IMG/VR virus record: IMGVR_UViG_2675903433_000022
Reading direction: 5' to 3' (one strand)
Length of the DNA: 64,000 bases
From: a virus
Lineage: Duplodnaviria > Heunggongvirae > Uroviricota > Caudoviricetes
Shown here: positions 1-64,000 of the stretch, piece by piece
How the letters are laid out: each line of letters begins with the position of its first letter
How positions within the stretch are numbered: the stretch's first letter is position 1
Notes under the pieces: model-generated
Databases searched by the model: none
Seen by the model: only the letters and a program-made list of their open reading frames with translations
What the model was told of the DNA's origin: nothing
Position numbers and translations under genes: made by a program

Positions 1-746
1 TATTTTTAGTCATCCTGTTTACCTCTTTCTCAGGGAGTTTAGTCTCCAGGATTTCCGGGGCGGTTCAATACATCCTCAAAATGATGACCGCGCTTGGAGT
101 TACCCAACTCATTGCAAAAGATGCAGAAGCGGATGATCTGGCCGGGCTGCTGGTAGCCAGCATTGCACCGCAGCCAATCGTTGAACACATCTATCTGTTA
201 ACAGGCGATAGCGACTGGCTTCAGTTAGTTCGCGAAAACGTAAGCTGGGTAAGCCTGCGCGAAGACGCCAAAAACAAGCAGGTTAATTTTGAGCAATTTG
301 CGGAGCTGACAGGATTCGCTACTCCTCGCGCATTTTTGGAAGCAAAAGCATTACAAGGCGATAAATCGGACAACATTAGCGGTGTTGGTGGCATTGGTGC
401 TGGCGGTGCGAAAGAGCTGCTGCATGAATGGGGAAGTGTCGCAACGATGGTACGCGGCATCAACGACGGCTCAATCGTGGTTGACAAAGGACGCCATAAG
501 ACCGCCTTCAACAAACTAGCGAAGAATGCCTTCAACGAGAAAACAGGCTGTCGAATGCTCGAAGCGTTCAAGAGAAACATCACGCTAATGAACCTGATTG
601 AGACGAAGTTTCCGCCTACCGAAATCGAAACAATCAAAGGCAATCGTGACGTGAAAGCATTCGAGCAACTGTGCTACGAGCTGAATTTCCGTTCGTTCCT
701 TGAAGACCTTGAAGTGTTTGTTCTTCCATTCGAAAGGTATTGCTAA
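1..746 (+). CDS. 5'-3' exonuclease / flap endonuclease, C-terminal part (N-terminus probably upstream of window)
   Basis: Track ORF 81..746; frame appears open back to window start; acidic motifs EADD and LLTGDSD plus glycine-rich H3TH-like ISGVGGIGAGGAKEL typical of FEN/T5 D15-type nucleases. Confidence 0.7.
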   Translation, partial: FLVILFTSFSGSLVSRISGAVQYILKMMTALGVTQLIAKDAEADDLAGLLVASIAPQPIVEHIYLLTGDSDWLQLVRENVSWVSLREDAKNKQVNFEQFAELTGFATPRAFLEAKALQGDKSDNISGVGGIGAGGAKELLHEWGSVATMVRGINDGSIVVDKGRHKTAFNKLAKNAFNEKTGCRMLEAFKRNITLMNLIETKFPPTEIETIKGNRDVKAFEQLCYELNFRSFLEDLEVFVLPFERYC

Positions 747-1012
747 TGCTTAAATCGATTATTAATGGCGCTACAACCACCCCTACCCAACTGGCAAAAG
801 AGATTGTCTTTTATCACGGTGAGTACGCTGTCATCGCACTGCCGTCAATTCTAGGCGCTGCCGGAATGAAAGCGACAGATCGCGAGTTTGGATTAGTCAG
901 CGAGCAGGTCGTAAAAATCCTCGCTCGTGTATCCAGACTCCTTAACCACGATGCGATTGTATTCGACGAATCCGCCGCTTTAAAACGAATCAACGAAACA
1001 AAAGGAGCCTGA
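746..1012 (+). CDS. hypothetical protein
   Basis: Track ORF 740..1012 with ATG at 746 overlapping the upstream stop (TAATG); no recognizable motif. Confidence 0.45.
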   Translation: MLKSIINGATTTPTQLAKEIVFYHGEYAVIALPSILGAAGMKATDREFGLVSEQVVKILARVSRLLNHDAIVFDESAALKRINETKGA

Positions 1013-1014
1013 TC

Positions 1015-2088
1015 ATGGCAAAAGGAAAATCCGCACTGGCACTTGCTCTGAAAAAGAAAATCGGTAGCAACGACGAAATTCAGAAAGTAACTCATTGGAT
1101 TGACACAGGCTTTCCTCCGTTAAACAAAGCGATTTCCGGTCGTTACGATGGCGGTTTCCCATGTGGTCGTATCGTAGAAGTATTCGGGCCACCAAGCGCG
1201 GGGAAAACCTTTTTGGCAACGGCAGCAATGATCTCCGCACAGAAACAAGATGGTCTGGCGGTATTCCTCGATCATGAGAACAGTTTTGACGTTGGCCTGG
1301 CTGTAGCCAATGGCCTGAACGCAGATGAGGATGACGGTCAGTGGGTATACAAGCAGCCTGACACCTTCGAAGACTCTGTAGAGTTGATCGGCACAATACT
1401 TAAATTGGTACGTGATGAAGAGCTTATCCCTGAATCAGCACCTATCTGTATCGTGGCTGACTCACTTGCGTCTATGGTTCCGAACTCCAAAGCCGAGAAG
1501 TTCGAAAAGATGGCTGAAGGCACTGCCAAAGACAAAGATCAGCTAAACATGAACGACAATACGGCACTGGCTCGTGCGACAAGTGCGAACTTCCCTACTC
1601 TGGCTTTGTGGGCACGCAAATACAACGCCTGCATCATCTTCTTGAATCAGGTTCGCACAAAAATCGGTGTAATGTTTGGCGACCCTACTACGTCGCCAGG
1701 TGGAGATTCACCGAAGTTCTACGCTTCTGTACGTATCCGTCTTGGTGCATCGGTGATGAAGGATGGTAAAGAGAAGATCGGCCAGGACGTAGGCGCAGAA
1801 TGCATCAAAAACAAAGTTGCACCACCGTATGGCAAATGCACCTGGAAATTCTACTTCGATCCTACTCGTGGCCTCGACGTTATCGAATCGCTCGTCGAGT
1901 ACATGCTGGAAGAAGGATACCTGCCAAAGAACGCCAGCGGGCGAGTTGAAATTGGTGACAAGAAATACACCAAATCGCAGATCGTCGAGATGTATCGGGA
2001 GAAGCCACTGGCTGAAATCATTGCGGCTTTGCAGGCAATCGACGACCGAAGAGCAAAAGACAACCCCACCGAGTCAGTAGAAGAGTAA
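1015..2088 (+). CDS. RecA-family recombinase (phage RecA/UvsX-like)
   Basis: Walker A GPPSAGKTF; block IIFLNQVRTKIGVMFGDPTTSPGG..KFYASVRIRL closely parallels RecA [41 protein letters not shown] RBS before the ATG. Confidence 0.85.
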   Translation: MAKGKSALALALKKKIGSNDEIQKVTHWIDTGFPPLNKAISGRYDGGFPCGRIVEVFGPPSAGKTFLATAAMISAQKQDGLAVFLDHENSFDVGLAVANGLNADEDDGQWVYKQPDTFEDSVELIGTILKLVRDEELIPESAPICIVADSLASMVPNSKAEKFEKMAEGTAKDKDQLNMNDNTALARATSANFPTLALWARKYNACIIFLNQVRTKIGVMFGDPTTSPGGDSPKFYASVRIRLGASVMKDGKEKIGQDVGAECIKNKVAPPYGKCTWKFYFDPTRGLDVIESLVEYMLEEGYLPKNASGRVEIGDKKYTKSQIVEMYREKPLAEIIAALQAIDDRRAKDNPTESVEE

Positions 2089-2095
2089 ACACAAG

Positions 2096-2119
2096 GCGTC
2101 CACAGGACGCCTTTTTTAT
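2096..2119 (+). terminator. rho-independent terminator (GGCGTCC-aca-GGACGCC + T run)
   Basis: GC stem-loop immediately after the recombinase stop followed by TTTTTTA. Confidence 0.6.
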
Positions 2120-2180
2120 CTCTTGAAAATATATAAGTACTTACTTATTATTTTCGCATAACAACCACATAGGAAAACAC

Positions 2181-2381
2181 ATGATCAAAATCTATCTATT
2201 GGCAGTAGCCACAGGCGTTTCAGTGGCTCTCATCTACGGTTTACTGGTTCCGTCGCTGATTTCTACCAAGAGTGATTTAGCCGTCATGTTTGGAGTTATC
2301 GTTGGTTTTGGTGCTCCTGTAATCGGTCTTATTGCTGGTCGTAAGTTTATCAACTCATTAATCAAAGCAAAGGGGAAATAA
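2181..2381 (+). CDS. small membrane protein (two predicted TM helices)
   Basis: 66 aa, two hydrophobic stretches; conserved GGAAAACACATG initiation context; 3 bp before the next gene. Confidence 0.55.
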   Translation: MIKIYLLAVATGVSVALIYGLLVPSLISTKSDLAVMFGVIVGFGAPVIGLIAGRKFINSLIKAKGK

Positions 2382-2384
2382 GTA

Positions 2385-3215
2385 ATGAAGAAAGGTTTAC
2401 TTGCAGTTGCTCTGGCGGCTATTTGCACAATGGGTCTTACTGGCTGTGATCGCGTGGAGCCTGGATACGTTGGCATCAAAGTAAACAAATTAGGTGAAGA
2501 CAAAGGGATCGGTGAAGTGGTTGGCGTTGGTCGCCAATGGACAGGTCTTAACACCGAACTTTACGTATTCCCGACCTTCAAACAAATGAAGACCTACGAC
2601 GAGCCGTTCACATTCCAGATGAGTGACGGTACTGCTATTGGTCACAAAATTGGCGTTGCGTATCTGGTTAATCGTGACAAGGTAACGACGGTGTTCCAGA
2701 CCTATCGCAAAGGCGTAGACGATATCACCGAATCAGATCTGCGTCAGAAAATTGCCGACTCTCTAAACCGTTTGGCCAGCCGTATGACCACTGACTCATT
2801 TATCGACGGTGGTAAGGCACAATTGCTGGACAACGCACTGAAAGATATTCAGAAAGAGATGTCTCCGGTTGGTATTGAGGTACTGAGCCTGTCATGGGTT
2901 GGAAAGCCTGATTACCCAAAAACCGTCATTGAATCTATCAACGCCAAAGTAACGGCTAACCAGCGTACTCTGCAACGTCAGCAGGAAGTTGAACAACGTA
3001 AAGCTGAGGCGAATATGCTACGTGAACAGGCTAATGGTGAAGCTGATGCTATCCGTGCTCGTGCGCAAGCAGAAGCAGACGCCATTCGTCTGCGCGGTGA
3101 AGCTCTGCGTCAAAACCCGAACGTTATGGAGCTGGAAGCCATCAATAAATGGAATGGCCAGTTACCGCAGTACATGACTCAAGGGGCTAACACTCCTTTC
3201 ATTACAGTGAAATAA
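2385..3215 (+). CDS. SPFH/band-7 (stomatin/prohibitin-like) domain lipoprotein
   Basis: Signal peptide with lipobox LTGC; central region and Ala/Glu/Arg-rich coiled coil consistent with SPFH domain proteins. Confidence 0.7.
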   Translation: MKKGLLAVALAAICTMGLTGCDRVEPGYVGIKVNKLGEDKGIGEVVGVGRQWTGLNTELYVFPTFKQMKTYDEPFTFQMSDGTAIGHKIGVAYLVNRDKVTTVFQTYRKGVDDITESDLRQKIADSLNRLASRMTTDSFIDGGKAQLLDNALKDIQKEMSPVGIEVLSLSWVGKPDYPKTVIESINAKVTANQRTLQRQQEVEQRKAEANMLREQANGEADAIRARAQAEADAIRLRGEALRQNPNVMELEAINKWNGQLPQYMTQGANTPFITVK

Positions 3216-3233
3216 CTCTCTTTAAGAAGATCA

Positions 3234-3259
3234 GGCGTCCAGTTGGACGCCGTTTTATT
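3234..3259 (+). terminator. rho-independent terminator (GGCGTCC-agtt-GGACGCC + T run)
   Basis: Same stem sequence as the terminator at 2096; follows the SPFH gene stop. Confidence 0.6.
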
Positions 3260-3310
3260 CTCGTTATTAACACATACAAGAAAACAATTTGTTAAAAGGT
3301 AAAGTTAATT

Positions 3311-4135
3311 ATGCCCAACCACATTACAAACGAAATCCGAGTCATAGGTGGTACAAATAAACAACGCTTAGATTTCATACGTGCCATAACTAACAAAAAA
3401 GGTCTAATTGACTTTAATACCATTTGCAGACGTCCGAAAAGTATAGAAATGGAAGAAAACAATCATATCAGGCGCATGGCCTCTGCAATGGCGGGCGAAA
3501 CAGTTTACGACTACATGTTCGGTGAATTAAAGACTCCAGAACAGGTCGAATTAGCTATGCGTGAATCAGGAATGACACGCAAGGAAATTCGCAAAATCAA
3601 AGAGCAGGCTCTTATGCGGCTTGAGAATTATCGTCGCTATGGCTATTACTCATGGTTTGACTGGTCGCGAGCTAATTGGGGAACAAAATGGAATGCCTAC
3701 AACATCGAAATGCCCGTAAAACGTATCCCTACACGTATTAAGTACGGCCATAATTTCCGCCATACACACGTTCGAGCATATGCAAAACGAATCTATAAAA
3801 AACGTCTTGCAAGACATGCCGCAACTGGTGGTGAGTTGGTGATTCGCTTTGAAACAGCCTGGTCTATGCCAAAACCAATTTATCAAGCGATGGCTAGAAA
3901 GTTCCCGCACCTTGAGTTTGTAATACGTTATGCAGACGAAGACTTCGGCAATAACTGCGGACTCGTTTTACTTCGCAACGGCAAATGGGAATATGACTAC
4001 ATTGCACCGGCGAATAACGAACAATCGTCAGAAGAAAAAATCAAATGGCGCAAGTTCGCCTTTGAGTTATGTTGTCCTGGTATCACTCCACAAGAATACG
4101 GTCTAAATGAAGAATACGAATACGCCGGATATTAA
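3311..4135 (+). CDS. hypothetical protein
   Basis: Track ORF 274 aa; preceded by an AAACAAtTTGTT palindrome; Trp-rich segment YSWFDWSRANWGTKW; no assignable function. Confidence 0.6.
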   Translation: MPNHITNEIRVIGGTNKQRLDFIRAITNKKGLIDFNTICRRPKSIEMEENNHIRRMASAMAGETVYDYMFGELKTPEQVELAMRESGMTRKEIRKIKEQALMRLENYRRYGYYSWFDWSRANWGTKWNAYNIEMPVKRIPTRIKYGHNFRHTHVRAYAKRIYKKRLARHAATGGELVIRFETAWSMPKPIYQAMARKFPHLEFVIRYADEDFGNNCGLVLLRNGKWEYDYIAPANNEQSSEEKIKWRKFAFELCCPGITPQEYGLNEEYEYAGY

Positions 4136-4168
4136 AGAATTGTCATTTGGCTTTACGCTCGAAGCATA

Positions 4169-4921
4169 GTGGTTAAGAAGATGAAAAGAAAAATTGAAGA
4201 ACCAAAAACGACACTTAATAAACATGGGGAAAAAATTCAAACACACCCAGCGTTCGGTCTTGTGAAAACAAGCCGTGTTAGCACGACTGGCATTCGTCTA
4301 TTTGATTCAGAACTGGAACATAGAGACTATATTGAAATAGGCGTTTACGAGGCTGAACTATCCTTGGATAATGAACGAACCCGGCCACAAAGGAGTAGCA
4401 ATAGACGGCCTTTAGTTGAAATTAGACTTAGCCAGGCACAATGGGCTGCTATGGTTAGCAGTTTTGGTGTGGGCGAAGGTGTGCCATGCACTATTTCATA
4501 TAAAACCATTGGCGACTCAATTAGAGTTCATGATATTGCCGAGCAAAAAAGTATTCGACAAAAATTCAACGATCAAATAAAGGCAGCTACGAATAGTGAG
4601 ATTGATCGACTTAATCAGCAAGTATCAGAGCTAGGTGAGCTTGTGAAAAAAGGAAGAGCTGGAAAACGTGACCTTGAAGAACTATATAGAAAACTTGCAT
4701 CTGCTGTAGCTAACCTTCCTGAAAATCTGTGCTTTGCTACCGAATTAATGCAGGAGCAAATGGATGAAATTGTCTCATCTGGAAAGGCGGAGATTGAGGC
4801 GTATGTTGCAGGCACTGTTATGCGTAAAGGGTTAGCAGCATTAGGCACAGAATCATGCATTAACGATGCTCCTACTGTCTCTATCACCAAAATGGAAAGC
4901 GGTAAAGAATTACTACCATAA
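4169..4921 (+). CDS. hypothetical protein (alternative ATG start at 4181)
   Basis: Track ORF 250 aa with coiled-coil-like C-terminal half. Confidence 0.55.
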   Translation: MVKKMKRKIEEPKTTLNKHGEKIQTHPAFGLVKTSRVSTTGIRLFDSELEHRDYIEIGVYEAELSLDNERTRPQRSSNRRPLVEIRLSQAQWAAMVSSFGVGEGVPCTISYKTIGDSIRVHDIAEQKSIRQKFNDQIKAATNSEIDRLNQQVSELGELVKKGRAGKRDLEELYRKLASAVANLPENLCFATELMQEQMDEIVSSGKAEIEAYVAGTVMRKGLAALGTESCINDAPTVSITKMESGKELLP

Positions 4922-4941
4922 ATGTATCTGAGGTACTGACA

Positions 4942-5331
4942 ATGCTTTTAATTCAACCTGGGTTCGGTTTAAAGATAAAAAAAGGACATATGTTCGGTTT
5001 CAAAGAATCGAAACGAAAAATTCTGTCCATTAGATTGCCATTTATCACCATTCATTGGTTAAACAGAGAGTCAACCGATTATTGGTATAAATGTGCTCTG
5101 GCCGCATTTAACGACCCTGACTGGTTTATAGAAAACCACCATGCTGTTCGTCAGGCAAAGAGAAAAGCTAATACGACATACATGAAGGCGTATCGGAAGG
5201 CATGGAAAGAACACCGCGATCGATACCAAAAAGACATGGAGAAACTTGAATTGGAAAATATGGATCTAAGAAGGAAGCTCGGTGAAGCACGGCGAGATAT
5301 TGAAGCATATAAACGTCTTGTATCGGAGTGA
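4942..5331 (+). CDS. hypothetical protein
   Basis: Track ORF 129 aa, basic, coiled-coil C-terminus. Confidence 0.5.
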   Translation: MLLIQPGFGLKIKKGHMFGFKESKRKILSIRLPFITIHWLNRESTDYWYKCALAAFNDPDWFIENHHAVRQAKRKANTTYMKAYRKAWKEHRDRYQKDMEKLELENMDLRRKLGEARRDIEAYKRLVSE

Positions 5332-5333
5332 AT

Positions 5334-5468
5334 ATGACTTTACATTGTTTTTTCAAAGGGCATTGCTTTTCACTATACAGAAACAGAAATAATAATGGGG
5401 CATTCTACATATGTAGTAAATGTGGGAGGACAAAATATCTTCCAGATGTCAAATTTGAAGGTCCTTGA
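5334..5468 (+). CDS. possible small Cys-rich (zinc-ribbon-like) peptide, 44 aa
   Basis: ATG 3 bp after the upstream stop; CxxxxxC...CxxC spacing; below the 60-aa track cutoff, read by eye. Confidence 0.3.
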   Translation: MTLHCFFKGHCFSLYRNRNNNGAFYICSKCGRTKYLPDVKFEGP

Positions 5469-5911
5469 ATGTTTGCATTAAATGGGCAATACAGATGATC
5501 ACAACAGACTTTTCTAAATTAAGTGATTTTGAAATTAACAGACGAGTATGTGAGGCTTTAGATATGGAGGAGTATTTCTTCATACCTGATGACGAAGCAG
5601 ATTTCGATTCGGAGATCCCCACTGACGAAAGAGGTCCTGTTTGGCAGACGTCAAAAAGGGATATTAATGGCTTCCGTGCTTCAAACGGAAATTGCTTCAA
5701 TCCTTGCAACAACCCGGCGGACGCAAAGCCCATTATCGTAGAGAACAGAATTGGCATTATTCCTGCGCCAGAAAATGGATTATGGAAGGCAGCGCATAGA
5801 AAGATTGGTAACGATAATACTCCATACCATATGACTCAAAATGTAAATCCACTCCGCGCCGCCATGATTGTCTTTCTGATGATGAAAGAAAGTGAGAGTT
5901 GTACCGATTAA
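5465..5911 (+). CDS. hypothetical protein (start uncertain; alternative ATG at 5495)
   Basis: Track ORF 148 aa, same strand as neighbours. Confidence 0.45.
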   Translation: MNVCIKWAIQMITTDFSKLSDFEINRRVCEALDMEEYFFIPDDEADFDSEIPTDERGPVWQTSKRDINGFRASNGNCFNPCNNPADAKPIIVENRIGIIPAPENGLWKAAHRKIGNDNTPYHMTQNVNPLRAAMIVFLMMKESESCTD

Positions 5912-6210
5912 TGAATATATACGATTTTTTTAAAAAACCTAACACATGTGTCAGAAAAGGGTATAAACCGTCAGTCATCGATTGCTGGTCGCTATCAGCA
6001 AATAATCTCAACAATGTATTCAAAATGCATTGGGAGTTTCTTTGTGAAGCGCGCGGCGTTCTCGACATGACAGTCAGAGAAGCAATTATCTGGATTCTTT
6101 GGTTTCCGGTAAGAACATTTATGACTCTGACGTACCCATTTACCTTCTGGATTTGGGGAACCGTCCTTTATTTCATATTAAAAGGAGAAGTAAAACATGG
6201 CAGCAATTAA
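5899..6210 (+). CDS. hypothetical protein with C-terminal hydrophobic segment
   Basis: Track ORF 103 aa; Trp/Phe-rich hydrophobic stretch IIWILWFPV..FWIWGTVLYFIL. Confidence 0.4.
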   Translation: MYRLMNIYDFFKKPNTCVRKGYKPSVIDCWSLSANNLNNVFKMHWEFLCEARGVLDMTVREAIIWILWFPVRTFMTLTYPFTFWIWGTVLYFILKGEVKHGSN

Positions 6211-6622
6211 GAAACTCTACGATGCCGCAAACGCGGCTCTGGATGTTATTGATGATGAAGTATCAAAAGGCTTTCCTGAACCTGATTGGGCGCATCAGCT
6301 ACGAAACGCTATCGCCGAAATGAATCCACCAGATCCGACCACCGACGAGACAGACTGGCAGCGATTTATCCGTATGTACGCTCAGGAAATAGGTCCAACG
6401 CCAACGGCAGAGCAAGCAATGCTGCTGAAATACTTCAAAGAGGCGGGAGAGGATTTACCAATTGATGACTCAGCATATTGGTTCCACTGCGCATGGCGTA
6501 AGTATGACGTGATATTCACACAAGGCATGGGGAGCAAAGATATGGTTGTGTGGCATCTACTCCATATAGACACAGCCGTTGACAGAGTTATTGAACAGTT
6601 TTTCCCTAACCAAGAAGATTGA
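6197..6622 (+). CDS. hypothetical protein
   Basis: Track ORF 141 aa; AAGGAG RBS upstream. Confidence 0.55.
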   Translation: MAAIKKLYDAANAALDVIDDEVSKGFPEPDWAHQLRNAIAEMNPPDPTTDETDWQRFIRMYAQEIGPTPTAEQAMLLKYFKEAGEDLPIDDSAYWFHCAWRKYDVIFTQGMGSKDMVVWHLLHIDTAVDRVIEQFFPNQED

Positions 6623-6677
6623 TCGCCTATTCATAACTAACAAAATAAGTAAACACTAACCACAAAAGGAAAAACAC

Positions 6678-6953
6678 ATGAGAGTTTTAGTTCGAATCGT
6701 TACCAGCACTGTCTATGACGTGTTTCCGCTTTTTATGGTCAAAGTCGATGGCCTTAACGACGAAGAAACTGACGCGCTGATCCAGCGTACTCTTGTTGAA
6801 TATACAGGTCATGACGCTGATTCAGTGATGGTTGATGATGATGGTGTTTGTTGGCATAACGGCAACTGTTGGTACGTAGAAGAGACTCAACAAATCAGTG
6901 ATGAAGATGCCGCACATCTTGAGCGTATTTTAAGCATTGGCACTTTTGAGTGA
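6678..6953 (+). CDS. hypothetical protein
   Basis: Track ORF 91 aa; conserved AAAAGGAAAAACACATG initiation context. Confidence 0.55.
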   Translation: MRVLVRIVTSTVYDVFPLFMVKVDGLNDEETDALIQRTLVEYTGHDADSVMVDDDGVCWHNGNCWYVEETQQISDEDAAHLERILSIGTFE

Positions 6954-6992
6954 GTTTACAGTAAAATTTATATAAGTTAGTATCTACCTATC

Positions 6993-7172
6993 ATGAAGAT
7001 TTTTATTGAATACTTGTTACTCATCGCTTCAATAGCTTTTGTCATCGACTGCATTTTCACTGGTGTCATTCGTAAAGTCTTTTCCCCGGTGAACGACGTA
7101 GTCATAAACGCTTTGGCTATCGTGCTCGTATTTAATTCAGCATTTGATGTAATCAAAGAGGTGGCAGCATGA
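6993..7172 (+). CDS. possible small hydrophobic membrane peptide, 59 aa
   Basis: Below track cutoff; stop overlaps the next start (ATGA); two hydrophobic segments. Confidence 0.3.
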   Translation: MKIFIEYLLLIASIAFVIDCIFTGVIRKVFSPVNDVVINALAIVLVFNSAFDVIKEVAA

Positions 7173-7504
7173 AGGCCATCCCATTTGCGCTGTTGTTCCT
7201 TTCTTCGATCGTTGTGGCCGACACCACTGTTTATCAGTGTGAAATGTCTGTAGCCGACGTTAAGAATGGCGCTCTTACCGACGTCATAAAAGCACCATAT
7301 GGAGCGATGGTCGTAGACAGCGGCGACCAGTTCTATGTTGTGCGTGACGATCGAGTGTTGTCATCCCCATATCTCACAAACCGTAATGGCAAATTAACCG
7401 GCGTCGGAGAAGACCACTTCGTATACAACAAATACAAGGGCTTCTATGGCGTTCACGCTTCTCAGCAAAGCTACCTTTTCGATGACTGCAAGGAGGTTGG
7501 ATAA
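7169..7504 (+). CDS. hypothetical secreted protein (N-terminal signal peptide)
   Basis: Track ORF 111 aa; hydrophobic N-terminus MKAIPFALLFLSSIVVA. Confidence 0.55.
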   Translation: MKAIPFALLFLSSIVVADTTVYQCEMSVADVKNGALTDVIKAPYGAMVVDSGDQFYVVRDDRVLSSPYLTNRNGKLTGVGEDHFVYNKYKGFYGVHASQQSYLFDDCKEVG

Positions 7505-7716
7505 TGGCATTAACACTGGCAGGTCTGGAAATCGAGAAAACAAGCGGCTACTGGCGTGCTAAGGGTTTCAAGCAGCCTGGCATTCTTGAGCGTCTGGAAC
7601 GTGAAGATGGGTATATCGTCCACCAGCGGCGTGAATGGCGTATGTACGATCCAGAAACAGGAAAACTGACTACAAAAGCCGGAACACTTTGGGGTCTGTT
7701 AAAGAAAATACACTAA
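7504..7716 (+). CDS. hypothetical protein
   Basis: Track ORF 70 aa; start overlaps the upstream stop. Confidence 0.45.
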   Translation: MALTLAGLEIEKTSGYWRAKGFKQPGILERLEREDGYIVHQRREWRMYDPETGKLTTKAGTLWGLLKKIH

Positions 7717-7763
7717 ATGCAAACTGACTGCGGCACGTTCCGCAGTCATATTTCATAGTCGTC

Positions 7764-8296
7764 ACCGCTGACAGCATACACAATCAACTACCGCTGATAG
7801 CATATCGAGAGTCTATCTCACCGCTCACAGCATACTTTACTCGATTTTTTACCGCTGACAGCATACTTAAGACATTGCATGAATAATGTGTACCGGTATG
7901 GGTATAACCAGAACAAAATTACCGCTGGCAGCATACGAATGTCTGACATATGCCATTAATTACCGCTGATAGCATATCCAAACAAAAATTCCTCAATAAC
8001 ACACCGCTGACAGCATACGTTATATCAGGGAACAGCAGGCAATAAATGCCTTTCACTACAAGCAATCAGCGCAATAGCAATAGAATGTTAGTGAGCGCAA
8101 ACCTATATGGAATGCACTCTTCGAGGTTAGTAACCACTGGGGAGGTATGACAGAGCATTGAGTGGTGATAGATGATTTACCGCTCACAGCATACGTTCAT
8201 CTCACTATACCGCTGGTAGCATATCTTTAACCGTTCACAGCATACTTTTCAGAAAAATAGCCGCTGATAGCATACATTTCACCGCTGACAGCATAT
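7764..8296. repeat. iteron array, 12 copies of ~16 bp ACCGCTGACAGCATAC-like repeat (incA-like)
   Basis: Copies near 7764, 7790, 7820, 7851, 7921, 7962, 8003, 8179, 8209, 8230, 8260, 8281 with minor variants; abuts the 3' end of the RepA-like gene. Confidence 0.85.
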
Positions 8297-9390
8297 CAAA
8301 GCAGTTTGAGACTATTGGAAAGGATCTCAATCATCTTGATATTTTCAGGCGTCAAATTCTGCGAAAGTTCGGTTATCTTATTGATAATGTTCTGTTTGGC
8401 ATCAATTTCCCCGGCTTTCTCATCTGGTTTTTTGGGTTCGATGTCTTCAGGTTTTGGCGGTGCGACTTTGAGTTTTGGATTGCGGCTGTGAATCTGGATA
8501 TAGATCGACCGCCCACGCTTAATCTCGCTGTATTCGAGATAGCCCAAATCTTGGAGAGCTTTTAAGCCGTTGCGTATAGTCTGATTCTGCGAGCTGACAT
8601 TCCTGCTACTCAAATTGAGTCGCGCACGCAATCGAGCAAGCGATACCGGCGCAGGCTTGGTTGGAAGACTTTCGATGAAGGTGTACAGAGCCTGTGCTGT
8701 TTCTTTGCGTGGTAGCTTATTGATAACCTTTAACTGCAAAAGAACCTTATGGTCAAAGCGATATAGTTCGGCCAGCTTCGGTTCTGCATAGAACACCACC
8801 GTATCTTTCTGCTCGTTGTAGTCCACGCTATTGATGAGGTGCACCATCAGAAGCGAGATCTTGTTAGAGCCGTCGACGTTCTTTTCTTCATACGTTCTCT
8901 GGAAAGACAGAGTTGTACGCATGATCTTCAAAAGACTGTTTGTAAGCCGGTCGCGGAGTGTTTTGCGGATCTGTGACGATGGATAGCCACAAAACTTCGC
9001 AAATTTCGTGATGCTTAACTCGACACGACCGTTAGGTTCGCCGTATTCTGCCAGCGAACGCACAACGCCCACCCACGTTTTGAAATCATGATCCATGTCG
9101 AGACGAGGACCGGTTATCTTGATATCGGAATAGCCTTCAGAACGGGCTACTTCGAGCTGAACAAGCTCCTTTGAAGCATCGATCTCATTTGGCTTGTTAC
9201 GCTTGCTGTATTTTGTCCCCTTGAGCGTGGGCACGAACAACCCCAGCCGCATCAACGCAATTGGTTGGACTGTATTGTTGCTATTAGGGACAAGTTCCCC
9301 TGTGTACAATTCAAGGGAACCTTCTTCAAAGTTGTCGAGATTATCTTCTACTTCTTTGTTATTTTTACCTTTTTTATTTTTTGTGGACAT
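8296..9390 (-). CDS. iteron-flanked replication initiator (RepA-like)
   Basis: Track ORF 8296..9510; likely true start is the ATG at 9390 (MSTKNKK...) because the longer ORF runs into the upstream iterons; call rests on context, not motifs. Confidence 0.7.
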   Translation of the reverse strand: MSTKNKKGKNNKEVEDNLDNFEEGSLELYTGELVPNSNNTVQPIALMRLGLFVPTLKGTKYSKRNKPNEIDASKELVQLEVARSEGYSDIKITGPRLDMDHDFKTWVGVVRSLAEYGEPNGRVELSITKFAKFCGYPSSQIRKTLRDRLTNSLLKIMRTTLSFQRTYEEKNVDGSNKISLLMVHLINSVDYNEQKDTVVFYAEPKLAELYRFDHKVLLQLKVINKLPRKETAQALYTFIESLPTKPAPVSLARLRARLNLSSRNVSSQNQTIRNGLKALQDLGYLEYSEIKRGRSIYIQIHSRNPKLKVAPPKPEDIEPKKPDEKAGEIDAKQNIINKITELSQNLTPENIKMIEILSNSLKLL

Positions 9391-9410
9391 GTGGACACCT
9401 TTGTCATTCA

Positions 9411-9512
9411 ACCGCTGACAGCATACTTGATTTGCCGCTGGCAGCATACCAAAAACAGTTGGTAGCATACGGCGAACCGTTGACAGACTATCAATTACCG
9501 CTGGCAGCATAC
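9411..9512. repeat. iteron array, 5 copies (incC/origin-proximal set)
   Basis: Same ACCGCTGACAGCATAC family (two degenerate) immediately upstream of the RepA start. Confidence 0.8.
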
Positions 9513-9552
9513 ATGAACATGGCTTCAGGCCAGTCGTGGCGCGGCTTACAGC

Positions 9553-9625
9553 GATCGGGGATCTTATTTGATCTATACAAGGATCTATCTATGGATCTCT
9601 TTATTAGGATCTATCCTGTGGATAT
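9553..9625. other. candidate plasmid replication origin core: six GATC sites in heptamer-like repeats plus DnaA-box-like TGTGGATAT
   Basis: GATC at ~9553, 9560, 9570, 9582, 9594, 9608 followed by TGTGGATAT (8/9 match to TGTGGATAA) at ~9617; adjacent to the upstream iterons as in P1 oriR. Confidence 0.6.
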
Positions 9626-9711
9626 GTGAATAATTAAAACAGGCATTTACTACCTTCGGCGCACCTGGTGGGTTATCGTTGCCTCGGCTAACAATCACAG
9701 AAAAATGACAT

Positions 9712-10356
9712 ATGGATCTAAAACGCACGCGCTGGGTTCGTCGTCTTGAAGACGGCTCCTACACTATCGAATCAAATTCCAACCTGAATAAGCAGAAGTT
9801 GCTTTGTGACATCTGCGGTATAGCGGCGAAGTGCCCGATCTACGAAACCAGAATTAAACTTGATAAGGCTGGTGTGAATTTTCATTTAAACAGTTGCATC
9901 AGGTACGTTCCATTGCTCGCATTTCGTAAACCGATCATCGGATTAGATGCACCCTACTTCAACACACTCCGTTCAGGTGTGACGTGGCGAGATCGTTTAT
10001 CACCAGACAAGCTGATTTGCCTTGTATCCGCAGACACAGGGAAAATCATCCGTTTTGGGAAAGTAGACAAGGTTTACTCAGGTCCAGTAGACGAAATGTT
10101 GCGGAAACACAGCCGGTTTAATCATCTCTGTATGGGTGGTGAGAAAATCGAGAAGGTAGAAGAAGTGATCCGCAAATCCTACGGACACTTCCTGAACAAA
10201 GATAGCCTGCTCACCGCAATCTACATCAGACATGTAAAACGTGAGTTCGACCTCGAATACCACAGTGAAGAAGAACTTAACCTTGTTGACCCACGTCCAA
10301 AAGCTGGCGTCATAAGCATAAACGCAGCGCGTAAAAAGCCCACTGACGCGCTGTAA
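9712..10356 (+). CDS. hypothetical protein
   Basis: Track ORF 214 aa. Confidence 0.55.
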   Translation: MDLKRTRWVRRLEDGSYTIESNSNLNKQKLLCDICGIAAKCPIYETRIKLDKAGVNFHLNSCIRYVPLLAFRKPIIGLDAPYFNTLRSGVTWRDRLSPDKLICLVSADTGKIIRFGKVDKVYSGPVDEMLRKHSRFNHLCMGGEKIEKVEEVIRKSYGHFLNKDSLLTAIYIRHVKREFDLEYHSEEELNLVDPRPKAGVISINAARKKPTDAL

Positions 10357-10611
10357 CCCTCCAGATCGCATATTGGCGTAGATAGAATCTACGCCTCCTC
10401 AAAATAGCTCTCATAGCGTTTTACAGTGATCCTGTCTTATTTTTAGTCATACAGACAAGCAAAGTTGCGCCACAATAAATAGGTATATACTTACTTATAA
10501 ATTTTGTATATTAAGGCGCTCGTTTTCATTCCTAACATACCGTTATGCATAGTTGTTTACCTTCTCATTGCTCTTAGAATTTGTATCAAAATAACCACAA
10601 AGGAAAAACAC

Positions 10612-11697
10612 ATGACTTTGCCTTACGGCGTCATTTCTGACTGCCACTACCACAAATGGGATGCGTTCTCCACGACGAACGCTGAGGGGCTTAACTCCAG
10701 ACTTGAAATACAGTTGGAGGCAACGAAAGAAGCAGCCATCGCCATGAAGAAGGCCGGTTGTAAGTACATGTTGGTTGCCGGTGATACATTTCACGTCCGA
10801 GGAACTGTGTCCCCTTCTGTTTTGCATTACGTAACTGAAACGTACAAGTGGATTATCAACGAGCTTGATCTGACAGTAGTAATGCTGGCCGGTAATCACG
10901 ATCTTGAAACCAACGATTCAGTATATAGCGCCAACGCAGCAGCATCGCTGAGTTCTATCGGCGTGGTAATCGTATGTGGCAAGCGCCCACACTCAATAAA
11001 AATTGGTGATGTGACTGTCCACCTGATTAGCTGGCGTAACAATCATGCGGAGCTTATCAGCGATCTGAAAGCATTACGTAAGAGCGTAGAAGGTGATAAT
11101 CATGACGTTGTTATCCATACATCCATTAACAAAGCCATTCCAACAATGCCTGACGTCGGTATCGATGCGCAGGAGTTAAAGGATATCGGCTTTCGTCTCG
11201 TGCTTAGTGGGCATTACCACAACCACAAAGAGGTCATTCCTGGAGTTATCAGTGTCGGTGCGCTGACCCATCAAAATTGGGGAGATGTTGGATCTCTGGC
11301 TGGTTACATGATCGTAAACCCGGACGGCAGTTTCAGTCACTACGAAACCAGTGCGCCTAAATTCATTAACCTGGAAGATGATGTTGCTGATGACCAAATT
11401 CGCGGCAACTACGTGCGTTTCCGTGCCGTAATTGAGAACGATGAAGAAGGCATTAAGTACCAGAACATCCTCAAAACAATGGGTGCAAAAGGTGTCGTGT
11501 GCAACTTCATCCGTAAGTCATCAATGATGGAAGGGACAGCCAGCACAACTGAAACCAGCAAAATCGATAGCCTGGGAGAGTCGGTATCTGCTTATTGCAA
11601 GATTGTCCACGATACTGACGGCGGATTTGATCTGAGCAAGTTGGATATTTTGTGTCAGGAAATCCTCACCGAAGCGGAGAGTTCGGAGGCTGTGTGA
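10612..11697 (+). CDS. SbcD/Mre11-like metallophosphoesterase nuclease
   Basis: Track ORF 10504..11697, start moved to ATG 10612 after AAAGGAAAAACACATG; calcineurin-like motifs DCHYH, GDTFH, GNHD, GHYHNH. Confidence 0.8.
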   Translation: MTLPYGVISDCHYHKWDAFSTTNAEGLNSRLEIQLEATKEAAIAMKKAGCKYMLVAGDTFHVRGTVSPSVLHYVTETYKWIINELDLTVVMLAGNHDLETNDSVYSANAAASLSSIGVVIVCGKRPHSIKIGDVTVHLISWRNNHAELISDLKALRKSVEGDNHDVVIHTSINKAIPTMPDVGIDAQELKDIGFRLVLSGHYHNHKEVIPGVISVGALTHQNWGDVGSLAGYMIVNPDGSFSHYETSAPKFINLEDDVADDQIRGNYVRFRAVIENDEEGIKYQNILKTMGAKGVVCNFIRKSSMMEGTASTTETSKIDSLGESVSAYCKIVHDTDGGFDLSKLDILCQEILTEAESSEAV

Positions 11698-11926
11698 AGC
11701 AAAGTCGTTATGGGAGCTTTCGAGACTTTGCCATCACGATGAAAAGACTTGAACGAGGCCAGACGGTGATGTTTCACAAGCCCTACCCGCCACAAGGAAA
11801 TCCCGTAGCGTTTTATCTTGGAAGGTTAACCAGAAAAGGCGTATTGAGGCGCAGATCCTTCCCGGCGCATACGGAGTTCAGATTGAAAGAAGGCCAAAAA
11901 CTAACACACGGTATCAGAGGTGTTAT

Positions 11927-13843
11927 ATGAAGTTTTTAAAACTCCAGGTTGAGAATTTTATGGCTATCGCCAGCGCGGAGGTCGAGTTAGATCAGCGTGG
12001 TTTAGTGCTCATTCAGGGTGTTAATAGTGATGATAGTTCCGCATCAAGCAATGGCTCTGGAAAGTCAACGCTAATGAATAGCCTGATGTGGTGTCTTTAT
12101 GGCGAAACAGCTCATGGTGTGAAGGGTGACGATGTGTTGTCTACCGACCATGAAAAGAACTGTCGTGTTGCAGTAACCATCGAGGATGAAGGCAAGAGAT
12201 ACGCAATCATTCGTCACCGTAAACACAAAGAGTTCAAAAATCGTCTTATCGTTCGTGGTGAAGATGGCGATATGACGAAAGGCAAAGATGCGCTGACGCA
12301 GGAGTTCGTTGAGCGTCTGATCGGTGCATCTAAAGAGGTTTTCATGGCTTCCATCTATGCGAGCCAAGAAGCTATGCCAGATTTACCTGGAATGTCCGAC
12401 AAAAACCTCAAAACCATCGTAGAAGAAGCCGCTGGCGTTGACAGACTGACACGCGCCTACGCTATTGCTCGTGAGCGAGCTAATGCAGCTGCCGCACGTA
12501 TGGATGTGGTTAAAACCAAATTGGAGTCGACAATCTCGACCATTGAGGCAACACAGTCAGAAATTGAGTCAGCGAAAGCCTCCTCTGAATCATGGGAACA
12601 AGAGCGTTCTAAACGTTATGACGATGCCCTGGCTGGGCTGGCCAGTGCCGAAGTTGAGTTAACGGAAGTTGAACTTGAGATCCGCACTCTTCCCGAACAG
12701 ATCCGTGATACCGAGAAGGCAATCGAAAGTGAGCGCAAAAAGTTAGCCTCAAAAGAAGAACATGACGCCAAGTTGCTCAAAGTTCGTGGTGCGATAACTG
12801 ATATTCGGGCAAGCATCAAAGCTACAGAAAATAGTCAGGCTGATGCAATGAACCGCGCGCGTAATTTTAAGACCAAAGCAGAAGAGGTTGGTACTAAAGT
12901 GGGATCACCATGCCCTACTTGTGGCAAAGCCTACTGCGAAGAAGATCTATCAACGGTGAAGGAGAATTTCATTGAACAAGCACGTCAGGAAATTGGTCAG
13001 GCGAAGACACTTGCAGAGGCAATGGCTAAACACAAAACGAATCTTGAGAAAGCGTTAAGCATTGAGTCTGCCCTTGTTAAAACGACACCTGATGTAACGG
13101 CTATCATTGCCCGGATTGAAGAGCTTACGAAACAACTCTCATCTTTGCGTCATCGTGAGAAGGAGGTTGTTGCTATTGAGTCTCTTGTGACTCGTGCTCG
13201 TACTGAGGTCGATCGTATATCAAAAGAGATTAATCCGTTTATTGCTCTTATCGCCAGACACGAAGATAACCTGGTATCCAGTAAGTCTACCTTCAAGTCC
13301 TTAAAAGATGAGTTGAAGGCTATTCAGGAACAAACGTTGCTATTGGAAAAAGCTCGTCAGGTCTACTCTCCTGCCGGGGTGCGTTCTCATATTTTGACGT
13401 CTGTTACGCCTTTCCTGAATACACGCACTGCCGAGTATCTCAATACGTTGTCTGACGGGAATATTACTGCTGAGTGGTCGACGATGGATGTCACTAAAAA
13501 AGGTGAGTATCGCGACAAATTCAACATTAGTGTGCAGAAGAAAGGTTCAAGTAAGTCGTTCCAGACCCTCTCTGGTGGTGAGAAGCGGAAGGTTCGCATT
13601 GCGTGTTCTTTGGCATTGCAGGATCTGGTTAGTAACCGGGCGAGTAAAAACATCGATTTGTTTATCGGCGACGAAATTGACGATGCACTCGATACAGCCG
13701 GTCTTGAACGCCTCATGGGTATTCTGGAGTCCAAAGCTCGCGAGCGAGGTACTGTGCTGATTATCTCCCATAAAGAGATGAAGTCATGGTTCCGGGAAAC
13801 TATTACGCTGGAAGTTAAAGAGGGGCGCAGCTATGTCGTTTAA
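11927..13843 (+). CDS. SbcC/Rad50-like ATPase
   Basis: Walker A GSGKST, central coiled coil with zinc hook CPTCGK, signature LSGGEKRK, Walker B DEIDDALD. Confidence 0.85.
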   Translation: MKFLKLQVENFMAIASAEVELDQRGLVLIQGVNSDDSSASSNGSGKSTLMNSLMWCLYGETAHGVKGDDVLSTDHEKNCRVAVTIEDEGKRYAIIRHRKHKEFKNRLIVRGEDGDMTKGKDALTQEFVERLIGASKEVFMASIYASQEAMPDLPGMSDKNLKTIVEEAAGVDRLTRAYAIARERANAAAARMDVVKTKLESTISTIEATQSEIESAKASSESWEQERSKRYDDALAGLASAEVELTEVELEIRTLPEQIRDTEKAIESERKKLASKEEHDAKLLKVRGAITDIRASIKATENSQADAMNRARNFKTKAEEVGTKVGSPCPTCGKAYCEEDLSTVKENFIEQARQEIGQAKTLAEAMAKHKTNLEKALSIESALVKTTPDVTAIIARIEELTKQLSSLRHREKEVVAIESLVTRARTEVDRISKEINPFIALIARHEDNLVSSKSTFKSLKDELKAIQEQTLLLEKARQVYSPAGVRSHILTSVTPFLNTRTAEYLNTLSDGNITAEWSTMDVTKKGEYRDKFNISVQKKGSSKSFQTLSGGEKRKVRIACSLALQDLVSNRASKNIDLFIGDEIDDALDTAGLERLMGILESKARERGTVLIISHKEMKSWFRETITLEVKEGRSYVV

Positions 13844-14576
13844 ATTAAGCCGCTCGCAGTTTTTGCAGGTATTTGCAGTGATGCAGTCGATAAAACTGAT
13901 CAATGGGCATACTTCCAATGGTGCGGCTCCACGTATTCTGTGGGGCAGCAACAATATTGACGGAGTACAATTCGCCGCGTTGCTTGGTCTAATATCCGAG
14001 ACGCCATTGATGCAAAGTTTGAAATCACTACCACCTGGATGTATTGCGCCGATCCTGATTAATCCTTTTGTTGAGGGGGGATATCTTCCCAGCGTCGGGC
14101 CTGGGTTTATTGCATCCCATGAAACTGAAGATCTTAACATTAATAGCGAAGGGTTCTTTGGGGGAATGGGTGCGCATCACTGTATGGCTTTCACGAACCT
14201 TATTCGACTTGCCAATAAGCGGGTGGATAGTTTGGCATCGCCAGGTGATGCTTTTACTGGTTTCCTTATCCAAAGGAGGGATAAAAAGTACAGTGCGGAC
14301 AAACTACAGTTTGTTGGTAAGTATGGAGAAATGGTAGAAATCGAACTTCAGCTCCCTCATGTTTTAGCAAACGATAGTGCAGACAGTCGGAGGCTGTTGG
14401 GCATCATGCGTCATTTCATAGCAAGTGGTGTTAAACATGCCGCAGATAAACGTGTCACGCAGGAAAATGAGTATTCAGACTTTGCAAACTATCCCCAACC
14501 AACGTTGCAAACGGCAATAGTAGCCAATTCGTTGGAGGCGAGATTATTGGAAAACCCTATATGGGGAACATGGTAA
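13833..14576 (+). CDS. hypothetical protein
   Basis: Track ORF 247 aa; start overlaps the SbcC-like stop. Confidence 0.5.
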   Translation: MSFKLSRSQFLQVFAVMQSIKLINGHTSNGAAPRILWGSNNIDGVQFAALLGLISETPLMQSLKSLPPGCIAPILINPFVEGGYLPSVGPGFIASHETEDLNINSEGFFGGMGAHHCMAFTNLIRLANKRVDSLASPGDAFTGFLIQRRDKKYSADKLQFVGKYGEMVEIELQLPHVLANDSADSRRLLGIMRHFIASGVKHAADKRVTQENEYSDFANYPQPTLQTAIVANSLEARLLENPIWGTW

Positions 14577-14585
14577 GGAGACTAT

Positions 14586-15155
14586 ATGAGTAAAAAAATC
14601 AGCGTAGTTGGTGTTGATCCCTCAATGAGCAACTTTGGGCTTGCTGTGGGCACTTTAGACCTTGAGACGGACGAACTTGAGATTCACGGCCTTACTCTTG
14701 TTGAGACTAAAGCGGGGAGTAACAAAAAGACCGTTCGTGTGAACAGTGACGATCTGCGCCGAGCCAGTGAAATATGGCGTGTTGCGAAGCCAATCATTGA
14801 TAAGGCAAATATGGTTTTTTGTGAGCTACCGGTTGGGAGCCAAAACTCTCGTTCGCAGACGTCTTACGGTATTTGTATCGGTGTACTTGCGTGTGTGGAT
14901 AAGCCATTGATCCAGGTTACTCCAAACGAAATCAAGCATTTTGTCGGCAATAAACTTACTACATCGAAAGAAGAGATTATCCAGTGGGCTACGAAAAAAC
15001 ACCCTAAAGCACCGTGGCTGCGTCGTAAGCAATCTGGACAGGATGTTCTCGTGAACAAAAACGAACATTTGGCTGATGCGGTGGCTGCCATCCATACCGG
15101 TATGCAAACAGATCAGTTCCGCCAGGTGCGCGATGTTCTTAAGTCTCTCATTTGA
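14586..15155 (+). CDS. RuvC-like Holliday junction resolvase
   Basis: N-terminal VVGVDPSMSNFGLAV and C-terminal EHLADAVAAIHTG parallel RuvC GIDPGS..GYGV and ADALAIAITH. Confidence 0.65.
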   Translation: MSKKISVVGVDPSMSNFGLAVGTLDLETDELEIHGLTLVETKAGSNKKTVRVNSDDLRRASEIWRVAKPIIDKANMVFCELPVGSQNSRSQTSYGICIGVLACVDKPLIQVTPNEIKHFVGNKLTTSKEEIIQWATKKHPKAPWLRRKQSGQDVLVNKNEHLADAVAAIHTGMQTDQFRQVRDVLKSLI

Positions 15156-15228
15156 TTTCATTGATAGGTAAGTGCTTATCTATTAACATGGGCCACTATA
15201 TTTAGTGGCCCTCTTTATTTGGTGATAC

Positions 15229-17544
15229 ATGATAAGCATCGTAAAACGTAACGGCCAAACAGAGCCGTTATCCGAAGAAAAATACAACCGCGTCGTAATG
15301 TATGGCGTAGAAGGCATTCGTGGTGTAAGCGCATCCGCTGTAGCAATGGGAGCTGCGGCCAGCATTTTTGATGGGATTACCACCAGCCAGTTGCATGAGG
15401 CTTTGGTTAAATCTGCCGCTGATTTGATCTCACCAGAAGCACCAAATTACTCACAGGTGGCTGCCCGCCTGAACATTTTTAAAATCCGCAAAGATGCCTT
15501 CGGTCGTTACGACTATCCGAACTTCTACCAACACATTGTCAAGAACGTTAACAAGGGCGTTTATGACAAGGATTTGCTGACACATTATTCGTTTGAAGAG
15601 ATCGAAGAACTCGGCAATTACATTAAGCCGAAACGTGACGATCTTTTTGGCTATGCAGCTACGGTGCAGTTGCAAAGCAAATACCTCGTTCAAAACCGTG
15701 TTACTGGTGAGATTCATGAGGGGCCGCAACATATCTATATGCTGGTAGGCATGTGTCTGTTCCAGAATTGGGAAGACGACTGCGCTGGCAAAACACGTAT
15801 GGAGATGGTCAAAGGTTTCTATGACGTTACAAGTACGTTCAAACTGTCTCTGCCCACACCAATCATGGCCGGCGTCCGTACTCCAACCCGTCAGTTCTCC
15901 AGTTGTGTGCTGATTGAGTCTGGCGATAGTCTGAAAGGGATTAGTGCAGCTTCAGCCGCAATTATCGACTACGTTTCACGTCGTGCTGGAATTGGTATTG
16001 GTTTTGGCCGTATCCGTGCGCTGGGCAGCGAGATCCGCAATGGTGAAGCCACCCATACCGGAGTTATTCCATTCCTGAAGCATTTCCAGACGGCTGTTAA
16101 ATCTTGTTCGCAAGGTGGTGTTCGTGGTGGCGCAGCAACAGCGTTTTACCCGATCTGGCATCTTGAAGTTGAAAGTCTGCTGGTGGTGAAAAATAACCGT
16201 GGTATTGATGAAAACCGCGTTCGCCATCTTGATTACGGCGTCATGAGTAACCGTCTAATGTACCGTCGACTCGTCAGAAGCGAGAACATCACTCTGTTCA
16301 GCCCGCATGATGTGCCTGATATGTACGAAGCCTTCTTCACAGACCAGGAGCTGTTTGAAAAGCTGTACCATAAATACGAAGCCGATGATTCAATTCGCAA
16401 GAAGTCAGTACCTGCCATTGAGCTGTTCTCATCTCTGATGCAGGAACGAGCGTCCACGGGCCGAATTTATATTGCGAACGTCGATCATATTAATGAGCAT
16501 GGCGCTTTCATTCCTGCTCTTGCACCTGTCCGCCAGTCAAACCTGTGTATGGAGATCACCCTACCCACCCGTCCACTGGCATTTACCGACGACCCGAACG
16601 GTGAGATCGCGCTATGCACTTTATCCGCTTTTAACCTCGGAGCCATCCGTTCACTGGAGTCTCTTAAAGAGGTGGCGTTCTATGCCGTTGCTGCACTGGA
16701 TTCGTTACTGGATTATCAAGACTATCCGATGGAGGCAGCCGAAGTGCCTGCCAAAGCTCGTCGTAGCTTGGGAATTGGTGTAACCAACTTTGCTTATTAC
16801 CTGGCAAAGAATGGCGTTCGTTATTCTGATACCGCTGGCAATAAACTGGTGCATGAAACATTCGAAGCTATCCAGTATTACCTTCTTGATGCCAGCTGCC
16901 GACTTGCTGAAGCAAAAGGTGAGTGTGACTGGTTTGAGCAGACCAAGTACGCAATTGGTCAGTTGCCGATCGACCATTACCGTTCTTCATTAGACGAAAG
17001 TGGCGAAACCAACTTTGAGTTAAAAATGCCGTGGGAAGAACTGCGTGAACGTATTGCAAAATACGGCCTTCGCAACTCCACACTGACGGCACAAATGCCA
17101 TGCGAGACTTCCAGCCAGATCACTAATTCCACCAACGGCATCGAACCGCCTCGTGGCCCGGTGTCGGTGAAATCTTCTAAGGACGGCATCGTTAAGATGG
17201 TCGTGCCTGAGTTTGAAAAACTGAAGGAACAGTATGAATACCTGTGGGACATGCCGGACAACCGCGGCTATCTGACAAAGGTGGCGATCATCCAGAAGTT
17301 CTTTGACCAGGCTATTTCAGCTAATACCAACTATGACCCTTCTCGCTTTGAAGGCGATAAAGTCCCAATGATGACGCTACTGTCAGATTTGCTTCTTGCC
17401 TACAAGATGGGAGTTAAAACGCTTTACTACCACAACACCAGAGATGGTGCAGGAAAGCGTGATGACGACGAACCGCAGAATCCGCTTACGCAAGCTGTTG
17501 CCGTCGAGCCAGAAGATGAGTGCGACGGAGCCTGCAAAATCTGA
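15229..17544 (+). CDS. nrdA: ribonucleotide reductase class Ia large subunit
   Basis: 771 aa; ATP-cone-like N-terminus, NLCMEITLPT active-site region, C-terminal CDGACKI tail as in NrdA. Confidence 0.9.
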   Translation: MISIVKRNGQTEPLSEEKYNRVVMYGVEGIRGVSASAVAMGAAASIFDGITTSQLHEALVKSAADLISPEAPNYSQVAARLNIFKIRKDAFGRYDYPNFYQHIVKNVNKGVYDKDLLTHYSFEEIEELGNYIKPKRDDLFGYAATVQLQSKYLVQNRVTGEIHEGPQHIYMLVGMCLFQNWEDDCAGKTRMEMVKGFYDVTSTFKLSLPTPIMAGVRTPTRQFSSCVLIESGDSLKGISAASAAIIDYVSRRAGIGIGFGRIRALGSEIRNGEATHTGVIPFLKHFQTAVKSCSQGGVRGGAATAFYPIWHLEVESLLVVKNNRGIDENRVRHLDYGVMSNRLMYRRLVRSENITLFSPHDVPDMYEAFFTDQELFEKLYHKYEADDSIRKKSVPAIELFSSLMQERASTGRIYIANVDHINEHGAFIPALAPVRQSNLCMEITLPTRPLAFTDDPNGEIALCTLSAFNLGAIRSLESLKEVAFYAVAALDSLLDYQDYPMEAAEVPAKARRSLGIGVTNFAYYLAKNGVRYSDTAGNKLVHETFEAIQYYLLDASCRLAEAKGECDWFEQTKYAIGQLPIDHYRSSLDESGETNFELKMPWEELRERIAKYGLRNSTLTAQMPCETSSQITNSTNGIEPPRGPVSVKSSKDGIVKMVVPEFEKLKEQYEYLWDMPDNRGYLTKVAIIQKFFDQAISANTNYDPSRFEGDKVPMMTLLSDLLLAYKMGVKTLYYHNTRDGAGKRDDDEPQNPLTQAVAVEPEDECDGACKI

Positions 17545-17650
17545 CATATGGTGGGGGATATCCCCACCTTCTCTTTGATTTGTAAGCCTTGTTTAAACAC
17601 ATAAGATAACAACTTGTTTAAACGCACCAAAAAAGAAAAAGGAAAAACAC

Positions 17651-18793
17651 ATGTCATATTCAACGTTCCGTTTGGGTGCTAATGATGCAACCAAAGAGCC
17701 TATGTTCCTCGGACAATCTGTCAACGTGGCACGTTACGATCAGCAAAAATACCGTGATTTTGAAAAGTTGATTGAACGTCAATTGTCTTTCTTCTGGCGG
17801 CCGGAAGAAGTTGATATTTCGAGCGATCGTATCGACTTCAACACGAAGCTGCGGGACCACGAACGTCACATTTTTCTGAGCAATCTCCGTTATCAAACGT
17901 TACTCGATTCAGTTCAGGGACGTAGCCCAAATGCAACGCTGCTGCCGCTTATCTCTATTCCTGAACTGGAAACGTGGGTTGAAACATGGTCTTTCTCTGA
18001 GACTATCCATAGCCGCAGCTACACCCACATTATTCGTGGCATGGTGGACGATCCGAGCATTGTTTTTGACGGTATTGTTACGGATGAAGAAATCATCAAC
18101 CGAGCGATCAGTATCTCTGCTGAATATGACAGGCTTTATGGGATGACCTGCGAGCGCCAGTCGTTAGGTGAGAAGGAGTTTGAACGTCTGTACGTAAATG
18201 AATATGGCTGGGAGCCATACCCTTTGCACCGTCAGCTTTTCCGCACGTTGGTGTCCATTAATGCGCTTGAGGCGATCCGTTTCTATGTAAGTTTTGCATG
18301 TACGTTTGCCTTTGGCGAACGGAAGTTGCTTGAGGGTAACACCAAAATTATGCGCTTTATTGCCCGTGATGAAGCTCTGCATTGCGAAGGAACTGAACGC
18401 ATGATCCGCTTCATGCGTACCGGTCGCGAAGGTTTATTGTGGAAAGAGATTGCTGCTGATGAAGAAAACGTCATTTACGACACCATGAAATCAGTCGCCG
18501 AACAAGAAATGAACTGGGCAGACTATCTCTTCAAAGACGGTTCGATGATTGGTTTAAACGCGGATATTCTGAAGACCTATGTAAAATACCGAACCAATCT
18601 GGCTATGAATCGTCTTGGCCTGAAGGCTTTATTTCCAGAGGTTACCACCGATCCGCTGGTCTGGATGAACAAGTGGTTGTTAACCGACACACTGCAAATT
18701 GCACCACAAGAGGCAGAGCAAAGCACATATCTGGTAGGTCAGATCGATTCTACCGTGGATAAGGCTTCTCTAAGCCAGTTTGCTGACCTGTAA
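17651..18793 (+). CDS. nrdB: ribonucleotide reductase class Ia small subunit
   Basis: 380 aa; length and iron-ligand region [11 protein letters not shown] consistent with NrdB; directly after nrdA. Confidence 0.9.
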
Positions 18794-18870
18794 ACCGATA
18801 CAAAGCATTATGTGGCCTGGCAACGCTGGGCCACAATGGATCACAAGAATTAAGAAGGAACAAAACTAGC

Positions 18871-19740
18871 ATGAACTTTACCAAACTGACTGACCACCTG
18901 AAACTTGCCACCGATCGACTCATTGGATTTAAGCCAGAACCATATGAGTTGCATGAAGGTCATGGTGTAGCTACTGAAAGTATTTACAAGATGGTCGATC
19001 AGTTTCATGAACTCTTCCAGCATCCGAGACGCGTTATGCCGACACCAGAGCTGCTTCGTCTCCGTGCAAGCCTGATTCATGAAGAAGCTGTAGTGGAAGG
19101 TATTCCAGCTGCAATGAATGGGGATATTGAGCAACTGCTGGATGCAATGGCCGACTTTTTATACGTTGGTGTTGGTACGATGGTCGCCATCAAAGGTGGT
19201 ATATCTACCGGCATGACCTATTACACGCAGGAACAGAGCATTGATCGCTTTATGCAGACAATTTTTGTGCCCGGTAACACTGTTTTCGATGATATGGCAA
19301 TGCCATTTCAGGAAGCTCGTGAGGCGTCATGTATGCTCGAAGAGCTGGCAGATAAACTTGAGAACAAGACTGTTAAGGATTCTGAGCTGATTCAGGAACT
19401 GCGCCGTGTCATGAACAAAATCTATGTGGCGTGCATGATGACCTATCGACTGGCTGATTTCCTCGGTATCAATGTAGTCGAGCTGGTTGGCGAAATTCAT
19501 CGGTCTAACATGACAAAATTATGGCCTGCTGATGTAGAGGAACGTCGCCAGGCTGTGGCCAACTGCAAATACGACTCTTCAGACCTGGGATTTCGCCATG
19601 CTGATGGTACCGATAAGATGATCGGTTTTCGAATTTCCGATGGAAAGATTCTGAAGTCTCCAACCTATAGTGATGTCGATTTATCCTCCTTTGTTGAGCA
19701 AGCTAAAGCCTCAGCAATGTACGGAATGATCAAAAAATAA
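18871..19740 (+). CDS. putative all-alpha NTP pyrophosphohydrolase (MazG/dimeric dUTPase-like); tentative
   Basis: Acidic motif pattern IHEEAVVEG...DIEQLLDAMADFLYV resembles the EExxE...ExxD metal-binding motifs; sits between nrdB and the thymidylate synthase. Confidence 0.4.
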   Translation: MNFTKLTDHLKLATDRLIGFKPEPYELHEGHGVATESIYKMVDQFHELFQHPRRVMPTPELLRLRASLIHEEAVVEGIPAAMNGDIEQLLDAMADFLYVGVGTMVAIKGGISTGMTYYTQEQSIDRFMQTIFVPGNTVFDDMAMPFQEAREASCMLEELADKLENKTVKDSELIQELRRVMNKIYVACMMTYRLADFLGINVVELVGEIHRSNMTKLWPADVEERRQAVANCKYDSSDLGFRHADGTDKMIGFRISDGKILKSPTYSDVDLSSFVEQAKASAMYGMIKK

Positions 19741-19884
19741 TTGTAGGTAGTTATCTATCTATGTATATTGTGTTGGCGCGTTAAATTCCTGAAACAACTA
19801 TTCGTTTTTGGTGGCCTATGGCCACCATTTTTTTATCTATCTGGCCTTGTTCCCTCAATAAATGTAAACTCACTTAATGAATAA

Positions 19885-21015
19885 GTGGTTACTTATCTTT
19901 GTGAGGTTTTTGTGTCACTCCTTTTGAATCGTGAGCATACGAACGGTCAGGTAACAAACGCATCGTATGCAAAAGTTATTGAGACGGTGCTTAAAAGCGG
20001 CGTGCAGGCTGATGATCGCACAGGCACTGGTACTTTAAGCACCTGCTACGTTCCCTCTTACTACATGCTTACTGGTGGGACTGTGCCGCTTATTTCTGGA
20101 AAGGCGGTAAATCTTAAGCCACTGCTTGTCGAACTTGAGTGGTATCTGAAAGGCACGGGCAACATCCAATTTCTCAAGGATAACGGCGTTAAGATTTGGG
20201 ATGCATGGGCCGATGAGAATGGCGATTTGGGGCCGGTTTACGGTAAGCAGTGGCGTCGATGGGAAGATACCCGCATCGTGAGCCATAGTGAATATCTGAG
20301 CAAGATCGATACTTTCCGTGAACGCGGGTACAAAGTCGAAGGATACCTGGGTATCAGTGAAGATCGCGTAGTGCTGTCCCGTGAAATCGATCAGCTACAG
20401 CGTATTGTCGATACACTGCGCACGAACCCTACCGATCGTCGCATCATGCTTAACGCATGGAACGTAGGCGATCTTGAGGATATGAAATTGGCACCTTGCC
20501 ACTTTGCCTTCTCTTTGTGGAGTCGTGAGCTTGATTTTGAAACTCGTTTAACGATGGCAACTGACATTGGTCTTCAACACAGTCGCCTCGGTTACGAGTC
20601 TATCTACACCAAGATGCTATACGATCTGGAGATGGACGGCAGTGTTACTGAAACTGAACTGGATGAACTTGGAATCCCCAAACGCATCCTCAACTCCTGC
20701 CTCGTACAGCGTAGCGTAGACACTTTTGTTGGTATGCCATTCAATATTGCTGGCTATGGCATTCTCACTCATTTTCTCGCGAAGATTACGGGTCACATGG
20801 CCGGTGCATTTGTGCATTTTGGCTTTGATGTGCATTTGTACAATAACCACATGGAAAGTGTGTGTGAGCTAATGAAACGACAGGCTCCAGAGCATTCAGA
20901 TCCGGTCGTTATTTTCCCTCATGAATGGTCTGAGCTGGATGATTTCAAATGGGACGATATTCTGATTCTTGGCTATGACCCTCTACCGTGGATCAAGGTT
21001 CCAGTGGCGGTGTGA
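19885..21015 (+). CDS. thyA: thymidylate synthase (start codon uncertain)
   Basis: DRTGTGTLS N-terminal motif, active-site LAPCHFAF (PCH), PFNIAGYGILTH; track start is a GTG. Confidence 0.85.
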   Translation: MVTYLCEVFVSLLLNREHTNGQVTNASYAKVIETVLKSGVQADDRTGTGTLSTCYVPSYYMLTGGTVPLISGKAVNLKPLLVELEWYLKGTGNIQFLKDNGVKIWDAWADENGDLGPVYGKQWRRWEDTRIVSHSEYLSKIDTFRERGYKVEGYLGISEDRVVLSREIDQLQRIVDTLRTNPTDRRIMLNAWNVGDLEDMKLAPCHFAFSLWSRELDFETRLTMATDIGLQHSRLGYESIYTKMLYDLEMDGSVTETELDELGIPKRILNSCLVQRSVDTFVGMPFNIAGYGILTHFLAKITGHMAGAFVHFGFDVHLYNNHMESVCELMKRQAPEHSDPVVIFPHEWSELDDFKWDDILILGYDPLPWIKVPVAV

Positions 21016-21016
21016 T

Positions 21017-21430
21017 ATGGCAAGAGGAATGTATGTCTTATGCGAAATTGAAGGTGTGCTGGCAAATACCAGCCATCGTAAATCTGTATCTGACGCGGAT
21101 GCAGGCCAGCTCATTGCCGGTGATGAACTCATTTTCCCCACCAGCCGTATGTTGCGTGGTTTTGCTCGCTCAGGGGCTGAAGTGGTGCTTATCAGTAGCC
21201 GCTCTGAAACTCTTGAAGCGCCCACTAAACGATGGCTGAAAGATTTTGGCGTTGATTACGACTGGCTTCATCTTGTACCGAATGGCACCAGTTATGAGAA
21301 GCATATTAAGCGCACATTAGCGGAGCATAAAGGCGATCTGCTTATCGCTGCGCTGGTGCACGATCCTCGACTCCGTGCCGCTTTAGCTGACTCTCATCAT
21401 AGACCGGTTATCTATGAGGTGAGCAAATGA
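21017..21430 (+). CDS. hypothetical protein
   Basis: Track ORF 20969..21430; likely start ATG 21017 just after the thyA stop. Confidence 0.5.
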   Translation: MARGMYVLCEIEGVLANTSHRKSVSDADAGQLIAGDELIFPTSRMLRGFARSGAEVVLISSRSETLEAPTKRWLKDFGVDYDWLHLVPNGTSYEKHIKRTLAEHKGDLLIAALVHDPRLRAALADSHHRPVIYEVSK

Positions 21431-21903
21431 AGATGATAGCTGCTGTTGGCCGTAGCTATGAGATCGGCATAGCGAACGAACTGCCCTGGCGTTGTTCTAC
21501 CGATCTGAAGCTATTTAAGAGACTCACCAAAAACGCCACTGTCGTTATGGGGCGTAAAACGATGGAAAGTCTCAAACGCCCTCTTCCAGAGCGTCATAAC
21601 CTCGTTTTGACGCGCTCTCATGGCTTTGTACCAAATGGATTCTACCCTGCTGGTGTGGATGATGTGTTGCGATTACCAGAGCCTGTGTGGGTGATTGGCG
21701 GGGAACAAATTTACTCGCTATTCATGCCGCATGTTGAAGAGATTTGGCTCTCCCACATCGGCGTTGATGTACCAAACGCCGATGCATTCTTCCCGGCAAG
21801 CATGATGCGTAACTTAGGCTTTGTGCCTGTTGAAACAGCTTATACCCAACGAGCCAGCGAGGAAGAGCCTGGCTTTTCGCAGATCGTATACAGAAGGTCG
21901 TAA
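21427..21903 (+). CDS. folA: dihydrofolate reductase
   Basis: 158 aa; MIAAVG..LPW..DL..FK..T....VVMGRKT.ES..RPLP.R.N.VL.R and VIGG..IY pattern of DHFR. Confidence 0.85.
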   Translation: MKMIAAVGRSYEIGIANELPWRCSTDLKLFKRLTKNATVVMGRKTMESLKRPLPERHNLVLTRSHGFVPNGFYPAGVDDVLRLPEPVWVIGGEQIYSLFMPHVEEIWLSHIGVDVPNADAFFPASMMRNLGFVPVETAYTQRASEEEPGFSQIVYRRS

Positions 21904-22547
21904 TGGATTACCGGATTGGGATCACTGGTGCTCAGGGCAGTGGGAAAACAACCCTGGCTAAATATATCGACAAACATTACGGAATCCCTTACGTGGATGC
22001 TGGTGTCGGAAGTTTGATGAGCCGCCTCGGTGTTCGAGTAGGTGAGTCTATGCCTCTATATGAGCGGCTTCAGATTCAAATGGAAATAGCAAAGCATATA
22101 GAGCTACTTACGCGTGGTGTTGAAGGCTTTGTTATCGATCGCACACCTGCTGATGTTATGGCCTACACGTTGGATTTGGTCGGCCATACCAATGAAGATC
22201 GGTGTATTGAGTTAGCCCTCGATATCGAAAAGTTTTGCCACAAAACTGCTATTTCAAACTTTAACGCCATTGCTGGCTTACGCCCGGGAGTCGCTCTCTC
22301 CGAGCGAGATTACTTGCGTTCACAACGAGCATCATTAGACCGTCTGTATGTCGCTCGTATTGATGCGTTGATGTGCGGGGAACTGACAAAAATTCACCTA
22401 CATCCGCAAAGGGGAGATCTGCAAACCTTCGTCGTTTCCAACCGATATCGCACAGTTGAAGCAAGAGCCAGATCAGTAATGAGAATGCTAGATAACGCAG
22501 TAGAAAAGATAGAAAACCGCTTCTGTGGCCGAGTGACCGTTCATTAG
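21903..22547 (+). CDS. P-loop nucleotide kinase-like protein
   Basis: Walker A GITGAQGSGKTT at the N-terminus; size and position next to DHFR suggest an (d)NMP kinase-like enzyme. Confidence 0.5.
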   Translation: MDYRIGITGAQGSGKTTLAKYIDKHYGIPYVDAGVGSLMSRLGVRVGESMPLYERLQIQMEIAKHIELLTRGVEGFVIDRTPADVMAYTLDLVGHTNEDRCIELALDIEKFCHKTAISNFNAIAGLRPGVALSERDYLRSQRASLDRLYVARIDALMCGELTKIHLHPQRGDLQTFVVSNRYRTVEARARSVMRMLDNAVEKIENRFCGRVTVH

Positions 22548-22608
22548 AAATTGTTCGCCTCTTCGACATTGCGACAATAAAACTCTCAAAATGGGTTAAG
22601 GATAAAAA

Positions 22609-23028
22609 ATGTTTAGTGAAATGTTGCTTGAAGATGAACTGGATCGGAAAACAACAGAGGCTTTGATTCGTGTAGCGGACGAACATTCCCGGTCGCTTAT
22701 GAGCGATCGAGAGGCTCGTCTGGCTATTCGTGCCATATTCGAAACTGCGCAGGGGCTTGTTGGCGCACAAGTAGGTGAAGCCATTAGCATCGCCATGTCT
22801 CAGTTCGGTGAAGGCAGTAAAAAGCCTCTGTTTCCTATGCATTTGATGCTGGCTGGTGGCACGGTGCTTTATATCTCTGTTTGTCTGGATAGCAACCAAA
22901 TCAATATTCTCAACACTGCGTCAGGTAAGTGGAAAGATCCGATTTTCTGTGAAACCAGTGAAGAAACTTTGAAAAAAGCGGCTCAATTTGTACGTAGCGC
23001 ACTACTTAAGGGCGCTAAGAAGTTGTAA
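22609..23028 (+). CDS. hypothetical protein
   Basis: Track ORF 139 aa. Confidence 0.5.
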   Translation: MFSEMLLEDELDRKTTEALIRVADEHSRSLMSDREARLAIRAIFETAQGLVGAQVGEAISIAMSQFGEGSKKPLFPMHLMLAGGTVLYISVCLDSNQINILNTASGKWKDPIFCETSEETLKKAAQFVRSALLKGAKKL

Positions 23029-23037
23029 GGAGTTCTG

Positions 23038-23595
23038 ATGACAACGATTGTTGCAGGCATCGATATCGAGTCTACGGGACTGGATTTTCTTGCTGGTCAT
23101 AAAATTATTGAAATCGCAATTACCCGCTATGAACTGGAGACACAGAGACATATTGATAGTCTGGAGATGCGTTTTAACCCTCGCAGAAACATAGATCCGA
23201 AAGCTCAAGCCGTTCATGGCATTTCATTGGAACAGCTCGCAGCTGAACCTTTGTTGTCAAATCATGCCAGCGAAATTGGCGCTTATATGGGGGCATGTAG
23301 TGCGTGGATTGCTCATAACGGCGAAGCGTTTGATATACCATTTATTCGACACGAGTTTTCAGGGTATGGAGTAAGACTGCCAGAAGTTCCTGTTATAGAT
23401 ACTATGTTATCGGGATTGTGGGCCACAGAAGACGGTAAACGTCCCCGCCTTGAAGAGTTGGCCTTCTCTCTTGGCTTTATATACGATCATGCCAAAGCAC
23501 ATAGTGCCTTATATGACACAAACTTAATGATGCAATGCTTCTTTAAGGCACGTAATAAGTACGGATTTTTTAAATTACCCTCTGAAATTGTGTAA
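23038..23595 (+). CDS. DnaQ-like 3'-5' exonuclease (DEDDh family)
   Basis: Exo motifs GIDIESTGL, HNGEAFDIPF, HSALYDT. Confidence 0.8.
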   Translation: MTTIVAGIDIESTGLDFLAGHKIIEIAITRYELETQRHIDSLEMRFNPRRNIDPKAQAVHGISLEQLAAEPLLSNHASEIGAYMGACSAWIAHNGEAFDIPFIRHEFSGYGVRLPEVPVIDTMLSGLWATEDGKRPRLEELAFSLGFIYDHAKAHSALYDTNLMMQCFFKARNKYGFFKLPSEIV

Positions 23596-23601
23596 AACAA
23601 A

Positions 23602-23636
23602 AGCCTACTTTAAAAAGTTTAAAGTAGGCTTTCTTT
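23602..23636 (+). terminator. AT-rich stem-loop terminator
   Basis: AGCCTACTTTAAA-aag-TTTAAAGTAGGCT then T-rich tract after the exonuclease stop. Confidence 0.45.
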
Positions 23637-23753
23637 TAAACAACAGTCGCCTTTCAATCATTTCCTGCCTGTATTTAATACTTTTCCGCCTGATAGGTTT
23701 AGTCAAAATGTAGCCATCGAAACGCAAATGTAACCAAACAGAAGGAGACTTAC

Positions 23754-24563
23754 ATGAGTTCGGTTGAAAATGTAATGACAAATGATGATCTGGACGAGCT
23801 GACAGCCATGTTGCAATCACTTGATGAACCAGTAAAAAAAGCTGCACAGGTTGAAAATACTGATGATATTGACGATCTGCTGCTCGGCCTCGATGCTGGC
23901 GTAGCCATGAGTTCTGATGATGTTGCCGAAGAACTGTTCAATGAAGAAAAAGCAGGTGATTTCAGCTCTGCTTTAAATGAGTTGGAGTTAGCGCATGAGC
24001 CTATAAACGTAATTAACGCTGAAAGTGTTGAAGCTGCCGAAAACGAGCCAGAACAATTGGGATTTATTGAGGTTGAAGAGTGTGTTGAGATTAATGATGA
24101 ATTAAAAGTTCAACAGTCAAATGATAGCAATACAAATAAAAAAGCTCGTGCTGCAAGAGGTCCTCGTTTTACTTTAAGTGATAAAGATAATTCGTTTTTC
24201 AATAAAGCAGGCTTAGAAAAAGATATTTTCTTAGACGCTTACGAAAACGCGCCTGTCAAAGCGAAGGATAAGATATTAAACCTTCTTAATTGGTTTAGCG
24301 GAGGTCCAGATATTAGTGTTTACACGGTAATTTCCATGAGACACCTTCTCACAGAAAAGAAGGCTACAAGTAATAGTATTAAGATTGCTTTAATGAGCAA
24401 TCCAGAAAAACCGTATCCGCTTAACACTGCGTCAACTCAGGCTGGGCAAATGATGGCTGTATTTCCAGCTACAGGAATTGCCGTTAGAGACGGTGGAAAT
24501 CTAACATTGAACGAAGAATCACCGATCGTTAAGAAGTTTGTCGCGGAGTACACTATTGGATGA
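23754..24563 (+). CDS. hypothetical acidic protein
   Basis: Track ORF 269 aa, Asp/Glu-rich N-terminal half. Confidence 0.5.
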   Translation: MSSVENVMTNDDLDELTAMLQSLDEPVKKAAQVENTDDIDDLLLGLDAGVAMSSDDVAEELFNEEKAGDFSSALNELELAHEPINVINAESVEAAENEPEQLGFIEVEECVEINDELKVQQSNDSNTNKKARAARGPRFTLSDKDNSFFNKAGLEKDIFLDAYENAPVKAKDKILNLLNWFSGGPDISVYTVISMRHLLTEKKATSNSIKIALMSNPEKPYPLNTASTQAGQMMAVFPATGIAVRDGGNLTLNEESPIVKKFVAEYTIG

Positions 24564-24640
24564 CGTTCCCCTACTGAAAATAAAGCCCATAGAGAGCTTT
24601 ATAGTGCTGGGTAAGCTAACCCATACCCAGCACCACAAAA

Positions 24641-24686
24641 ACGCGCCAGAGAGCTTCTTGTTCGCATTTCTGGCGCGTTTTATTTG
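24641..24686 (+). terminator. stem-loop terminator (ACGCGCCAGA...TCTGGCGCGT + TTTTATTT)
   Basis: One of several hairpins in the 24564-24745 intergenic region. Confidence 0.5.
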
Positions 24687-24745
24687 ATTGCCATACATGA
24701 AATCAAATGCAAAAATAGGTAATCACTTACCTATCGAGAAAGAAG

Positions 24746-25339
24746 ATGATTGCAGCCGAAAAAATCAAACAGCGAAAGCGCGACAACTCTCTTCGTGACC
24801 TCTGGAGAACACCTGATTGGCTGTTTTCTGCCATTCAACGTTATCTTGGAGTGACATTTGATGTTGACGTTGCCTGCAACAAGGACAATGCAAAGCTGCC
24901 TAATTTCATAGGCGTTGAGCGCGATGCTTTGAAATCTGAATGGGGGCAGCCAGGTACAATTGCCTTCCTCAATCCACCCTACTCCAAAATCTCCCCCTGG
25001 ATTGATGCTGCTATACGTGAGCAGGCTCGCGGAGTTACAACAGTGATGCTAATTCCTCAATCCCTCGATACAAAGTGGTATGAGCGTGCAACAGAGTATG
25101 CGAATGAGACGATTATTCTGTCTGGTGGCCGCGTAGCGTTTGTCGAGCCTGACGTCAATTTGGGTCAGGTAGAAGTAAACATCAACCCCGGTGGCAGTAT
25201 GCTCGTTGTTTTTCGAGGATTCTGTCAGGACGCCGGGCACTCTATAAGCAAGATCCCTTTGGACGTCATGAAAAGTCTGGGAGGGTATGATCCTGCGAAT
25301 GTGATCAGGAAAAAAAGACCATCAAAGAAGGCTGCTTAG
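24746..25339 (+). CDS. DNA N6-adenine methyltransferase (phage Dam-like)
   Basis: FLNPPYS catalytic motif and DLWRTPDW region typical of the small phage Dam-type methyltransferases. Confidence 0.75.
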   Translation: MIAAEKIKQRKRDNSLRDLWRTPDWLFSAIQRYLGVTFDVDVACNKDNAKLPNFIGVERDALKSEWGQPGTIAFLNPPYSKISPWIDAAIREQARGVTTVMLIPQSLDTKWYERATEYANETIILSGGRVAFVEPDVNLGQVEVNINPGGSMLVVFRGFCQDAGHSISKIPLDVMKSLGGYDPANVIRKKRPSKKAA

Positions 25340-25360
25340 TTTGTTCTGGCGTCTGTAATT

Positions 25361-25419
25361 AGCCTGCTTCTGTATATATAAATAACTACATATTAATTAT
25401 TAATATACGGAAGCAGGCT
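25361..25419. repeat. long inverted repeat (17-bp arms around an AT-rich loop), copy 1 of 2
   Basis: AGCCTGCTTCTGTATAT ... ATATACGGAAGCAGGCT with a T/G wobble position; near-identical element at ~55760-55816. Confidence 0.6.
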
Positions 25420-25524
25420 GTTTTGTATCAGAGACTCCAGACCTGAACATCACTACAGAATCCACTAGAACCCCTTCCCAGACGCTTTAAAATCGATTTT
25501 ATGAACCACTTTAAGGAAACTAAC

Positions 25525-25755
25525 ATGTCATACCCGACTAATGTCGTTGCGCTCGTAGAGAGCGATTTTCTGGCCCAGGCTCGTGAAATGATGAAAGATC
25601 GCGAGCAGGCTTTCAACTTGTACGAATGGGCAATTAAGTGCTTGCATCTTGGGGAGCATCGCGAACTTGTTGAACAGCTTTTAGGTGAGTTGATCAACGA
25701 GGTGTTTGCCTTGAATGTTCAACTACATGGTCGAGAAAATAATCAATCGAAATGA
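25525..25755 (+). CDS. hypothetical protein
   Basis: Track ORF 25501..25755; ATG 25525 preceded by AAGGAAA. Confidence 0.4.
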   Translation: MSYPTNVVALVESDFLAQAREMMKDREQAFNLYEWAIKCLHLGEHRELVEQLLGELINEVFALNVQLHGRENNQSK

Positions 25756-26339
25756 TAGATAAGTACAAACTATTCATAAGGTGAATTGTAAGTGCTAAGA
25801 TCTGATAGTTTCCAGTCGTAGACTGGAGACTCGACCTGATGGGTGGGGGTAAGCGTCACTGGCGTCAGGTTTAAAAAAGCTCACTACCAGCGTAGAACCG
25901 GTGCCGTTTAGGTGTCGGGGAAGGGGGAACCAAAGTGAGCGGAGACAAGGGTCACTTTATGATTGTCGAGTCTGGGGTGTTTCGAGAGGTTGAATCCAGT
26001 ACTCCCCTTCATAAAGTGTGGGAAGATCTCGGTTCTGGGGTGCTGTCATCCATAACTTCCCAAGTCTAAGCTGGCAGTAGACTTAGACCATAACTTTTCA
26101 GGTTATGAAACGACCAGGTTGGTGAGGGATTTTTATACTCACCTCCCTGGGAGAGTATTACCTGAAAAGACAACCTCTCACTTCGTTCGAGGTGAACTTC
26201 ACTCACTTCGTTCGTTCAGTTCAGGTTTATAAAAACCTGTTCTGGGAAGTAATTTGTTTATTTTAATAATTATTAACACGCACGCGTGTGCGCACGCGCG
26301 AGGAAAAAAATCGGCGCGGCGCTTGATTCAGGAGTTTAT

Positions 26340-26930
26340 ATGACGACGAAGACACCAGCCCGATCGCAAGCAAAAACTCGCAAAAAAGCCAAAAACAAAA
26401 ATTCTCCCCGCACCAATCCTACAACGCCTGTCGTAGAGTTCAATCCCCAGCTTAAAACCGTGAAAATCTTCAGTGATGGCTCTTGCCTTAAAAATCCGGG
26501 TGGCCCGGGCGGTTACGGTATCGTTCTTCAGTATCGTGGAGAGGAACGCGAGTTCTCAGATGGTTTTCATAGCACCACCAATAACCGCATGGAGATGATG
26601 GGGGCACTTATCGGGCTGGAGCGTTTGAAATATCCATGCAACGTTATTTTGCACTCTGATAGTCAGTATCTGAAAAACGGCATGACACAGTGGATGAAAT
26701 GGTGGAAACGCAATGGATGGATGACTTCTGACAAAAAACCGGTAAAGAATGTTGATCTGTGGAAGCGTCTGGATGAGGCCGCAAGTCGACATAATGTTCG
26801 CTGGAAGTGGGTTAAAGGTCACGCCGGGCATCGTGAAAATGAAATATGTGATCGACTCGCGAAGATCGCAGCTTTTTCAGCAGCAGATATGCCTCACAAG
26901 AAAGATATTGGTTTTGTTTATAATAAGTAG
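26340..26930 (+). CDS. rnhA: ribonuclease HI with basic N-terminal extension
   Basis: Track ORF 26286..26930, start moved to ATG 26340 after CAGGAG; [47 protein letters not shown] match the RNase HI core. Confidence 0.85.
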
Positions 26931-27031
26931 TAAGTAAGTGTTTACCTATCATTTTAAATCATGTATCTTATCGGCGTCAGGATGACAATGTGTCGGTGAG
27001 ACACAGTTCCAGGATGGAACGAGAAAGGCGG

Positions 27032-27077
27032 NNNNNNNNNNNNNNNNNNNNNNNNNNNNNNNNNNNNNNNNNNNNNN
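27032..27077. other. assembly gap (run of 46 N)
   Basis: Literal N run in the sequence. Confidence 0.99.
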
Positions 27078-27110
27078 CCGCAACTCTTTCTGACACTGGA
27101 TGGGGTCCAC

Positions 27111-27605
27111 ATGGCACGTCAAACCTATTTCACTTCTGCAACTAAACGTCCTCGTTCTTTACGTCAAATTTTGGCCGAATTATTTAGCGGTCGTGTTATG
27201 TCACGTCTTGATGAACTAGAGACTACCGTTCGGTTGCTGAATGAACGTTTAGATAATCAAGCGTCAGTTGTTGCGAACGTGGGGGCGATTGTTGCCTCTG
27301 GTTCTTCACGCGAAGCGAAAAGTACACGGCCTTTAGTGAAGGAGAAAAACAACAAGGACAGTTCGAATGGAAAATTTTCAAAGAAAGAGGCTGAAACCAA
27401 TGGCCTACGTTCTCATTATAGTTTCACTGGCGACGGTAGCCGTTCCAGCCGGCCAGAGCCTTTTGATGCCGGATTCATCCATCACCACACCTTCGTCGAC
27501 GACAATTACCACCACTCCAGTGGAGCGTCCTGTCACTCTGGATGGGATGGCGGTGGATGCGATACCTCAAGTTCATCCAGTTACTCAGGATCATGCTGTG
27601 ACTAA
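27111..27605 (+). CDS. hypothetical protein (low-complexity C-terminus; frame ambiguous with 27367..27618)
   Basis: Track ORF starting just after the gap. Confidence 0.3.
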   Translation: MARQTYFTSATKRPRSLRQILAELFSGRVMSRLDELETTVRLLNERLDNQASVVANVGAIVASGSSREAKSTRPLVKEKNNKDSSNGKFSKKEAETNGLRSHYSFTGDGSRSSRPEPFDAGFIHHHTFVDDNYHHSSGASCHSGWDGGGCDTSSSSSYSGSCCD

Positions 27606-27618
27606 GGCGGTTGTATGA
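27367..27618 (+). CDS. hypothetical membrane-anchored or secreted protein, Thr/Ser-rich
   Basis: Hydrophobic segment MAYVLIIVSLATVAVPA; stop overlaps the next start (ATGA). Confidence 0.35.
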   Translation: MENFQRKRLKPMAYVLIIVSLATVAVPAGQSLLMPDSSITTPSSTTITTTPVERPVTLDGMAVDAIPQVHPVTQDHAVTKAVV

Positions 27619-27803
27619 ACTGGTTTTCAAATCACTTTGGAAAAATTTGGCTGGCAATTCTTGCCCTCATGGCCGCCGGTTGGGTATCGAACATTATAAA
27701 ACTTGTTTGCTCTGGCGATCTCCAGTTTCAGGCTGGCATGACCTTGGCTCGTGTAGTTGGGATTTTTGTTTTTCCAGTCGGTTCGGTACTTGGTTATTTC
27801 TGA
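27615..27803 (+). CDS. small membrane protein
   Basis: 62 aa with two hydrophobic segments. Confidence 0.4.
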   Translation: MNWFSNHFGKIWLAILALMAAGWVSNIIKLVCSGDLQFQAGMTLARVVGIFVFPVGSVLGYF

Positions 27804-27896
27804 CGGCTGTTAGTGCATATGCATTGACCATCTTTGCGTAAGCAATTTATGTAATTAGAAAACAACTTGTTTTGACAAATAATAAAAGGAAAACAC

Positions 27897-28322
27897 ATGT
27901 TAGGTTTCTTCAAAAAGAAAACTCGTAAAGCTGTTATCGAAGTCAAAAAAATGGAGAACCGTGATGCGGTTGAGGCCACCGTGTGTGGCGCGTACATGAT
28001 CTCCTATGCCGACGGCACATGTGACGCAAAAGAAATTGCCATTCTTGAGAAGACAATTGCAGCTCTGCCTGCGTTTTCTCCGTTTGCTGGTGAAATTGCC
28101 CAAATGAGCGCCAATATCCGTGCTCGTTACGAAGCGTCCCCTCGTTCTGCTAATGCACAGGCTATTCGTGAGCTGTCTGATATTGCGGGTACTCCAGAGG
28201 CGGTCGATGTTCTGTGTCTGTGCCTTGATATTGCCGATCAGGACGGCATTGGTGAACAAGAAGAGCAGGCACTGAAAAAGATCGCCCAGGCGCTTCAGTT
28301 GTCACTGGATGCTTATCTCTAA
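27897..28322 (+). CDS. TerB-like domain protein (tentative)
   Basis: 141 aa; Asp/Glu pattern YADGTCDAKEIAILEK ... DIADQDGIGEQEEQALKKIA resembles TerB-family modules; palindrome and conserved RBS upstream. Confidence 0.45.
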   Translation: MLGFFKKKTRKAVIEVKKMENRDAVEATVCGAYMISYADGTCDAKEIAILEKTIAALPAFSPFAGEIAQMSANIRARYEASPRSANAQAIRELSDIAGTPEAVDVLCLCLDIADQDGIGEQEEQALKKIAQALQLSLDAYL

Positions 28323-28480
28323 TGCTTGAGAGATTCCGGCTTGTGATCGTCATTGCTCTTCTGGTGATGGCGGTGTTGGTGGATTTTACGGGAAAGATGA
28401 TGTCTGTCATTTCTGATGGCGTTCTCATTGGTTTGGCGATCTACTTCGCTTATCCGTTAGTTCGTAAAGCAAAGTGTTAA
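28322..28480 (+). CDS. possible small membrane protein, 52 aa
   Basis: Below track cutoff; ATG overlaps the TerB-like stop (TAATG); two hydrophobic segments; hairpin terminator follows. Confidence 0.35.
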   Translation: MLERFRLVIVIALLVMAVLVDFTGKMMSVISDGVLIGLAIYFAYPLVRKAKC

Positions 28481-28482
28481 TG

Positions 28483-28508
28483 ACAAGGGCCAAATGGCCC
28501 TTGTGTTT
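28483..28508 (+). terminator. rho-independent terminator (ACAAGGGCC-aaat-GGCCCTTGT)
   Basis: GC stem-loop followed by a T-rich tract. Confidence 0.5.
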
Positions 28509-28619
28509 CGTTGACCGAAATAGAGAGTTTGCACCTTTACGTTTAGCTTGCTCCCCTTTTATGCCACATCACAATAAAGCCAATAAGAAAACAACTTGTT
28601 TAAGCATTAGGAAAAACAC

Positions 28620-29186
28620 ATGTGCAAGAAATGCAAAGCGATAGCTGATGAACAAAACGCCTTATTCGAAGAAATGGATGCTAATGAACTGGTCAAAATG
28701 TTAGCCATTCTTCGAGGAATAGAAGACGTTTCCATATTTGAGAGAGTGGTTACAGCACTTAATTTTGAGTCCACCTTTGAAGAGCCTACTCAGGTTGTAG
28801 CTTTAGCACATCATTTCGGTGTTCATTATCTTGCTGAAAAAGAGAGAGCTGATAAGTTGCAAGCGACTTTGGATATGGTGAGCGAGACTCAAGGATCTCA
28901 TGACGGTAACAAAAGTGAGACGATTATTGCCAGCAAAGATCGTGAAATTGCCGGGCTTAAATCCTCTCTAACGATGTTGATGTCTGCAATTAACCTTATG
29001 TCTTCTAAAGCAGGTTATAAAATGCCATCACTAAACAGCGACGATCCGATGGCCGTTCGCCAGCTTTTAGGTGCAATGGCCGACCAGCTCGACGACACAA
29101 AGAGTCGCCTTGAAGACATGATGCGGGAGCTCACGCATCGCCATGACTTGAATAAGCAGCCGCACAAAACGCAATACGCACTCTAA
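28620..29186 (+). CDS. hypothetical protein
   Basis: Track ORF 188 aa; conserved GGAAAAACACATG context. Confidence 0.5.
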   Translation: MCKKCKAIADEQNALFEEMDANELVKMLAILRGIEDVSIFERVVTALNFESTFEEPTQVVALAHHFGVHYLAEKERADKLQATLDMVSETQGSHDGNKSETIIASKDREIAGLKSSLTMLMSAINLMSSKAGYKMPSLNSDDPMAVRQLLGAMADQLDDTKSRLEDMMRELTHRHDLNKQPHKTQYAL

Positions 29187-29203
29187 TACTGCACCAGTCG
29201 ACA

Positions 29204-29226
29204 GGGGGCGAAAGCCCCCATTTTTA
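29204..29226 (+). terminator. rho-independent terminator (GGGGGC-gaaa-GCCCCC + T run)
   Basis: Stem with GNRA-like loop then ATTTTTA. Confidence 0.6.
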
Positions 29227-29327
29227 CGCCTTAAATCTGCTGTAACGCCTATGAATGCAGCTTTTATGCCTTTTCAATTTTGTAATAATTACACCAATAA
29301 GAAAACAATTTGTTTAATGGTGTAATT

Positions 29328-31013
29328 ATGAATACAGCCCTTTCCATCATCGACGATGCCAGCTCAAACACGGCTATCGACTATCGTCAGGAAATGAATG
29401 TCATCCACGAAATCGTGGCCGAGTGCGAGAAAGAGATCGCCTTCATGTATCAGGTACACGACTTCGTTTATGGCGACGAACGCCACAACATGATTAATCG
29501 CCTGCTGAGACTAAACCATCGACCAGATGAAGATCGCTCGCGTTTAAATCGAGGTTGGTTGGATAAAGTCGATCTGGAATGGGTGAAACAGAATATTTGG
29601 GCCGAGTACTGGAGGAAGGTCACGGACATGACTAACGTTTTGCTGATCATGCCAGCTTCCCGTCGAGATGAGTGGCGCGAGCAGTTTATAGAGGGCAAAC
29701 AGGAAGTCATCAAAACTGACAGAACCGGCTACCAGATGAAGGTTAAAGAGTTCGTTGGTGTACCGGAGTTCAAAGCAGAAACGGTCATACCCACGATGCT
29801 TAATTTGCTGAATGACAGGCACAAATATCTCTCTGAGCGCGTGTATGGCTTGTTTAAGGCGCTGAGTCCTGCGCACAAGACAAATAAGACAAACGGTTTC
29901 AGCGAGCGGCTGATAATCGCTGACTGCATTTCTGATTTCTGGCGGGACAGCGTTAGCGTGAACTATCGCAAAGAGGACTACATCGACGATCTGCGTGTCT
30001 TGCTTCATTTCTTCGCGCACAAAGAATTTATTACCATCAACCGTACTGCTGAGGTGCTATCAGCTGCGTATCGGGCAAACGACTGCCAGACCGGTGACTG
30101 GATGAACGTCGATGGAAATCTGATGCGCGTGAAGATGTTCAAGAACGGCAACGTTCACTTTGAAATACATCCTGACGTGGCCTGGAAGTTGAATGAGGTG
30201 CTGGCTTACAGTATGCCTGCTGCAATTCCCGCGCCATGCCGAACTGCGCCAAAAACACGGGCACCAAAGCAGTTCGGGTTAATCCAGAAGACGATCTCCG
30301 TGCCGGTTCGCACTGCGCTTCGTGACGGGCGATTGAGCAAAGACAAAGGCGTATGGTACTTCTCTGATTCAGCTCTCCAGAAGTCGCAGGTGGAAGAGCT
30401 TGAGCGCACACTGAGCTTCATTGGCGGCGTGCAGGAGAAAAAGCACTGGCAGTTCCCGTATGAGATCGGCCATACGCTAAATACGATTGTGGCTACCGGT
30501 TTAATACCGGATACAAAATCACACCAGTTCTACCCTACCCCACGCTTGATTGCTGAGTACGTTGCCAGAGCCACTGAATTGAAGCCTGGTGAGAAGCTGC
30601 TGGAGCCTCAAGCCGGACGTGGGGATCTTCTGGCCTATATTAACGCCGATCTGGAAGATGTTACCTGCATAGAAATCGCACCTCTCTTCGCTGATATCCT
30701 GCGTGGAAAAGGGTATACGAACACGATTTGCTGCGACTTCATAAAGTGGTCTGAGGACAACGCAGGTTATCAGTTCGACAAAATCGTTATGAACCCGCCG
30801 TACTCGCTTGGTCGTCATAGAGAGCACACGCTGGCTGCGCTGGGGCATCTGAAAGTCGGCGGGCGTCTTGTAGCAGTATTGCCGGGCACTGCGCCAATAC
30901 TGGACTGGATGACGATGGATAATTACGTTTATGCCAGAGGGAAGTCGTTTACCAACGAGTTTGAAGATACCGGGATCACAGTCAGCGTATACGTTTTCAA
31001 ACGCGTTAAATGA
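29328..31013 (+). CDS. two-domain DNA methyltransferase (amino-methyltransferase, NPPY type) with N-terminal domain of unknown function
   Basis: Track ORF 29310..31013, ATG 29328; C-terminal SAM-binding LEPQAGRGDL and catalytic VMNPPYS. Confidence 0.7.
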   Translation: MNTALSIIDDASSNTAIDYRQEMNVIHEIVAECEKEIAFMYQVHDFVYGDERHNMINRLLRLNHRPDEDRSRLNRGWLDKVDLEWVKQNIWAEYWRKVTDMTNVLLIMPASRRDEWREQFIEGKQEVIKTDRTGYQMKVKEFVGVPEFKAETVIPTMLNLLNDRHKYLSERVYGLFKALSPAHKTNKTNGFSERLIIADCISDFWRDSVSVNYRKEDYIDDLRVLLHFFAHKEFITINRTAEVLSAAYRANDCQTGDWMNVDGNLMRVKMFKNGNVHFEIHPDVAWKLNEVLAYSMPAAIPAPCRTAPKTRAPKQFGLIQKTISVPVRTALRDGRLSKDKGVWYFSDSALQKSQVEELERTLSFIGGVQEKKHWQFPYEIGHTLNTIVATGLIPDTKSHQFYPTPRLIAEYVARATELKPGEKLLEPQAGRGDLLAYINADLEDVTCIEIAPLFADILRGKGYTNTICCDFIKWSEDNAGYQFDKIVMNPPYSLGRHREHTLAALGHLKVGGRLVAVLPGTAPILDWMTMDNYVYARGKSFTNEFEDTGITVSVYVFKRVK

Positions 31014-31074
31014 TAGGTAAATACTTACTTAATTTGTGTAAGAATGTAGTAACTAAACGATAAGAGAAAAACAC

Positions 31075-31779
31075 ATGAACAACCTCCAGTTAGAGCATTT
31101 TAACGTCACAGGCCATTCTGATTTTCCTTTCAAGTTTACATTGAAAGGTTATGCAGAGGATGCGGTAGGCCAGATCATTATTGATAAAGGCATCGTTAAG
31201 TTTGAGGGGAATTTTGATGAATCCGCGAAAACATTCATAGACTTCGTTGCCAAACGTTGGAGCGAGCAATGGAAAGACCTGGAAAAGCGCGCTAGTGAGT
31301 TTGATCGGTTCATGGATGCAATGGATACAGCAAAAGAGGCTCTTGCTGCCGGGACTCCGTTAGATCTGGAGTCACTTTTCAACGGCGAAGTGGCCTCTGC
31401 GATGTTCGCCACCATGTTCGCGGGTGAGTTCGCCCGCAGCGGTGCCAAAAACTACCTTGAGCTGGATTACAACGTCCCGGAAATTGGCGATTTCGTCGTT
31501 ACCATCCAACGCAAAGAAGGTAAGACGCCAGGTGAACGCGTCGCAGAACTTGAGGCCGTTGTGGATCAGCGTAACGGAGAGTGTGACCGTTTGGTCAACG
31601 AGCTTCATGCACTTCGGGAAGAAAGAATATGCGCGGGTAGCAATACACGTAATGCAGCGGATATCTACTTCCAGTTAGTCGAGGAATGCCAAATTCCACC
31701 AGGTGGCTCTCTTGTCGATTACGTCAGACATTTAATGGCGGAAGTTAACTCCAGCCATAAAGATGGTGAGGTGCGCTGA
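31075..31779 (+). CDS. hypothetical protein
   Basis: Track ORF 234 aa; conserved initiation context. Confidence 0.55.
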   Translation: MNNLQLEHFNVTGHSDFPFKFTLKGYAEDAVGQIIIDKGIVKFEGNFDESAKTFIDFVAKRWSEQWKDLEKRASEFDRFMDAMDTAKEALAAGTPLDLESLFNGEVASAMFATMFAGEFARSGAKNYLELDYNVPEIGDFVVTIQRKEGKTPGERVAELEAVVDQRNGECDRLVNELHALREERICAGSNTRNAADIYFQLVEECQIPPGGSLVDYVRHLMAEVNSSHKDGEVR

Positions 31780-32159
31780 TGTTTGGCATTGATACACAGC
31801 GTATAGCAGCTTTTGCAAAAAGCCCTCTTGATAATCCCTTGTCTCGTAGTGAGCAAATGGAGCTGGCAAGGCTTTTTCTTCATATTCAAAAACAGGCAGA
31901 CATTTTCAATAACATGCCTAATCAACCTATTCTGGATGGTCACATCCAGATGGTCATTAACAGTCATGAGAAAGGCTGGGCTGCAATCGTCCCCTGCACA
32001 ATTACATACAAGTTGGCGAAAGAGGTTCAAGAGTTTCGAAAAGTCAGTGTCGAATCAGAGTCTACCAAAGCCGCAATAAACACTCTTATTCGCATGGGGT
32101 TCACATGGGACGGTGGAGCTTACTGGCAAGCACCTCAACCCATTTTATCCGGCAATTAG
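31779..32159 (+). CDS. hypothetical protein
   Basis: Track ORF 126 aa; start overlaps the upstream stop. Confidence 0.5.
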   Translation: MFGIDTQRIAAFAKSPLDNPLSRSEQMELARLFLHIQKQADIFNNMPNQPILDGHIQMVINSHEKGWAAIVPCTITYKLAKEVQEFRKVSVESESTKAAINTLIRMGFTWDGGAYWQAPQPILSGN

Positions 32160-32189
32160 GCGCTACAAATCCTTCTGCATGAATAAATA

Positions 32190-32210
32190 AAGGCCATAAC
32201 TTATGGCCTT
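32190..32210 (+). terminator. stem-loop terminator (AAGGCC..GGCCTT family)
   Basis: AAGGCCATAACTTATGGCCTT; same stem family at ~37432 and ~46573. Confidence 0.5.
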
Positions 32211-32297
32211 AAATAAATTGTTTTCTACCTTTTCTTATTTGTGAAAATAAACCAGCACTTGGTAGTGCTTATGTAACAGCAAAGAAGAGAAAAACAC

Positions 32298-32747
32298 ATG
32301 AGTAACAAAATCGAAAACCCCGTAGTTCTCATTCACAAGCGTGAGAACCACGACTCCTATGCCGTGACGATCACCAATGGGAGTCACGATTTTTACGATG
32401 GTCTGCTAATGGCCTCAGTGTCGCCTGATGAGGCAGACAACTCTTTTGCCGTCTTCGCTATGGTTGGTTACTACATGGCTGCCGAAATTGAGAAGTTGCG
32501 GGCGCAGAGAGAAGCATTAGCGGCGGAGAATGCAGCCCTGAAAGAATCTGAGCGAGCATTCGATGCGATGTGTGCCGAGGAACACGGAGATAATTGGGTT
32601 AGCGAATTAACGGAAGCCCCTGCTACCGACGCTTTTCTGGCTGAGATACGAGCGCAGGGCGTGGAGATGTTTGCTGAGTGCGCATACACACTTGAACATC
32701 ATGATCACGCAGTAGCCTTCGCCGCTGAGCTTCGCAAAGGAGCATGA
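32298..32747 (+). CDS. hypothetical protein
   Basis: Track ORF 149 aa. Confidence 0.55.
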   Translation: MSNKIENPVVLIHKRENHDSYAVTITNGSHDFYDGLLMASVSPDEADNSFAVFAMVGYYMAAEIEKLRAQREALAAENAALKESERAFDAMCAEEHGDNWVSELTEAPATDAFLAEIRAQGVEMFAECAYTLEHHDHAVAFAAELRKGA

Positions 32748-32748
32748 T

Positions 32749-32994
32749 ATGGCAACCAATAAAACGTTAGAAGCCGCCAACTTATGGCAGATTGAGCGTG
32801 CAAGGTTTGAAGCGGAACACCCGGATTTGCGAATAATGCTTAACCGTGTCGAAGAGCAACTGCATTGCAATATTATGGCGTCGGTCATCATGCTTAATGA
32901 CCTTTCTTATACCGTTCGAGAAGTTAAGCGCAAAGCTAACGCGAAAGAAGTAAATAGCTCACCGAATACAAATGGTGATGTGAAATGCAGATAG
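32749..32994 (+). CDS. hypothetical protein
   Basis: Track ORF 81 aa, 1 bp after the upstream stop. Confidence 0.5.
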   Translation: MATNKTLEAANLWQIERARFEAEHPDLRIMLNRVEEQLHCNIMASVIMLNDLSYTVREVKRKANAKEVNSSPNTNGDVKCR

Positions 32995-33336
32995 TGTTCT
33001 TCGGCTTGCTTCCACACCCAATTCGCCTTTGGGCGTCAACATCACTCATAAAGCCGCATGTCTTTTCTGATGGAACCGGTATTCCTGCATCAAAGCGTCG
33101 TACCGGTATCGCGGCGGCACGGCGTGCAGCAAGGAAACGCAGGAGAGCAAAACGATGAAAAACCGTAAAGCAAAGATTCTATTAGTTCGTAGAAACGACC
33201 CTCGAGTCTTGCAATGGACAAGAATCAGCAACAGGAGAACGGGATTGTTCACTCATGTTGGTCAGATTATGCACTCATTTCGGGATGGTGGATTTTGGTT
33301 AAATCATGATCGTGTCGAAAATTAAGGTGAAAGAAG

Positions 33337-33660
33337 ATGACCACATCGCATTCTGCTATTACCCAGGAAAAAGCCTTCCACATACTCGAACGATTAGAGG
33401 CGCTTGCTACGGAGGAAGATATATCACTGGAGAAACTGGTTGAGTTCAGCCGTGTGATATTGCGTCGCAAGAACGATATGGAGCGACTGACATCTGGCGC
33501 TCAATCCTTATCAGTCAGGCGAACACTTTGTTGCAGCTTCTGCAACAAATCCCAGTACGCCGTCAAAAAGTTAATTGCTGGGGACGCCGTTTTCATCTGC
33601 GACGAGTGTGTGGATGTGTGCAACAGAATTATCCGGGGAGAGAAAGAGGGATCAGCATGA
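33337..33660 (+). CDS. protein with C-terminal ClpX-type C4 zinc-binding domain (ZBD) look-alike
   Basis: [34 protein letters not shown] closely parallels the ClpX N-terminal ZBD [34 protein letters not shown]; no AAA+ domain follows. Confidence 0.6.
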
Positions 33661-34178
33661 AATTTTCCAAATTTTCTGAGTTGGTGAATCGTATTTTGTC
33701 CAACAACCACAGCCATCGTCGCGATATGGATGTAACGATCGTTGTTCATTCGCCTGGTCGCATCGGTTCAACACCATCAGTTGAGGTTCAGTCAATTCAG
33801 GCGGGTTTTGATTGGGATGCCGGGAAAGTGATGATTTTTCCAGCACAGCCACTGACCACGCTAACACCGGAGCAGGTTGCTGATATTACTGAAAGTGTGC
33901 ACAAAGGCCAGTCATGGCACGCGTATCAGGAATACAAGAAGCATAAAGAGCAGTTGGAAAAATTGTCGATGGAGTTGGAAGCCGCTAAACAGAGGGAAAA
34001 AGATCTGTTTATGGAAAATGTTCGACTTAAGTCAGGTATAGCCGGTCTGATACACCTCGGTATTCGATATGCGGATGTTGAGGTCATGAAAATTGCTGGA
34101 GATGCCCAGCTTTCTACTCCATGCACTGACAGCATCATAAACAGCATTGCAACAGGCATTCGCATTACAGCAGAGTGA
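33657..34178 (+). CDS. hypothetical protein
   Basis: Track ORF 33528..34178, ATG 33657 overlapping the upstream stop. Confidence 0.5.
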
Positions 34179-34381
34179 GTGATATGGATAAAAATACCCC
34201 TGCTTACTGGAGTTTATCACTTGATACCGAATGCCCAAAATGCGGTCACAATTTCGATCTGCTTTGTGATGCTGATTTTTGGGAGTTTTCTGGAGCGAAA
34301 CAGGCGTGTGAAGAAATAGAAGGTTACGAAACATGCTGTCCAGAATGCAACCATGAATTTAAAACAGATTTTGTGTATTGA
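34175..34381 (+). CDS. small zinc-ribbon protein (CxxC...CxxC)
   Basis: 68 aa with CPKCGH and CCPECNH pairs. Confidence 0.5.
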   Translation: MSDMDKNTPAYWSLSLDTECPKCGHNFDLLCDADFWEFSGAKQACEEIEGYETCCPECNHEFKTDFVY

Positions 34382-34391
34382 AGCATAGCAA

Positions 34392-34913
34392 ATGACCACC
34401 TTTACCAAAGAACAACTAATTGATCATATTAATGATCGCAAAGATGTCCGTCAGAGAATGTTGGATACCGCAACGATTTCTTCTGGATTCCGAGAATATC
34501 TTGAAAGAGAGCTTGCCACCGATCAGATTGCCCTAGCGTCGCTGGAAGCTGAACCTGTTCTGTATCAGTCCTGCACTCGCCCCACTTGGAATAGCGGTGT
34601 TCCGTGGACGGAATGGAAAGAACGTAGTCGTGAGGGCTACGAAAACGATTTGCGCTTTACAGACACGCCTGACCATGCCGGTTGGATAAACAAATGTCGA
34701 AAACTATATACCACTCCGCCAGCGTCACTGCTACCTGACGGACTGGTTAAAGCCGTGCGCTTCTATGAACAGGTTAAGCGTGAAAATCCGCCAGTCGAAA
34801 CCGGAGCATGGAAAGACGCGGTTGACTGGGTGCTTAAAGAGGCTTTCCAGGCTGTATCAGTGTTGGAAAGCAGTAGAGAACACGAAGTTATTAGCCAGCA
34901 GGAGAAGGCATGA
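34392..34913 (+). CDS. hypothetical protein (N-terminus paralogous to 35108 gene)
   Basis: Shares N-terminal MTTFTKEQLI with the gene at 35108. Confidence 0.5.
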   Translation: MTTFTKEQLIDHINDRKDVRQRMLDTATISSGFREYLERELATDQIALASLEAEPVLYQSCTRPTWNSGVPWTEWKERSREGYENDLRFTDTPDHAGWINKCRKLYTTPPASLLPDGLVKAVRFYEQVKRENPPVETGAWKDAVDWVLKEAFQAVSVLESSREHEVISQQEKA

Positions 34914-35098
34914 GACAACTTTACACCATTGTTATCGCATTTGTTTTTGGTTTTGGCGGCATTTGCGTCGGTGAGAGTGCTGGCTATAACCGTGGATTAA
35001 GTGAAGGAGTTGCTATCAGCAAGGGGGATAAGTGGGATTGTGCTTACTCATACGTGACTGGATTCCTTATGTGTGATCGAACCCCAAAATATAAGTAG
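34910..35098 (+). CDS. small membrane protein
   Basis: 62 aa, hydrophobic N-terminal segment. Confidence 0.4.
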   Translation: MRQLYTIVIAFVFGFGGICVGESAGYNRGLSEGVAISKGDKWDCAYSYVTGFLMCDRTPKYK

Positions 35099-35107
35099 AG
35101 GCTATCA

Positions 35108-35812
35108 ATGACCACCTTTACCAAAGAACAGTTAATCTCCCATGCACGCGAAAGCGTTAGTTATCTGGAAAACTTGAAAGGACGTGTTAGCAAAGAAGGT
35201 GCGGACTGCAAAGTTGTTATTGAGATGGTTGCACGAGATCTAAAACTGGCTCGAATTGCACTGACCTCACTTGAGACAAAACCAATAGGTGCATTCCACA
35301 TTGCAGAACAGCAAGTTGACGGTACAAGTGACTACATCAAGGATGGAGAGTGGCCTATTGATAATGGGACAATTGAAGTATACGCCGCCCCTCCAGTGCC
35401 AGTAGTACCGGAAGAAAAACCAATGCCTAATCCTCTTAGCATGTACGCGGTTGATGCTGTTGCCGCTATTGCAGAGGTGAGAGGCTGGAACGCCTGTCGT
35501 GCCGCTATGCTTCAGAGTCAAGATAATTGCATTAAGGATGGTTGGATAAGCTGTAGTGAGCGAATGCCTGTAATCGGCGAGCTAAATTGGAGAACTGGTT
35601 TTCCTTTGCTGATTACGTGTGAGATCGGCGTTATACCAGCTTATTACGGCTTTGTGAGCGTTAATGGGGATAAGCATTATGGTTTTATGGAAAGTTTTAA
35701 ATACGGAGACGATCGCGGCGGCCATCCTAAAACTAATGAATATGGTCTGATTAGCAATGTCACACACTGGATGCCGCTACCAGAACCTCCGCAGGAGTCG
35801 AAGAGTGAATAA
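35108..35812 (+). CDS. hypothetical protein (paralog of 34392 gene at N-terminus)
   Basis: N-terminal MTTFTKEQLI; C-terminal Trp/Pro-rich tail THWMPLPEPP. Confidence 0.5.
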   Translation: MTTFTKEQLISHARESVSYLENLKGRVSKEGADCKVVIEMVARDLKLARIALTSLETKPIGAFHIAEQQVDGTSDYIKDGEWPIDNGTIEVYAAPPVPVVPEEKPMPNPLSMYAVDAVAAIAEVRGWNACRAAMLQSQDNCIKDGWISCSERMPVIGELNWRTGFPLLITCEIGVIPAYYGFVSVNGDKHYGFMESFKYGDDRGGHPKTNEYGLISNVTHWMPLPEPPQESKSE

Positions 35813-36026
35813 AGCAGAGTTATTTCAGAAAATATCGGCTCTCGCGACTGAATGCCACGCTATAGCATCTGAGCTTGATGTTGGCGATGAACGAACCGAG
35901 ATGTTCGAAATATACAGTGTGCTGCGCAATCTCTGTCGGCGTGGCTACGCCACTCAAGTAGGGCGAATGACTAACCCACTACTCTCATCCTGTGATGAGG
36001 ATGACTCGGATGAGGATGACGAATGA
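35757..36026 (+). CDS. hypothetical protein with acidic tail (start uncertain)
   Basis: Track ORF 89 aa overlapping the upstream gene; possible internal GTG start near 35803. Confidence 0.4.
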   Translation: MSHTGCRYQNLRRSRRVNKAELFQKISALATECHAIASELDVGDERTEMFEIYSVLRNLCRRGYATQVGRMTNPLLSSCDEDDSDEDDE

Positions 36027-36877
36027 TGCATAAATCAGTAGCCGGTGAGTTTCAGAAGGAAGTCGATAATACTACCGTTCTATTGGACGATATTTTAAGC
36101 ATTCTCGCGCTGCTTGAGGCTGGCGATTGGTCAGAACATTGCACTAAAACAGAGCTAGGCGGTCGGCTTGAAAGAGAGATTACACGACTTATTGGTGATG
36201 CGCAGGAAGCTACAGTCACTAGTTATGAGTTAATCGCTGAAGCCTGGCGTTTGATGGATGGACAAGATCCTAAAACCAGCGATTGGCATAGCAAGGCTTC
36301 GAAGTATTTAAATTCCAATAGGGTAGAAAAAGTTGATGATGTGAAACCGAAGCCAGTAGATCACGGTTTCCGCGATAACTGCGAATGCTCTAGTTGCCAG
36401 ACCACGGCCCGTATTTGTTCCGAATTGACAGATAAGTCCAGCCTAATCTACGAAGTTAATGTAGGCGGTAATACATGGGTCGAATGCACAAGAGCTGCAT
36501 ACGTAAGAGCAAAAGACAAGGGTGAATTAACCAGAGTTGTTACCCATCACCCAAATAATGAGCTTAAAGATCACCAGATTCGAGAACTAGTGAACGAGTT
36601 GCGGGATATTGCGGTTACGTATCACGGAACGCAGCAATTGCGGGAGAAAATTGCCAGAGCAGTGAACAACTCGCTCAAAGGTGGACAATCCCAACCGAAA
36701 CGTATACGAATTACACATATAGGTGAAAACGGAACAGAAATCCCCCAATTTTCTGTTGGGGACATCTTTGATGTACATGGAGAAGAGTTTGGTGAGCCTC
36801 ACATCACTATGCCTAGTGGCCATGTTTACTGGCTAAGAGCTATGGAGAAATATGGTGATAAATGGGAAGTGTTATGA
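36023..36877 (+). CDS. hypothetical protein
   Basis: Track ORF 284 aa. Confidence 0.55.
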   Translation: MMHKSVAGEFQKEVDNTTVLLDDILSILALLEAGDWSEHCTKTELGGRLEREITRLIGDAQEATVTSYELIAEAWRLMDGQDPKTSDWHSKASKYLNSNRVEKVDDVKPKPVDHGFRDNCECSSCQTTARICSELTDKSSLIYEVNVGGNTWVECTRAAYVRAKDKGELTRVVTHHPNNELKDHQIRELVNELRDIAVTYHGTQQLREKIARAVNNSLKGGQSQPKRIRITHIGENGTEIPQFSVGDIFDVHGEEFGEPHITMPSGHVYWLRAMEKYGDKWEVL

Positions 36878-36890
36878 GGGATGCGAAGTT

Positions 36891-37415
36891 ATGACCAAAT
36901 TTGGAAAGCTGGAAGCTCATTTGCTGACTCGTAACTACCGCCATGATATACACCCATATAGACAGTGGATTGATGAAAGCGAAGGAGTTGTTACATTCCC
37001 TCTATACAGGTTTGATGGGATGTTGGCCGGGTATCAGACATACAGACCAGGCGCTCCTAAGCAGCATAGCAATCCGAAGATGGCCCGGTATTTCACACGA
37101 GCGCACGGCAGACAGCTACTATGGGGTACCTATCTTCCTTTAAAAGATGGACCGATATGGATAACTGAGTCGATTTTTAAAAGTGCAGCAGTGCACAACG
37201 CGGGCGGAAATTCGTGGGCGCTGTTAGGCTCGACTTTCTCAGCAGGATTACGTCGTCAACTGGCAATGCTGCCGTATGACTTTCGTGTAATAGGTGACAA
37301 TGATGCGGCTGGCGAATCACTTGTGAAGTCTTTCGGAAAAGGTTTTGTGGCACCGGATCTTGACGAGCTACAACCACATGAAGTGTCTAATTTGATTTTT
37401 AGCCATAGCCAATAA
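36891..37415 (+). CDS. hypothetical protein
   Basis: Track ORF 36852..37415, ATG 36891 after the upstream stop. Confidence 0.5.
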   Translation: MTKFGKLEAHLLTRNYRHDIHPYRQWIDESEGVVTFPLYRFDGMLAGYQTYRPGAPKQHSNPKMARYFTRAHGRQLLWGTYLPLKDGPIWITESIFKSAAVHNAGGNSWALLGSTFSAGLRRQLAMLPYDFRVIGDNDAAGESLVKSFGKGFVAPDLDELQPHEVSNLIFSHSQ

Positions 37416-37431
37416 GTATCACTTCTCCATT

Positions 37432-37452
37432 AAGGCCACAACTAGTGGCCTT
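37432..37452 (+). terminator. stem-loop terminator (AAGGCC..GGCCTT family)
   Basis: AAGGCCACAACTAGTGGCCTT followed by the TTGTTTTCTAC..GAGAAAAT cassette. Confidence 0.5.
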
Positions 37453-37538
37453 AAACAATTTGTTTTCTACGTTTTCTTATTTGAGAAAATCACGTTGTTG
37501 GCAGCTCATAGGCTTGTTGTTATACATAGCTGTATAGA

Positions 37539-37895
37539 TTATGAGCGTAAATTATTAGCGGATTTTAAGCCATATTCACCGTTATAGTAATTACTCGCGT
37601 TCCATTCATTGGGAAGCTCTTGTCTGTCCAATGTATAGTGGCGCACGATGTAACGACCTGCATCTTCTTCGAGGTACAGGCGGACATAGCCAATGTGAAT
37701 TACCGGTATGGGCGGCGTTCGTATTGCATAGATGTCGCGGAGATATACCGGTAGCTCGACAAATGCATCAGGTGCATCTGTGATGCTCGTTTTTTCACAG
37801 TATTCATATAACGCATCGTTGATATCGTTAAGGGATTCATGATCGTATATTTCCAGGTAATTACCCCGATCGCGATGGTACTCGATTTTAGCCAT
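37539..37895 (-). CDS. hypothetical protein
   Basis: Track ORF 118 aa, minus strand, directly downstream of 37896..38480. Confidence 0.5.
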   Translation of the reverse strand: MAKIEYHRDRGNYLEIYDHESLNDINDALYEYCEKTSITDAPDAFVELPVYLRDIYAIRTPPIPVIHIGYVRLYLEEDAGRYIVRHYTLDRQELPNEWNASNYYNGEYGLKSANNLRS

Positions 37896-38480
37896 TCAAA
37901 ATCCCCTATTATCGTTTTGCATTTCTCTAATCCGGTCCAGAACAACTTCATGTTGGGCTTGGATAGCGGCTTTTTCGTTTTCAAGCCGGGCAATAGACTT
38001 CTCTAATTCTTTGCTGTACCAGGCAAGTTGGGTAAGGTTCATCCGGTTGTGATCGAGAGTTGGCGACACCTCGACGTGATCCCCTTCTTCCTGCCTTAAT
38101 GAGAAGAGATTCATCTCATCCCTTGAGGAAAATTCAGCAACAATTTCTTGTTGATGATCCGGTCGCTGCGGCATCCTTGCCAGTATAAATGGCGGTTCTA
38201 TTGAAAACATGAATGACGGTTTAGACCGTGTTTTGACCCATCTAGCTTGCTGTCTTTCGGCAAGTTCACAGGCTTCATCATAGTTATCTACAAAACCAAG
38301 CACGGATGGACGGTCCCACGCGCCACCATTCAGACAATAAACAACAATTTTCCCGTCAGGTTCTGTAACTCCATAGGGATGGTCCCACCAGGCGTCCAGC
38401 TGGGCTTTGGAGCGTTTCTCGTTAGGAGTGCAGTCAAAATTTTTGGGCAATGCAGGATCGAGAGGAATGCGGGCAGGCAT
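37896..38480 (-). CDS. hypothetical protein
   Basis: Track ORF 194 aa; divergent from the UmuD-like gene across the LexA-box region. Confidence 0.5.
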   Translation of the reverse strand: MPARIPLDPALPKNFDCTPNEKRSKAQLDAWWDHPYGVTEPDGKIVVYCLNGGAWDRPSVLGFVDNYDEACELAERQQARWVKTRSKPSFMFSIEPPFILARMPQRPDHQQEIVAEFSSRDEMNLFSLRQEEGDHVEVSPTLDHNRMNLTQLAWYSKELEKSIARLENEKAAIQAQHEVVLDRIREMQNDNRGF

Positions 38481-38614
38481 GGCTAATTCCTTATTAATTG
38501 ATTAGTAACGAGGTTACGCTGATCCAGCGGTGATGAATAGTAGCAAAGCGCACAAAGTCATCAGAGGGGTTAAGACCCATAACGCGTTTGCACCAAAGGT
38601 GCATCTTTAATGTA

Positions 38615-38634
38615 TACTGTATGGATAAACAGTA
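38615..38634. promoter_or_regulatory. LexA (SOS) box
   Basis: TACTGTATGGATAAACAGTA fits CTGT-N8-ACAG; about 20 bp upstream of the UmuD-like start in a divergent promoter region. Confidence 0.7.
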
Positions 38635-38652
38635 TTTTGAGGTGAAAACGCT

Positions 38653-39042
38653 ATGGGCTTCCCTTCTCCTGCGGCGGATTATGCTGAGAGCCGTATTTCT
38701 CTTGATCAGCAGATAATTAGACATCCTTCAGCGACCTACTTCATGAGGGCAGCTGATAGCCATCATCGTGAGGGAATATTACAGGGTGCATTGCTGGTGG
38801 TCGATTCCTCACTTACCCCGGTTGATGGTTCTCTGCTTGTATGCGCTCTGGATGGGGAATATCGCGTAAAAAGATACCGGAAGTATCCACGTCAGCATCT
38901 GGAGGATTTAAGAACCGGTAAGAAGGAAGCATTGCCAAAGGATGACGATGGATGCACGGGCAGCAATGCCGTGTTTGGTGTGATCACTCACATTATCAAC
39001 GACGCAAGAAGTGGCGAGTTTGATGATTGTCCCGTGATGTAG
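38653..39042 (+). CDS. UmuD'-like (HumD-like) S24 peptidase-family protein
   Basis: Starts MGFPSPAADY, i.e. at the position equivalent to the post-cleavage N-terminus of UmuD (C|GFPSPAADY); HPSATYF and Ser/Lys dyad region conserved. Confidence 0.8.
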   Translation: MGFPSPAADYAESRISLDQQIIRHPSATYFMRAADSHHREGILQGALLVVDSSLTPVDGSLLVCALDGEYRVKRYRKYPRQHLEDLRTGKKEALPKDDDGCTGSNAVFGVITHIINDARSGEFDDCPVM

Positions 39043-39053
39043 GAGAACTGATT

Positions 39054-39078
39054 AGGCGGTGCAATGCACCGCCTTTTT
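39054..39078. terminator. bidirectional terminator hairpin between convergent genes
   Basis: Palindrome AGGCGGTGCAATGCACCGCCT followed by a T run. Confidence 0.55.
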
Positions 39079-39079
39079 A

Positions 39080-40180
39080 TCACACTGCGCGGAATGCGAT
39101 TTCGCCAGGTATTACTTCACCTTGCCAATACATTTGGGCAGCAACGCGATCTGCGAGGTCACGATAAATAGCCGTAAATTCGCTATCTGGACGACTAATA
39201 ACGGTTGGTGTTCCGTTATCCAGATCTTCACGAAGAGAGATATGAAGTGGCATTTGGCCTAACAACTGCGTGTTGTATTTCTCGGCCAGTTTCTGTGCGC
39301 CACCGGTGCCAAAAATTGGCTCGTGATGACCGCAGTTACTGCAAATATGCATACTCATGTTCTCGACAATACCGAGCACCGGAACCTCGACTTTCTCGAA
39401 CATCACAATGCCTTTTTTCGCATCGATCAACGCGATGTCCTGCGGCGTAGTTACCACAACCGCACCAGTTACAGGAATGTTCTGCGCCAGCGTCAATTGA
39501 ATATCACCAGTGCCCGGCGGCATATCGAGAACGAGATAGTCCAGATCAGGCCATAGAGTTTCCTGCAACATCTGCATTAACGCCTTGCTCGCCATCGGAC
39601 CACGCCACACCATCGCATTGTCGTCAGTTACCAGATAACCAATTGAATTGGTTGCCAGTCCATGAGACATAATCGGTGCCATGTGAGTACCGTCCGGTGA
39701 GGTTGGACGTTGGTTTTCCGCGCCAAGCATGGTTGGAATTGATGGCCCGTAGATATCGGCATCCAAAATACCAACTTTCGCACCTTCAGCAGCCAACGCC
39801 AGTGCCAGGTTTACCGCCGTGGAGGATTTACCAACGCCGCCCTTGCCTGAGCTGACGGCGATAATGTTCTTAACGCCATTAATGCCTGGTTGGTTTTTGA
39901 CGCGCTTAAGCGTGGCAATGTTGTACGACAGCTTCCAGTCGATAGCCTTTGCGCCAGTGATACGGAGCAGATCACCACTACATTGCTCTTTCAGGTCTTC
40001 AAAAGGCTTATTCCACACGAAAGGCATGATTAGTTCGACATGCAGTGTGTCATCCATCAACGCAACATGGTGTAACGCTTTAAGCGTAGTCAGGTTGTGT
40101 TTCAGGGTTGGGTGCTGAAAATTAGCCAGCGTACCGGCTACCATTGCTCTCAGGGCATCCGGCGATTTGGACTCGCTCAT
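39080..40180 (-). CDS. apbC: Fe-S cluster carrier ATPase Mrp/ApbC
   Basis: 366 aa; deviant Walker A SGKGGVGKS; reads as near full-length enterobacterial Mrp by recall. Confidence 0.9.
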   Translation of the reverse strand: MSESKSPDALRAMVAGTLANFQHPTLKHNLTTLKALHHVALMDDTLHVELIMPFVWNKPFEDLKEQCSGDLLRITGAKAIDWKLSYNIATLKRVKNQPGINGVKNIIAVSSGKGGVGKSSTAVNLALALAAEGAKVGILDADIYGPSIPTMLGAENQRPTSPDGTHMAPIMSHGLATNSIGYLVTDDNAMVWRGPMASKALMQMLQETLWPDLDYLVLDMPPGTGDIQLTLAQNIPVTGAVVVTTPQDIALIDAKKGIVMFEKVEVPVLGIVENMSMHICSNCGHHEPIFGTGGAQKLAEKYNTQLLGQMPLHISLREDLDNGTPTVISRPDSEFTAIYRDLADRVAAQMYWQGEVIPGEIAFRAV

Positions 40181-40337
40181 CCCGTCTCCTTTATTTTAAT
40201 TTGCGCAATTGTCGCCTTGTAGTGTACTCCAGCTACGGCATTTAATCATTTATGAGAAATGCTGTTATCACATGGCAGACATAAGGCCATTTTGTTACTA
40301 TCAAGCCCCTTTTCACTACAAAGAAGTAATGCCTACT

Positions 40338-42371
40338 ATGACCCAAGTCGCGAAGAAAATTCTGGTGACGTGCGCGCTGCCGTACGCTAACGGCTCAATC
40401 CACCTCGGCCATATGCTGGAGCACATCCAGGCTGATGTCTGGGTTCGTTACCAGCGAATGCGCGGCCACGAGGTTAATTTCATCTGTGCCGACGATGCCC
40501 ACGGTACGCCGATCATGCTGAAAGCACAGCAGCTTGGTATCACACCGGAGCAGATGATTGGCGAAATGAGTCAGGAACACCAGACTGATTTCGCAGGCTT
40601 TAACATCAGCTATGACAACTATCACTCGACGCACAGCGAAGAGAACCGTCAGTTGTCTGAGCTTATCTATACTCGCCTGAAAGAGAACGGTTTTATTAAA
40701 AATCGTACCATCTCTCAGCTGTACGACCCGGAAAAAGGCATGTTCCTGCCGGACCGTTTTGTAAAAGGCACCTGCCCTAAATGTAAAGCGCCAGATCAAT
40801 ACGGCGATAACTGTGAAGTCTGCGGCGCGACTTACAGCCCGACTGAACTGATCGAGCCGAAATCGGTAGTTTCTGGTGCTACGCCGGTAATGCGTGATTC
40901 CGAACACTTCTTCTTTGATCTGCCTTCTTTCAGCGAAATGTTGCAGGCATGGACCCGCAGCGGTGCGTTGCAGGAGCAGGTGGCAAACAAAATGCAGGAG
41001 TGGTTTGAATCTGGCCTGCAACAGTGGGATATCTCCCGTGACGCACCTTACTTCGGTTTTGAAATTCCGAACGCGCCGGGCAAATATTTCTACGTCTGGC
41101 TGGACGCGCCGATTGGCTACATGGGTTCCTTCAAGAATCTGTGCGACAAGCGCGGTGATACCACCAGCTTCGATGAATACTGGAAGAAAGACTCCACCGC
41201 CGAGCTGTACCACTTCATCGGTAAAGATATTGTTTACTTCCACAGCCTGTTCTGGCCTGCCATGCTGGAAGGCAGCAACTTCCGCAAGCCGACCAACCTG
41301 TTTGTTCATGGCTATGTGACGGTGAACGGCGCAAAGATGTCCAAGTCTCGCGGCACCTTTATTAAAGCCAGCACCTGGCTGAATCATTTTGACGCTGACA
41401 GCCTGCGTTACTACTACACTGCGAAACTCTCTTCGCGCATTGATGATATCGATCTCAACCTGGAGGATTTCGTTCAGCGCGTGAATGCCGATATCGTGAA
41501 CAAAGTGGTTAACCTGGCCTCCCGTAATGCAGGCTTTATCAACAAGCGTTTTGACGGCGTGCTGGCAAGCGAACTGGCTGACCCGCAACTGTACAAAACC
41601 TTTACTGATGCCGCTGAAGTGATTGGTGAAGCATGGGAAAGCCGCGAATTTGGTAAAGCGATTCGTGAAATCATGGCGCTGGCTGATCTGGCTAACCGCT
41701 ATGTCGATGAACAGGCTCCGTGGGTGGTGGCGAAGCAGGAAGGACGCGATGCCGATCTGCAGGCGATTTGCTCTATGGGCATTAACCTGTTCCGCGTGCT
41801 GATGACGTACCTGAAACCGGTACTGCCGAAACTGACTGAACGTGCAGAAGCATTCCTGAATACAGAACTGACCTGGGATGGTATCCAGCAACCGCTGCTG
41901 GGCCATAAAGTGAATCCGTTCAAGGCACTGTATAACCGTATCGATATGAAACAGGTGGAAGCACTGGTGGAAGCATCCAAAGAAGAAGTGAAAGCCACAG
42001 CTGCACCGGTAACTGGCCCACTGGCTGACGACCCGATTCAGGAAACCATCACCTTTGACGACTTCGCCAAAGTTGACCTGCGTGTGGCGCTGATTGAAAA
42101 CGCGGAGTTTGTCGAAGGTTCTGACAAACTGCTTCGCCTGACGCTGGATCTCGGTGGTGAAAAGCGTAATGTCTTCTCAGGCATCCGTTCCGCTTATCCA
42201 GATCCACAGGCACTGATTGGTCGTCACACCATTATGGTGGCTAACCTGGCTCCGCGTAAAATGCGCTTCGGTATCTCTGAAGGCATGGTGATGGCTGCTG
42301 GCCCCGGCGGGAAAGATATCTTCCTGTTAAGCCCGGATGCTGGTGCTAAACCTGGCCACCAGGTTAAGTAA
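40338..42371 (+). CDS. metG: methionyl-tRNA synthetase
   Basis: Track ORF 40209..42371, true start ATG 40338 (MTQVAKKIL); HIGH-type motif [14 protein letters not shown], zinc knuckles CPKC/CEVC and C-terminal tRNA-binding domain. Confidence 0.95.
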
Positions 42372-42393
42372 TTAAACAACCTCTCTTCGCAAT

Positions 42394-42418
42394 GCCCGGC
42401 AACACGCCGGGCATTTTT
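42394..42418 (+). terminator. rho-independent terminator after metG
   Basis: GCCCGGC-aacac-GCCGGGC then ATTTTT. Confidence 0.6.
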
Positions 42419-42533
42419 CATATAGACACAATCCCTTCTGATTTACACAGTACCTAAAACAATTTGTTTTCTGCCTTTTGTTGATGGAGATAATAAACCA
42501 CATAAGAAAACAACTTGTTTTGGAGTGGTTGAA

Positions 42534-42833
42534 ATGTTGAACATTACCCAAGCCTACCAGGTGGCATTGATCAGCTCATCTCATACATCAGAGGAAGATG
42601 CTCGCCGATTCATGATCGCAAGCAATGAGCTGGATTGGGTTTCACAAATTGAGTACGGTTGCATTGTCCACGCCGGGTTACAGGACGATGACTGGAAAGA
42701 TGAGTTGCGTCGATATGGTATATCCGAGGGCGCGATTGCGAACATTCAGAAAGTACTTGATGTAGGCTTTGACTCTGTACATTTTGATTGTGGCGCACCG
42801 GTCGTTGAAGGGCTTGAGTGCTGGCAATGGTAA
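42534..42833 (+). CDS. hypothetical protein
   Basis: Track ORF 42525..42833, ATG 42534 after an AAACAAcTTGTTT palindrome. Confidence 0.45.
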   Translation: MLNITQAYQVALISSSHTSEEDARRFMIASNELDWVSQIEYGCIVHAGLQDDDWKDELRRYGISEGAIANIQKVLDVGFDSVHFDCGAPVVEGLECWQW

Positions 42834-42869
42834 TCCGGCAATCGCTTCATACTAGATAACGGAGAATTT

Positions 42870-43055
42870 ATGCTTAAAGAAGACTCATATCTACTAAAGG
42901 CGCTTGAAATGCGTGGCGTTGAACCTACAGTGAAAAACGCTCACGATATCTACCTTCAGTTTTCGCCAGAGCTGAAACAGCTCATAAATAAATATGGAGT
43001 GAATGACTCCAGCGTCAAAGCCATGATAGATGATGAATTAGACCATCTCATCTAA
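42870..43055 (+). CDS. hypothetical protein
   Basis: Track ORF 61 aa. Confidence 0.35.
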   Translation: MLKEDSYLLKALEMRGVEPTVKNAHDIYLQFSPELKQLINKYGVNDSSVKAMIDDELDHLI

Positions 43056-43189
43056 CCAAACCGTTGATAATGGCGGTCACAATTTGATTCTTTTCTATAA
43101 GAATCCGTTGATCGCCACTACTCCCCTTCCATACCTGCAATCATATCCTTAAATATCAATAGGTTATAGTTGTTTGCACAAACAAGAAA

Positions 43190-43930
43190 ACAACTGAATA
43201 ACAGATCAACGAAACGTCAACGCTTTCTCCCGATTTGGTCTAAAAAATTGACGTTTTCACACATCACTTCTTATACCCGTAATTCTACGCAGCAGATAGC
43301 GCCACAGCGTTCAATTTTCACCACAGACGACTCAACACACTACCAACAAAAACACACGCTCAAAATCGCTCCCGTTGCGTTACACAACCATATAAACAAC
43401 TTATTTTCAGGTATAACAAAACAACTAAATAACACATACGCCATTACCAAAAACAACCAACCTCTTTATGGCAGGCTACCGAAAAGACCCACCTCTTCTT
43501 CCCAGGCTACCGGACAGCCAACCTAACTTTCACAGGCAATCCGAAAACATTCATACGCGCGATACCCACGACACGCCATTACCCAAACATCGAAGAAACA
43601 CCAGAATCACTGAAACCCCAACGAAGTCTGTAACCGCAAGGCTTCTCTCAATCCCAAAAGACACGAAACATAACAATCACGGGAAACGCCATTACCCAAT
43701 ACACGAATAACTACAAAAGCCCTTCACACACTCCAGACAAACAACTCAAACACAATAACGAAAGGAATAGCCCACCTGCCATTACTCCATATACGGAGAA
43801 GAACAATAACCATAACGACGAGAACACCCCATAGAAGAACCACCGCAAAACGAACGAAACCACATACACCGACAGAGAAAACAACACACCCAATCCACCA
43901 ACAGAAATAGTCGCCCTATAGAACGTTCTG
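43190..43930. repeat. strand-asymmetric A/C-rich, G-poor noncoding tract with internal repeated modules
   Basis: About 740 bp with almost no G runs on the plus strand; recurring ACGCCATTACC(C)AA and CAGGCTACCG..CCACCT units; track ORFs here are low-complexity artefacts. Confidence 0.5.
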
Positions 43931-44119
43931 GTAGGAGTGAGCATTAACGCCTATAGAGAGGTTGAGACAGATAAAACACGAAGAAAACACAACATGTATA
44001 GCGAAGAAGCCAGGTATGTATAAGTGGGGAGGGAAGGAGGGGTGTCGCCTCCTTTTTCGTATTTATTCAACTCCTGATTTTATCCCCCGTAACACCCCTA
44101 CGGTCAGCCTTCGGTCCAT

Positions 44120-44265
44120 ACAGGGAAAAGGTTGCATCCCGCTACAGAAACGGCTGGATTGCCTTCGGGGAACGGCTGGAGGTTTTCAGGGAAACGGTCG
44201 AGCTGCCTTTGTGGATTTCGGGAAAAGGCTCGATGCCGGTTCAGGAACGGTGGCGTACCGGTATA
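44120..44265. repeat. tandem ~22-bp repeats with GGGAAACGGC core (about 6 units)
   Basis: Units CAGGGAAAAGG.., CAGAAACGGCTGG.., GGGGAACGGCTGG.., GGGAAACGGTCG.., GGGAAAAGGCTCG.., GGAACGGTGG.. Confidence 0.6.
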
Positions 44266-44612
44266 GCGAGAGAGAGTTGCGGCTACCCACCTGTAATGTG
44301 CGGTAAGAAGAGAGGCGCTCACGTGCAGGCGAACTTACTTACCGCTGGATTCCCTCTGAATGCCCAGCTACAGCGTAATTGTGCCAGACAGTCAGCGGGT
44401 CACAATCGATTTCAGTAGGTTTTCGGGGAGGGGATTATTCTGCCCACCAGCCATCTTCGGCCATTAAATCAGAATAATGTAAAAAGTGTACTCGGTACTG
44501 AACCTGAAAACTCACTGCCAAAACCACATTCACCGGAATAAAATCCTTTTTAGCCTTTGCGTTATTGCGATAATAACACCATCAAGAAAACATGTTGTTT
44601 AAGGATTGCTTT

Positions 44613-44942
44613 ATGTTTGCAAATATCGACATCAACCAAATCAAGAAAATGACTCAAAAAGAGTTTGACCAGTTTTATGAGCTGGAAGGTTGGTCTTCCA
44701 CTCTGATTAATTCAAGATGGGTGCTGGAACTGATGACTCGTGATGACGCACCTGCTTTGATGATCAGCGACCTGGGTGAAGATGCTGACTTTATGGATAT
44801 GAGCGAATTTTGTGTGGACACATACAACCGCAGCCAGAAGTACTACTTCACATGCGATAGCGAAAATGACGTGATTTCTAAGGTCTATCTTCACCTCGTC
44901 CAGCATTGGGACGTTCAGGAGTTTCTTGAAGTATTCGAGTAA
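44613..44942 (+). CDS. hypothetical protein
   Basis: Track ORF 44592..44942; the first ATG lies inside the palindrome, so ATG 44613 is preferred. Confidence 0.5.
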   Translation: MFANIDINQIKKMTQKEFDQFYELEGWSSTLINSRWVLELMTRDDAPALMISDLGEDADFMDMSEFCVDTYNRSQKYYFTCDSENDVISKVYLHLVQHWDVQEFLEVFE

Positions 44943-45096
44943 ACCCAACCAAAGCCAGCAATGCTGGCTTAACTTCATCTGTAGCCGCAGGGAAGAACCT
45001 GCATATCGCTCATGCGCCTGATCAATATGCTTTGTAGCCGTTTTCTTACTGGTATTATTTACGCCATTGAGAAAACAAGTTGTTTACGGAGTTGTG

Positions 45097-45408
45097 ATGA
45101 AAAAATCATTGGTTCTTGGTCTGGACAAAGACCAGAAGAGAAAAGAGAAGCCTGCACTGGTTGCTCAATTAACTTTGCTGGACATCGTTGCCAATGGGAC
45201 CTCTATTCGTCTGTTCCGTGAAACAGCGGTGTCTTTCGATAAAAACACCTTTACTCGTTATGTAATGAATGTTCGTCGCCAGCGTGGAAAAGGCTGGGTG
45301 GCATTTCAAAGAATGTGGCCGGAACATCAGCTCGAACTGGCTTTGATGGAAGTAAACCGCGTGGCCCAGCAAGAGATTCAGAGAGCATCAGTGATGGCAA
45401 TAGCCTGA
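45097..45408 (+). CDS. hypothetical protein
   Basis: Track ORF 45067..45408, ATG 45097 after the palindrome. Confidence 0.5.
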   Translation: MKKSLVLGLDKDQKRKEKPALVAQLTLLDIVANGTSIRLFRETAVSFDKNTFTRYVMNVRRQRGKGWVAFQRMWPEHQLELALMEVNRVAQQEIQRASVMAIA

Positions 45409-45534
45409 TAATGTGCAAGTGGTAATTAGTCGACCGTACGACAGCCCCGCCATCCTTACGGGGCTTTTTTGTATTGTAAGTACATACTTACGATCATAGA
45501 ATATAAAAATAACCAAGACACTACGGAGAGTGAA

Positions 45535-45930
45535 ATGACCGTTAAACGCGAAAAACTGACAGTTGATGTTTACTATGCCTCTGAAACCGCCGAAGGTAAG
45601 AATGTGGCAAAAATCACCGTTGTTACGTACAACACCGAAACTGGTGCCGAAGTACAGGCCAGTACGATCGTGCGTAAAGGTGATGCCTCCGGCGGCGAGT
45701 ACGCGACTCAATACCAGTCCATTCTCGATGCAACTGACCCGCTGCTGCTGAAAATCGAGAACTACTTCCGCCAGGTTGATGAAGAGGTGTTTGAAACCAT
45801 GATGAATATGGTTAACACAGTATTCGCCTCCAGCCTGAATACCAACACTACCTGGATTGGTCAGTACGGCCTGCGCATTACCTCCGGCATTCCTGCTGAC
45901 ACCTTAATCCCTGAAAGCGTATTCGCTTAA
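45535..45930 (+). CDS. hypothetical protein
   Basis: Track ORF 45469..45930, ATG 45535 after GGAGAG. Confidence 0.5.
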   Translation: MTVKREKLTVDVYYASETAEGKNVAKITVVTYNTETGAEVQASTIVRKGDASGGEYATQYQSILDATDPLLLKIENYFRQVDEEVFETMMNMVNTVFASSLNTNTTWIGQYGLRITSGIPADTLIPESVFA

Positions 45931-45942
45931 TCTTCTTTGAAT

Positions 45943-45968
45943 GGCGCGTAAACCGCGCCATTTTTTAT
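45943..45968 (+). terminator. rho-independent terminator (GGCGCG-taaac-CGCGCC + T run)
   Basis: GC stem followed by ATTTTTTAT, then the TTGTTTTCTACC..GTGAAAAT cassette. Confidence 0.6.
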
Positions 45969-46046
45969 GCCCGATAACAATTTGTTTTCTACCTTATCTG
46001 ATTTGTGAAAATGATTTCACTGAAGCAACTTAATAAGGAAACCATC

Positions 46047-46421
46047 ATGGGACTTGATATCTATATCGAGACACAGCCTAAAAACGATCTGAATAACGAG
46101 GCATCCAGAAAGCAGGTTGCTTACTTCCGTAAGTTCAATGCGCTCGTTGGGTGGATGGAGCGCAACGTAGGTGAAGTCGAAAATTGTGAGCTTTTAGAAT
46201 TAACGATGAATGACATTTGTTTTCTGAAGGCTCATTTGATGCACATAAACGAAAGTAATTGCGAAGAGTACTTGCCTACCCGGGAAGGCTTTTTCTTCGG
46301 CAGTCAGGAGTACGATGAAGGTTACTGGCATGACGTGGACAAGCTGAAAAAACTTGTGGAAGACCTGATCAGGAACCACGACTTTCACAATAACAGACTG
46401 ACGTTCTGCGCCTGGTGGTAA
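46047..46421 (+). CDS. hypothetical protein
   Basis: Track ORF 46005..46421, ATG 46047 after AAGGAAA. Confidence 0.5.
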   Translation: MGLDIYIETQPKNDLNNEASRKQVAYFRKFNALVGWMERNVGEVENCELLELTMNDICFLKAHLMHINESNCEEYLPTREGFFFGSQEYDEGYWHDVDKLKKLVEDLIRNHDFHNNRLTFCAWW

Positions 46422-46771
46422 ATATGGGCGATTTCAAGAAACGCCTGAAGGAAAGAGCCGAGATGGTCAGAAAGCAAAACGCCTCTTCTGTCATCAGATA
46501 TGCAAGGCAGTTTAGTCGCAACAACAAATCAGTTGAGGAAAAGATCCTTAGCGTAATCGGGCGATAATTATTAAGGCCATCAGCATTGGTGGCCTTAAAT
46601 GACCATCCTGTTTCCCGCAGGCTAAAAACACCAACCTCTTACCTCCAGGCAACCGACAAACCCACCTGTTCCCGTCCGGCTACCGCAACTTTCCACTTTG
46701 ACGCCTTATTCGTACAACGATAATTAACACCAACAAGAAAACAATTTGTTATTTACGATAAGGAATTAATC

Positions 46772-47254
46772 ATGAATTTTATCGCTACTGTAAACGCACC
46801 CGCACATGGCAATATCGTTGTAACGTTCTCTGACATTGAAAAACGAGTACTTGGTGCCTGGCGTCACAATGAGACGGTAGAACTGTCAGAACAAGAAAAA
46901 TGCATTATTTCACGCGACATCATTGGCAATCGTCGTTACTCGCGGGTATTTGAGAAAGCGTATGTGGTAAATTCTGGATTCGGAACGTTCGTCTTTCCGG
47001 TGCGCTCCGGGCGATTCTGCCAGTCCAAGCTGATTGAGTTCGCTACGCAGATTTCTGTCTGGATTAAAACTCAATCGTCGTTCAAATTTTCCGACGATGA
47101 AGCAGTATCGCAGGGGATGCGGATCGCCAACAATGCGATTAAATGCAAAAACATTACGTATACCGCTGGCGTTGATACATGGAAACTGTTTTGCGCTAAC
47201 TTTATGCTGAATGTATACGCAAGCAACCGCATCCACATCCTTGATGGCGTGTAA
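46772..47254 (+). CDS. hypothetical protein
   Basis: Track ORF 160 aa after an AAACAAtTTGTT palindrome. Confidence 0.5.
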   Translation: MNFIATVNAPAHGNIVVTFSDIEKRVLGAWRHNETVELSEQEKCIISRDIIGNRRYSRVFEKAYVVNSGFGTFVFPVRSGRFCQSKLIEFATQISVWIKTQSSFKFSDDEAVSQGMRIANNAIKCKNITYTAGVDTWKLFCANFMLNVYASNRIHILDGV

Positions 47255-47289
47255 CTGAGAAGAGGGCCAGAAACGGCCCTTTCTCTATA

Positions 47290-47395
47290 GCCACCAGCTG
47301 CCGCAGGGAAATTTTCAGAAACGGCGAGGAACGCATTCATGAGCCGACGGGAAACGGCCAGGATTTTTTCGGGAAACGGCTGCATTCGCCTTTGT
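47290..47395. repeat. second tandem GGGAAACGGC-core repeat cluster (3-4 units)
   Basis: CAGAAACGGCGAGG.., GGGAAACGGCCAGG.., GGGAAACGGCTGCATTCGCCTTTGTG; same family as 44120-44265. Confidence 0.5.
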
Positions 47396-47870
47396 GTAGA
47401 AAAAAACATCGGGAAGCTGGTGGAATCCAACCAGCGGTTGTCGGACAGGTGAGCGGGGAAAATTATGATGACTTTCGTCGCCTGAGACATCCAGATTTCT
47501 TTCGTAGCGTAATCACATACGTGATTAAGTGGTGTGATTATGTGAAAAATCACGCGCACATAATACGCGAGCGGATACGGAACAAAACAAAATGCCGATC
47601 CGCGCCGACAATTAAACGCGGACACATAGCAAGAATAAAAGCCAATGATTAACCATACACCATAACGCAATATAACGCGATTTAAGCGCGTTAATGCGCT
47701 AAGTAATGGGTATGTACTGGTAAGGATATAAAAGCGCGTCTATGGCGTTATTTTGGCGCTTATTTTTATGTTGTTGGCTTGAGTCAAAGACAATAAAAAA
47801 AGCGCCATCATTGGCGCGTTATGGTGGAAGTATTGGAAACGAAAAAAGCGCCCATAGTGGGCGCTCGATT

Positions 47871-48101
47871 TTATTTGTGTAAACTGATTTTAAATCCCAT
47901 TTCTACAAACGCTTTTAACATTAAAAATATATCAGCGTCGTTCACGTCTGCTTTTTTTCGCTCCTGGTCGCTCAATAAGTCAATTTTGCGCGTCGTTTCA
48001 TCTATAAGCTCGACTGCGCGCCCAGCGTAACCAGCGATCCCAGCGATGCGATTAACATAATATTCATTATGGACGTTAACGCCAGCGATAAGAACAAACA
48101 T
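47871..48101 (-). CDS. hypothetical protein
   Basis: Track ORF 76 aa in an AT-rich minus-strand block; flanked by inverted copies of an AGCGCCCATAGTGGGCGCT hairpin. Confidence 0.4.
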   Translation of the reverse strand: MFVLIAGVNVHNEYYVNRIAGIAGYAGRAVELIDETTRKIDLLSDQERKKADVNDADIFLMLKAFVEMGFKISLHK

Positions 48102-48120
48102 GATTAAGCTCCTTAAAAAA

Positions 48121-48324
48121 TTAAATAGAATTTTGAAGTTTTCCGATTAATGCGCTTAAACGTAAGTATTCACGTTTACGCTTGCAATCTCGCTTGTTGT
48201 TAAGCAAATCAGAAAACGTAAAATTTAATTGGTCGCGTTGCGCGATCAAATCATCGATTAATTCCAGTTTATAAGCGCGATACTTTGCGCGATATTCCGC
48301 GCGGATCTTGTCATAGCTGACCAT
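48121..48324 (-). CDS. hypothetical basic protein
   Basis: Track ORF 48121..48369; probable start at the internal ATG (48324) because the longer ORF overlaps a hairpin. Confidence 0.4.
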   Translation of the reverse strand: MVSYDKIRAEYRAKYRAYKLELIDDLIAQRDQLNFTFSDLLNNKRDCKRKREYLRLSALIGKLQNSI

Positions 48325-48372
48325 CTTTAAAGCTCCTTTAAAGCGCCCACTATGGGCGCTTGATTCCATTAA

Positions 48373-49023
48373 TTACGCTTTGAAAGCATCAGCTAAATAA
48401 TTGTAGAAATCATTTTTAATGAAGCGATATTGCTGAGTACCAGCTTTCGCACTCCCAGCTCCTTTGACTTTTTCAACAAGTCCAAGACGTTCGCAAAGAT
48501 TGATCAACTGGTTGGCTTGAGTATAGCCAGCGTCCAATTTAATTTCACACGCTTTTTTAGCTTCATTCATTAAATCGAAAACAGCGCCATTGGTGAACGT
48601 GTCGATCTCGTCGTTAATCATATCGATTAAAGCGAATACACGAGATCCAGACATATCAGCGATGGAATAAACGCATTTACCAGATTTAATTGATTTAACC
48701 AGATAAACCAGTTTTTCCAGAGAATAACTATTAGTCATTGCATCACGGAAAAATACTTCTGGCGCTTGTTTGCTTGCTTTAATCGCATAGTAGAAAACAG
48801 AGCATAATTTTTCGTCTTCAACAGCGTTTACAACGTTGTTGATGAAGTAAGCAAGTTTAGTGGTCGCAGCTTGCATATTTGCTTTGTCTGCTTTAGTGTG
48901 CGTACCATTTTTATAATGTTCGTTATATGTTTGAGTTGCCAGATCTGCTTTTTCGCGCAGTTCATCGGATACAATGGAAGCAGCTTCAATGATGGATTTT
49001 TTAGAAATGATAATGTTAGCCAT
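48373..49023 (-). CDS. hypothetical protein
   Basis: Track ORF 216 aa; AT-rich codon usage distinct from neighbours. Confidence 0.55.
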   Translation of the reverse strand: MANIIISKKSIIEAASIVSDELREKADLATQTYNEHYKNGTHTKADKANMQAATTKLAYFINNVVNAVEDEKLCSVFYYAIKASKQAPEVFFRDAMTNSYSLEKLVYLVKSIKSGKCVYSIADMSGSRVFALIDMINDEIDTFTNGAVFDLMNEAKKACEIKLDAGYTQANQLINLCERLGLVEKVKGAGSAKAGTQQYRFIKNDFYNYLADAFKA

Positions 49024-49306
49024 GATAATTTTTCCTTATGTAAATTTAAAATTTATTGTCGTTAGCGTCTTCGCTTTCGACGAGTTCAATTATCGATACA
49101 CGAAAAAAGATTGCAAGTGTTTTTTTAAAATTTTTTGCAGGGATGAAAGTCCTAGAAATAAAAGCGAGATCGTCGAAGGTGTTCCCTAAATAAATAATCG
49201 ATTCCGACTTTCGACCTTATATATATTTAGATTATTTGATTTATAGATATAAAGAAGTGATGTGAAAAATAATAACCGGACTTAGCCGGTTATTAACCTT
49301 ATAGAT

Positions 49307-49615
49307 TTATTGAACAGACTCTACAGCCTTACGATTGGTGTCAAATAGCGCATCAACGAACTGTGCCGATGACTCGCTAGATTCGCAATCCAACATTGCC
49401 CGTTCTTCATTTGCCACTTTCTTACACAGTTCCACATTCTCACCTATCGCTTTTCCTGCTTTTACGGCTGCCGAAAATTGATACATGCAAACTGATACAT
49501 TCTGAGACGTTGAGCACACGTCATTCATCAGCGACTGAATGACAGGCTTATAGTCCATTGCATTTGCCGCAACTGAGCAAAGTAAAAATAATGGTGGTAA
49601 CAATATCGATTTCAT
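49307..49615 (-). CDS. hypothetical secreted protein, Cys-containing
   Basis: Signal peptide MKSILLPPLFLLCSVAANA. Confidence 0.5.
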   Translation of the reverse strand: MKSILLPPLFLLCSVAANAMDYKPVIQSLMNDVCSTSQNVSVCMYQFSAAVKAGKAIGENVELCKKVANEERAMLDCESSESSAQFVDALFDTNRKAVESVQ

Positions 49616-49618
49616 AAC

Positions 49619-50143
49619 TCAAAAAGGCAAAATTCGCTCAACCCAATCGAACAAAACAACTATTTTTCTACCGTTCTCGACACGTAGTGTAACCTGACAA
49701 GCATCTGCGCCTGCTGACACTCCCTCAATTTCACGGCCATCCGCCATGTACACCCTTATAGATTTGTTTGCTTTGTAGGCTTGGTTGCAAATTGCAAAAA
49801 AATCGCGGCGTGATGGCCGATTATCGACATAATCAGGGTGAACTGTTAGTCGACCTTTGAAATCGTGAGCGATACTGTCAACCACACCTGATTCAATTGT
49901 ACTAATGCGTTCAAGTGGGAGCCTTATACGATTTTCTTTATCAAAAGGGGCTGGGCAAAGGTCAACTTTGTTACGAGATGGCATGAGGCCATAAACGTAC
50001 ATGCAAAACGCCTGGCCATCTTCGAGAGTGACCCTTACAGGAATTTGTTCTCTGCGCCAGAACATCAGTAGTTTTTCAACGTTAGTGTAATCTCGCGGCC
50101 AGAGTTCAGCTTGGATACCGTAGGTAATATCTTTGGTTGTCAT
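49619..50143 (-). CDS. hypothetical protein
   Basis: Track ORF 49619..50221; start moved to the ATG at 50143 (MTTKDITYG), 4 bp after the upstream stop. Confidence 0.45.
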   Translation of the reverse strand: MTTKDITYGIQAELWPRDYTNVEKLLMFWRREQIPVRVTLEDGQAFCMYVYGLMPSRNKVDLCPAPFDKENRIRLPLERISTIESGVVDSIAHDFKGRLTVHPDYVDNRPSRRDFFAICNQAYKANKSIRVYMADGREIEGVSAGADACQVTLRVENGRKIVVLFDWVERILPF

Positions 50144-50147
50144 GTCA

Positions 50148-50612
50148 TCACAGAGTTGTTGGCAGAATGTCGATGTCACCAGAATTGCTGGTGAACACCC
50201 TGAACGCTTTTGTGTCTCCATTCTTCAGAGTCGTTTCTCGCTCTTGACGAGCGGGGTTTAGAGCACATAAACCTGCACCTTCAAGAGATGCACCCACAAT
50301 TAATTCTCCGGCATTTAAATGGAAAGTCGCTTTTTCGCCTGTAGCCAGTTTTGCGACAGTTTCGCCGTTGATGAAAATGGAAGCATCACATCCAGCTCCT
50401 ACAAAACCTGTGTCTCTCATTACCACCAACGTAGCTGGCGCTGCGCTTTGATACTTGAACACTTTGGCCTGCGGTGCTGGTTTGGCGTCATGGATTGATA
50501 TTGGGCGTGATTGGCACGCGGTAAGCATCAACACTGGTAACGTTAGTAGAGGGAGAAGCGAGTATTTCATGATAGTTTTAGAACAGAAAGTGAACAGTAT
50601 GGGAGACTTCAT
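50148..50612 (-). CDS. putative lipoprotein
   Basis: Lipobox LTAC after a hydrophobic segment; AGGGAG RBS before the ATG at 50612 (alternative start at 50570). Confidence 0.55.
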   Translation of the reverse strand: MKSPILFTFCSKTIMKYSLLPLLTLPVLMLTACQSRPISIHDAKPAPQAKVFKYQSAAPATLVVMRDTGFVGAGCDASIFINGETVAKLATGEKATFHLNAGELIVGASLEGAGLCALNPARQERETTLKNGDTKAFRVFTSNSGDIDILPTTL

Positions 50613-50638
50613 CTTTGTCTCCCTAATTGATAGCGTGA

Positions 50639-50917
50639 TTATTTTAATCTGCTTAATAGCGTTTCGAGATCTTCCTTTGTCATATTAGAGTTCTCATAGA
50701 TACGCATGATTTTCTCACGAGTCTTAGCGGAAGCCCCGACAGAAGATATAACCTTGTCAAAGTCGGCCATTGTCAATTGTTCCAGAATGGTATTTATGAC
50801 TTCAGCCTTAGACATTTTGATATTTTTTTCTTTTAGTTTCACTTGAAACTTTCCAAGTTTGTCATTGGCCTTATCAGACAATGCTACCTGACAATAAGTT
50901 GTTTTCTTTTCACTCAT
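50639..50917 (-). CDS. hypothetical protein
   Basis: Track ORF 92 aa immediately downstream of the helicase gene. Confidence 0.5.
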   Translation of the reverse strand: MSEKKTTYCQVALSDKANDKLGKFQVKLKEKNIKMSKAEVINTILEQLTMADFDKVISSVGASAKTREKIMRIYENSNMTKEDLETLLSRLK

Positions 50918-50919
50918 AA

Positions 50920-52479
50920 CTAATCTCGTTTCAGAACTCCAAAATCGAATGCTCCATCAATAGGCAATACACCTTCTGCAAAGCCAGGTGTGGTGTCGAT
51001 GATGTGTTTTCGCTCATAAGAGTGAGACAACAGGTATTTGTTGCTAATGTCAATGAAATCAGTGATAAAACACACGTTTGCCTGATTTTTTTTGGCTCGT
51101 AAGCCACGACCGACACGCTGCCTCATTTCAACTTCTGCTTTCCCACCACCAGCAAGAATGACCGCACCAACGCTTGGCACATCAACACCGACATCCAGAA
51201 TAGTCGAGCCTATTAAAACATCTATTTCTCCAGACGCTAAACTGTTCAGCTTTGCTTGCCTTGTCGCCTGGTTAGATTCCCCATAGATGAAGTCAACTCT
51301 AAGGCCGGACTCTTTCATCATTTCCATCAGGATTTGCCCGTGGCGTTTAAGACGAACCAGAGTCATACAATTGAGAGAATGTTGCTTATAGAGCAATGCT
51401 TCGCGAACAATGGCCTCGTTACGTCCCAAATTATACACGATCCCCAACTGATAAGCCTTTTGGTAGGCGGTGCTCATACCAACTCTAAAATTGAGGTGTT
51501 TGTTGGCAAGTTCGGCCTTGATTCTGGCCTCGTCTGGCTTGTAGGCAACTTTATGATAAAGGAAGTACGGCTTTGCCAGAATGCCTCGATCAATCAGGTA
51601 CTTTTCTGTGACTTTAATTTCAATTCGCCCGGCCACCGCCATCAGGCGCATGTTGGCTTCCGTCGAATCCTTCATGAACGGCGTGGCTGTAAGCGCCAGA
51701 CGATAGTCTGCGTTCACACATAATCTGGCGATGTCATAGAAATTTGAGCCTGAAGACTCATGCGCCTCTTCCAGAATAAGAAGAGAGACACTTGAAAGGA
51801 AGCGTTTCACCAACTCCCGACGTTTGAGGTGGTAGCTTTTCTTATCTGGTGTTGCATCGCGTGGTGGTTCTTCGAGGAAACTTGCAAGAGTTTGAACTGT
51901 AGCGACGTTGATATGTCGTGATACCTGGAACTCACCCGAGCCAATGACTCCAACCTTTTGGTCTTTTAACCACGGTTCGCCATTTTCGGCGCGGTAGTCG
52001 ATGGATCTCTGGAAGTTTTCGGCCATTTGAAACATCAGAACAGAGCGGGTTGTTAAAAATAATGTCATTCGACCGATACGTGCAGCTGCTTTGCAGGCAA
52101 CGTTAGATTTCCCGCCACCAGTAGCGATCTGCGCAATCATCATTCCCTCTCGAACCAGTGTTTCCACAGTCTGATCCTGATACGCATAATCAGGATTGTA
52201 TGGGAATGGGTTAACCGCCGGATTTGGTTTACCAAGCGCCGGGGCTTTGTCTTTGCGGATATGAACACATTTGATGCCCGCCTTGTTCAAGTTCGCCGCT
52301 ACAGGCTTGGCAAAGCCAGCAGGGAACGAGTTTTTACTCCAGTTGAACATCGTGCTTGTGCCCTTCCAGTCGCCAGTCTCGACTTCGTAGCTCAACATTT
52401 GCTGCACCAGTTGCTTTACCTTGTCATCTGCGCCAGAAATAAGCGCATTTACTGCGTTAGATACAATCCGAACAGTCAT
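50920..52479 (-). CDS. superfamily 2 helicase (DExH-like)
   Basis: Motif I ATGGGKS, motif II LILEEAH, motif III TATP, motif VI QRVGRGLR. Confidence 0.8.
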   Translation of the reverse strand: MTVRIVSNAVNALISGADDKVKQLVQQMLSYEVETGDWKGTSTMFNWSKNSFPAGFAKPVAANLNKAGIKCVHIRKDKAPALGKPNPAVNPFPYNPDYAYQDQTVETLVREGMMIAQIATGGGKSNVACKAAARIGRMTLFLTTRSVLMFQMAENFQRSIDYRAENGEPWLKDQKVGVIGSGEFQVSRHINVATVQTLASFLEEPPRDATPDKKSYHLKRRELVKRFLSSVSLLILEEAHESSGSNFYDIARLCVNADYRLALTATPFMKDSTEANMRLMAVAGRIEIKVTEKYLIDRGILAKPYFLYHKVAYKPDEARIKAELANKHLNFRVGMSTAYQKAYQLGIVYNLGRNEAIVREALLYKQHSLNCMTLVRLKRHGQILMEMMKESGLRVDFIYGESNQATRQAKLNSLASGEIDVLIGSTILDVGVDVPSVGAVILAGGGKAEVEMRQRVGRGLRAKKNQANVCFITDFIDISNKYLLSHSYERKHIIDTTPGFAEGVLPIDGAFDFGVLKRD

Positions 52480-52543
52480 AAACCTCTTTCCTTAGTGCCT
52501 TTTGTATGTTATTTGGCTATTATAATAAGTAAGTGATTACTTA

Positions 52544-53242
52544 GTGGATTGTAGCAATAAAATGGATGTAAAAATCACGATTTTGCAGGTTGATGTTGCC
52601 AACCTTCGCCCGAATACCTGGAACACCAATTCGGTTGGTGCGCAGAATTTTGAAAAACTGAAAGGTTCTATCGAAAAATTGGGCTTTTTTAAGCCAATTT
52701 TGGCTCGTGAACTTGAAGATGGATTTTTTGAAATCCTCGGCGGCGAACATCGCTGGCGTGCTGCTATTGAGCAAGGAATTTCAACGGTTCCGGTGCTTTC
52801 TGTGGGCAAAATTAGCGATGTCGTAGCTAAACAGATGTCACTGGTGGACAACGAGCGATACGGTGAAGACGACCAAATCGCATTGCAACGCTTCATTGAA
52901 GAAATTCAGTCAGAACTTGACTATCAACTGTCTGAAATCGCCCCGTATGACGACGAAATCTCGATGGTTTTAGCAAAAGAGGCGGCAATCGACCTTGAAG
53001 CACTGGAGGCGTTGTCTCGTGGTAGTGATGAGCCTGTCGATACCGACAAACGAGAGAAAACCGAACGTGTGGGGGCGGAACATCAGACCATGCGCTTCAA
53101 AGTAACTTTCGATGCGTCAGATCGTGTTGCAGAAACCATAAAAAACATCATCAAAGAGCAGGCTATTAACACCGGTAATGAAATGGAGAACGCTGGTGAG
53201 GCTCTGGTGTGGCTGGTCGACTACTACAAGGAGCGTATGTAA
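52544..53242 (+). CDS. ParB-like nuclease domain protein 1 (start may be ATG 52562)
   Basis: ParB N-terminal domain signature ILGGEHRWRAA. Confidence 0.7.
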   Translation: MDCSNKMDVKITILQVDVANLRPNTWNTNSVGAQNFEKLKGSIEKLGFFKPILARELEDGFFEILGGEHRWRAAIEQGISTVPVLSVGKISDVVAKQMSLVDNERYGEDDQIALQRFIEEIQSELDYQLSEIAPYDDEISMVLAKEAAIDLEALEALSRGSDEPVDTDKREKTERVGAEHQTMRFKVTFDASDRVAETIKNIIKEQAINTGNEMENAGEALVWLVDYYKERM

Positions 53243-53910
53243 TGACCAAAAAGTTTGAAATCGTATATCGCGACCCGGCAGATCTTATTCCCTATGAGAT
53301 GAATGCCAAAAAGCATGATGAACAGCAGATCCGAGATCTGGCCGCAGCCATTAAAAAGCGCGGATTTGACCAGCCAATTACGGTCGATAAGAACGACGTA
53401 ATTATTACTGGCCACGGCCGCCGTGAGGCTGCAATTTTTGCTGGACTTGAGCGCGTGCCGGTTATTGTTCGCGATGATCTCAGTGATGACGAGGTTCGTG
53501 CGAAGCGCCTTGAAGATAACCGACTTGCCAGCATTGATTACGATGCAATTAAGCTACAGAAAGAGCTTGAGTCGCTTGTTCTGGACGATATCGAGGTTTT
53601 CGGCTTTGAAGAGCGTGAGTTGAATGTTCTCGTTGGCAGTATGACAGAAGAAATGGACACCGACTCGCTAGTTATCGATCTTGGCGAAGAAACTAAACGA
53701 CAGAAGGATGAACACACCGAGATCAGTCGCGAAGTTGCAGCGGAAGAAGTACGTGTTGTCGACGTATTGGGCTTTAAAACGCTTCCTGCTGGCTCTGCCA
53801 TTGTTGTTGGTGATTTGCTTGCCCACATGGAAGAAATGACGGGAGAGAGCGGGGTAGACGCATTTGTGGCATATGCGGAGAAGATCTCTTCCGGGGAGAT
53901 GGCTGCATGA
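53242..53910 (+). CDS. ParB-like nuclease domain protein 2
   Basis: Track ORF 53209..53910, ATG 53242; signature ITGHGRREAA. Confidence 0.7.
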   Translation: MTKKFEIVYRDPADLIPYEMNAKKHDEQQIRDLAAAIKKRGFDQPITVDKNDVIITGHGRREAAIFAGLERVPVIVRDDLSDDEVRAKRLEDNRLASIDYDAIKLQKELESLVLDDIEVFGFEERELNVLVGSMTEEMDTDSLVIDLGEETKRQKDEHTEISREVAAEEVRVVDVLGFKTLPAGSAIVVGDLLAHMEEMTGESGVDAFVAYAEKISSGEMAA

Positions 53911-54572
53911 GCAAATACATCATCAACGTATCGTTTCAGACTCGCGTAAATAAAACCACGCGCACATTGGAAATCGCTGAGTCGTTCGGGCTTGGCCTGG
54001 ACGAAAAAGAGTGGACGCTTTACGACAATCTGGAGCTGGAAGTGAAGCAGGGCGATGTGGTGTACATCACCGGCCAATCCGGTTCCGGCAAATCCGTTGT
54101 GCTGCGCGAGTTGCAACGACAGATGAAGGATGAAGGGCTGTCTGTAGCCTCCATCGATGATTTTACCTTCGATAATGAGGTTAACGTCATCGATCAGTTG
54201 GGCAAAACGACCAGTGATGCGCTTGGGTTGTTATCTATGGCTGGTCTGAACGATGCATATCTGTTTGTTCGCAAGCCTTCTGAAATGTCAGACGGCCAGA
54301 AATATCGTCTCAAGATTGCCAAACTGATTGAGTCAGGCGCTAAAGTGTGGGCTGCTGACGAGTTCGGCGCTGTTCTCGACCGTGTAACCGCTCAGGTTGT
54401 GGCGTCTAACCTCCAGCGTGCCGCTCGAAAGGTTGGTGCGACGGTAATGGTGGCGACGACTCACGAAGACCTGAAGAACGCGCTGCGCCCGGATATGCAG
54501 ATCACCAAGCACTACAAAGAACGCGTGAAGGTGGAATATCACAATGGTAGTCATGATGAGGTCCATTCATGA
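53907..54572 (+). CDS. ABC-type ATPase domain protein (no transmembrane domain)
   Basis: Walker A GQSGSGKS, signature-like SDGQKYR, Walker B VWAADEFG, H-loop TTHE. Confidence 0.65.
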   Translation: MSKYIINVSFQTRVNKTTRTLEIAESFGLGLDEKEWTLYDNLELEVKQGDVVYITGQSGSGKSVVLRELQRQMKDEGLSVASIDDFTFDNEVNVIDQLGKTTSDALGLLSMAGLNDAYLFVRKPSEMSDGQKYRLKIAKLIESGAKVWAADEFGAVLDRVTAQVVASNLQRAARKVGATVMVATTHEDLKNALRPDMQITKHYKERVKVEYHNGSHDEVHS

Positions 54573-55459
54573 CGGACATCATCATTAAACGCTACCGCCC
54601 TGAAGAGTTTCCGCGTCATCTGGACTTTCTGGAGCGAATGACTGTTACAAAGGGAACTGTAGAGGACTGGCACGCTCTTAAGTCGCTTCACTACAAAACA
54701 GACGGCAAACCTTTCGCGCCAACTTACTATCGCTGCGAACTTGATGACCGTCTGGTGGGCGTCGTGGTTATGGCTTACCCGAAACTACTGTTGGCACCTC
54801 GCCACCGCATGTTTCCTAAGTTGAAACCAACCACTAATACCACCGTGGCTAACCAGTACTGGGGTCGGTACGTGAATAACAACTTTGCGGTGATCAGTCG
54901 CTCAGTTGTGGATACTCAGTATCGTGGCGTAGGCGTCTCTTATCGAATGATTAACCTGGTTAGCAGGATGCATGACCGGCCAATCATTGAGATCCAGTCC
55001 TCGATGAGCAAATACAATCCCTTCGCCATGAAAGCAGGGTTTAAGTTCATCCGCCCTGAGCGACCGAAGAGCTATGAAAGTGCACTGCGTGTATTCCAGC
55101 GCCATTTCCGTTCCGACCCGGGTGATAACGAGGCGATCGTCAAAGAGTTGTTCGCAATGAGCGAGTCTCGTCGTCGCCGTGCACTGCGTGATCTGGTGGC
55201 GGACTACCACAAGAACAGTTCCCTGGCAAAAGCTGGGCGGAATCGTGGCACTACGATTCAGGACATTGCCGACAGTCTGGTGGACGAGGCCAGCATTGTG
55301 AAGCTGCTCAAGGACATTCACAACCTGAGCTTTACGTCTCCGTTGTATGGTGTGTACCGAAACCCTGACTTTGGCCGTCGACTGCCTGACACGCTGCCAC
55401 TGCTGGCATTCGACAAACAACCTTTGGATAAACCGTTAGAAATTGCTTTACCGGCATAA
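54569..55459 (+). CDS. GNAT-like acyltransferase domain protein with C-terminal extension (tentative)
   Basis: Motif A-like VVDTQYRGVGVSYRMINLV and motif B-like NPFAMKAGFKFI. Confidence 0.45.
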   Translation: MTDIIIKRYRPEEFPRHLDFLERMTVTKGTVEDWHALKSLHYKTDGKPFAPTYYRCELDDRLVGVVVMAYPKLLLAPRHRMFPKLKPTTNTTVANQYWGRYVNNNFAVISRSVVDTQYRGVGVSYRMINLVSRMHDRPIIEIQSSMSKYNPFAMKAGFKFIRPERPKSYESALRVFQRHFRSDPGDNEAIVKELFAMSESRRRRALRDLVADYHKNSSLAKAGRNRGTTIQDIADSLVDEASIVKLLKDIHNLSFTSPLYGVYRNPDFGRRLPDTLPLLAFDKQPLDKPLEIALPA

Positions 55460-55468
55460 GGATTTGCC

Positions 55469-55735
55469 ATGACGTTAACCGACAAACAAAAGGACATCAT
55501 CAAAACGCTCAATCTCGGTTATGAGCGAGGTCATCTACTTGATCTGGACGAATTGCTTGAAGTTTTGCCGTACAAGACAACCAAGCAAAGTATCCAGTTC
55601 TCAATTCGCGCTCTGATAAAAAAGGGGCTGGTGGAGAAAGGGCATACGCGCCAACGCAGTGACAATCGCTATCACCGCCGGACTCTTGGGTTAACCACTT
55701 TAGGTCGAGCCAAAGCGAAGTTACTGGTGATGTAA
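55469..55735 (+). CDS. small winged-helix DNA-binding protein (tentative)
   Basis: 88 aa; helix-turn-helix-like segment and basic C-terminus. Confidence 0.4.
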   Translation: MTLTDKQKDIIKTLNLGYERGHLLDLDELLEVLPYKTTKQSIQFSIRALIKKGLVEKGHTRQRSDNRYHRRTLGLTTLGRAKAKLLVM

Positions 55736-55759
55736 TCGGTCTGGGAGCTTATTTAAAGA

Positions 55760-55816
55760 CCTGCTTCTGTATATATAAATAATAAGTAACTTATTAAATA
55801 TATACGGAAGCAGGCT
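55760..55816. repeat. long inverted repeat, copy 2 of 2
   Basis: CCTGCTTCTGTATATAT ... ATATATACGGAAGCAGG, near-identical arms to the element at 25361-25419. Confidence 0.6.
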
Positions 55817-55930
55817 TCGTAAGACATGCCAGACCTAATTAAACACCCCAGAAAACAAGTTGGTTAGCAGATGCAGTAAACAAGTTGTTTTAGAGCGCAT
55901 GGACGCGCTCTGTGTGTTTTAGAGGGATCT

Positions 55931-56563
55931 ATGACGGTCGAAAAAGACGAGGTAAAAACTCGCCTGACACCAGCGGAGTGGGCCGAAGCTGAAGCCAAAT
56001 GGACGTCAGGCGAATATACACTCTCAAAGCTGGAGGAAGAGTACGGCATTCGTCGTGAAACACTCTCCAGACATTTCAAAAAGCGAGGATTAGAGAAAGG
56101 CGCGGACTCTGTTGGGAAGATGGTTCGTGAGTCTCTTAAATCTGACGCAGAGCTTCGCGCTAAAGCCCGTGCGGAAAAGATAGAAGAACGTCGTACACGT
56201 TATGACGGCTGGGCGTATGCGTTGGGGCAGATGGTGATGGTCGAAGTCACTACGGCCAAACGTGAGGGTAAGCCTTTAGGGGCGATTGAGGATTCTCTCA
56301 AGAGCTTACAGAGAGCCAGTAATACCCTTGCAAAATGCTTTGAAGTTTCGTCCAAAGCATTGGGCATGGATCATGCGGAAAATGACGAGGAAGAAATTCC
56401 GAACCTGGTATTTGGTGAGCTTACGCCTTCCCAGGTGGCGAAATTACGTCAGGAAGACGACGAGCCTGAAATCATCGATGACGAATTGCTTGAGACGTTG
56501 GAAGAAGAAGCTCTAAGCGAATTTGATGCGACAGATGATGGAATTGAAGGGGAGGACGAATAA
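55931..56563 (+). CDS. terminase small subunit (putative)
   Basis: 210 aa immediately upstream of and overlapping the large terminase start; acidic C-terminus; call by position. Confidence 0.5.
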   Translation: MTVEKDEVKTRLTPAEWAEAEAKWTSGEYTLSKLEEEYGIRRETLSRHFKKRGLEKGADSVGKMVRESLKSDAELRAKARAEKIEERRTRYDGWAYALGQMVMVEVTTAKREGKPLGAIEDSLKSLQRASNTLAKCFEVSSKALGMDHAENDEEEIPNLVFGELTPSQVAKLRQEDDEPEIIDDELLETLEEEALSEFDATDDGIEGEDE

Positions 56564-57819
56564 TGGCAATCCCGTCCTCGCTCAGTCTTGTGCAACTGCA
56601 TTCTGGACAGATGAAAGTCTTCCAGTCTCCGCATCGATTTAAAGTTGTTTGTGCTGGTCGACGCTGGGGAAAATCCCGGTTGTCGATCTCCACTATTATT
56701 CGTGCGGCGGCAAAGGAAAAAAAGCAAAGAGTCTGGTATGTCGCTCCTACTTACCAGATGGCTCGCCAGATTTTGTGGGACGATCTACAGGAAGTTCTGC
56801 CTCGTAAGTGGGTTAGGAAAAAGAACGACACCACGATGACAATCGTGTTGAAGAACGGTTCGGAGATCGCCCTCAAAGGTGCTGATAAGCCTGACACTCT
56901 GCGCGGCGTAGCGTTGCATTTTGTAGTGCTTGATGAATTTCAGGATATGAAGGCTGACACCTGGTACAAGGTGTTACGACCTACTCTTTCATCGACACGC
57001 GGCGGTGCACTGATCATTGGTACGCCAAAAGGCTTCTCGGAATTTCACAAACTGTGGACTATAGGCCAGAACGTAGAGCTGCAAAGAAAGGGACAGTGGA
57101 AGAGCTGGCAGTTTGTAACTGCCGATTCTCCGTTTGTACCTACGGCGGAAATTGAAGCTGCTAAGAATGATATGGACCCGAAATCGTTCGCTCAGGAGTA
57201 CCTGGCGAGCTTTGAGAACATGTCCGGGCGCGTTTACTACCCGTTCGATCGTAACGTGCATGTAAAACCGCTTCAGTTCAACCCTCGGTTGCCTATATGG
57301 GTAGGGCAGGACTTCAACATTGACCCGATGTCTTCAGTAATTTTGCAACCTCAGCCAAATGGTGAGCTATGGGCAATTGATGAATTGGTGCTCTTTTCCT
57401 CTAACACGGCAGAGGTTTGTGATGAGCTTGAGAGACGCTTCTGGCGCTGGAAATCACAGATAACGGTATTTCCAGATCCGGCAGGTGCTTATCGCCAACA
57501 TGCTCGCGGGGAGTCTGACGTCGACATATTCAAAGAGAAGGGATTCTTACGTGTCGATTATTCGAAAAAGCACCCGCCAATTGCGGATCGTGTTAATGCT
57601 GTTAACCGAATGCTGATGACCGCATCTGGAGATATCCGGTTGTATATCGATCCGAAGTGCAAGCATTTGATTGATTCACTGGAAAAAGTCATCTACAAGC
57701 CTGGAACACGAGATATGGATAAGACAGGTGGCATTGAGCATAGTGCAGACGCATTGGGCTATCCAGTACATCGTAGGTATCCAGTCAAAAACCGTGTTAT
57801 TCTTGGTGGTTCTCGATAG
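56563..57819 (+). CDS. terminase large subunit
   Basis: Terminase-type Walker A VCAGRRWGKS and Walker B VVLDEFQD; C-terminal nuclease-sized domain. Confidence 0.85.
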   Translation: MAIPSSLSLVQLHSGQMKVFQSPHRFKVVCAGRRWGKSRLSISTIIRAAAKEKKQRVWYVAPTYQMARQILWDDLQEVLPRKWVRKKNDTTMTIVLKNGSEIALKGADKPDTLRGVALHFVVLDEFQDMKADTWYKVLRPTLSSTRGGALIIGTPKGFSEFHKLWTIGQNVELQRKGQWKSWQFVTADSPFVPTAEIEAAKNDMDPKSFAQEYLASFENMSGRVYYPFDRNVHVKPLQFNPRLPIWVGQDFNIDPMSSVILQPQPNGELWAIDELVLFSSNTAEVCDELERRFWRWKSQITVFPDPAGAYRQHARGESDVDIFKEKGFLRVDYSKKHPPIADRVNAVNRMLMTASGDIRLYIDPKCKHLIDSLEKVIYKPGTRDMDKTGGIEHSADALGYPVHRRYPVKNRVILGGSR

Positions 57820-57845
57820 GTAAGTAATTATCTAAGGTTATTCAA

Positions 57846-59420
57846 ATGGAATTGAACGACAAACAAATTAAGGATCTGGTGGCGCGACGCCACCCGGAAT
57901 ACGAAAAGAAAAAAGAACATTGGGACTTCCTCGCCAGCACTTACGCTGGCGGGCGTGGTTGGTTTACAGACAATATCTTTCGTTACTTTAAAGAGGGAGA
58001 TCAGGAGTTTAAGGAGCGAGTTGAGCGTGCTTATCGCTTCAACCACACTCGTGAGGTGGTAAACCTCATCAACAAATATCTCTTTAAAGAAGACATTCAT
58101 AGAAATATCGAAGAGGCACCAGAGCAGATCCGCAATTTCTGGAAACGTGCGACTCGCCAGAATGCCTCTATTGACTCATTTATGGCCGCTATTGATTTGC
58201 AGTCGTCTATTTACGGTCGCATATGGGTTGTTGTCGATAGCACGATGAGTGGTGATGTTGAGTCAGTAGCTGACGAGAAAAAGAAAGATGCTCGCGCCTA
58301 CGCCTACTGGATTTCACCTCAGCAAATGCTGGATGTGGCATGGGACGACGACGGGAATATGTTGTGGGCGTTAATTGTGGAAGTCGCTCGTGATGACGCA
58401 GATCCTTTTACTTCTACAGGTCAGGAATACCAACGTTATCGTCTGTGGACACAAAACGAGTGGTATCTGTTCCGTGAGGAAGTGAAGAAGGGCGCTGGTG
58501 GAGCAGGTCGCCGTCAGGCAAAAGTTATTTTAGAGGATAGCGGTGAGCATAATCTCGGCGTAGTTCCTGTGTTTCCTGTTGATTGTATTGGAGAAAGTGA
58601 ATCACCGTATTTCAGCCCATCGTTGATCGATGATATCGCTTATCTTGATCGTGCGGTTGCAAACTATCTGTCAAACCTTGATGCCATTATTCAGGATCAG
58701 ACATTTAGCCAGTTGGCTATACCGGTACAGTCGCTTTTACCTGGTGATGAAAACCACACTAAAGTGCTTGAAATGGGCACAAAGCGAGTCTTCACCTACG
58801 ATTCTGAAGGTGGAAACCAGCCGTTTTATCTGTCACCAGACCCGAAACAAGCTCAGATGATCATCACTACGATTAAGACGGTGATTAACGAAATCTACCA
58901 TTCAGTTGGTGTAGCTGGTGAGCGAACGAAGCAGGACAACGCACAGGGAATCGATAACTCATCTGGTGCCGCAAAAATGTATGACTTCCAGCGTGTAAAT
59001 AGCTTGCTTGTCACAAAAGCAGAGCGTCTGGAAAGGGCTGAACGCCAAATCATGCTACTGGTTGCGAAATGGATGGGGGTAGATCTGGACGAAGACCACT
59101 CTTTAATTGCGTATCCAGAAAGTTTCGATATTCGTGGCCTTACAGATGAATTTTCTGTTGCCGAGAAACTGTCATTACTTCAGGCACCGGACTCTGTACG
59201 TCGTCACCAGATGGAAATGCTTATTGAGAAGATTTTCCCGAACATTACTGAGGCGATGAAAAAGGAATTTGATAAAGATCTCTTGAATTTTCCGCCAAAA
59301 AATGATCTAAATACCCTTGAAAATAAGTCAGTACTTACTTATGATCGTGGTACAGCCCAAGAAAGCGGGCAAGATCAACCCCGAGGGAATGGGGACTCAT
59401 CTACTCAAGAGAACGAGTGA
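57846..59420 (+). CDS. portal protein (putative)
   Basis: 524 aa directly after the large terminase; call by size and synteny. Confidence 0.55.
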   Translation: MELNDKQIKDLVARRHPEYEKKKEHWDFLASTYAGGRGWFTDNIFRYFKEGDQEFKERVERAYRFNHTREVVNLINKYLFKEDIHRNIEEAPEQIRNFWKRATRQNASIDSFMAAIDLQSSIYGRIWVVVDSTMSGDVESVADEKKKDARAYAYWISPQQMLDVAWDDDGNMLWALIVEVARDDADPFTSTGQEYQRYRLWTQNEWYLFREEVKKGAGGAGRRQAKVILEDSGEHNLGVVPVFPVDCIGESESPYFSPSLIDDIAYLDRAVANYLSNLDAIIQDQTFSQLAIPVQSLLPGDENHTKVLEMGTKRVFTYDSEGGNQPFYLSPDPKQAQMIITTIKTVINEIYHSVGVAGERTKQDNAQGIDNSSGAAKMYDFQRVNSLLVTKAERLERAERQIMLLVAKWMGVDLDEDHSLIAYPESFDIRGLTDEFSVAEKLSLLQAPDSVRRHQMEMLIEKIFPNITEAMKKEFDKDLLNFPPKNDLNTLENKSVLTYDRGTAQESGQDQPRGNGDSSTQENE

Positions 59421-59441
59421 TAAGTAACAAAGGGAATTTTT

Positions 59442-60329
59442 ATGAAACTGTGGCAAATGCTTTTGGCCCGTCGTGGTCTGATGGATGTTGCTGAAGCGCA
59501 TGAGCGTGGGGGCGCTGGCGGTGTAGCTGCTGATAATGAGCAGAGTACACAAGATCCTGACAAGCAGGGTGAACAAAAAGAGCAGCCGAAGGGTGATGAC
59601 GAATACGCTGGCATGACTCATGAAGAGTTACTGGTCGAACTTCGCAAAACCAAGAAAGCTGGTGCTGAACTGCTGAAAGAGAACATGAAGCGCAAAGAGA
59701 AAGAGCGCACATTGGCCGATCAGCTTGCTCAGTACGGTGATATCGACCCGGCGCGTGCTCGCCAGCTTTTAGAAGCTGAACAGGCCGCAGAAAACGCACG
59801 TCGTGAGGCGGAGCAAGCTGAACTGGAGCGTCGTGGTGAGTTCGATGCTGTTAAAAAACAGATGATCGAAGCACACCAGGCAGAGCTGGCACAGCGTGAC
59901 GAACGTTATGCAGCACTGGAAAGTGAAAACGCATCACTGAAATCTCAATTAGTCGAGATGACCGTGGGCGCTTCCTTCAGTAACTCTCTCTTCCTACGTG
60001 ACAAAGTTCTGATGACTCCGGCAAAAGCCCGCGTGATCTACGGTTCTCATTTTGAAGTGGGTGAAGACGGTAGCGTAGTGGGTTATGACAAACCGGCAGG
60101 TCATAAAGAACGAGCTGTTCTGGTTGACGGTGAAGGTAAGCCGTTGCCGTTTGAATCCGCGATTGAACGCATTGTGCGGGCAGATCCGGAAGCTGACGCA
60201 TTGATGCGTAGCGAAGCCAAGCAGGGTGTAGGCTCACATTCCAAATCGACCTACACAATATCCCAACCGAAGAACAAGTCGACTATGGATAAGTTGGCCT
60301 CCGGTCTGGGGAAAATTGGACTTAAGTAA
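59442..60329 (+). CDS. scaffolding-like coiled-coil protein (putative)
   Basis: Ala/Glu/Arg-rich predicted coiled coil between the portal and capsid genes. Confidence 0.45.
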   Translation: MKLWQMLLARRGLMDVAEAHERGGAGGVAADNEQSTQDPDKQGEQKEQPKGDDEYAGMTHEELLVELRKTKKAGAELLKENMKRKEKERTLADQLAQYGDIDPARARQLLEAEQAAENARREAEQAELERRGEFDAVKKQMIEAHQAELAQRDERYAALESENASLKSQLVEMTVGASFSNSLFLRDKVLMTPAKARVIYGSHFEVGEDGSVVGYDKPAGHKERAVLVDGEGKPLPFESAIERIVRADPEADALMRSEAKQGVGSHSKSTYTISQPKNKSTMDKLASGLGKIGLK

Positions 60330-60354
60330 CATCTAAATCAAAGGGAATTGATAG

Positions 60355-61230
60355 ATGCCATTACTGCGTGAAGAAGCTGAAAAGCTGTCTAACAACGAAC
60401 TTGAACAGGGTGTGATCGAAACTATCATCGATCGCGATGACCTGTTTGCCATCCTGCCTTTTATGAAAATTAATTCAAAGGCATATCTGTACAACCGTGA
60501 AAAAACGCTGAGTGAAGCTACCTTCATCGACGTTAACGACACCATCCCGGAAGGTGCAGCAACCTTCGAAGAATGCGTTGCGAAACTGCGTATTCTGGCT
60601 GGTGACGTAGACGTTGATAAATTCCTGGCAACCACTATGGCCGACACCAATAACCAGTTGGCTATTCAGGTTCGTCAGAAAGTTAAAGGTCTGGCTCGTG
60701 CGTTCCGTCGCAATCTGATTTTGGGTGACTCCAGCACCAACAACAAAGCGTTTGACGGCATTCCACGCCTGATGCACGCAGATCAGAAGATCGATATCGC
60801 CGGTGCATCTATGACTTTCTCTATGTTCGACGAACTGGTCGATGCGGTGAAAGATCTTGGTGCTGACTGCATCATGATGCGTTCAGAGCACCTTCGTGCT
60901 TACCGTGCGCTGCTGCGTACAGTAAACGTAGGTCCGTCTGAAATCATGATGGAGAACTTCGGTCGTCCGATGCTGTGTCATAACGGCGTTCCGTTCATCA
61001 TCAACGACTTCATCCCGACCGATGCTGGCAAAGCAAGCATCTACTGCCTGCATCTGTCAGAAGAGAACGGCGTTACTGGTCTGTATGGCGGCGACAACGC
61101 AGGTATCGTTGTTGAAAACATTGGTACTGTACAGAACAAAGACGCAGTACGTACCCGTGTGAAGTGGTACTGCTCTCTGGCGAATAAGCACGATAAGGCT
61201 ATCGCTGCACTGACCAATGTAAAAATTTAA
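60355..61230 (+). CDS. major capsid protein (putative)
   Basis: 291 aa after the scaffold-like gene, strong terminator downstream; call by synteny. Confidence 0.5.
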   Translation: MPLLREEAEKLSNNELEQGVIETIIDRDDLFAILPFMKINSKAYLYNREKTLSEATFIDVNDTIPEGAATFEECVAKLRILAGDVDVDKFLATTMADTNNQLAIQVRQKVKGLARAFRRNLILGDSSTNNKAFDGIPRLMHADQKIDIAGASMTFSMFDELVDAVKDLGADCIMMRSEHLRAYRALLRTVNVGPSEIMMENFGRPMLCHNGVPFIINDFIPTDAGKASIYCLHLSEENGVTGLYGGDNAGIVVENIGTVQNKDAVRTRVKWYCSLANKHDKAIAALTNVKI

Positions 61231-61264
61231 TCAGTGTAGTAGATAGGTAGTTATCTATGTTAAA

Positions 61265-61291
61265 GGGTGGGCTATACGCCCACCCTTTTTG
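61265..61291 (+). terminator. rho-independent terminator (GGGTGGGC-tatac-GCCCACCC + T run)
   Basis: Strong GC stem and TTTTT after the capsid gene. Confidence 0.65.
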
Positions 61292-61303
61292 TAGGAGCGA
61301 GAA

Positions 61304-62224
61304 ATGCCAGAACAAAAGATGAAGATTACGGAAGAGGCATTTTCGGATTTTACGGGGCATATGTGCCGTGCCGGATTTACCAATTCTATCTCCGATGAAC
61401 CTTTAACCGAGCGGCAACAAAGTCAGCTATCTGCTTGTTTGCAGGCGGTTCCCCTCTCCCAATCCGTAAACATAACCCCGGCTTCACCGTCAGTTTTGGT
61501 TGGGAAAACTGTTCAACTTAGTGCAGGTATTAGTATGGGTAAGAGTGCCAGTTCATTCACCTGGAAGTCAGCCAATGACCAAATTGCAACCGTTAACGGC
61601 ACTGGATTAGTAACTGGCGTAGCACCAGGCAAAGTAAAAATTACTGCAACTGATCAGGAAACCCAGCTTTCCGCTTCAGTGGAAGTCACCGTAAATCCGG
61701 TAGCCGTTCAATCCGTAACGGTAACGCCAGAATCAACGTCTGTTGAGAAAGGGAAATCAGTCAGTCTGAAAGCGAATGTTCAGCCGTCAAATGCGACGAA
61801 TAAGGCTGTTACCTGGTCTTCCAAAAATGAAGATAAGGCAACGGTAGACCAGAGCGGGAACGTAACTGGTGTAGAAGTTGGCACTGCGACGATTGAGATC
61901 GTTTCCCAAGATGGTAGCAAAAAGGCAACTGCAACGGTGGAAGTAACTGCGCCTGTTGTGGCTGTTACCGGCGTCGAAATCGACCCAAATAGCACAACCG
62001 TTGAGGCAAACAAAACTGTTCAGCTGACCGCAAATGTCGAGCCGGCAGGAGCCACAAATAAAACCGTTACTTGGGAATCCAAAAATACCGAGTTTGCAAC
62101 GGTTGACAGCGAAACCGGTGTTGTAACTGGTGTTGCGGCTGGTACTGCCACAATCGAGGTTACTACCCAAGATGGTAGCCACAAAGCGACAGCAACTGTA
62201 GAAGTTACTGCCGCACAGGAATAA
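61304..62224 (+). CDS. Ig-like (Big_2-type) repeat protein, probable capsid decoration protein
   Basis: Three tandem ~85-aa repeats with the pattern VTVTP.ST.V..GK.V.L.A.V.P..ATNK.VTW.S.....ATVD..G.VTGV..GTATI. Confidence 0.7.
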   Translation: MPEQKMKITEEAFSDFTGHMCRAGFTNSISDEPLTERQQSQLSACLQAVPLSQSVNITPASPSVLVGKTVQLSAGISMGKSASSFTWKSANDQIATVNGTGLVTGVAPGKVKITATDQETQLSASVEVTVNPVAVQSVTVTPESTSVEKGKSVSLKANVQPSNATNKAVTWSSKNEDKATVDQSGNVTGVEVGTATIEIVSQDGSKKATATVEVTAPVVAVTGVEIDPNSTTVEANKTVQLTANVEPAGATNKTVTWESKNTEFATVDSETGVVTGVAAGTATIEVTTQDGSHKATATVEVTAAQE

Positions 62225-62268
62225 CCGATATTGGGCGGCGAAAGCCGCCCAAGTGGAGAGAAAGCGTT

Positions 62269-62703
62269 ATGAAACCAGCAAAAATTGTTTTATTAGAACC
62301 GCAATTTTCCGGTTATTCGGGAATGCTGTGTGGCGTTCAGTTCGAGAACGGGGTATCCGTAGCAGAGTTGCCTTTTATCGACCAGCAGAGGATTTGTGCT
62401 TCAATGCGAGCGTCAACAGTAGAGGGCAAAAATGTTTCTCCGTCTGCCGCATACAGTGATCGTGGTGAATTGACAGCAGACCTGATTACCGAGCCAGCAG
62501 CGCCTGACATTGTGCCAATGAAACGTGGGACACCAGATGAACCGGCCAAACAGATCCAGACTTTCACACGAGAAGAGCTGGAGTCAATTGCAGACAACGA
62601 AGGTATTGCCGGTCTACGAGTTATTGGTAATCAGGTTGGTGTCAAAGCGAAAGGAATTGTCGAAATGATTGAAGGCATCCTGAAAGCACAAGGCGGTGAG
62701 TAA
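62269..62703 (+). CDS. hypothetical structural-region protein
   Basis: Track ORF 144 aa after a hairpin terminator. Confidence 0.45.
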   Translation: MKPAKIVLLEPQFSGYSGMLCGVQFENGVSVAELPFIDQQRICASMRASTVEGKNVSPSAAYSDRGELTADLITEPAAPDIVPMKRGTPDEPAKQIQTFTREELESIADNEGIAGLRVIGNQVGVKAKGIVEMIEGILKAQGGE

Positions 62704-63536
62704 TGGCGCAGATCGACTCGTATCGTAGCGGTGAAGCTGTTTCTCTTTCATTTGCCTTCAACGTGCTGGATATCGAATCTGCCACCTACACAGTAAAGGA
62801 CAGCACCGGGGCTATTCTCGTTGATGGCGAGCCGCTAGAAATTACCAGCGGTCAAATGTCGATTCCGGTTGTCGTGTCGGCTGAATATAACCAGCTCTCT
62901 GAGAAAGAGCGAGATCTGCGGTACGTCATTGTGAAGGCTGTTGCATCGGGCCTGACGCATGAAGAGCGTCAAATGTATGTTCTGCTGAATAGTTTTGAAC
63001 TGTCGATACCAGAACAGTCGTTTGCAACTGTCGCTGATGCTCAAATGCAGGCGATCGATATGCTGAATGGGGACACTTTGCTGTCGGATGGTGAAGGCTT
63101 AATGCGCAAGCGTCTCATTGAGGCTACCAGACGAATTAAAACTTTACCGTTCTCAATCCGCAAAATTCTACGTATCGACTTTGACCGATACGATCGCCCT
63201 CAAAATATGCTGAATGTGTATGACATTCCGTGGGGAGCAGATGGAGCGTACCGGCATGATTTAGTCGATTGGGAAAAGATGACGCAGGAGAAGTTTGAAG
63301 AGTTCCCTGACTACTTCAAAGAAGCGTTGATGCTTGCCGTTGTCAACGAAGCGTGTGAGATCGCAAATGGCAATGATGTTGCCGCAGCACGAGAAGATGG
63401 CATTTTGTCAGAGTCCATCGGTGAAACAACCAACATGTACCGTACCGGCAAAGCTGCAAACGTGCATGTGGCTCGCAGTACCTGGCGCTTGCTGGTCAGT
63501 TACATCAACAACCGTATGATTGTTCGCCGTGCGTAA
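62703..63536 (+). CDS. hypothetical structural-region protein
   Basis: Track ORF 277 aa; start overlaps the upstream stop. Confidence 0.45.
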   Translation: MAQIDSYRSGEAVSLSFAFNVLDIESATYTVKDSTGAILVDGEPLEITSGQMSIPVVVSAEYNQLSEKERDLRYVIVKAVASGLTHEERQMYVLLNSFELSIPEQSFATVADAQMQAIDMLNGDTLLSDGEGLMRKRLIEATRRIKTLPFSIRKILRIDFDRYDRPQNMLNVYDIPWGADGAYRHDLVDWEKMTQEKFEEFPDYFKEALMLAVVNEACEIANGNDVAAAREDGILSESIGETTNMYRTGKAANVHVARSTWRLLVSYINNRMIVRRA

Positions 63537-63615
63537 CGCCAGTCGCATTATTTACTTTTGGTCGAAAGGTTTTTTGGCCAGTAATGAGAGCGACCGACAA
63601 CAACAGGGAGAGAGC

Positions 63616-63960
63616 ATGAATATTTCATGGCAAACAGAAATTGCGATCTACCGCTTTGGCGCAAAGAACGTTTACGGTGAGGCGCAATTACAATTCGTCA
63701 GGAAGACGAATGTCGGCGTGGTTAAGTTCGAACAGAGTAATGAGAAATCGTCAGTTCGTGCTGATAGCTCTGGTAGTCGTGGTAAGGCGAGTCTGGAGCT
63801 GTTTGATGCTGTGTTAGTTGTCCCTTTAGAAGCGGCTGTACAACTTGATGATGTGCTGATCCTTGAAGGTCAAAAATTAAAGGTGTCCAGTGTTCATCGT
63901 CGCTGGGGGCTACGAGGAAGACCAGGGCATCTTGAAGTGGGGGCGAATATATGGGTCTGA
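63616..63960 (+). CDS. hypothetical structural-region protein
   Basis: Track ORF 63520..63960, ATG 63616 after GGGAGAGAG. Confidence 0.4.
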   Translation: MNISWQTEIAIYRFGAKNVYGEAQLQFVRKTNVGVVKFEQSNEKSSVRADSSGSRGKASLELFDAVLVVPLEAAVQLDDVLILEGQKLKVSSVHRRWGLRGRPGHLEVGANIWV

Positions 63961-64000
63961 AATACGATGCGCATCAGTTCAAACGTGCGGGGAATAGACT

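Follow-up and report, generated by a model that had tools for sequence, protein, structure and literature searches.

The window, a 64,000-nt stretch of viral DNA, contains a cassette of two divergent genes: apbC/mrp (39080–40180, minus strand), coding for an Fe-S cluster carrier P-loop NTPase of 366 aa, and metG (40338–42371, plus strand), coding for a full-length, dimeric-type methionyl-tRNA synthetase (MetRS) of 677 aa. The listed metG ORF (40209–42371) begins at an upstream TTG. This is the arrangement of mrp-metG in K-12, and the enterobacterial gene order described in an earlier note on this DNA was thus confirmed. MetG reaches 1019.8 bits with the NCBIfam equivalog NF001100 (cut-off 587; residues 4–677 aligned to positions 3–676 of 676), and ApbC reaches 759.8 bits with NCBIfam NF008669 (cut-off 348; residues 2–366 aligned to positions 5–369 of 369). 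The MetG signatures HLGH and KMSKS are found at residues 22 and 333, and the zinc knuckle motifs CPKC and CEVC at residues 146 and 159, together with an anticodon-binding domain (PF19303, 416–540) and the C-terminal tRNA-binding/dimerisation region (PF01588, 581–674; TIGR00399, 543–677); its best PDB matches are the MetRS chains 1F4L, 1QQT and 1P7P, covering residues 1–552. ApbC contains the deviant Walker A motif GKGGVGKS at residue 112 and the CxxC cluster-ligand motif CSNC at residue 280. By these matches, both products are canonical and intact, and MetG is predicted to be a class Ia dimeric bacterial methionine–tRNA ligase. It differs from K-12 MetG at 8 of 677 residues (ca. 99% identity) and is wild type at the sites of known persistence mutations (G263, S264 and ETIT569–572).

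The cassette is embedded among phage and phage-plasmid genes, and the view that it lies inside the element and not at its edge holds on both flanks. To its left is a P1-type lxr-humD module, recognised by blastn to P1 and from the P1 annotation, that includes an Lxr-like ORF (37896–38480, minus strand), a putative LexA (SOS) box, TACTGTATGGATAAACAGTA (38613–38632), at the same position upstream of humD as the annotated LexA site in P1, and humD itself (38653–39042, plus strand; NCBIfam NF051876, 219.8 bits), coding for a UmuD'-like translesion subunit. Homology to P1 stops at the humD stop codon. To its right, the first backbone gene codes for a DUF5983 protein (42534–42833, plus strand; PF19419) and is present in relatives. 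Beyond these neighbours lie genes for NrdAB, SbcCD, helicases, terminase and portal, and the window also codes for UvsX and an Ig-domain structural protein. The two-gene block is trimmed to no more than about 8 nt from both stop codons and follows directly after the lxr-humD module, in a variable accessory region with a conserved DUF4942 gene at one end and, at the other, an A+C-rich non-coding stretch that is conserved as well.

The portal protein is 99.8% identical (aa) to that of phage Cyrano (96.6–99.8% for Cyrano, PhiR41_1 and CMS-2020a), 93.3% to that of SSU5 and ca. 89% to those of Klebsiella phages. The carrier clade is the pWPMR2/pSLy3-like group, to which Cyrano and PhiR41_1 belong, and pWPMR2 has been placed in the SSU5 supergroup (bioRxiv 10.1101/2025.09.12.675607). 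Complete plasmid records matching the region are circular, of ca. 110 kb, and non-mobilizable. We rejected a P1-like (Punavirus) identity, since only lxr-humD matches P1, P7 and D6 (86–90%) and the late-promoter boxes differ. The segment is thus very probably a genuine, clade-defining accessory ('moron') cassette carried by an SSU5-supergroup phage-plasmid of Escherichia and Shigella; the phage-borne tRNA synthetase of the earlier note is accordingly an intact metG within an SSU5-type element.

Such a metG cassette is already known. As summarised in PMC12452169, Tam et al. 2024 (doi 10.1101/2024.10.27.24316207) reported that the metG of the S. sonnei phage-plasmid pWPMR2 promotes antimicrobial survival, its expression giving rise to an antimicrobial-surviving subpopulation in epidemic S. 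sonnei. The cassette is real, and its basic discovery was made previously by others.

Distribution of the cassette

The cassette and its junctions were found at 97–98% identity in ca. 180–209 finished plasmids of E. coli, Shigella and E. albertii. At this identity, and over its full length, the region matched 180 PLSDB plasmids, 209 E. coli genomes and four phage genomes (Cyrano, OV696614; PhiR41_1, PV340561; and two of CMS-2020a). The best database match was 98.2% identical and no record was identical, the metG and apbC of the window being mosaic variants of their own. At a threshold of 95% identity, 191 PLSDB plasmids matched the cassette region (for 180, the match covered 80% or more of the query) and 186 the portal gene; with such similar counts, the cassette appears to be fixed in the clade. 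A scan of IMG/VR, where 33 contigs carry the cassette, showed intact genes in all full-length copies (32 of 32 for apbC; 23 of 23 for metG, including two of chromosomal type), and a 1-nt frameshift in metG was found in one E. albertii plasmid.

Outside the Escherichia clade, we found no MetRS match in SSU5-group phage records, and in SSU5 and Klebsiella phage pJN2-26 the syntenic slot contains other small genes, without humD, apbC or metG. A 720-nt query joining both flanks did not retrieve from PLSDB any record with humD adjoining the DUF5983 gene, that is, the state before insertion. In all, 28 of 50,697 phage records showed MetRS matches, many of them short, unannotated and of uncertain origin. 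All 5,426 E. coli genomes matched, with 5,538 chromosomal places, which is consistent, for the set and not genome by genome, with a retained chromosomal copy; essential-gene addiction through loss of the chromosomal metG was considered and set aside.

Regulatory features and transcription

Eight copies of the palindromic motif AAACAAnTTGTTT are present in the window, where 0.02 would be expected. The motif is also frequent in SSU5 and pJN2-26, and is an element of the SSU5 supergroup; we rejected its identification as a P1 Lpa-dependent late promoter, because the P1 -22 boxes, AAGTTACTT and ATGTGACTT, differ from it. As the earlier note had observed, the motif flanks the cassette: the last palindrome on the left, AAACAATTTGTTT, is at 37453–37465, the stretch 37466–42456 is free of the motif even when one mismatch is tolerated, and the regulatory pattern of the phage-plasmid resumes with two palindromes (42457–42469 and 42508–42520) just 5' of the next gene.

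That note had also assigned both genes their own terminators, which is correct for only one of them. A terminator-like hairpin with a T-run follows metG (42391–42415, plus strand) and is specific to the phage-plasmid, whereas the T-run of a second one (39054–39074, plus strand), between the convergent humD and apbC, is oriented to suit the upstream humD and not apbC, and this hairpin has no chromosomal homologue. With no homology found for either hairpin, we rejected a chromosomal origin of both. In the divergent intergenic region (40181–40337), an extended -10-like sequence, TGTTACTAT, is conserved at 40293–40301, 36 nt 5' of the metG ATG, and its conservation suggests a putative metG promoter; a simple promoter scan of this region called no sigma-70 site. 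Transcription of the cassette, bracketed by terminators, would start at a conserved housekeeping promoter belonging to the block and would not depend on the phage programme; a lysogen would consequently carry at least one extra dose of wild-type-like MetRS, and of ApbC, scaling with the copy number of the phage-plasmid.

Alternatively, the cassette could be selected mainly for the lytic cycle, the extra MetRS and Fe-S carrier boosting phage protein synthesis and enzyme maturation. MetRS charges both initiator and elongator tRNA-Met, which would fit with other genes for self-sufficiency (NrdAB, recombination and replication proteins) and with the many auxiliary metabolism genes on the element, and a few more large phages (Pseudomonas phage Y5, Acinetobacter phage MD-2021a and Microcystis phage MaAM05) also have a gene for MetRS. 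This possibility would also account for purifying selection on ApbC as well as on MetG, whereas a persistence model based on metG alone leaves ApbC unexplained. However, the cassette lacks the backbone regulatory palindromes and has a putative promoter of housekeeping type, and other members of the SSU5 supergroup do without it. Additionally, the phenotype reported, in the account given in PMC12452169, is that of lysogens, and searches of the window for tRNA genes and Rfam families found none, leaving the synthetase with no phage tRNA-Met partner. We thus consider a mainly lytic role unlikely, and favour an accessory cassette that is expressed from its own promoter in the lysogen.

Recombination, selection and origin

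Phage-plasmid copies of metG are highly mosaic: a comparison of 27 copies, 26 of them distinct, gave 279 polymorphic sites and a minimum of 64 recombination events (Rm). About half of the minor alleles (158 of 310) were equal to those of Escherichia chromosomal references, which points to gene conversion with the host metG. For instance, the metG of pEC881_2 matches K-12 perfectly along some tracts, and of the 54 minority alleles that it carries, 42 are those of K-12. The gene may therefore have been overwritten repeatedly through homologous recombination with the chromosomal metG of its hosts. The adjoining accessory region is also variable, so diversity is not unique to metG.

Pairwise dN/dS among phage-plasmid copies was 0.006–0.036. 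We did not retain the low values for metG as evidence of selection, because much of its variation was imported from chromosomal alleles that were already purified, and they were replaced by a test on the ends of apbC, which are too divergent for conversion. These ends showed 19 synonymous versus 3 nonsynonymous changes (P = 4e-10), indicating purifying selection on the ApbC of the element.

These results bear on whether the cassette is a neutral passenger, intact merely because the clade is young and host gene conversion repairs metG. The extensive conversion from chromosomal alleles, the frameshifted E. albertii copy and the youth of the clade, deduced from portal and other backbone genes whose identity reaches 99% or more in most members, would all agree with this. 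Nevertheless, selection is evident precisely in those parts of apbC that conversion does not reach, no full-length copy in the IMG/VR scan was disrupted, and the cassette is about as frequent as the portal gene among plasmids despite lying where gene gain and loss are otherwise unrestrained; the published phenotype, as far as PMC12452169 summarises it, also argues against a passenger. Neutrality is thus quite improbable, and we retain the reading of a selected accessory cassette.

The blastn comparison with host chromosomes suggested in the earlier note delimited the homology to positions 39079/39084 through 42371/42379, with no chromosomal flank carried along, and yielded an overall identity of 89% to K-12. 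While metG is 94.4% identical (nt) to that of K-12, apbC is 83.8% identical (95% aa), with a dS of 1.18 that equals the dS between the apbC genes of K-12 and Citrobacter, a divergence seen between genera. The ends of apbC are only 76–81% identical to every sampled genus, and the distal half of the intergenic region, by alignment, is Citrobacter-like and not E. coli-like. No sampled genus exceeded ca. 81% with the apbC ends as a candidate donor, E. albertii and E. fergusonii not being among the genome matches listed.

A recent capture of mrp-metG from the present E. coli host, one of the two explanations raised in the earlier note, is suggested by the identical gene order and orientation, the few residue differences between MetG and its K-12 homolog, and Escherichia being the closest chromosomal match overall. 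The likeness of metG to E. coli is, however, explained by later recombination tracts, and the divergence of apbC, the Citrobacter-type intergenic region, the absence of chromosomal flanks and the apparent fixation of the cassette make such a capture very improbable. Junctions common to all members of the clade imply a single event before its diversification. Together, these comparisons point to one old acquisition, probably at the base of the clade, and the donor, in a single capture of the block, may have been an enterobacterium outside Escherichia or one that had long diverged.

The other explanation in that note, a chromosomal mrp-metG wrongly joined into the phage-plasmid scaffold by misassembly or contamination, can be practically discarded: the scaffold does have an N gap, lysogens have two copies of metG, a repeat within which draft contigs often break (10 of the 33 IMG/VR loci end within or just before it), and some contigs combine phage-plasmid and chromosomal parts (L101 and L116/L120), but the gap, the only one in the window (27032–27077), is 12 kb distant, the arrangement and junctions are identical in the circular plasmids that many laboratories have finished and in the four phage genomes (the junctions at 39040–39083 and 42372–42456 being 98.8–100% identical to independently finished circular plasmids and 91–99% to two phage genomes), and a cassette just 89% identical to E. 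coli chromosomes cannot be the chromosomal copy of this host.

Joint interpretation and known systems

We tentatively propose, as one possible joint reading, that an old capture from outside Escherichia left a cassette in which metG and the conserved core of apbC are continually overwritten through gene conversion with the chromosome of the resident host. In this way, the phage-plasmid would shuttle and mix alleles of an essential gene between Escherichia and Shigella lineages, with ApbC as co-selected cargo, and the 2 kb of homology could allow occasional integration or hybrid junctions at the chromosomal metG, as hinted by L101 and L116/L120. This reading may partly be present in the work of Tam et al., for which the summary in PMC12452169 mentions 'highly variable copies of metG'. 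It counts against our main interpretation, that of an accessory cassette with an extra dose of MetRS, that the established route to persistence is reduced MetRS function and not extra MetRS (PMC11004401).

An essential translation gene is unusual cargo for an infectious, plasmid-like prophage, and the element is widely carried by epidemic drug-resistant S. sonnei and by E. coli lineages such as CC131. For annotation and surveillance, a second copy of metG confounds SNP calling, breaks short-read assemblies and recombines with the chromosomal gene.

The closest known systems are the pWPMR2-type relatives Cyrano, PhiR41_1 and CMS-2020a, which share with the window the backbone, the order humD-apbC-metG-DUF5983 and the junctions, at 96–98% nt identity. 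The S. sonnei plasmid p38 (NZ_CP099775) reaches 97.9% identity over the region, and the likeness to pWPMR2 rests on such relatives. A further group comprises Salmonella phage SSU5, pHCM2, pMT1 and the SSU5-like phage-plasmids of Klebsiella. SSU5 and the Klebsiella phages share the synteny from the DUF4942 gene through the A+C-rich region to a helicase gene, and also AAACAAnTTGTTT, but the two examined at the slot, SSU5 and pJN2-26, differ in lacking humD-apbC-metG.

A parallel of another kind is the humD-phd-doc locus of P1, whose lxr-humD matches along 1,044 nt at 89.8% identity (blastn; window positions 38000–39041). In both elements, foreign cargo starts immediately after the humD stop codon, although in P1 it consists of the phd-doc addiction module and in the window of apbC-metG.

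Plasmid-borne synthetases of the MupA/MupB IleRS type likewise add a second enzyme for an amino acid already served by a host synthetase. They are divergent, drug-insensitive enzymes that confer resistance to inhibitors. We rejected an inhibitor-resistant paralogue of this type, because the window MetRS is 8 aa from that of K-12 and reached 33 bits with the MupA/MupB models (cut-off 1900). With a MetRS near-identical to that of the host, and catalytic motifs of wild type, any effect must come from dose or regulation and not from an altered target. Finally, the chromosomal metG alleles for persistence or tolerance (PMC11004401) tie the same gene to antibiotic survival; those alleles reduce the function or expression of a single chromosomal copy, whereas the phage-plasmid provides an additional, intact one.

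Genes and signals of the apbC-metG cassette

ORF calling, NCBIfam, Pfam and motif searches confirmed the earlier claim that a full-length metG and a divergent apbC lie among phage-type genes. By ORF list and translation, the minus-strand apbC/mrp (39080-40180) encodes 366 aa and the plus-strand metG (40338-42371) 677 aa, and a divergent intergenic region of 157 nt lies between them. Both deduced products are NCBIfam equivalogs, MetG with 1019.8 bits against a curated cut-off of 587 and ApbC with 759.8 bits against 348. MetG contains the class I (M) catalytic core, the MetRS anticodon-binding domain and the C-terminal tRNA-binding domain, together with the HLGH, KMSKS and zinc-knuckle motifs, and its top PDB matches are the MetRS chains 1F4L, 1QQT and 1P7P; ApbC contains a NUBPL-type P-loop NTPase domain with Walker A and CxxC motifs. 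MetG, which departs from K-12 at 8 aa, is an intact, wild-type-like MetRS, and G263, S264 and ETIT569-572, the sites to which persistence alleles map, are wild type. Its identification as a MupA-type resistant paralogue was rejected. The apbC homologue of phage Cyrano (OV696614.1, 6466-7566) is labelled 'Septum site-determining protein MinD', a misannotation, given that the window protein scores as ApbC and far under the MinD cut-offs of NCBIfam.

Terminator-like hairpins are found at 39054-39074 and 42391-42415. The cassette had been credited with its own terminators, which holds for the presence of the two hairpins but not for the assignment of the left one, whose T-run is on the plus strand, so that it serves the upstream humD and not apbC. 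No chromosomal counterpart of these flanking terminators was found in the 80 enterobacterial loci listed.

The palindrome AAACAAnTTGTTT occurs eight times in the window, against 0.02 copies expected (27860, 28589, 29303, 37453, 42457, 42508, 45073 and 55878), plus one-mismatch copies. It flanks the island on both sides, as the earlier note had observed, at 37453 and at 42457 and 42508, and is missing between 37466 and 42456 even with one mismatch allowed. The exact copies share a conserved ATAAGA-type prefix and lie 12-25 nt upstream of start codons, usually on the plus strand; when one-mismatch copies are included, the prefix is usually ATAAGA or ATTGAGA. The syntenic accessory regions of SSU5 and of the Klebsiella phage pJN2-26 contain, respectively, 10 sites (at most one mismatch; 0.10 expected) and 9 sites (0.07 expected), and the palindrome was not found in 82 chromosomal and P1 loci. 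Comparison with P1 boxes rejected it as a P1 late-promoter box. AAACAAnTTGTTT is a candidate backbone regulatory signal, missing from the cassette and possibly the operator/promoter element of an SSU5-group regulator.

The intergenic 47 nt nearest metG are kept in all compared genera, including an extended -10-like TGnTACTAT. This conserved promoter-proximal sequence, the intact MetRS and ApbC, the lack of backbone motifs in the cassette and the hairpins on both sides are the basis of a model in which the cassette would be expressed constitutively, in a housekeeping manner, in the plasmid state. Such expression would provide the lysogen with an extra dose of MetRS (and ApbC), rising with phage-plasmid copy number. 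Known persistence alleles of chromosomal metG act through reduced function or expression (PMC11004401), not through an added intact copy. It is also conceivable, if unlikely, that the cassette serves the lytic cycle as an auxiliary.

Origin, probable exchange with host metG and selection

Comparison with host chromosomes, a check suggested in the earlier note, gave an overall identity of 89.05% between the cassette and K-12. Among the 80 enterobacterial loci listed, chromosomal homology starts at 39079-39084 and ends at 42371-42379, being limited to the two coding sequences and their spacer. Against K-12, nucleotide identity is 94.4% for metG and 83.8% for apbC; for apbC, Escherichia sp. E1V33 and Citrobacter werkmanii each give 82.5%, and Salmonella arizonae gives 80.6%. 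Nei-Gojobori dS values against K-12 are 0.27 for metG and 1.18 for apbC, as compared with 0.74 and 1.18 between K-12 and Citrobacter. The central 530 nt of apbC reach 90.4% identity to K-12; its opening 340 nt and closing 230 nt reach 76-81% against each genus sampled, C. werkmanii scoring highest. In the intergenic region, the distal two-thirds can be aligned to Citrobacter (77%) but not to E. coli. At four positions where MetG departs from K-12 (T112, T275, T276 and I442), Citrobacter and Salmonella have the same residue, as does Kluyvera at three of these positions and Escherichia sp. E1V33 at T275. The apbC divergence, the Citrobacter-like spacer, the MetG residues and the trimmed homology point to a single acquisition that was either old or from a donor outside Escherichia, and the recent host capture first considered was discarded on the dS of apbC and on the alignment of the spacer. 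The mrp-metG locus of CP170191.1, labelled as the Enterobacter hormaechei B56 chromosome, shows exactly the K-12 values of identity to the window (94.395% and 83.761%), and looks like an E. coli-type sequence carrying an Enterobacter label.

Probable recombination of metG with the host gene would leave an E. coli-like metG alongside a non-E. coli-like apbC. The metG of the related phage-plasmid pEC881_2 has no mismatches with K-12 at nt 241-480 and 721-840, and one at 481-600, as compared with 5-10 mismatches per 120 nt for other phage-plasmid copies in the same windows; 42 of its 54 minority alleles are the K-12 allele. Among 27 phage-plasmid metG copies, 26 sequences are distinct and 279 sites (13.7%) are polymorphic, and the Hudson-Kaplan estimate gives a minimum of 64 recombination events. 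This diversity is to be read knowing that the neighbouring accessory region is likewise variable and mosaic. Escherichia chromosomal references, of which only four were used, matched 158 of 310 minor alleles. This mosaicism fits the wording 'highly variable copies of metG' in a passage of PMC12452169. The same pattern appears in apbC only in its conserved core, most polymorphism falling at nt 300-900 and the ends being near-invariant.

Because the variation in metG is imported, its dN/dS is uninformative, and the ends of apbC were tested in its place. There, 19 of 22 variant alleles are unlike K-12, and 19 are synonymous versus 3 nonsynonymous, where chance alone would make 22.7% synonymous (P=4e-10), indicating that ApbC is under purifying selection on the element and is no mere hitch-hiker. 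All full-length IMG/VR copies are intact (32/32 for apbC and 23/23 for metG). We consider it very improbable that the cassette is a neutral passenger whose integrity is due to conversion. In the E. albertii plasmid NZ_CP099888.1, one extra C within a CC run at nt 1176 shifts the reading frame of metG, which could be a true pseudogene or a homopolymer sequencing error; apbC is intact.

The cassette in finished plasmids and phages

Megablast with 38500-43000 matched 180 PLSDB plasmids and 209 complete E. coli genomes over the whole region, with 97-98% identity; the plasmids are circular, non-mobilizable molecules of ~110 kb from E. coli, S. sonnei and E. albertii. The region is also present in four phage records, one each for Cyrano and PhiR41_1 and two for CMS-2020a. 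Annotation in these records places metG and apbC between humD and the DUF5983 gene, as in the window, upholding the view that the island lies inside the element and provides a phage-borne synthetase; an ApbC scan of IMG/VR yielded 33 further contigs with this arrangement. An assembly chimera, the other possibility raised earlier, is excluded for this window by this shared arrangement and by junctions (39040-39083 and 42372-42456) that match finished plasmids at 98.8-100% identity. The concern has some basis in general: of the 33 IMG/VR loci that carry the cassette, 10 end inside metG or shortly before it, and three loci join phage-plasmid apbC-metG to chromosomal flanks. These three, L101 (IMGVR_UViG_2671181056_000013, 1-11098) and L116 and L120 (both IMGVR_UViG_2740892421_000017), place apbC-metG of the phage-plasmid type together with mrp of the chromosomal type, shortened copies of metG or the flank downstream of chromosomal metG, and could be either misassemblies over the two-copy metG repeat or true recombinants between phage-plasmid and chromosome, or integrations at metG. 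The window's one scaffold gap, correctly reported as lying elsewhere, is a run of 46 N at 27032-27077, 12 kb upstream of the cassette.

At an identity of at least 95%, the portal gene occurs in 186 PLSDB plasmids and the cassette region in 191, and the cassette thus appears fixed in the clade. MetRS genes are otherwise uncommon among phages, with matches in 28 of 50,697 records, many of these short and unannotated.

The cassette is already known: it is annotated in public records, and phage-plasmid metG cargo and its phenotype were published by Tam et al., as cited in a passage of PMC12452169. The phage-plasmid pWPMR2 was placed in SSU5 clade K, and this element was found in 18% of scanned S. 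sonnei genomes and also in E. coli CC131, CC23 and CC73 (bioRxiv 10.1101/2025.09.12.675607). To this, our analysis may add that apbC and the spacer bear a non-Escherichia signature, how extensive gene conversion is, and that apbC is under selection.

Comparison with SSU5-group elements and P1

PHROGs in the window include a UvsX-like recombinase, replicative helicase, SbcCD, NrdAB and a second helicase and, on the virion side, the large terminase, portal and an Ig-domain structural protein. At the amino acid level, the portal is closest to that of Escherichia phage Cyrano (99.8%), followed by PhiR41_1 (96.6%), Salmonella phage SSU5 (93.3%) and Klebsiella SSU5-like phages (~89%). This gene set and these identities place the window in an SSU5-supergroup phage-plasmid and, judging by backbone, arrangement and junctions, the cassette-bearing element is a member of the metG-bearing clade.

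A region of ~900 nt without ORFs (43050-43950), its plus strand strongly enriched in A and C and poor in G (GC skew -0.35, AT skew +0.33), is kept across the supergroup (69.6% identity over 96% of its length in SSU5; ~70% in Klebsiella relatives). It had no Rfam match, and a 301-nt piece gave an RNA fold z-score of -2.2. It may function as an origin or in packaging, or encode a long untranslated RNA. At 37470-38600, only pS2 of six relatives aligns over a substantial part, itself lacking ~37470-37950; the accessory region left of humD gains and loses blocks between otherwise near-identical phage-plasmids.

Adjoining the cassette on the left is a second horizontally shared block, the lxr-humD module (37896-39042), with a putative LexA box, TACTGTATGGATAAACAGTA, matching the consensus at 38613-38632.

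SSU5 and pJN2-26 have the same flanking synteny (DUF4942 gene, variable region, A+C-rich non-coding stretch, helicase), but their slot holds other small genes, without humD, apbC or metG. A P1-like identity of the element was rejected beyond lxr-humD, the only module that P1 shares with the window: 38000-39041 is 89.8% identical to P1, the match stops at the humD stop codon, and the phd-doc addiction module of P1 follows humD at the same point where the window has the cassette.

Follow-up and report, generated by a model that had tools for sequence, protein, structure and literature searches.

The locus discussed here raises the question of what function, if any, resides in about 0.8 kb of phage-plasmid DNA in which one strand is rich in A and C, poor in G and T, and which carries no annotation in the phage-plasmids of the SSU5 family. 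The window, that is, the whole 64,000-nt stretch of DNA that was analysed (IMG/VR record IMGVR_UViG_2675903433_000022), is assigned to an Escherichia coli phage-plasmid of this family because of its matches: the region has 92-97% identity with the Escherichia phages Cyrano, PhiR41_1 and CMS-2020a, and 65-73% identity with Salmonella phage SSU5, pHCM2 and hundreds of ∼110-kb IncFIB plasmids from Klebsiella, Enterobacter, Salmonella, Citrobacter and Cronobacter. Clinical E. coli, Klebsiella, Enterobacter and Salmonella often contain SSU5-type phage-plasmids, which carry their cargo (defence, resistance and metabolic genes) in a hot spot. In the enterobacterial relatives, the tract always lies between this variable cargo island and a group of conserved small early genes; in a near-identical plasmid annotated by PGAP, repA is ∼36 kb to its left, a repressor-like regulator ∼5 kb to its right, and the terminase gene ∼13 kb to its right. 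No mention of the tract region was found in the literature on SSU5, pHCM2 and phage-plasmids.

Regarding its composition, the plus strand of 43190-43930, the interval singled out by an earlier, sequence-only reading, contains 39.4% A, 31.3% C, 12.4% G and 16.9% T, against 28, 22, 24 and 26% in the whole window. The skew was reproduced when recomputed, and no other part of the 64 kb has so strong a strand asymmetry: the two 500-nt bins of the tract, with a GC skew of −0.37 and −0.33, are the only strongly negative bins of the window, the AT skew reaches +0.52, and the A+C content peaks at 0.76 per 300 nt, ∼6 standard deviations above the window mean of 0.50 (sd 0.04). The plus strand had been described as almost devoid of G, which overstates the case: G is halved but still present, and T is likewise depleted. 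The left end of the element reaches somewhat beyond 43190, to about 43060-43110, and the tract is delimited as follows:

43110-43930, plus strand: A/C-rich, G/T-poor non-coding tract, rut-like (C 30.8%, G 12.3%, C/G 2.5)

Over these 821 nt, A amounts to 39% and T to 18%, and YC dimers occur 13.6 times per 100 nt, compared with 9.8 in the window. The longest run of 78-nt windows with C above G in the whole window spans 43000-43965; among the 707 such windows with a C/G ratio of at least 2.5, 421 are in the tract and 79 at 46560-46760, where a second, shorter locus is found.

As for a coding function, none of the ORFs between 43060 and 44590 matches a Pfam or PHROG family, while every flanking ORF matches a PHROG. 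Both strands have long stop-free frames, since one of them has little T and the other little A; these frames differ among relatives and are interrupted by indels whose length is not divisible by three, and the longest of them, in pHCM2, has 227 codons and not a single Met. Across the 1.5-kb region, the variable alignment columns of no 180-nt window have a 3-nt periodicity, and on its plus strand 43110-43930 contains a single ATG, two Shine-Dalgarno-like tetramers and no GTG. The protein-coding reading was rejected on these grounds (no Pfam or PHROG match, no frames shared by relatives, no periodicity), and the tract is non-coding on either strand; no conserved translated ORF was found in the relatives, in keeping with the sequence-only reading, which had regarded the ORFs as low-complexity.

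The RNA of the plus strand is, in addition, predicted to fold very little. Between 43300 and 43900 its folding energy is −7.7 to −18.7 kcal per 200 nt, compared with a mean of −50.6 (sd 8.9), which makes it the least foldable stretch of the window, the minus strand being ordinary; the second locus is the fifth least foldable plus-strand window. Rfam gave no match for the tract at E ≤ 1, and the consensus fold of its minus strand (541 columns, −39 kcal, covariation term −6) supports no conserved structure; the values obtained from RNAalifold with ribosum scoring were inflated on both strands and were disregarded.

All the flanking genes in the window are on the plus strand, the A/C-rich one, as they are in nearly all relatives; in Klebsiella, the adjacent upstream gene is directed away from the tract. 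The upstream neighbours change from relative to relative (metG/apbC here; DUF4145, GIY-YIG, DUF262 or IS elements elsewhere), the small early genes downstream are constant, and each of the latter has its own promoter and a palindrome, AAGAAAACAAnTTGTTT. The following hairpins were found at the two loci:

43071-43117, plus strand: two-tier stem-loop without a U tract, candidate 3′-end-protecting hairpin
44031-44058, plus strand: hairpin plus T run at the 3′ end of the tract, intrinsic-terminator-like in this clade (−19.4 kcal/mol, z −2.2)
46571-46598, plus strand: second stem-loop without a U tract, 4 nt past the stop of ORF 46415-46567

The first of these begins 16 nt past the stop codon of the upstream ORF 42870-43055 and has a stability of −19.1 kcal/mol (z −3.9), which was reached by 0 of 200 shuffles. 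Its outer 9-bp stem is invariant in 9 relatives and its inner stem is GAUUCUU/AAGAAUC in E. coli and GGAUUU/GAGUCC in Salmonella; the Klebsiella counterpart is weak. The stem-loop at 46571-46598 is stable to a similar degree (−22.4 kcal/mol, z −4.1; 0 of 200 shuffles as stable) and is followed by a second C-rich array of modules. Both module loci are alike in their arrangement, with a stop codon, a stable stem-loop without a U tract, and then C-rich, G-poor, unstructured RNA almost free of start codons. Regarding the hairpin at 44031-44058, its Salmonella and Enterobacter counterparts are weaker (z about 0) and without the T run. From the upstream gene as far as 44031, the window has no intrinsic-terminator-like site, and neither has Cyrano at the equivalent place; in the Salmonella relative there is none on the plus strand across the whole 1.6 kb.

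Transcript levels were taken from the re-analysed RNA-seq table of LF82 with Cyrano published by Misson et al. (PMC9928086, supplementary file 2); Cyrano is 97% identical to the window at the tract, and the values are at gene level only, from ten lysogen samples. CYRAN_102, which is called a moron and whose end coincides with the start of the conserved block, reaches log2 9.2. CYRAN_103, a spurious ORF equivalent to 43170-43526 of the window, that is, the first 357 nt of the region, starts 111 nt downstream of CYRAN_102 and has log2 values of 2.3-4.3, at or near the floor, in 10 of 10 samples; in the macrophage samples it stays at background while the downstream small genes rise ∼30-fold. With CYRAN_102 high, CYRAN_103 at the floor and no recognisable intrinsic terminator in between, it is probably at the stem-loop that either transcription or the survival of the RNA comes to an end.

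A tract with C above G had been likened earlier to a Rho utilisation site, provided that it is transcribed, with a protein-binding array and an untranslated RNA as the other options. Of the three, the Rho site has the best support, and it holds in part: the composition, the unstructured and untranslatable RNA, the stem-loop and the drop in RNA-seq signal agree with it, while the conservation and the repeats described below exceed what a plain rut site needs. The classical Rho-dependent terminator is lambda tR1, with its rutA and rutB. At the level of sequence, the tract appears to have every property of a Rho-dependent terminator that was tested: a C-rich, G-poor RNA of at least ∼80 nt (C 30.8%, G 12.3% over 821 nt), largely without secondary structure, free of ribosomes and untranslated, and a stable stem-loop without a U tract just 5′ of the rut-like RNA, present at 43071-43117 and 46571-46598 and weaker in Klebsiella. 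In E. coli, Rho-dependent transcripts are characterized by stable stem-loops without U-rich sequence after them; rut sites lie immediately 3′ of these stem-loops, which protect the trimmed 3′ ends (Dar & Sorek 2018, PMC6061677). The tract resembles such terminators in that untranslated, unstructured RNA with C above G directly follows a stem-loop without a U tract, in that it is co-directional with the upstream gene, and in that the gene-level RNA signal falls at the stem-loop.

The reading judged most likely, at a little under an even chance, is that the tract, which forms the right-hand border of the cargo hot spot, is a candidate zone of Rho-dependent termination or insulation; this reading rests on the composition, on an RNA nearly devoid of structure and of translation signals, on the stem-loops, on the lack of an intrinsic terminator and on the RNA-seq drop. 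The proposed sequence of events, in line with the established biology of Rho, is that ribosomes would drop off at the stop codon of the upstream gene, that Rho would load onto the naked C-rich RNA and free RNA polymerase inside the tract, and that exonucleases would cut the RNA tail back as far as the stem-loop. Transcription from any cargo inserted upstream would in this manner be kept out of the downstream early genes, and the short second locus (46571-46689) may be a miniature of the same device.

The comparison of relatives adds a property that the Rho-dependent reading does not call for. In 13 of 13 relatives the region has the same bipartite profile, ∼0.8 kb with 12-18% G followed by ∼0.25 kb with 35-42% G, and the tract keeps its composition and orientation in all 13, with identities of 62-74% except for two near-identical E. 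coli phages. Practically all sequenced enterobacterial SSU5-like plasmids with the terminase gene have also kept the tract:

E. coli: 224 plasmids with the tract, 206 with the terminase gene
Enterobacter: 90 with the tract, 91 with the terminase gene
Salmonella: 49 with the tract, 49 with the terminase gene
Citrobacter: 25 with the tract, 25 with the terminase gene

The nucleotide identities between clades were as follows:

Tract: 62-73%
Composition-matched shuffles of the tract: 45% (maximum 49%)
Four-fold degenerate sites of TerL: 31-47%
Four-fold degenerate sites of the adjacent small genes: 24-52%
Adjacent small genes over their whole length: 49-67%

Because its identity is above that of the shuffles, far above that of four-fold sites, and equal to or above that of the adjacent genes, the tract appears to be under purifying selection at the sequence level; alternatively, the tract may have been exchanged at a later date than the genes beside it. 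The tract is a real, family-wide and so far unannotated non-coding element.

These data bear directly on the view that the tract has no function, being a decayed array of duplicated A/C-rich units at a recombination boundary. Its resemblance to degenerate direct repeats of variable length, and its position at the edge of a recombination hot spot, would fit such an origin, as would the truncated copies of the tract that adjoin DUF262 genes in large Klebsiella plasmids. Nonetheless, the tract is retained wherever the terminase gene is, with nearly equal counts per genus, it evolves far more slowly than synonymous sites, and its composition is stationary across clades; decay is for these reasons very improbable.

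The same data also weigh against a Rho-dependent terminator of the plain kind. A plain rut site requires a given composition and not a given sequence, yet the tract is 62-73% identical between clades where shuffles reach 45%; furthermore, 0.8 kb is far longer than known rut sites, and the Klebsiella gene upstream points away from the tract. Finally, the tract contains specific direct repeats, its conservation is beyond the needs of Rho loading, and a conserved promoter-like element at 43248-43277 would start transcripts within it. The elements found inside the tract and at the second locus are:

43215-43277, unstranded: divergent promoter-like pair with inverted −35 boxes, predicted
43394-43406, unstranded: copy of the operator-like palindrome AAACAAnTTGTTT, the same palindrome as at the small-early-gene promoters
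43438-43812, plus strand: four degenerate direct repeats, each with GCCATTAC at its head (heads at 43440, 43575, 43688 and 43778)
43450-43545, plus strand: module A, three tandem ∼31-nt copies (ACCnACCTCTT..CAGGCTACCG), the third degenerate
46596-46689, plus strand: second locus, three tandem module A copies with a spacing of 28 and 30 nt

The leftward element of the promoter-like pair has TTGACG as the reverse complement of 43215-43220, and the rightward one consists of TTGACG (43248-43253), 18 nt, and TATACC (43272-43277). Both have PWM scores of 7.0-8.7 and are at the same aligned positions in 8 relatives, with hexamers and spacing conserved and the spacer sequence variable. The palindrome AAACAAnTTGTTT has 21 matches in the window, compared with 6.25 expected, and the copy at 43394 is a perfect TAAACAAGTTGTTTTC in other clades.

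As for the direct repeats, the sequence-only reading had counted a four-copy unit. The core GCCATTAC has four copies in the tract (7 in the window when both strands are counted, 2.0 expected), and ACGCCATTACC occurs three times (43438, 43573 and 43686), with no further copy on the plus strand of the window, the fourth being the variant CTGCCATTACTCC at 43776. The long form of the repeat, GCCATTACyycAtAyrCGGAGAAgAAC, is seen in three copies. The relatives have 4-7 copies headed by (G)CCATTAC(Y), in a single orientation and spaced by 41-144 nt, and the pattern GCCATT[AC]C is found in them 4-5 times, against 0.0-0.1 expected from shuffles. Module A is present in 14 of 14 related loci that cover its position. 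In the window, the pattern ACCTnTT-N5-CnGGCnAC has 4 true matches (43460, 43491, 46634 and 46664) and one unrelated match, compared with 0.23 expected, and each module A locus also holds a third, degenerate copy. The related module of ∼90 bp that had been noticed near 46605-46700 corresponds to the second locus, a C-rich (39%), G-poor (13%) spacer directly 5′ of the promoter of ORF 46772-47254.

Because the tract is conserved like the neighbouring genes and far above synonymous sites, the repeats headed by GCCATTAC, together with module A, probably bind some specific factor that tunes or exploits the element; the promoter-like pair and the operator-like palindrome inside the tract likewise suggest a sequence-specific partner.

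One way in which such a partner could act is found in lambda, where tR1 combines boxA with A/C-rich rut sequences. The tract might thus be a regulated attenuator of the nut/tR1 type, a Rho stop that is lifted in the lytic cycle: transcripts would start at 43248-43277 or upstream, and a phage or host factor on the repeated RNA modules would block termination. The conservation of the promoter-like element and of the family's operator palindrome within the tract is consistent with this view, and so are the repeated modules, whose sequence is conserved on an otherwise featureless RNA; module A also has CCUCUU(U)A, which resembles boxA, GCUCUUUA. This likeness, however, extends to 5 of 6 core bases: the CCUCUU core is in most module A copies, and the exact CUCUUUA in one copy only. 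The RNA, predicted to be unstructured, has no boxB-like hairpin, and no antiterminator candidate was found among the neighbours with Pfam, PHROG, PADLOC and NCBIfam. In the macrophage samples, moreover, the tract remained at background while the downstream genes rose, and read-through into them is not obviously needed, because the small genes downstream are each provided with a promoter and an operator of their own. An attenuator of this type is therefore quite improbable.

A different explanation is that the tract acts as DNA and not as RNA, as a cis-acting site with an array of protein-binding repeats, e.g., a lytic replication origin or a nucleoprotein assembly site. As proposed, this array comprises the GCCATTAC units, module A and the adjacent G-rich units of 22 bp, which form the second part of the bipartite profile:

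44121-44265, unstranded: G-rich array (35% G) of six ∼22-nt direct units, CAGGGAAAmGG..., iteron-array-like

The spacing of these units is 23, 21, 22, 31 and 22 in the other E. coli lineage, the last four values being the same in Salmonella; the RNA fold of the array has no covariation support. Direct repeats in one orientation far above chance, an adjacent G-rich array with an iteron-like spacing of 21-23 bp, and a dense sequence constraint without coding or RNA structure all speak for a DNA site, and the silence of the region in lysogens agrees with it. So does Yersinia pestis pMT1, a stably maintained relative: it has lost a whole segment, which extends from the nrd genes up to the small early genes and includes the tract, and the phage replication genes were lost with it. 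A distant Acinetobacter relative has an unannotated, repeat-rich tract of 1.3 kb at the same distance from the terminase gene; if analogous, it would favour the DNA-site explanation, since being A-rich and C-poor it is not rut-like, and it is a candidate homologue only.

Nevertheless, a duplex does not explain why the strand asymmetry between motifs is conserved over 0.8 kb, the spacing of GCCATTAC is irregular (41-144 nt), and there is neither a conserved AT-rich unwinding block (GC is 40-45%) nor an adjacent initiator gene; the RepA iterons, TYACCGCTGACAGCATAC, of which 11 copies lie at 7762-8296, are unrelated and 35 kb away, and the Acinetobacter tract differs in being C-poor. The earlier suggestion of a protein-binding array may hold for a component of the tract: conservation and direct repeats leave room for factor binding, and the asymmetry between the motifs is left unaccounted for. 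A DNA site of this kind is rather unlikely. In its narrower form of an iteron-type replication origin, it was not borne out (repeats present, but irregular spacing, repA ∼36 kb away, no AT-rich block, pMT1 without the tract), and a RepA origin or incA-like locus was rejected, the RepA iterons being unrelated to the repeats of the tract. Like known iteron arrays (RepFIB iterons, the octamers of P4 ori/crr), the tract has direct-orientation motifs in non-coding DNA, with a G-rich array of ∼22 bp; unlike them, it is irregularly spaced and lacks both an AT-rich unwinding element and an initiator gene next to it. Origins, moreover, do not have such a strong strand asymmetry, and the tract is dispensable for maintenance, as pMT1 indicates. 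Since pMT1 is maintained without the tract, plasmid replication and partition would be independent of it.

The extreme lack of structure and of translation on one strand only can also be taken as the property of a functional long non-coding RNA of the lytic cycle, a decoy or sponge for Rho, Hfq, CsrA, single-strand RNases or G/U-rich small RNAs such as GcvB. The promoter-like start and the clade-specific terminator-like end would mark a unit of ∼0.8 kb, and its sequence is constrained. On the other hand, the terminator-like end is not kept in the Salmonella clade, the transcript is at background in 10 of 10 lysogen samples, Rfam has no match, and neither GGA (4-11 against 5-9 expected), nor A-R-N runs, nor AAnAAnAA (0-5 against 1-2 expected) is enriched over shuffles, so that a decoy RNA is quite improbable. 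CsrB/RsmZ, with GGA, and CrcZ, with A-rich motifs, are similar to the tract in being long non-coding RNAs with many short single-stranded motifs; the tract differs in that these defining motifs are not enriched, no Rfam family matches, and the RNA is not abundant in the only transcriptome considered. For these reasons, sponges of the CsrB/RsmZ or CrcZ type (for CsrA, Hfq or Crc) were rejected. A decoy of ACA for MazF-type enzymes was dismissed as well, no ACA-type k-mer being enriched and CAAC being under-represented, and a GcvB sponge did not stand out either: there were 54 low-energy sites for a GcvB R1 sequence against 51.5 ± 3.6 in shuffles, a result that is weak either way.

Several other identities were discarded. 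Pairing with rRNA or tRNA, examined with the rrnH operon, was no better than with shuffles; the search for an antisense partner elsewhere in the window returned operator motifs only; a P1-type parS is absent; and Chi is frequent throughout the window without clustering in the tract. A type III toxin-antitoxin system (ToxI/ToxN) could be imagined for the tandem modules, and this reading fails because the neighbouring proteins have no PADLOC or NCBIfam match: Pfam, PADLOC and NCBIfam gave no ToxN-like or other defence match among them, and the repeats are followed by a promoter, not by a terminator.

Returning to the Rho-dependent terminator, the tract differs from those of E. coli in being ∼10 times the typical rut length, in the conservation of its sequence across genera, in its direct repeats (GCCATTAC units and the 31-nt module in three copies) and in its internal promoter- and operator-like sites. 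On account of its length, conservation and repeats, which set it apart from ordinary Rho-dependent terminators, the tract is most like a variant of the Rho-dependent terminator with a protective stem-loop, and as such it is a candidate. A further possibility, in itself unlikely, is that it is a sequence-specific RNA platform of a new design, i.e., a 0.8-kb unstructured and untranslatable A/C-rich RNA with a predicted reader: a factor of the phage-plasmid or of the host would read the repeated GCCAUUAC units and the boxA-like modules, and Rho-dependent termination would be switched on or off, or Rho trapped, in the lytic cycle. If so, the block of cargo and replication genes would be coupled to the early genes in this manner in more than 800 sequenced enterobacterial plasmids.

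As for the proposed insulator, its significance would lie in its position, as the cargo hot spot of the SSU5-type phage-plasmids ends exactly at the tract. Arbitrary cargo could then be expressed in the lysogen without turning on the phage early genes, which would explain the tolerance of the hot spot to insertions and would make the tract a core regulatory part of the family; its length, conservation and repeats offer a test case for sequence-specific control modules in Rho-dependent terminators.

Finally, module A was looked for in viral contigs at large, where a scan with its pattern returned more than 100 loci; it should be noted that chance matches to a pattern of 15 bases are, by estimate, expected at that scale, and that the true matches resembled fragments of the SSU5-type family.

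Regarding regulatory sequence, the palindrome AAACAAnTTGTTT, of which AAGAAAACAAnTTGTTT is the longer version, matched the window 21 times against 6.25 expected, and its sites include one inside the A/C-rich tract, at 43394:

Palindrome AAACAAnTTGTTT: window 3282, 17607, 27860, 28589, 29303, 37453, 42457, 42508, 43394, 44588, 45073, 45975, 46739, 55853 and 55878

The palindrome is found in two placements: either about 10 nt 3' of a GATAAT-type -10 box, at small genes of the + strand, or, immediately past a terminator hairpin, covering the -35 in a promoter of the extended -10 type. It looks like an operator, a candidate binding site for a family-wide repressor of the early genes. The tract also holds a pair of promoter-like elements, in which the hexamers and their spacing are kept across clades, and the spacer sequence is variable:

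43215-43277, both strands: divergent promoter-like pair; the -35 boxes form a 9-bp inverted repeat, AAACGTCAA / TTGACGTTT

To the right of the tract, two further elements are found, followed here by the repeats that adjoin repA:

44121-44265: G-rich array, 35% G, made up of six ~22-nt units in direct orientation, CAGGGAAAmGG...
44444-44451, - strand: exact Chi octamer, in a conserved non-coding stretch immediately right of the G-rich array
7762-8296: 11 copies of the 18-bp iteron TYACCGCTGACAGCATAC, adjoining repA

The G-rich array is conserved in all relatives; in the other E. coli lineage its units are spaced by 23, 21, 22, 31 and 22, and the last four of these values (21, 22, 31, 22) are identical in Salmonella. 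An RNA fold of the array had no supporting covariation, and the array looks like a set of iterons, a putative assignment. The 7762-8296 iteron region is presumably the plasmid origin with its copy control. As for Chi, the exact octamer GCTGGTGG occurs 15 times in the 64 kb of the window, about once per 4.3 kb, and with one mismatch permitted there are 85 matches versus 37 expected.

On its left side, the tract follows cargo genes and a short ORF:

39080-42371: apbC (mrp) and metG (methionyl-tRNA synthetase), full-length, host-type cargo
42870-43055: 61-aa ORF, phrog_11467, directly upstream of the tract

The ORF has a faint, sub-threshold similarity to the T7 gp5.9 RecBCD inhibitor family (E 0.006), limited to residues 2-18. 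The same plasmid family also has genes for an S24 peptidase that is UmuD/LexA-like and for DNA polymerase III theta; in the lysogen of the Escherichia phage Cyrano, apbC and the S24 peptidase gene are expressed.

In K. pneumoniae pBckp186 (L014, 3001-3470), the conserved block is reduced to its first ~450 nt, equivalent to window 43062-43512, and the same remnant occurs in Klebsiella plasmids of ~190-245 kb. In these large non-phage plasmids the remnant adjoins a DUF262 gene and IS elements, which suggests that the left part of the tract moves together with the DUF262 defence gene. In Y. pestis pMT1 (L018, 37884-38751), an IS1541 copy stands in the place of ~30 kb of the SSU5-type backbone; the cargo, the tract and several of the small early genes are missing there, and so are nrdAB, thymidylate synthase, DHFR, Dam and RNase H.

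Finally, A. baumannii p5626 has a tract of its own at the relative position of the window tract, with the terminase gene 13 kb farther downstream:

L017 5930-7280: unannotated 1.3-kb tract, A-rich (45%) and C-poor (13%)

Its repeats are six TATAGAAATGTAGAAA-like units and two copies of AACAGGTATAAGGA.

Follow-up and report, generated by a model that had tools for sequence, protein, structure and literature searches.

Two arrays of short direct repeats in an E. coli SSU5-like phage-plasmid resemble docking sites for a lytic-cycle DNA-binding protein, and they possibly have a role in an origin of replication. Our preferred interpretation, which we advance tentatively and with limited confidence, is that both arrays are binding sites for a lytic-cycle protein, array 2 being the origin-type site to which array 1 is auxiliary. 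The window, meaning the whole 64,000-nucleotide stretch that was analyzed, has ~97.6% identity to phage Cyrano/pLF82 (genome size 108 kb for Cyrano). The family to which it belongs includes pHCM2 of S. Typhi, pMT1 of Y. pestis, pLF82/Cyrano and ~110-kb IncFIB elements of Klebsiella and Enterobacter.

The plasmid replicon of this element consists of RepA and ACCGCTGRCAGCATAC iterons at 9411–9516, beside repA and GATC-rich repeats. Those IncFIB/P1-type iterons are similar to the arrays in being short direct repeats within non-coding DNA of the same phage-plasmid, but their sequence differs (ACCGCTGRCAGCATAC versus GGGAAACGG) and they are 35–38 kb away, on which grounds RepA iterons were rejected as the identity of the arrays. 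The arrays are not the plasmid origin. Since the plasmid replicon is distant from and unrelated to them, the element's own replication proteins (helicase, primase, Pol III alpha and epsilon, a gp32-like SSB, ligase, RNase H, UvsW and UvsY) are left without an assigned origin. The literature searched does not mention the repeats, and it states neither where phage-mode replication starts nor the role of the long conserved non-coding stretches in these elements.

A first-pass annotation of this DNA had reported tandem ~22-bp repeats in two clusters, which was borne out: both clusters are built on a GGGAAACGG-type word and are the same type of element (Table 1). As an exact 10-mer, however, the core GGGAAACGGC is confined to two units, which both belong to array 2. 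The remaining units are variants of GGGAAACGGC with one to three mismatches, the invariant part being RAA(A/C)(C/A/G)GG. The six same-strand units of array 1 are spaced 22/22/22/31/22 bp apart, and array 2 has a spacing of 33/22 bp and a total of four to five units over 47268–47380. Tandem Repeats Finder, the check suggested at the time, returned a period of 22 but only 2.3 copies (44147–44197). A 16-nt weight matrix built only from four other lineages gave nine matches of ≥12 bits in the window, all on the + strand; array 1 accounts for five of these and array 2 for two. In comparison, 200 dinucleotide-preserving shuffles never produced more than one match per 150-bp span, versus the five in array 1. 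Across the whole 108-kb Cyrano genome, matches of ≥13 bits were confined to the two arrays and three isolated positions, and nowhere else in that genome does the motif form an array.

Table 1. Positions of the two repeat arrays, their flanking features and the genes for candidate binding proteins in the window.
Feature	Position	Strand	Detail
A/C-rich (G/T-poor) DNA	43250–43950	+	non-coding, ~700 bp, upstream of array 1
Conserved block upstream of array 1	44015–44115	+	terminator scan, alignment, per-column conservation
TATAAGTGGG in that block	44019–44028		block also holds CGTATTTATTCAA, ATCCCCCGTAAC, CGGTCAGCCTTCGG
Terminator-like hairpin with T-run	44031–44058	+	upstream of array 1; terminator scan
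Array 1	44120–44255	+	six direct units
Array 1, core 1 (10 nt)	44123–44132	+	GGGAAAAGGT
Array 1, core 2 (10 nt)	44145–44154	+	CAGAAACGGC
Array 1, core 3 (10 nt)	44167–44176	+	GGGGAACGGC
Array 1, core 4 (10 nt)	44189–44198	+	GGGAAACGGT
Array 1, core 5 (10 nt)	44220–44229	+	GGGAAAAGGC
Array 1, core 6 (10 nt)	44242–44251	+	CAGGAACGGT
GGTATAG box after array 1	44260–44266	+	8 nt past last core
Chi site	44444–44451	-	GCTGGTGG on - strand; ~200 bp past array 1
TGCGATAAT	44566–44574	+	candidate extended -10-type promoter of operon 44613–47254; by eye, multi-lineage alignment
Terminator hairpin of upstream operon	47262–47286	+	loop holds core CAGAAACGGC (47268–47277)
Chi site, inward-facing	47291–47298	-	immediately left of array 2; part of an inverted repeat
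Array 2	47305–47380	+	half unit and three units
Array 2, half unit	47306–47312	+	GGGAAAT
Array 2, core	47316–47325	+	CAGAAACGGC
Array 2, core	47349–47358	+	GGGAAACGGC
Array 2, core	47371–47380	+	GGGAAACGGC
Box after array 2	47392–47402	+	TGTGTAGAAAA
Palindrome-dense AT-richer segment	47400–47870		non-coding, ~470 bp, between array 2 and convergent - strand genes
Chi site, inward-facing	47416–47423	+	immediately right of array 2
Tandem terminators	47802–47817, 47846–47866	-	terminator scan
p216	48373–49023	-	helical N-domain (bundle) and single C-terminal winged helix-turn-helix
Two ParB_N-domain proteins	52544–53910	+	232 and 233 aa; alternative candidate binders

The earlier view of a short-period, protein-binding type of array rather than a CRISPR array is supported. 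A CRISPR array has repeats of 23–50 bp, unique spacers of similar length and usually cas genes; here one full period, "spacer" and all, measures 22 bp, with a core of 7–10 bp, the spacers are preserved from one lineage to another and the annotation has no cas genes. A repeat within coding sequence over array 1 (ORF 43962–44306; CYRAN_104 in Cyrano) was also rejected, as the ORFs are not retained. Relatives annotate nothing there, and unit indels would shift the reading frame. Searches of the sequence found no tRNA genes and no relevant Rfam family match.

Comparison of relatives revealed strong conservation of the repeats, in register at both arrays, in related elements, whose loss there had been named as grounds for abandoning the first-pass reading. 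Array 1 is conserved in register in 14 lineage representatives, with a core identity of 0.76 versus 0.55 for the spacer (p = 1.8e-5), and lineages differ by unit-sized indels of 22 and 44 bp. A core of the GGGAAAC type and the arrangement in two arrays are kept in E. coli, Salmonella pHCM2, Klebsiella and Enterobacter, and Y. pestis pMT1 has array 2 only. The arrays are also kept in IMG/VR relatives and in Logan contigs whose p216 homologue is only ~33% identical; the motif core is invariant even there, so that a search for changes in the motif that track the recognition helix of p216 is uninformative. In the most distant relatives (L119–L121) the 22-bp phasing is lost: the spacing in L120 is 7–11 bp, and L121 has two palindromic sites, 61 bp apart, with the 14-bp palindrome GGGAAAGTTTTCCC. 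Matches to two spaced cores in non-SSU5 IMG/VR records were mostly chance or unrelated repeats. A TATAG-like hexamer follows the last core by ~11–13 nt at both arrays in nearly every lineage, including very distant ones; in array 1, 11 nt separate the GGAACGG of the last core from TATAG, and after array 2 the box is TATGTAGAAA in most lineages and TATAGG or CACTATAGGG in distant ones. Of the non-coding features found near the genes for phage-mode replication proteins, the two arrays and their flanks are the best conserved.

The flanks of the two arrays have distinct features. Upstream of array 1, the hairpin is retained with differing stem sequences among lineages, as determined by RNAalifold, and the A/C-rich DNA has its own CGCCATTACCCAA repeats, a GC skew to -0.54 and an AT skew to +0.64. 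This composition is retained in relatives including L119 and L120, and the A/C-rich DNA is part of the conserved module. The GC profile across lineages shows no AT-rich neighbor at array 1, the segment after it has no RNA structure signal, and the Chi site beyond it was found in nine of the 15 lineages checked. At array 2, the stem of the preceding terminator hairpin covaries between lineages (pairs 19–47 to 30–37, with compensatory changes), and the last two units and their TTTTC leaders are invariant in 13 lineages. The segment at 47400–47870 has fold z-scores of -7.0 (+ strand) and -6.7 (- strand), and past array 2 the lineages yield a sparse consensus fold (covariation term -1.38 kcal/mol; 10 of 54 pairs compensated). 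GC content falls 150–450 bp past array 2 in every lineage and most strongly in the GC-rich L120, where it is 0.24–0.42 in the AT-richer segment versus 0.66–0.78 in the array. Both arrays sit behind + strand terminators, and array 2 is also shielded by the tandem - strand terminators. Array 2 is bracketed by inward-facing Chi sites in seven of the 16 lineages, and 13 of the 16 have one or both; in that orientation the Chi sites may spare the site from RecBCD. A chromosome-origin-like switch in Chi polarity at array 2 was suggestive by eye, but was dropped as the genome-wide orientation switch was not significant (19/25, permutation p = 0.28).

In the interpretation we prefer, both arrays would be bound as double-stranded tandem sites by one sequence-specific protein of the phage-plasmid, and would mark a cis-acting site for the lytic (phage) mode rather than for plasmid maintenance. 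Array 2 would be the core of a second, phage-mode replication origin, whose parts would be the iteron-like repeats, the TATAG-type box, the palindrome-dense AT-richer 470 bp and the terminators on both sides, with array 1, 3.2 kb off, as an auxiliary cluster for the same protein. The best candidate for that protein would be the winged-helix p216. Binding of protein to the arrays, the identity of the binder and the firing of replication at the site are inferences; what was observed is the arrays and their statistics, their deep conservation, the insulating terminators, the Chi sites beside them, the fold of p216 and its silence in lysogens. Iteron-type origins have at least three direct repeats of 17–22 bp in helical phase, and the arrays have six and four to five copies on one strand with a period of 22 bp, which is two helical turns. 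Iteron origins with a second, distant cluster include those of the satellite phage P4 (ori/crr) and SPP1 (oriL/oriR, G38P), as well as P1 (incC/incA) and R6K. The arrays are comparable to these in having ~22-bp direct repeats, two clusters of the same motif a few kb apart and an AT-richer segment beside one cluster, in a phage with its own helicase and primase.

Other observations fit less well with an origin. Unlike the P4, SPP1, P1 and R6K origins, the arrays have no recognizable adjacent initiator, whether of the Rep_3/RepA, P4 alpha, lambda O or G38P type. A cognate initiator would be a Rep with two winged helices or a protein of the O or alpha type, but p216 has one winged helix and a helical bundle, and the 10 ORFs neighboring the arrays had no Pfam or NCBIfam replication-family match. 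DnaA boxes and IHF sites, which also distinguish those origins, and 13-mer-like unwinding elements were not found conserved here. In addition, genes converge on array 2, whereas bidirectional origins are more often located between divergent genes; array 1 lacks an AT-rich neighbor, and the most distant relatives have lost the 22-bp phasing. Intergenic DNA of any kind is often AT-rich and often has terminators, and a TATAG-like box whose distance hardly varies is explained by a promoter no less readily than by an origin.

The protein p216 is a candidate array-binding protein based on its fold and location. Its gene is the nearest conserved gene, being next to array 2, and is on the same strand as, and downstream of, the gene for the UvsW-like helicase. 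Homologues of p216 were found only in the SSU5/pHCM2/pMT1 phage-plasmid family. It had no Pfam, NCBIfam or PDB sequence match, an IMG/VR search for distant homologues found none, and a BFVD search gave no significant match. In Cyrano lysogens grown in LB, p216 (CYRAN_113) had 5.9 normalized reads against a floor of 4.99, and in the same dataset the terminase had 7–8 and RepA 133 (PMC9928086 S1 Table). As p216 is at background in lysogens, it behaves as a lytic-cycle gene.

A possible, though doubtful, alternative is that the arrays control transcription, as tandem activator or repressor sites (for p216 or another protein) at the -35 position of two promoters with a -10-like TATAG or TATGTA. 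Array 1 would then drive or gate the conserved small-gene operon at 44613–47254 between the arrays, and array 2 would drive a non-coding transcript across 47400–47870. The position of the hexamer past the last core at both arrays in nearly every lineage points to such a role, as do the terminator preceding each array, which is a common terminator-then-promoter layout, the conservation of the operon and the winged helix of p216, a domain of many regulators. Tandem sites of winged-helix activators, such as the pho boxes of PhoB and OmpR sites, are 22-bp direct repeats; like them, the arrays have direct repeats phased at 11 or 22 bp that end ~10–11 nt before a -10-like hexamer. However, the hexamer is a poor sigma-70 -10, as the boxes (TATAGA, TATAGC, TACAGA and TATGTA) do not have the required T at -7, and a promoter scan found nothing at either array. 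The locus also differs from PhoB and OmpR systems in having no response-regulator gene. In addition, the operon is already preceded by the well conserved candidate extended -10 TGCGATAAT, ~300 bp from array 1, and array 2, toward which two operons converge with their 3' ends, has no downstream gene that it could control. Neither the segment after array 1, which is devoid of RNA structure, nor the sparse, low-covariation fold after array 2 favors regulated transcripts from these sites.

The first-pass annotation had offered a centromere-like array as the counterpart to a lytic-origin-like one, and of the two the latter fits somewhat better. We consider it unlikely that the arrays are centromere-like or ParB-loading sites, bound by the ParB_N proteins, maybe with the ABC-type ATPases, or by a TubR-like p216 for the purpose of segregating or organizing the DNA of the element. 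Repeat-array centromeres include parC of R1, parC1/parC2 of pB171, tubC of pBtoxis and c-st, which is bound by the winged-helix TubR, and the dispersed sites of N15. The arrays share with these their phased direct repeats, a nearby winged-helix protein, residence in a phage-plasmid and two clusters flanking an operon, as parC1/parC2 do in pB171. There is also a resemblance to ParB and Noc sites, which are parS, TGTTTCAC-GTGAAACA, and NBS, TATTTCCC-GGGAAATA (PMC7383237): the core GGGAAAC is one base from each half-site (GTGAAAC and GGGAAAT, respectively), and the ParB_N proteins are encoded 5 kb off. The sites are direct half-sites in the enterobacterial lineages rather than 16-bp palindromes, and a palindrome, of 14 bp, is present only in L121. 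ParB-like 1 retains the GGEHRWRAA nucleotide-binding motif, and every relative has the ParB-like genes in synteny with the arrays.

Several findings weaken the centromere interpretation. The statement that no partition ATPase is adjacent was correct: there is no ParA, ParM or TubZ gene within 4 kb, and the ParA locus of Cyrano is separate, at 29.3 kb, which is ~65 kb from the arrays, with no GGGAAAC-type motif near it. A "MinD" ATPase was ruled out as a partition partner, as the 366-aa P-loop protein encoded at 39080–40180 is of the Mrp/NUBPL iron-sulfur carrier type and is lineage-specific, being missing from relatives. Both ParB-like proteins match ParB/Noc only via the N-terminal domain, with PDB matches ending at about residue 110–120 and profile matches by position 122; the exception is one weak stretch to residue 160 with Spo0J from a single-sequence query. 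PDB and profile searches detected no ParB-type HTH in either protein, so the half-site resemblance has no matching reader domain. An AF2 model of a ParB-like protein made from close homologues only had a pLDDT of 37, too low for use, and by inspection the C-terminus of ParB-like 1 may be read as a ribbon-helix-helix. The ParB-like genes are within the terminase operon, with two ABC-type ATPases. In addition, ParB-like 1 (CYRAN_119) was at the floor of 4.99 normalized reads in the Cyrano lysogen (PMC9928086 S1 Table). Like p216, it is therefore silent while the element exists as a plasmid, which is when a partition protein has to function; the argument holds only if p216 or ParB-like 1 is the binder.

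A related and rather improbable idea is that the arrays are loading sites for the CTP-switch-type pair of ParB_N proteins that lack the canonical ParB HTH, acting in the lytic cycle as a ParB-derived system. The genes for the pair and for the two ABC-type ATPases immediately precede those for the terminase, and the roles of the pair would be DNA organization, coupling of replication to packaging, or protection. The GGGAAAC half-sites, intermediate between parS and NBS, would in that case function as direct repeats guarded by the inward-facing Chi sites.

Two further alternatives are very unlikely. The first is an element acting at the RNA level, with motifs in a + strand transcript for an RNA-binding protein, such as an FljA-like one, or a structured non-coding RNA. 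All units are on one strand, one core is in the loop of a covarying hairpin, and by eye short CCG...CGG pairings can place some other cores in loops; a homologue of FljA, a protein that binds fliC mRNA, is encoded in a syntenic position at 49619–50221 (PF03614, E = 2.5e-84, with a weak Sm/Hfq-like match). However, the folding of array 1 is not stronger than that of shuffled sequences (z = +1.17), that of array 2 falls short of significance (z = -1.48), neither RNAalifold nor Rfam gave conserved helices or a family match in the arrays, both arrays are just downstream of terminators, the CYRAN_104 stretch overlapping array 1 was near background in lysogen RNA-seq (14 normalized reads versus a floor of 5), and L120 keeps the arrays though its locus genes have no Flag1_repress (FljA) domain on record. 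The second, equally remote from what we expect, is a packaging recognition (pac) site bound by the small terminase to begin headful packaging. The pac sites of P1 and SPP1 likewise comprise two clusters of short phased repeats, relatives have an SPP1-type portal and a Terminase_6N large subunit, and Chi sites are nearby. Against it, pac sites are usually in or adjoining terS whereas 8.5–12 kb separate the arrays from the genes for the terminase, the array is present twice, at an interval of 3.2 kb, and the inward-facing Chi sites are in the wrong orientation for protecting an end made inside an array.

SSU5-like phage-plasmids are very common in clinical Enterobacterales, and more than 700 PLSDB plasmids carry these regions. 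The plasmid replicon of these elements is typed; the arrays are newly described here, and their coordinates are accompanied by a 16-nt weight matrix and by named candidates for the binding protein. If array 2 is a lytic origin, it would provide a handle for curing these elements or for studies of their copy number. If instead the arrays load the ParB_N proteins, they would represent a new kind of ParB-derived lytic-cycle system.

The two clusters of direct repeats proposed in the first-pass annotation were confirmed by the coordinates of their units, by weight-matrix matches and by shuffles. The units of array 1 are spaced by 22, 22, 22, 31 and 22 bp. A common core had also been claimed, and this holds insofar as every unit carries a close variant of it, although the exact 10-mer GGGAAACGGC is present just twice. 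Tandem Repeats Finder reported the repeat at only 2.3 copies, so that the initial reading by eye of the sequence had detected more than the tool. A 16-nt weight matrix, built exclusively from Klebsiella, pHCM2, one IMG/VR relative and one K. quasipneumoniae relative, had nine matches in the window, all on the + strand, with five in array 1 and two in array 2, and 200 dinucleotide-preserving shuffles never gave more than one match per 150-bp span. Across the complete genome of Escherichia phage Cyrano the motif is arrayed at these two loci only. An isolated strong copy, GCGTGGAAAAGGCTGG (45282-45297; 16 bits), lies within a small ORF (45067-45408) and has no TATAG box after it.

Coordinates of the repeat arrays and associated features in the window
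Feature	Position	Strand	Details
repA ORF and repeat region (plasmid replicon)	8296-9351; 9354-9620	-	
T-rich repeats of plasmid replicon	9354-9381		
ACCGCTGRCAGCATAC iterons of repA	9411-9516		three copies
GATC-containing repeats of plasmid replicon	9566-9615		
Terminator-type hairpin and T-run	44031-44058		in conserved 100-bp block between A/C-rich stretch and array 1
Array 1	44120-44255	+	six units, all same strand; cores at 44123, 44145, 44167, 44189, 44220, 44242
GGTATAG box	44260		after array 1
Chi downstream of array 1	44444	-	
Conserved extended -10 TGCGATAAT	44566-44574		~300 bp downstream of array 1, directly before small-gene operon
Extra core near array 2	47268		in loop of preceding terminator hairpin
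Array 2	47305-47380	+	cores at 47316, 47349, 47371; half unit at 47306
TGTAGAAA/TATAG-type box			right after array 2
Chi octamers bracketing array 2	47291; 47416	-; +	inward-facing
ParB-like operon	52544-55735	+	two ParB_N-domain proteins, ABC-type ATPase, 296-aa protein, 88-aa protein
All Chi sites	7620, 15380, 16179, 21138, 22852, 38793, 41161, 44444, 47291, 47416, 51146, 55627, 58494		

The window is, judged from its similarity to known elements, an SSU5-like phage-plasmid, because the 4.5 kb surrounding the arrays have 97.6% identity to Cyrano (OV696614 = plasmid pLF82) and match 729 plasmids in PLSDB (from Escherichia, Klebsiella, Enterobacter, Salmonella, Yersinia and others), almost all of them IncFIB-typed and non-mobilisable. 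The Cyrano annotation places the plasmid initiator RepA and a ParA gene away from the arrays, as it does the replication proteins (helicase, primase, Pol III alpha and epsilon, gp32-like SSB, ligase, RNase H, UvsW and UvsY). The arrays are not the RepA iterons of the plasmid, since the repeats adjoining repA read ACCGCTGRCAGCATAC. The spacer from repA to the ASCH gene is ~360 bp in the window versus ~740 bp in Cyrano. Two cargo genes lie upstream of the array module (39080-42371). One encodes an Mrp/NUBPL-type iron-sulfur carrier ATPase ('MinD' in the Cyrano annotation) and the other a methionyl-tRNA synthetase of full length; as each is missing from several relatives, they are lineage-specific additions. 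A coding repeat was rejected, as the ORFs crossing array 1 lack conservation, and the short period and conserved 'spacers' bear out the earlier view that this is not a CRISPR array.

Both array regions are non-coding in nearly every annotated relative and still alignable across genera at 67-78% identity. All six array 1 units stay in register in elements of E. coli, Salmonella, Enterobacter and Klebsiella, and array 2 is also found in Y. pestis pMT1, where IS1541 occupies the place of the upstream part. Among 14 lineage representatives, cores matched the window in 76% of lineages versus 55% for spacers (Mann-Whitney p=1.8e-5). Some lineages have clean one- or two-unit deletions, and across 13 lineages the final two array 2 units do not vary, TTTTC leaders included. 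Matches in an IMG/VR pattern scan came mostly from the SSU5-like family, including three distant members (L032, L078 and L111), each with both arrays. Following remote homologues of p216, a predicted winged-helix protein, into Logan assemblies revealed three very distant relatives with the same gene order: L119, L120 (GC-rich) and L121 (AT-rich). At the array 2 position each of them carries GGGAAAC-type repeats, with varying copy number and spacing; such repeats were also seen at the array 1 position in L119 and L120, and in L121 the core word takes a palindromic form, GGGAAAGTTTTCCC. The possibility, raised in the first-pass annotation, that related elements might lack the repeats was thus answered by their deep conservation from E. 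coli to L119-L121.

Upstream of array 1, ~700 bp of non-coding sequence (43250-43950, +) are extremely A/C-rich and G/T-poor (GC skew to -0.54, AT skew to +0.64) and carry four CGCCATTACC(C)AA repeats. All relatives share this composition, L119 and L120 included, and CYRAN_103, the Cyrano gene annotated across the stretch, is silent in lysogens. The stretch could be a Rho-loading insulator or, on the other strand, encode an R-loop-prone G-rich transcript. The downstream operon, comprising six or seven small uncharacterised genes, terminates in a covarying hairpin with a core unit as its loop.

The Chi octamers flanking array 2 are alone common to the lineages while their flanks differ, a pattern suggesting that Chi itself, rather than a stem, is under selection. 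Chi (GCTGGTGG) is ~nine-fold over-represented in the window (13 versus 1.5 expected; 0/100 shuffles reach 13). Close inverted Chi pairs are frequent in relatives (e.g., ~54 bp apart within the small-gene operon), and most Chi in Cyrano 47-99 kb are on the non-coding strand. The 470 bp beyond the array 2 box (47400-47870) are palindrome-dense (fold z about -7 on both strands), AT-richer in every lineage, and end with tandem - strand terminators. This intergenic stretch holds many independent hairpins and palindromes, several of them at the same position with different sequence between lineages, and at least four tandem terminator-like hairpins. A TATAG-like hexamer lies 5-13 nt past the last core of both arrays in nearly all lineages. 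In L120 (Logan SRR22361136, reverse-complement 9620-9640) the box after array 2 is CTCACTATAGGG, which matches the T7 RNA polymerase promoter exactly from -9 to +3; the 20-kb locus of L120 showed no gene for a single-subunit RNA polymerase, and the likeness is probably coincidence.

The conserved gene nearest the arrays is that of the candidate binder p216 (48373-49023, -), downstream of a UvsW-like helicase gene on the same strand. No other protein of the neighbourhood is conserved as well as p216 (86% identity in Yersinia, 61% in distant relatives), whose family has only 23 representatives in 1.8 billion clustered proteins. The two ParB-like proteins named in the first-pass annotation, also candidate binders, do have ParB N-domains, and ParB-like 1 retains the GGEHRWRAA motif, but their similarity to structures of ParB, Spo0J and Noc does not extend past the N-domain, and an HTH was not detected. 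ParB-like 1 has a conserved C-terminal QTMRFKV...AGEALVWL domain, ribbon-helix-helix-like by eye. Their operon, which immediately precedes the terminase genes, is retained from pMT1 through to the most distant relatives, and its 88-aa protein has a faint LexA-type winged-helix match. In Cyrano lysogen RNA-seq, normalised reads for p216 (5.9) and ParB-like 1 (4.99) were at the floor, as for terminase and capsid genes, with RepA at 133 (PMC9928086 S1 Table). Both genes, given these floor-level reads, behave as lytic-cycle genes. Conservation of a FljA homologue (49619-50221, -; PF03614, E=2.5e-84; weak Hfq/Sm-like match) extends to pMT1, pHCM2 and distant relatives, and the Cyrano lysogen expresses it (18 normalised reads). 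FljA is the Salmonella repressor of phase-1 flagellin, and its homologue may let the phage-plasmid turn off host flagellin.

The arrays are likely to be a site on double-stranded DNA to which a sequence-specific protein binds cooperatively, because they are short phased direct repeats, their cores are selected while unit number is flexible, the motif arrays are confined to two loci, and they are insulated from transcription. As to role, we tentatively favour array 2 as a putative phage-mode replication origin, for which array 1 would serve as an auxiliary cluster, at somewhat below even chances. No origin is assigned to the replication proteins of the element itself, the iteron-like, AT-richer and palindrome-rich layout fits one, P4, SPP1, P1 and R6K have a similar two-cluster design, and the candidate binders are lytic genes, with p216 downstream of a UvsW-type helicase gene. 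Against an origin, an initiator could not be recognised, DnaA and IHF sites were not found, genes converge on array 2, repeat phasing is lost in distant relatives, and an apparent genome-wide two-domain Chi polarity, switching at array 2, was not significant (p=0.28).

The main rival reading, in which an activator or repressor would bind the arrays at two promoters with the TATAG box as a -10-like element, draws on the near-fixed spacing from last core to box. It is nevertheless rather doubtful, as the box matches a sigma-70 -10 poorly, a separate conserved promoter already precedes the small-gene operon, and no gene follows array 2. A centromere or ParB-loading role is improbable given a ParA locus elsewhere, the lack of a detected HTH and candidate binders that are silent in the plasmid state; the core GGGAAAC differs by one base from the parS and NBS half-sites (PMC7383237), a likeness to be treated as a lead, the matching reader domain not being found in the ParB-like proteins. 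Less likely still, and each very improbable, are a pac site and an RNA-level role. No tRNA genes or relevant Rfam matches were found, folding gave no excess stability over shuffled sequence in the arrays (z=+1.17 and -1.48), and consensus folding placed no helices within either.

The arrays are of a known kind, the protein-binding tandem array of iteron or centromere type, and are an undescribed instance of it with an uncharacterised candidate binder; the literature searched made no mention of these repeats. On the sequence comparisons made here, their conservation runs deep within a phage-plasmid family that is widespread in the clinic, and the coordinates and motif given make their putative function directly testable.
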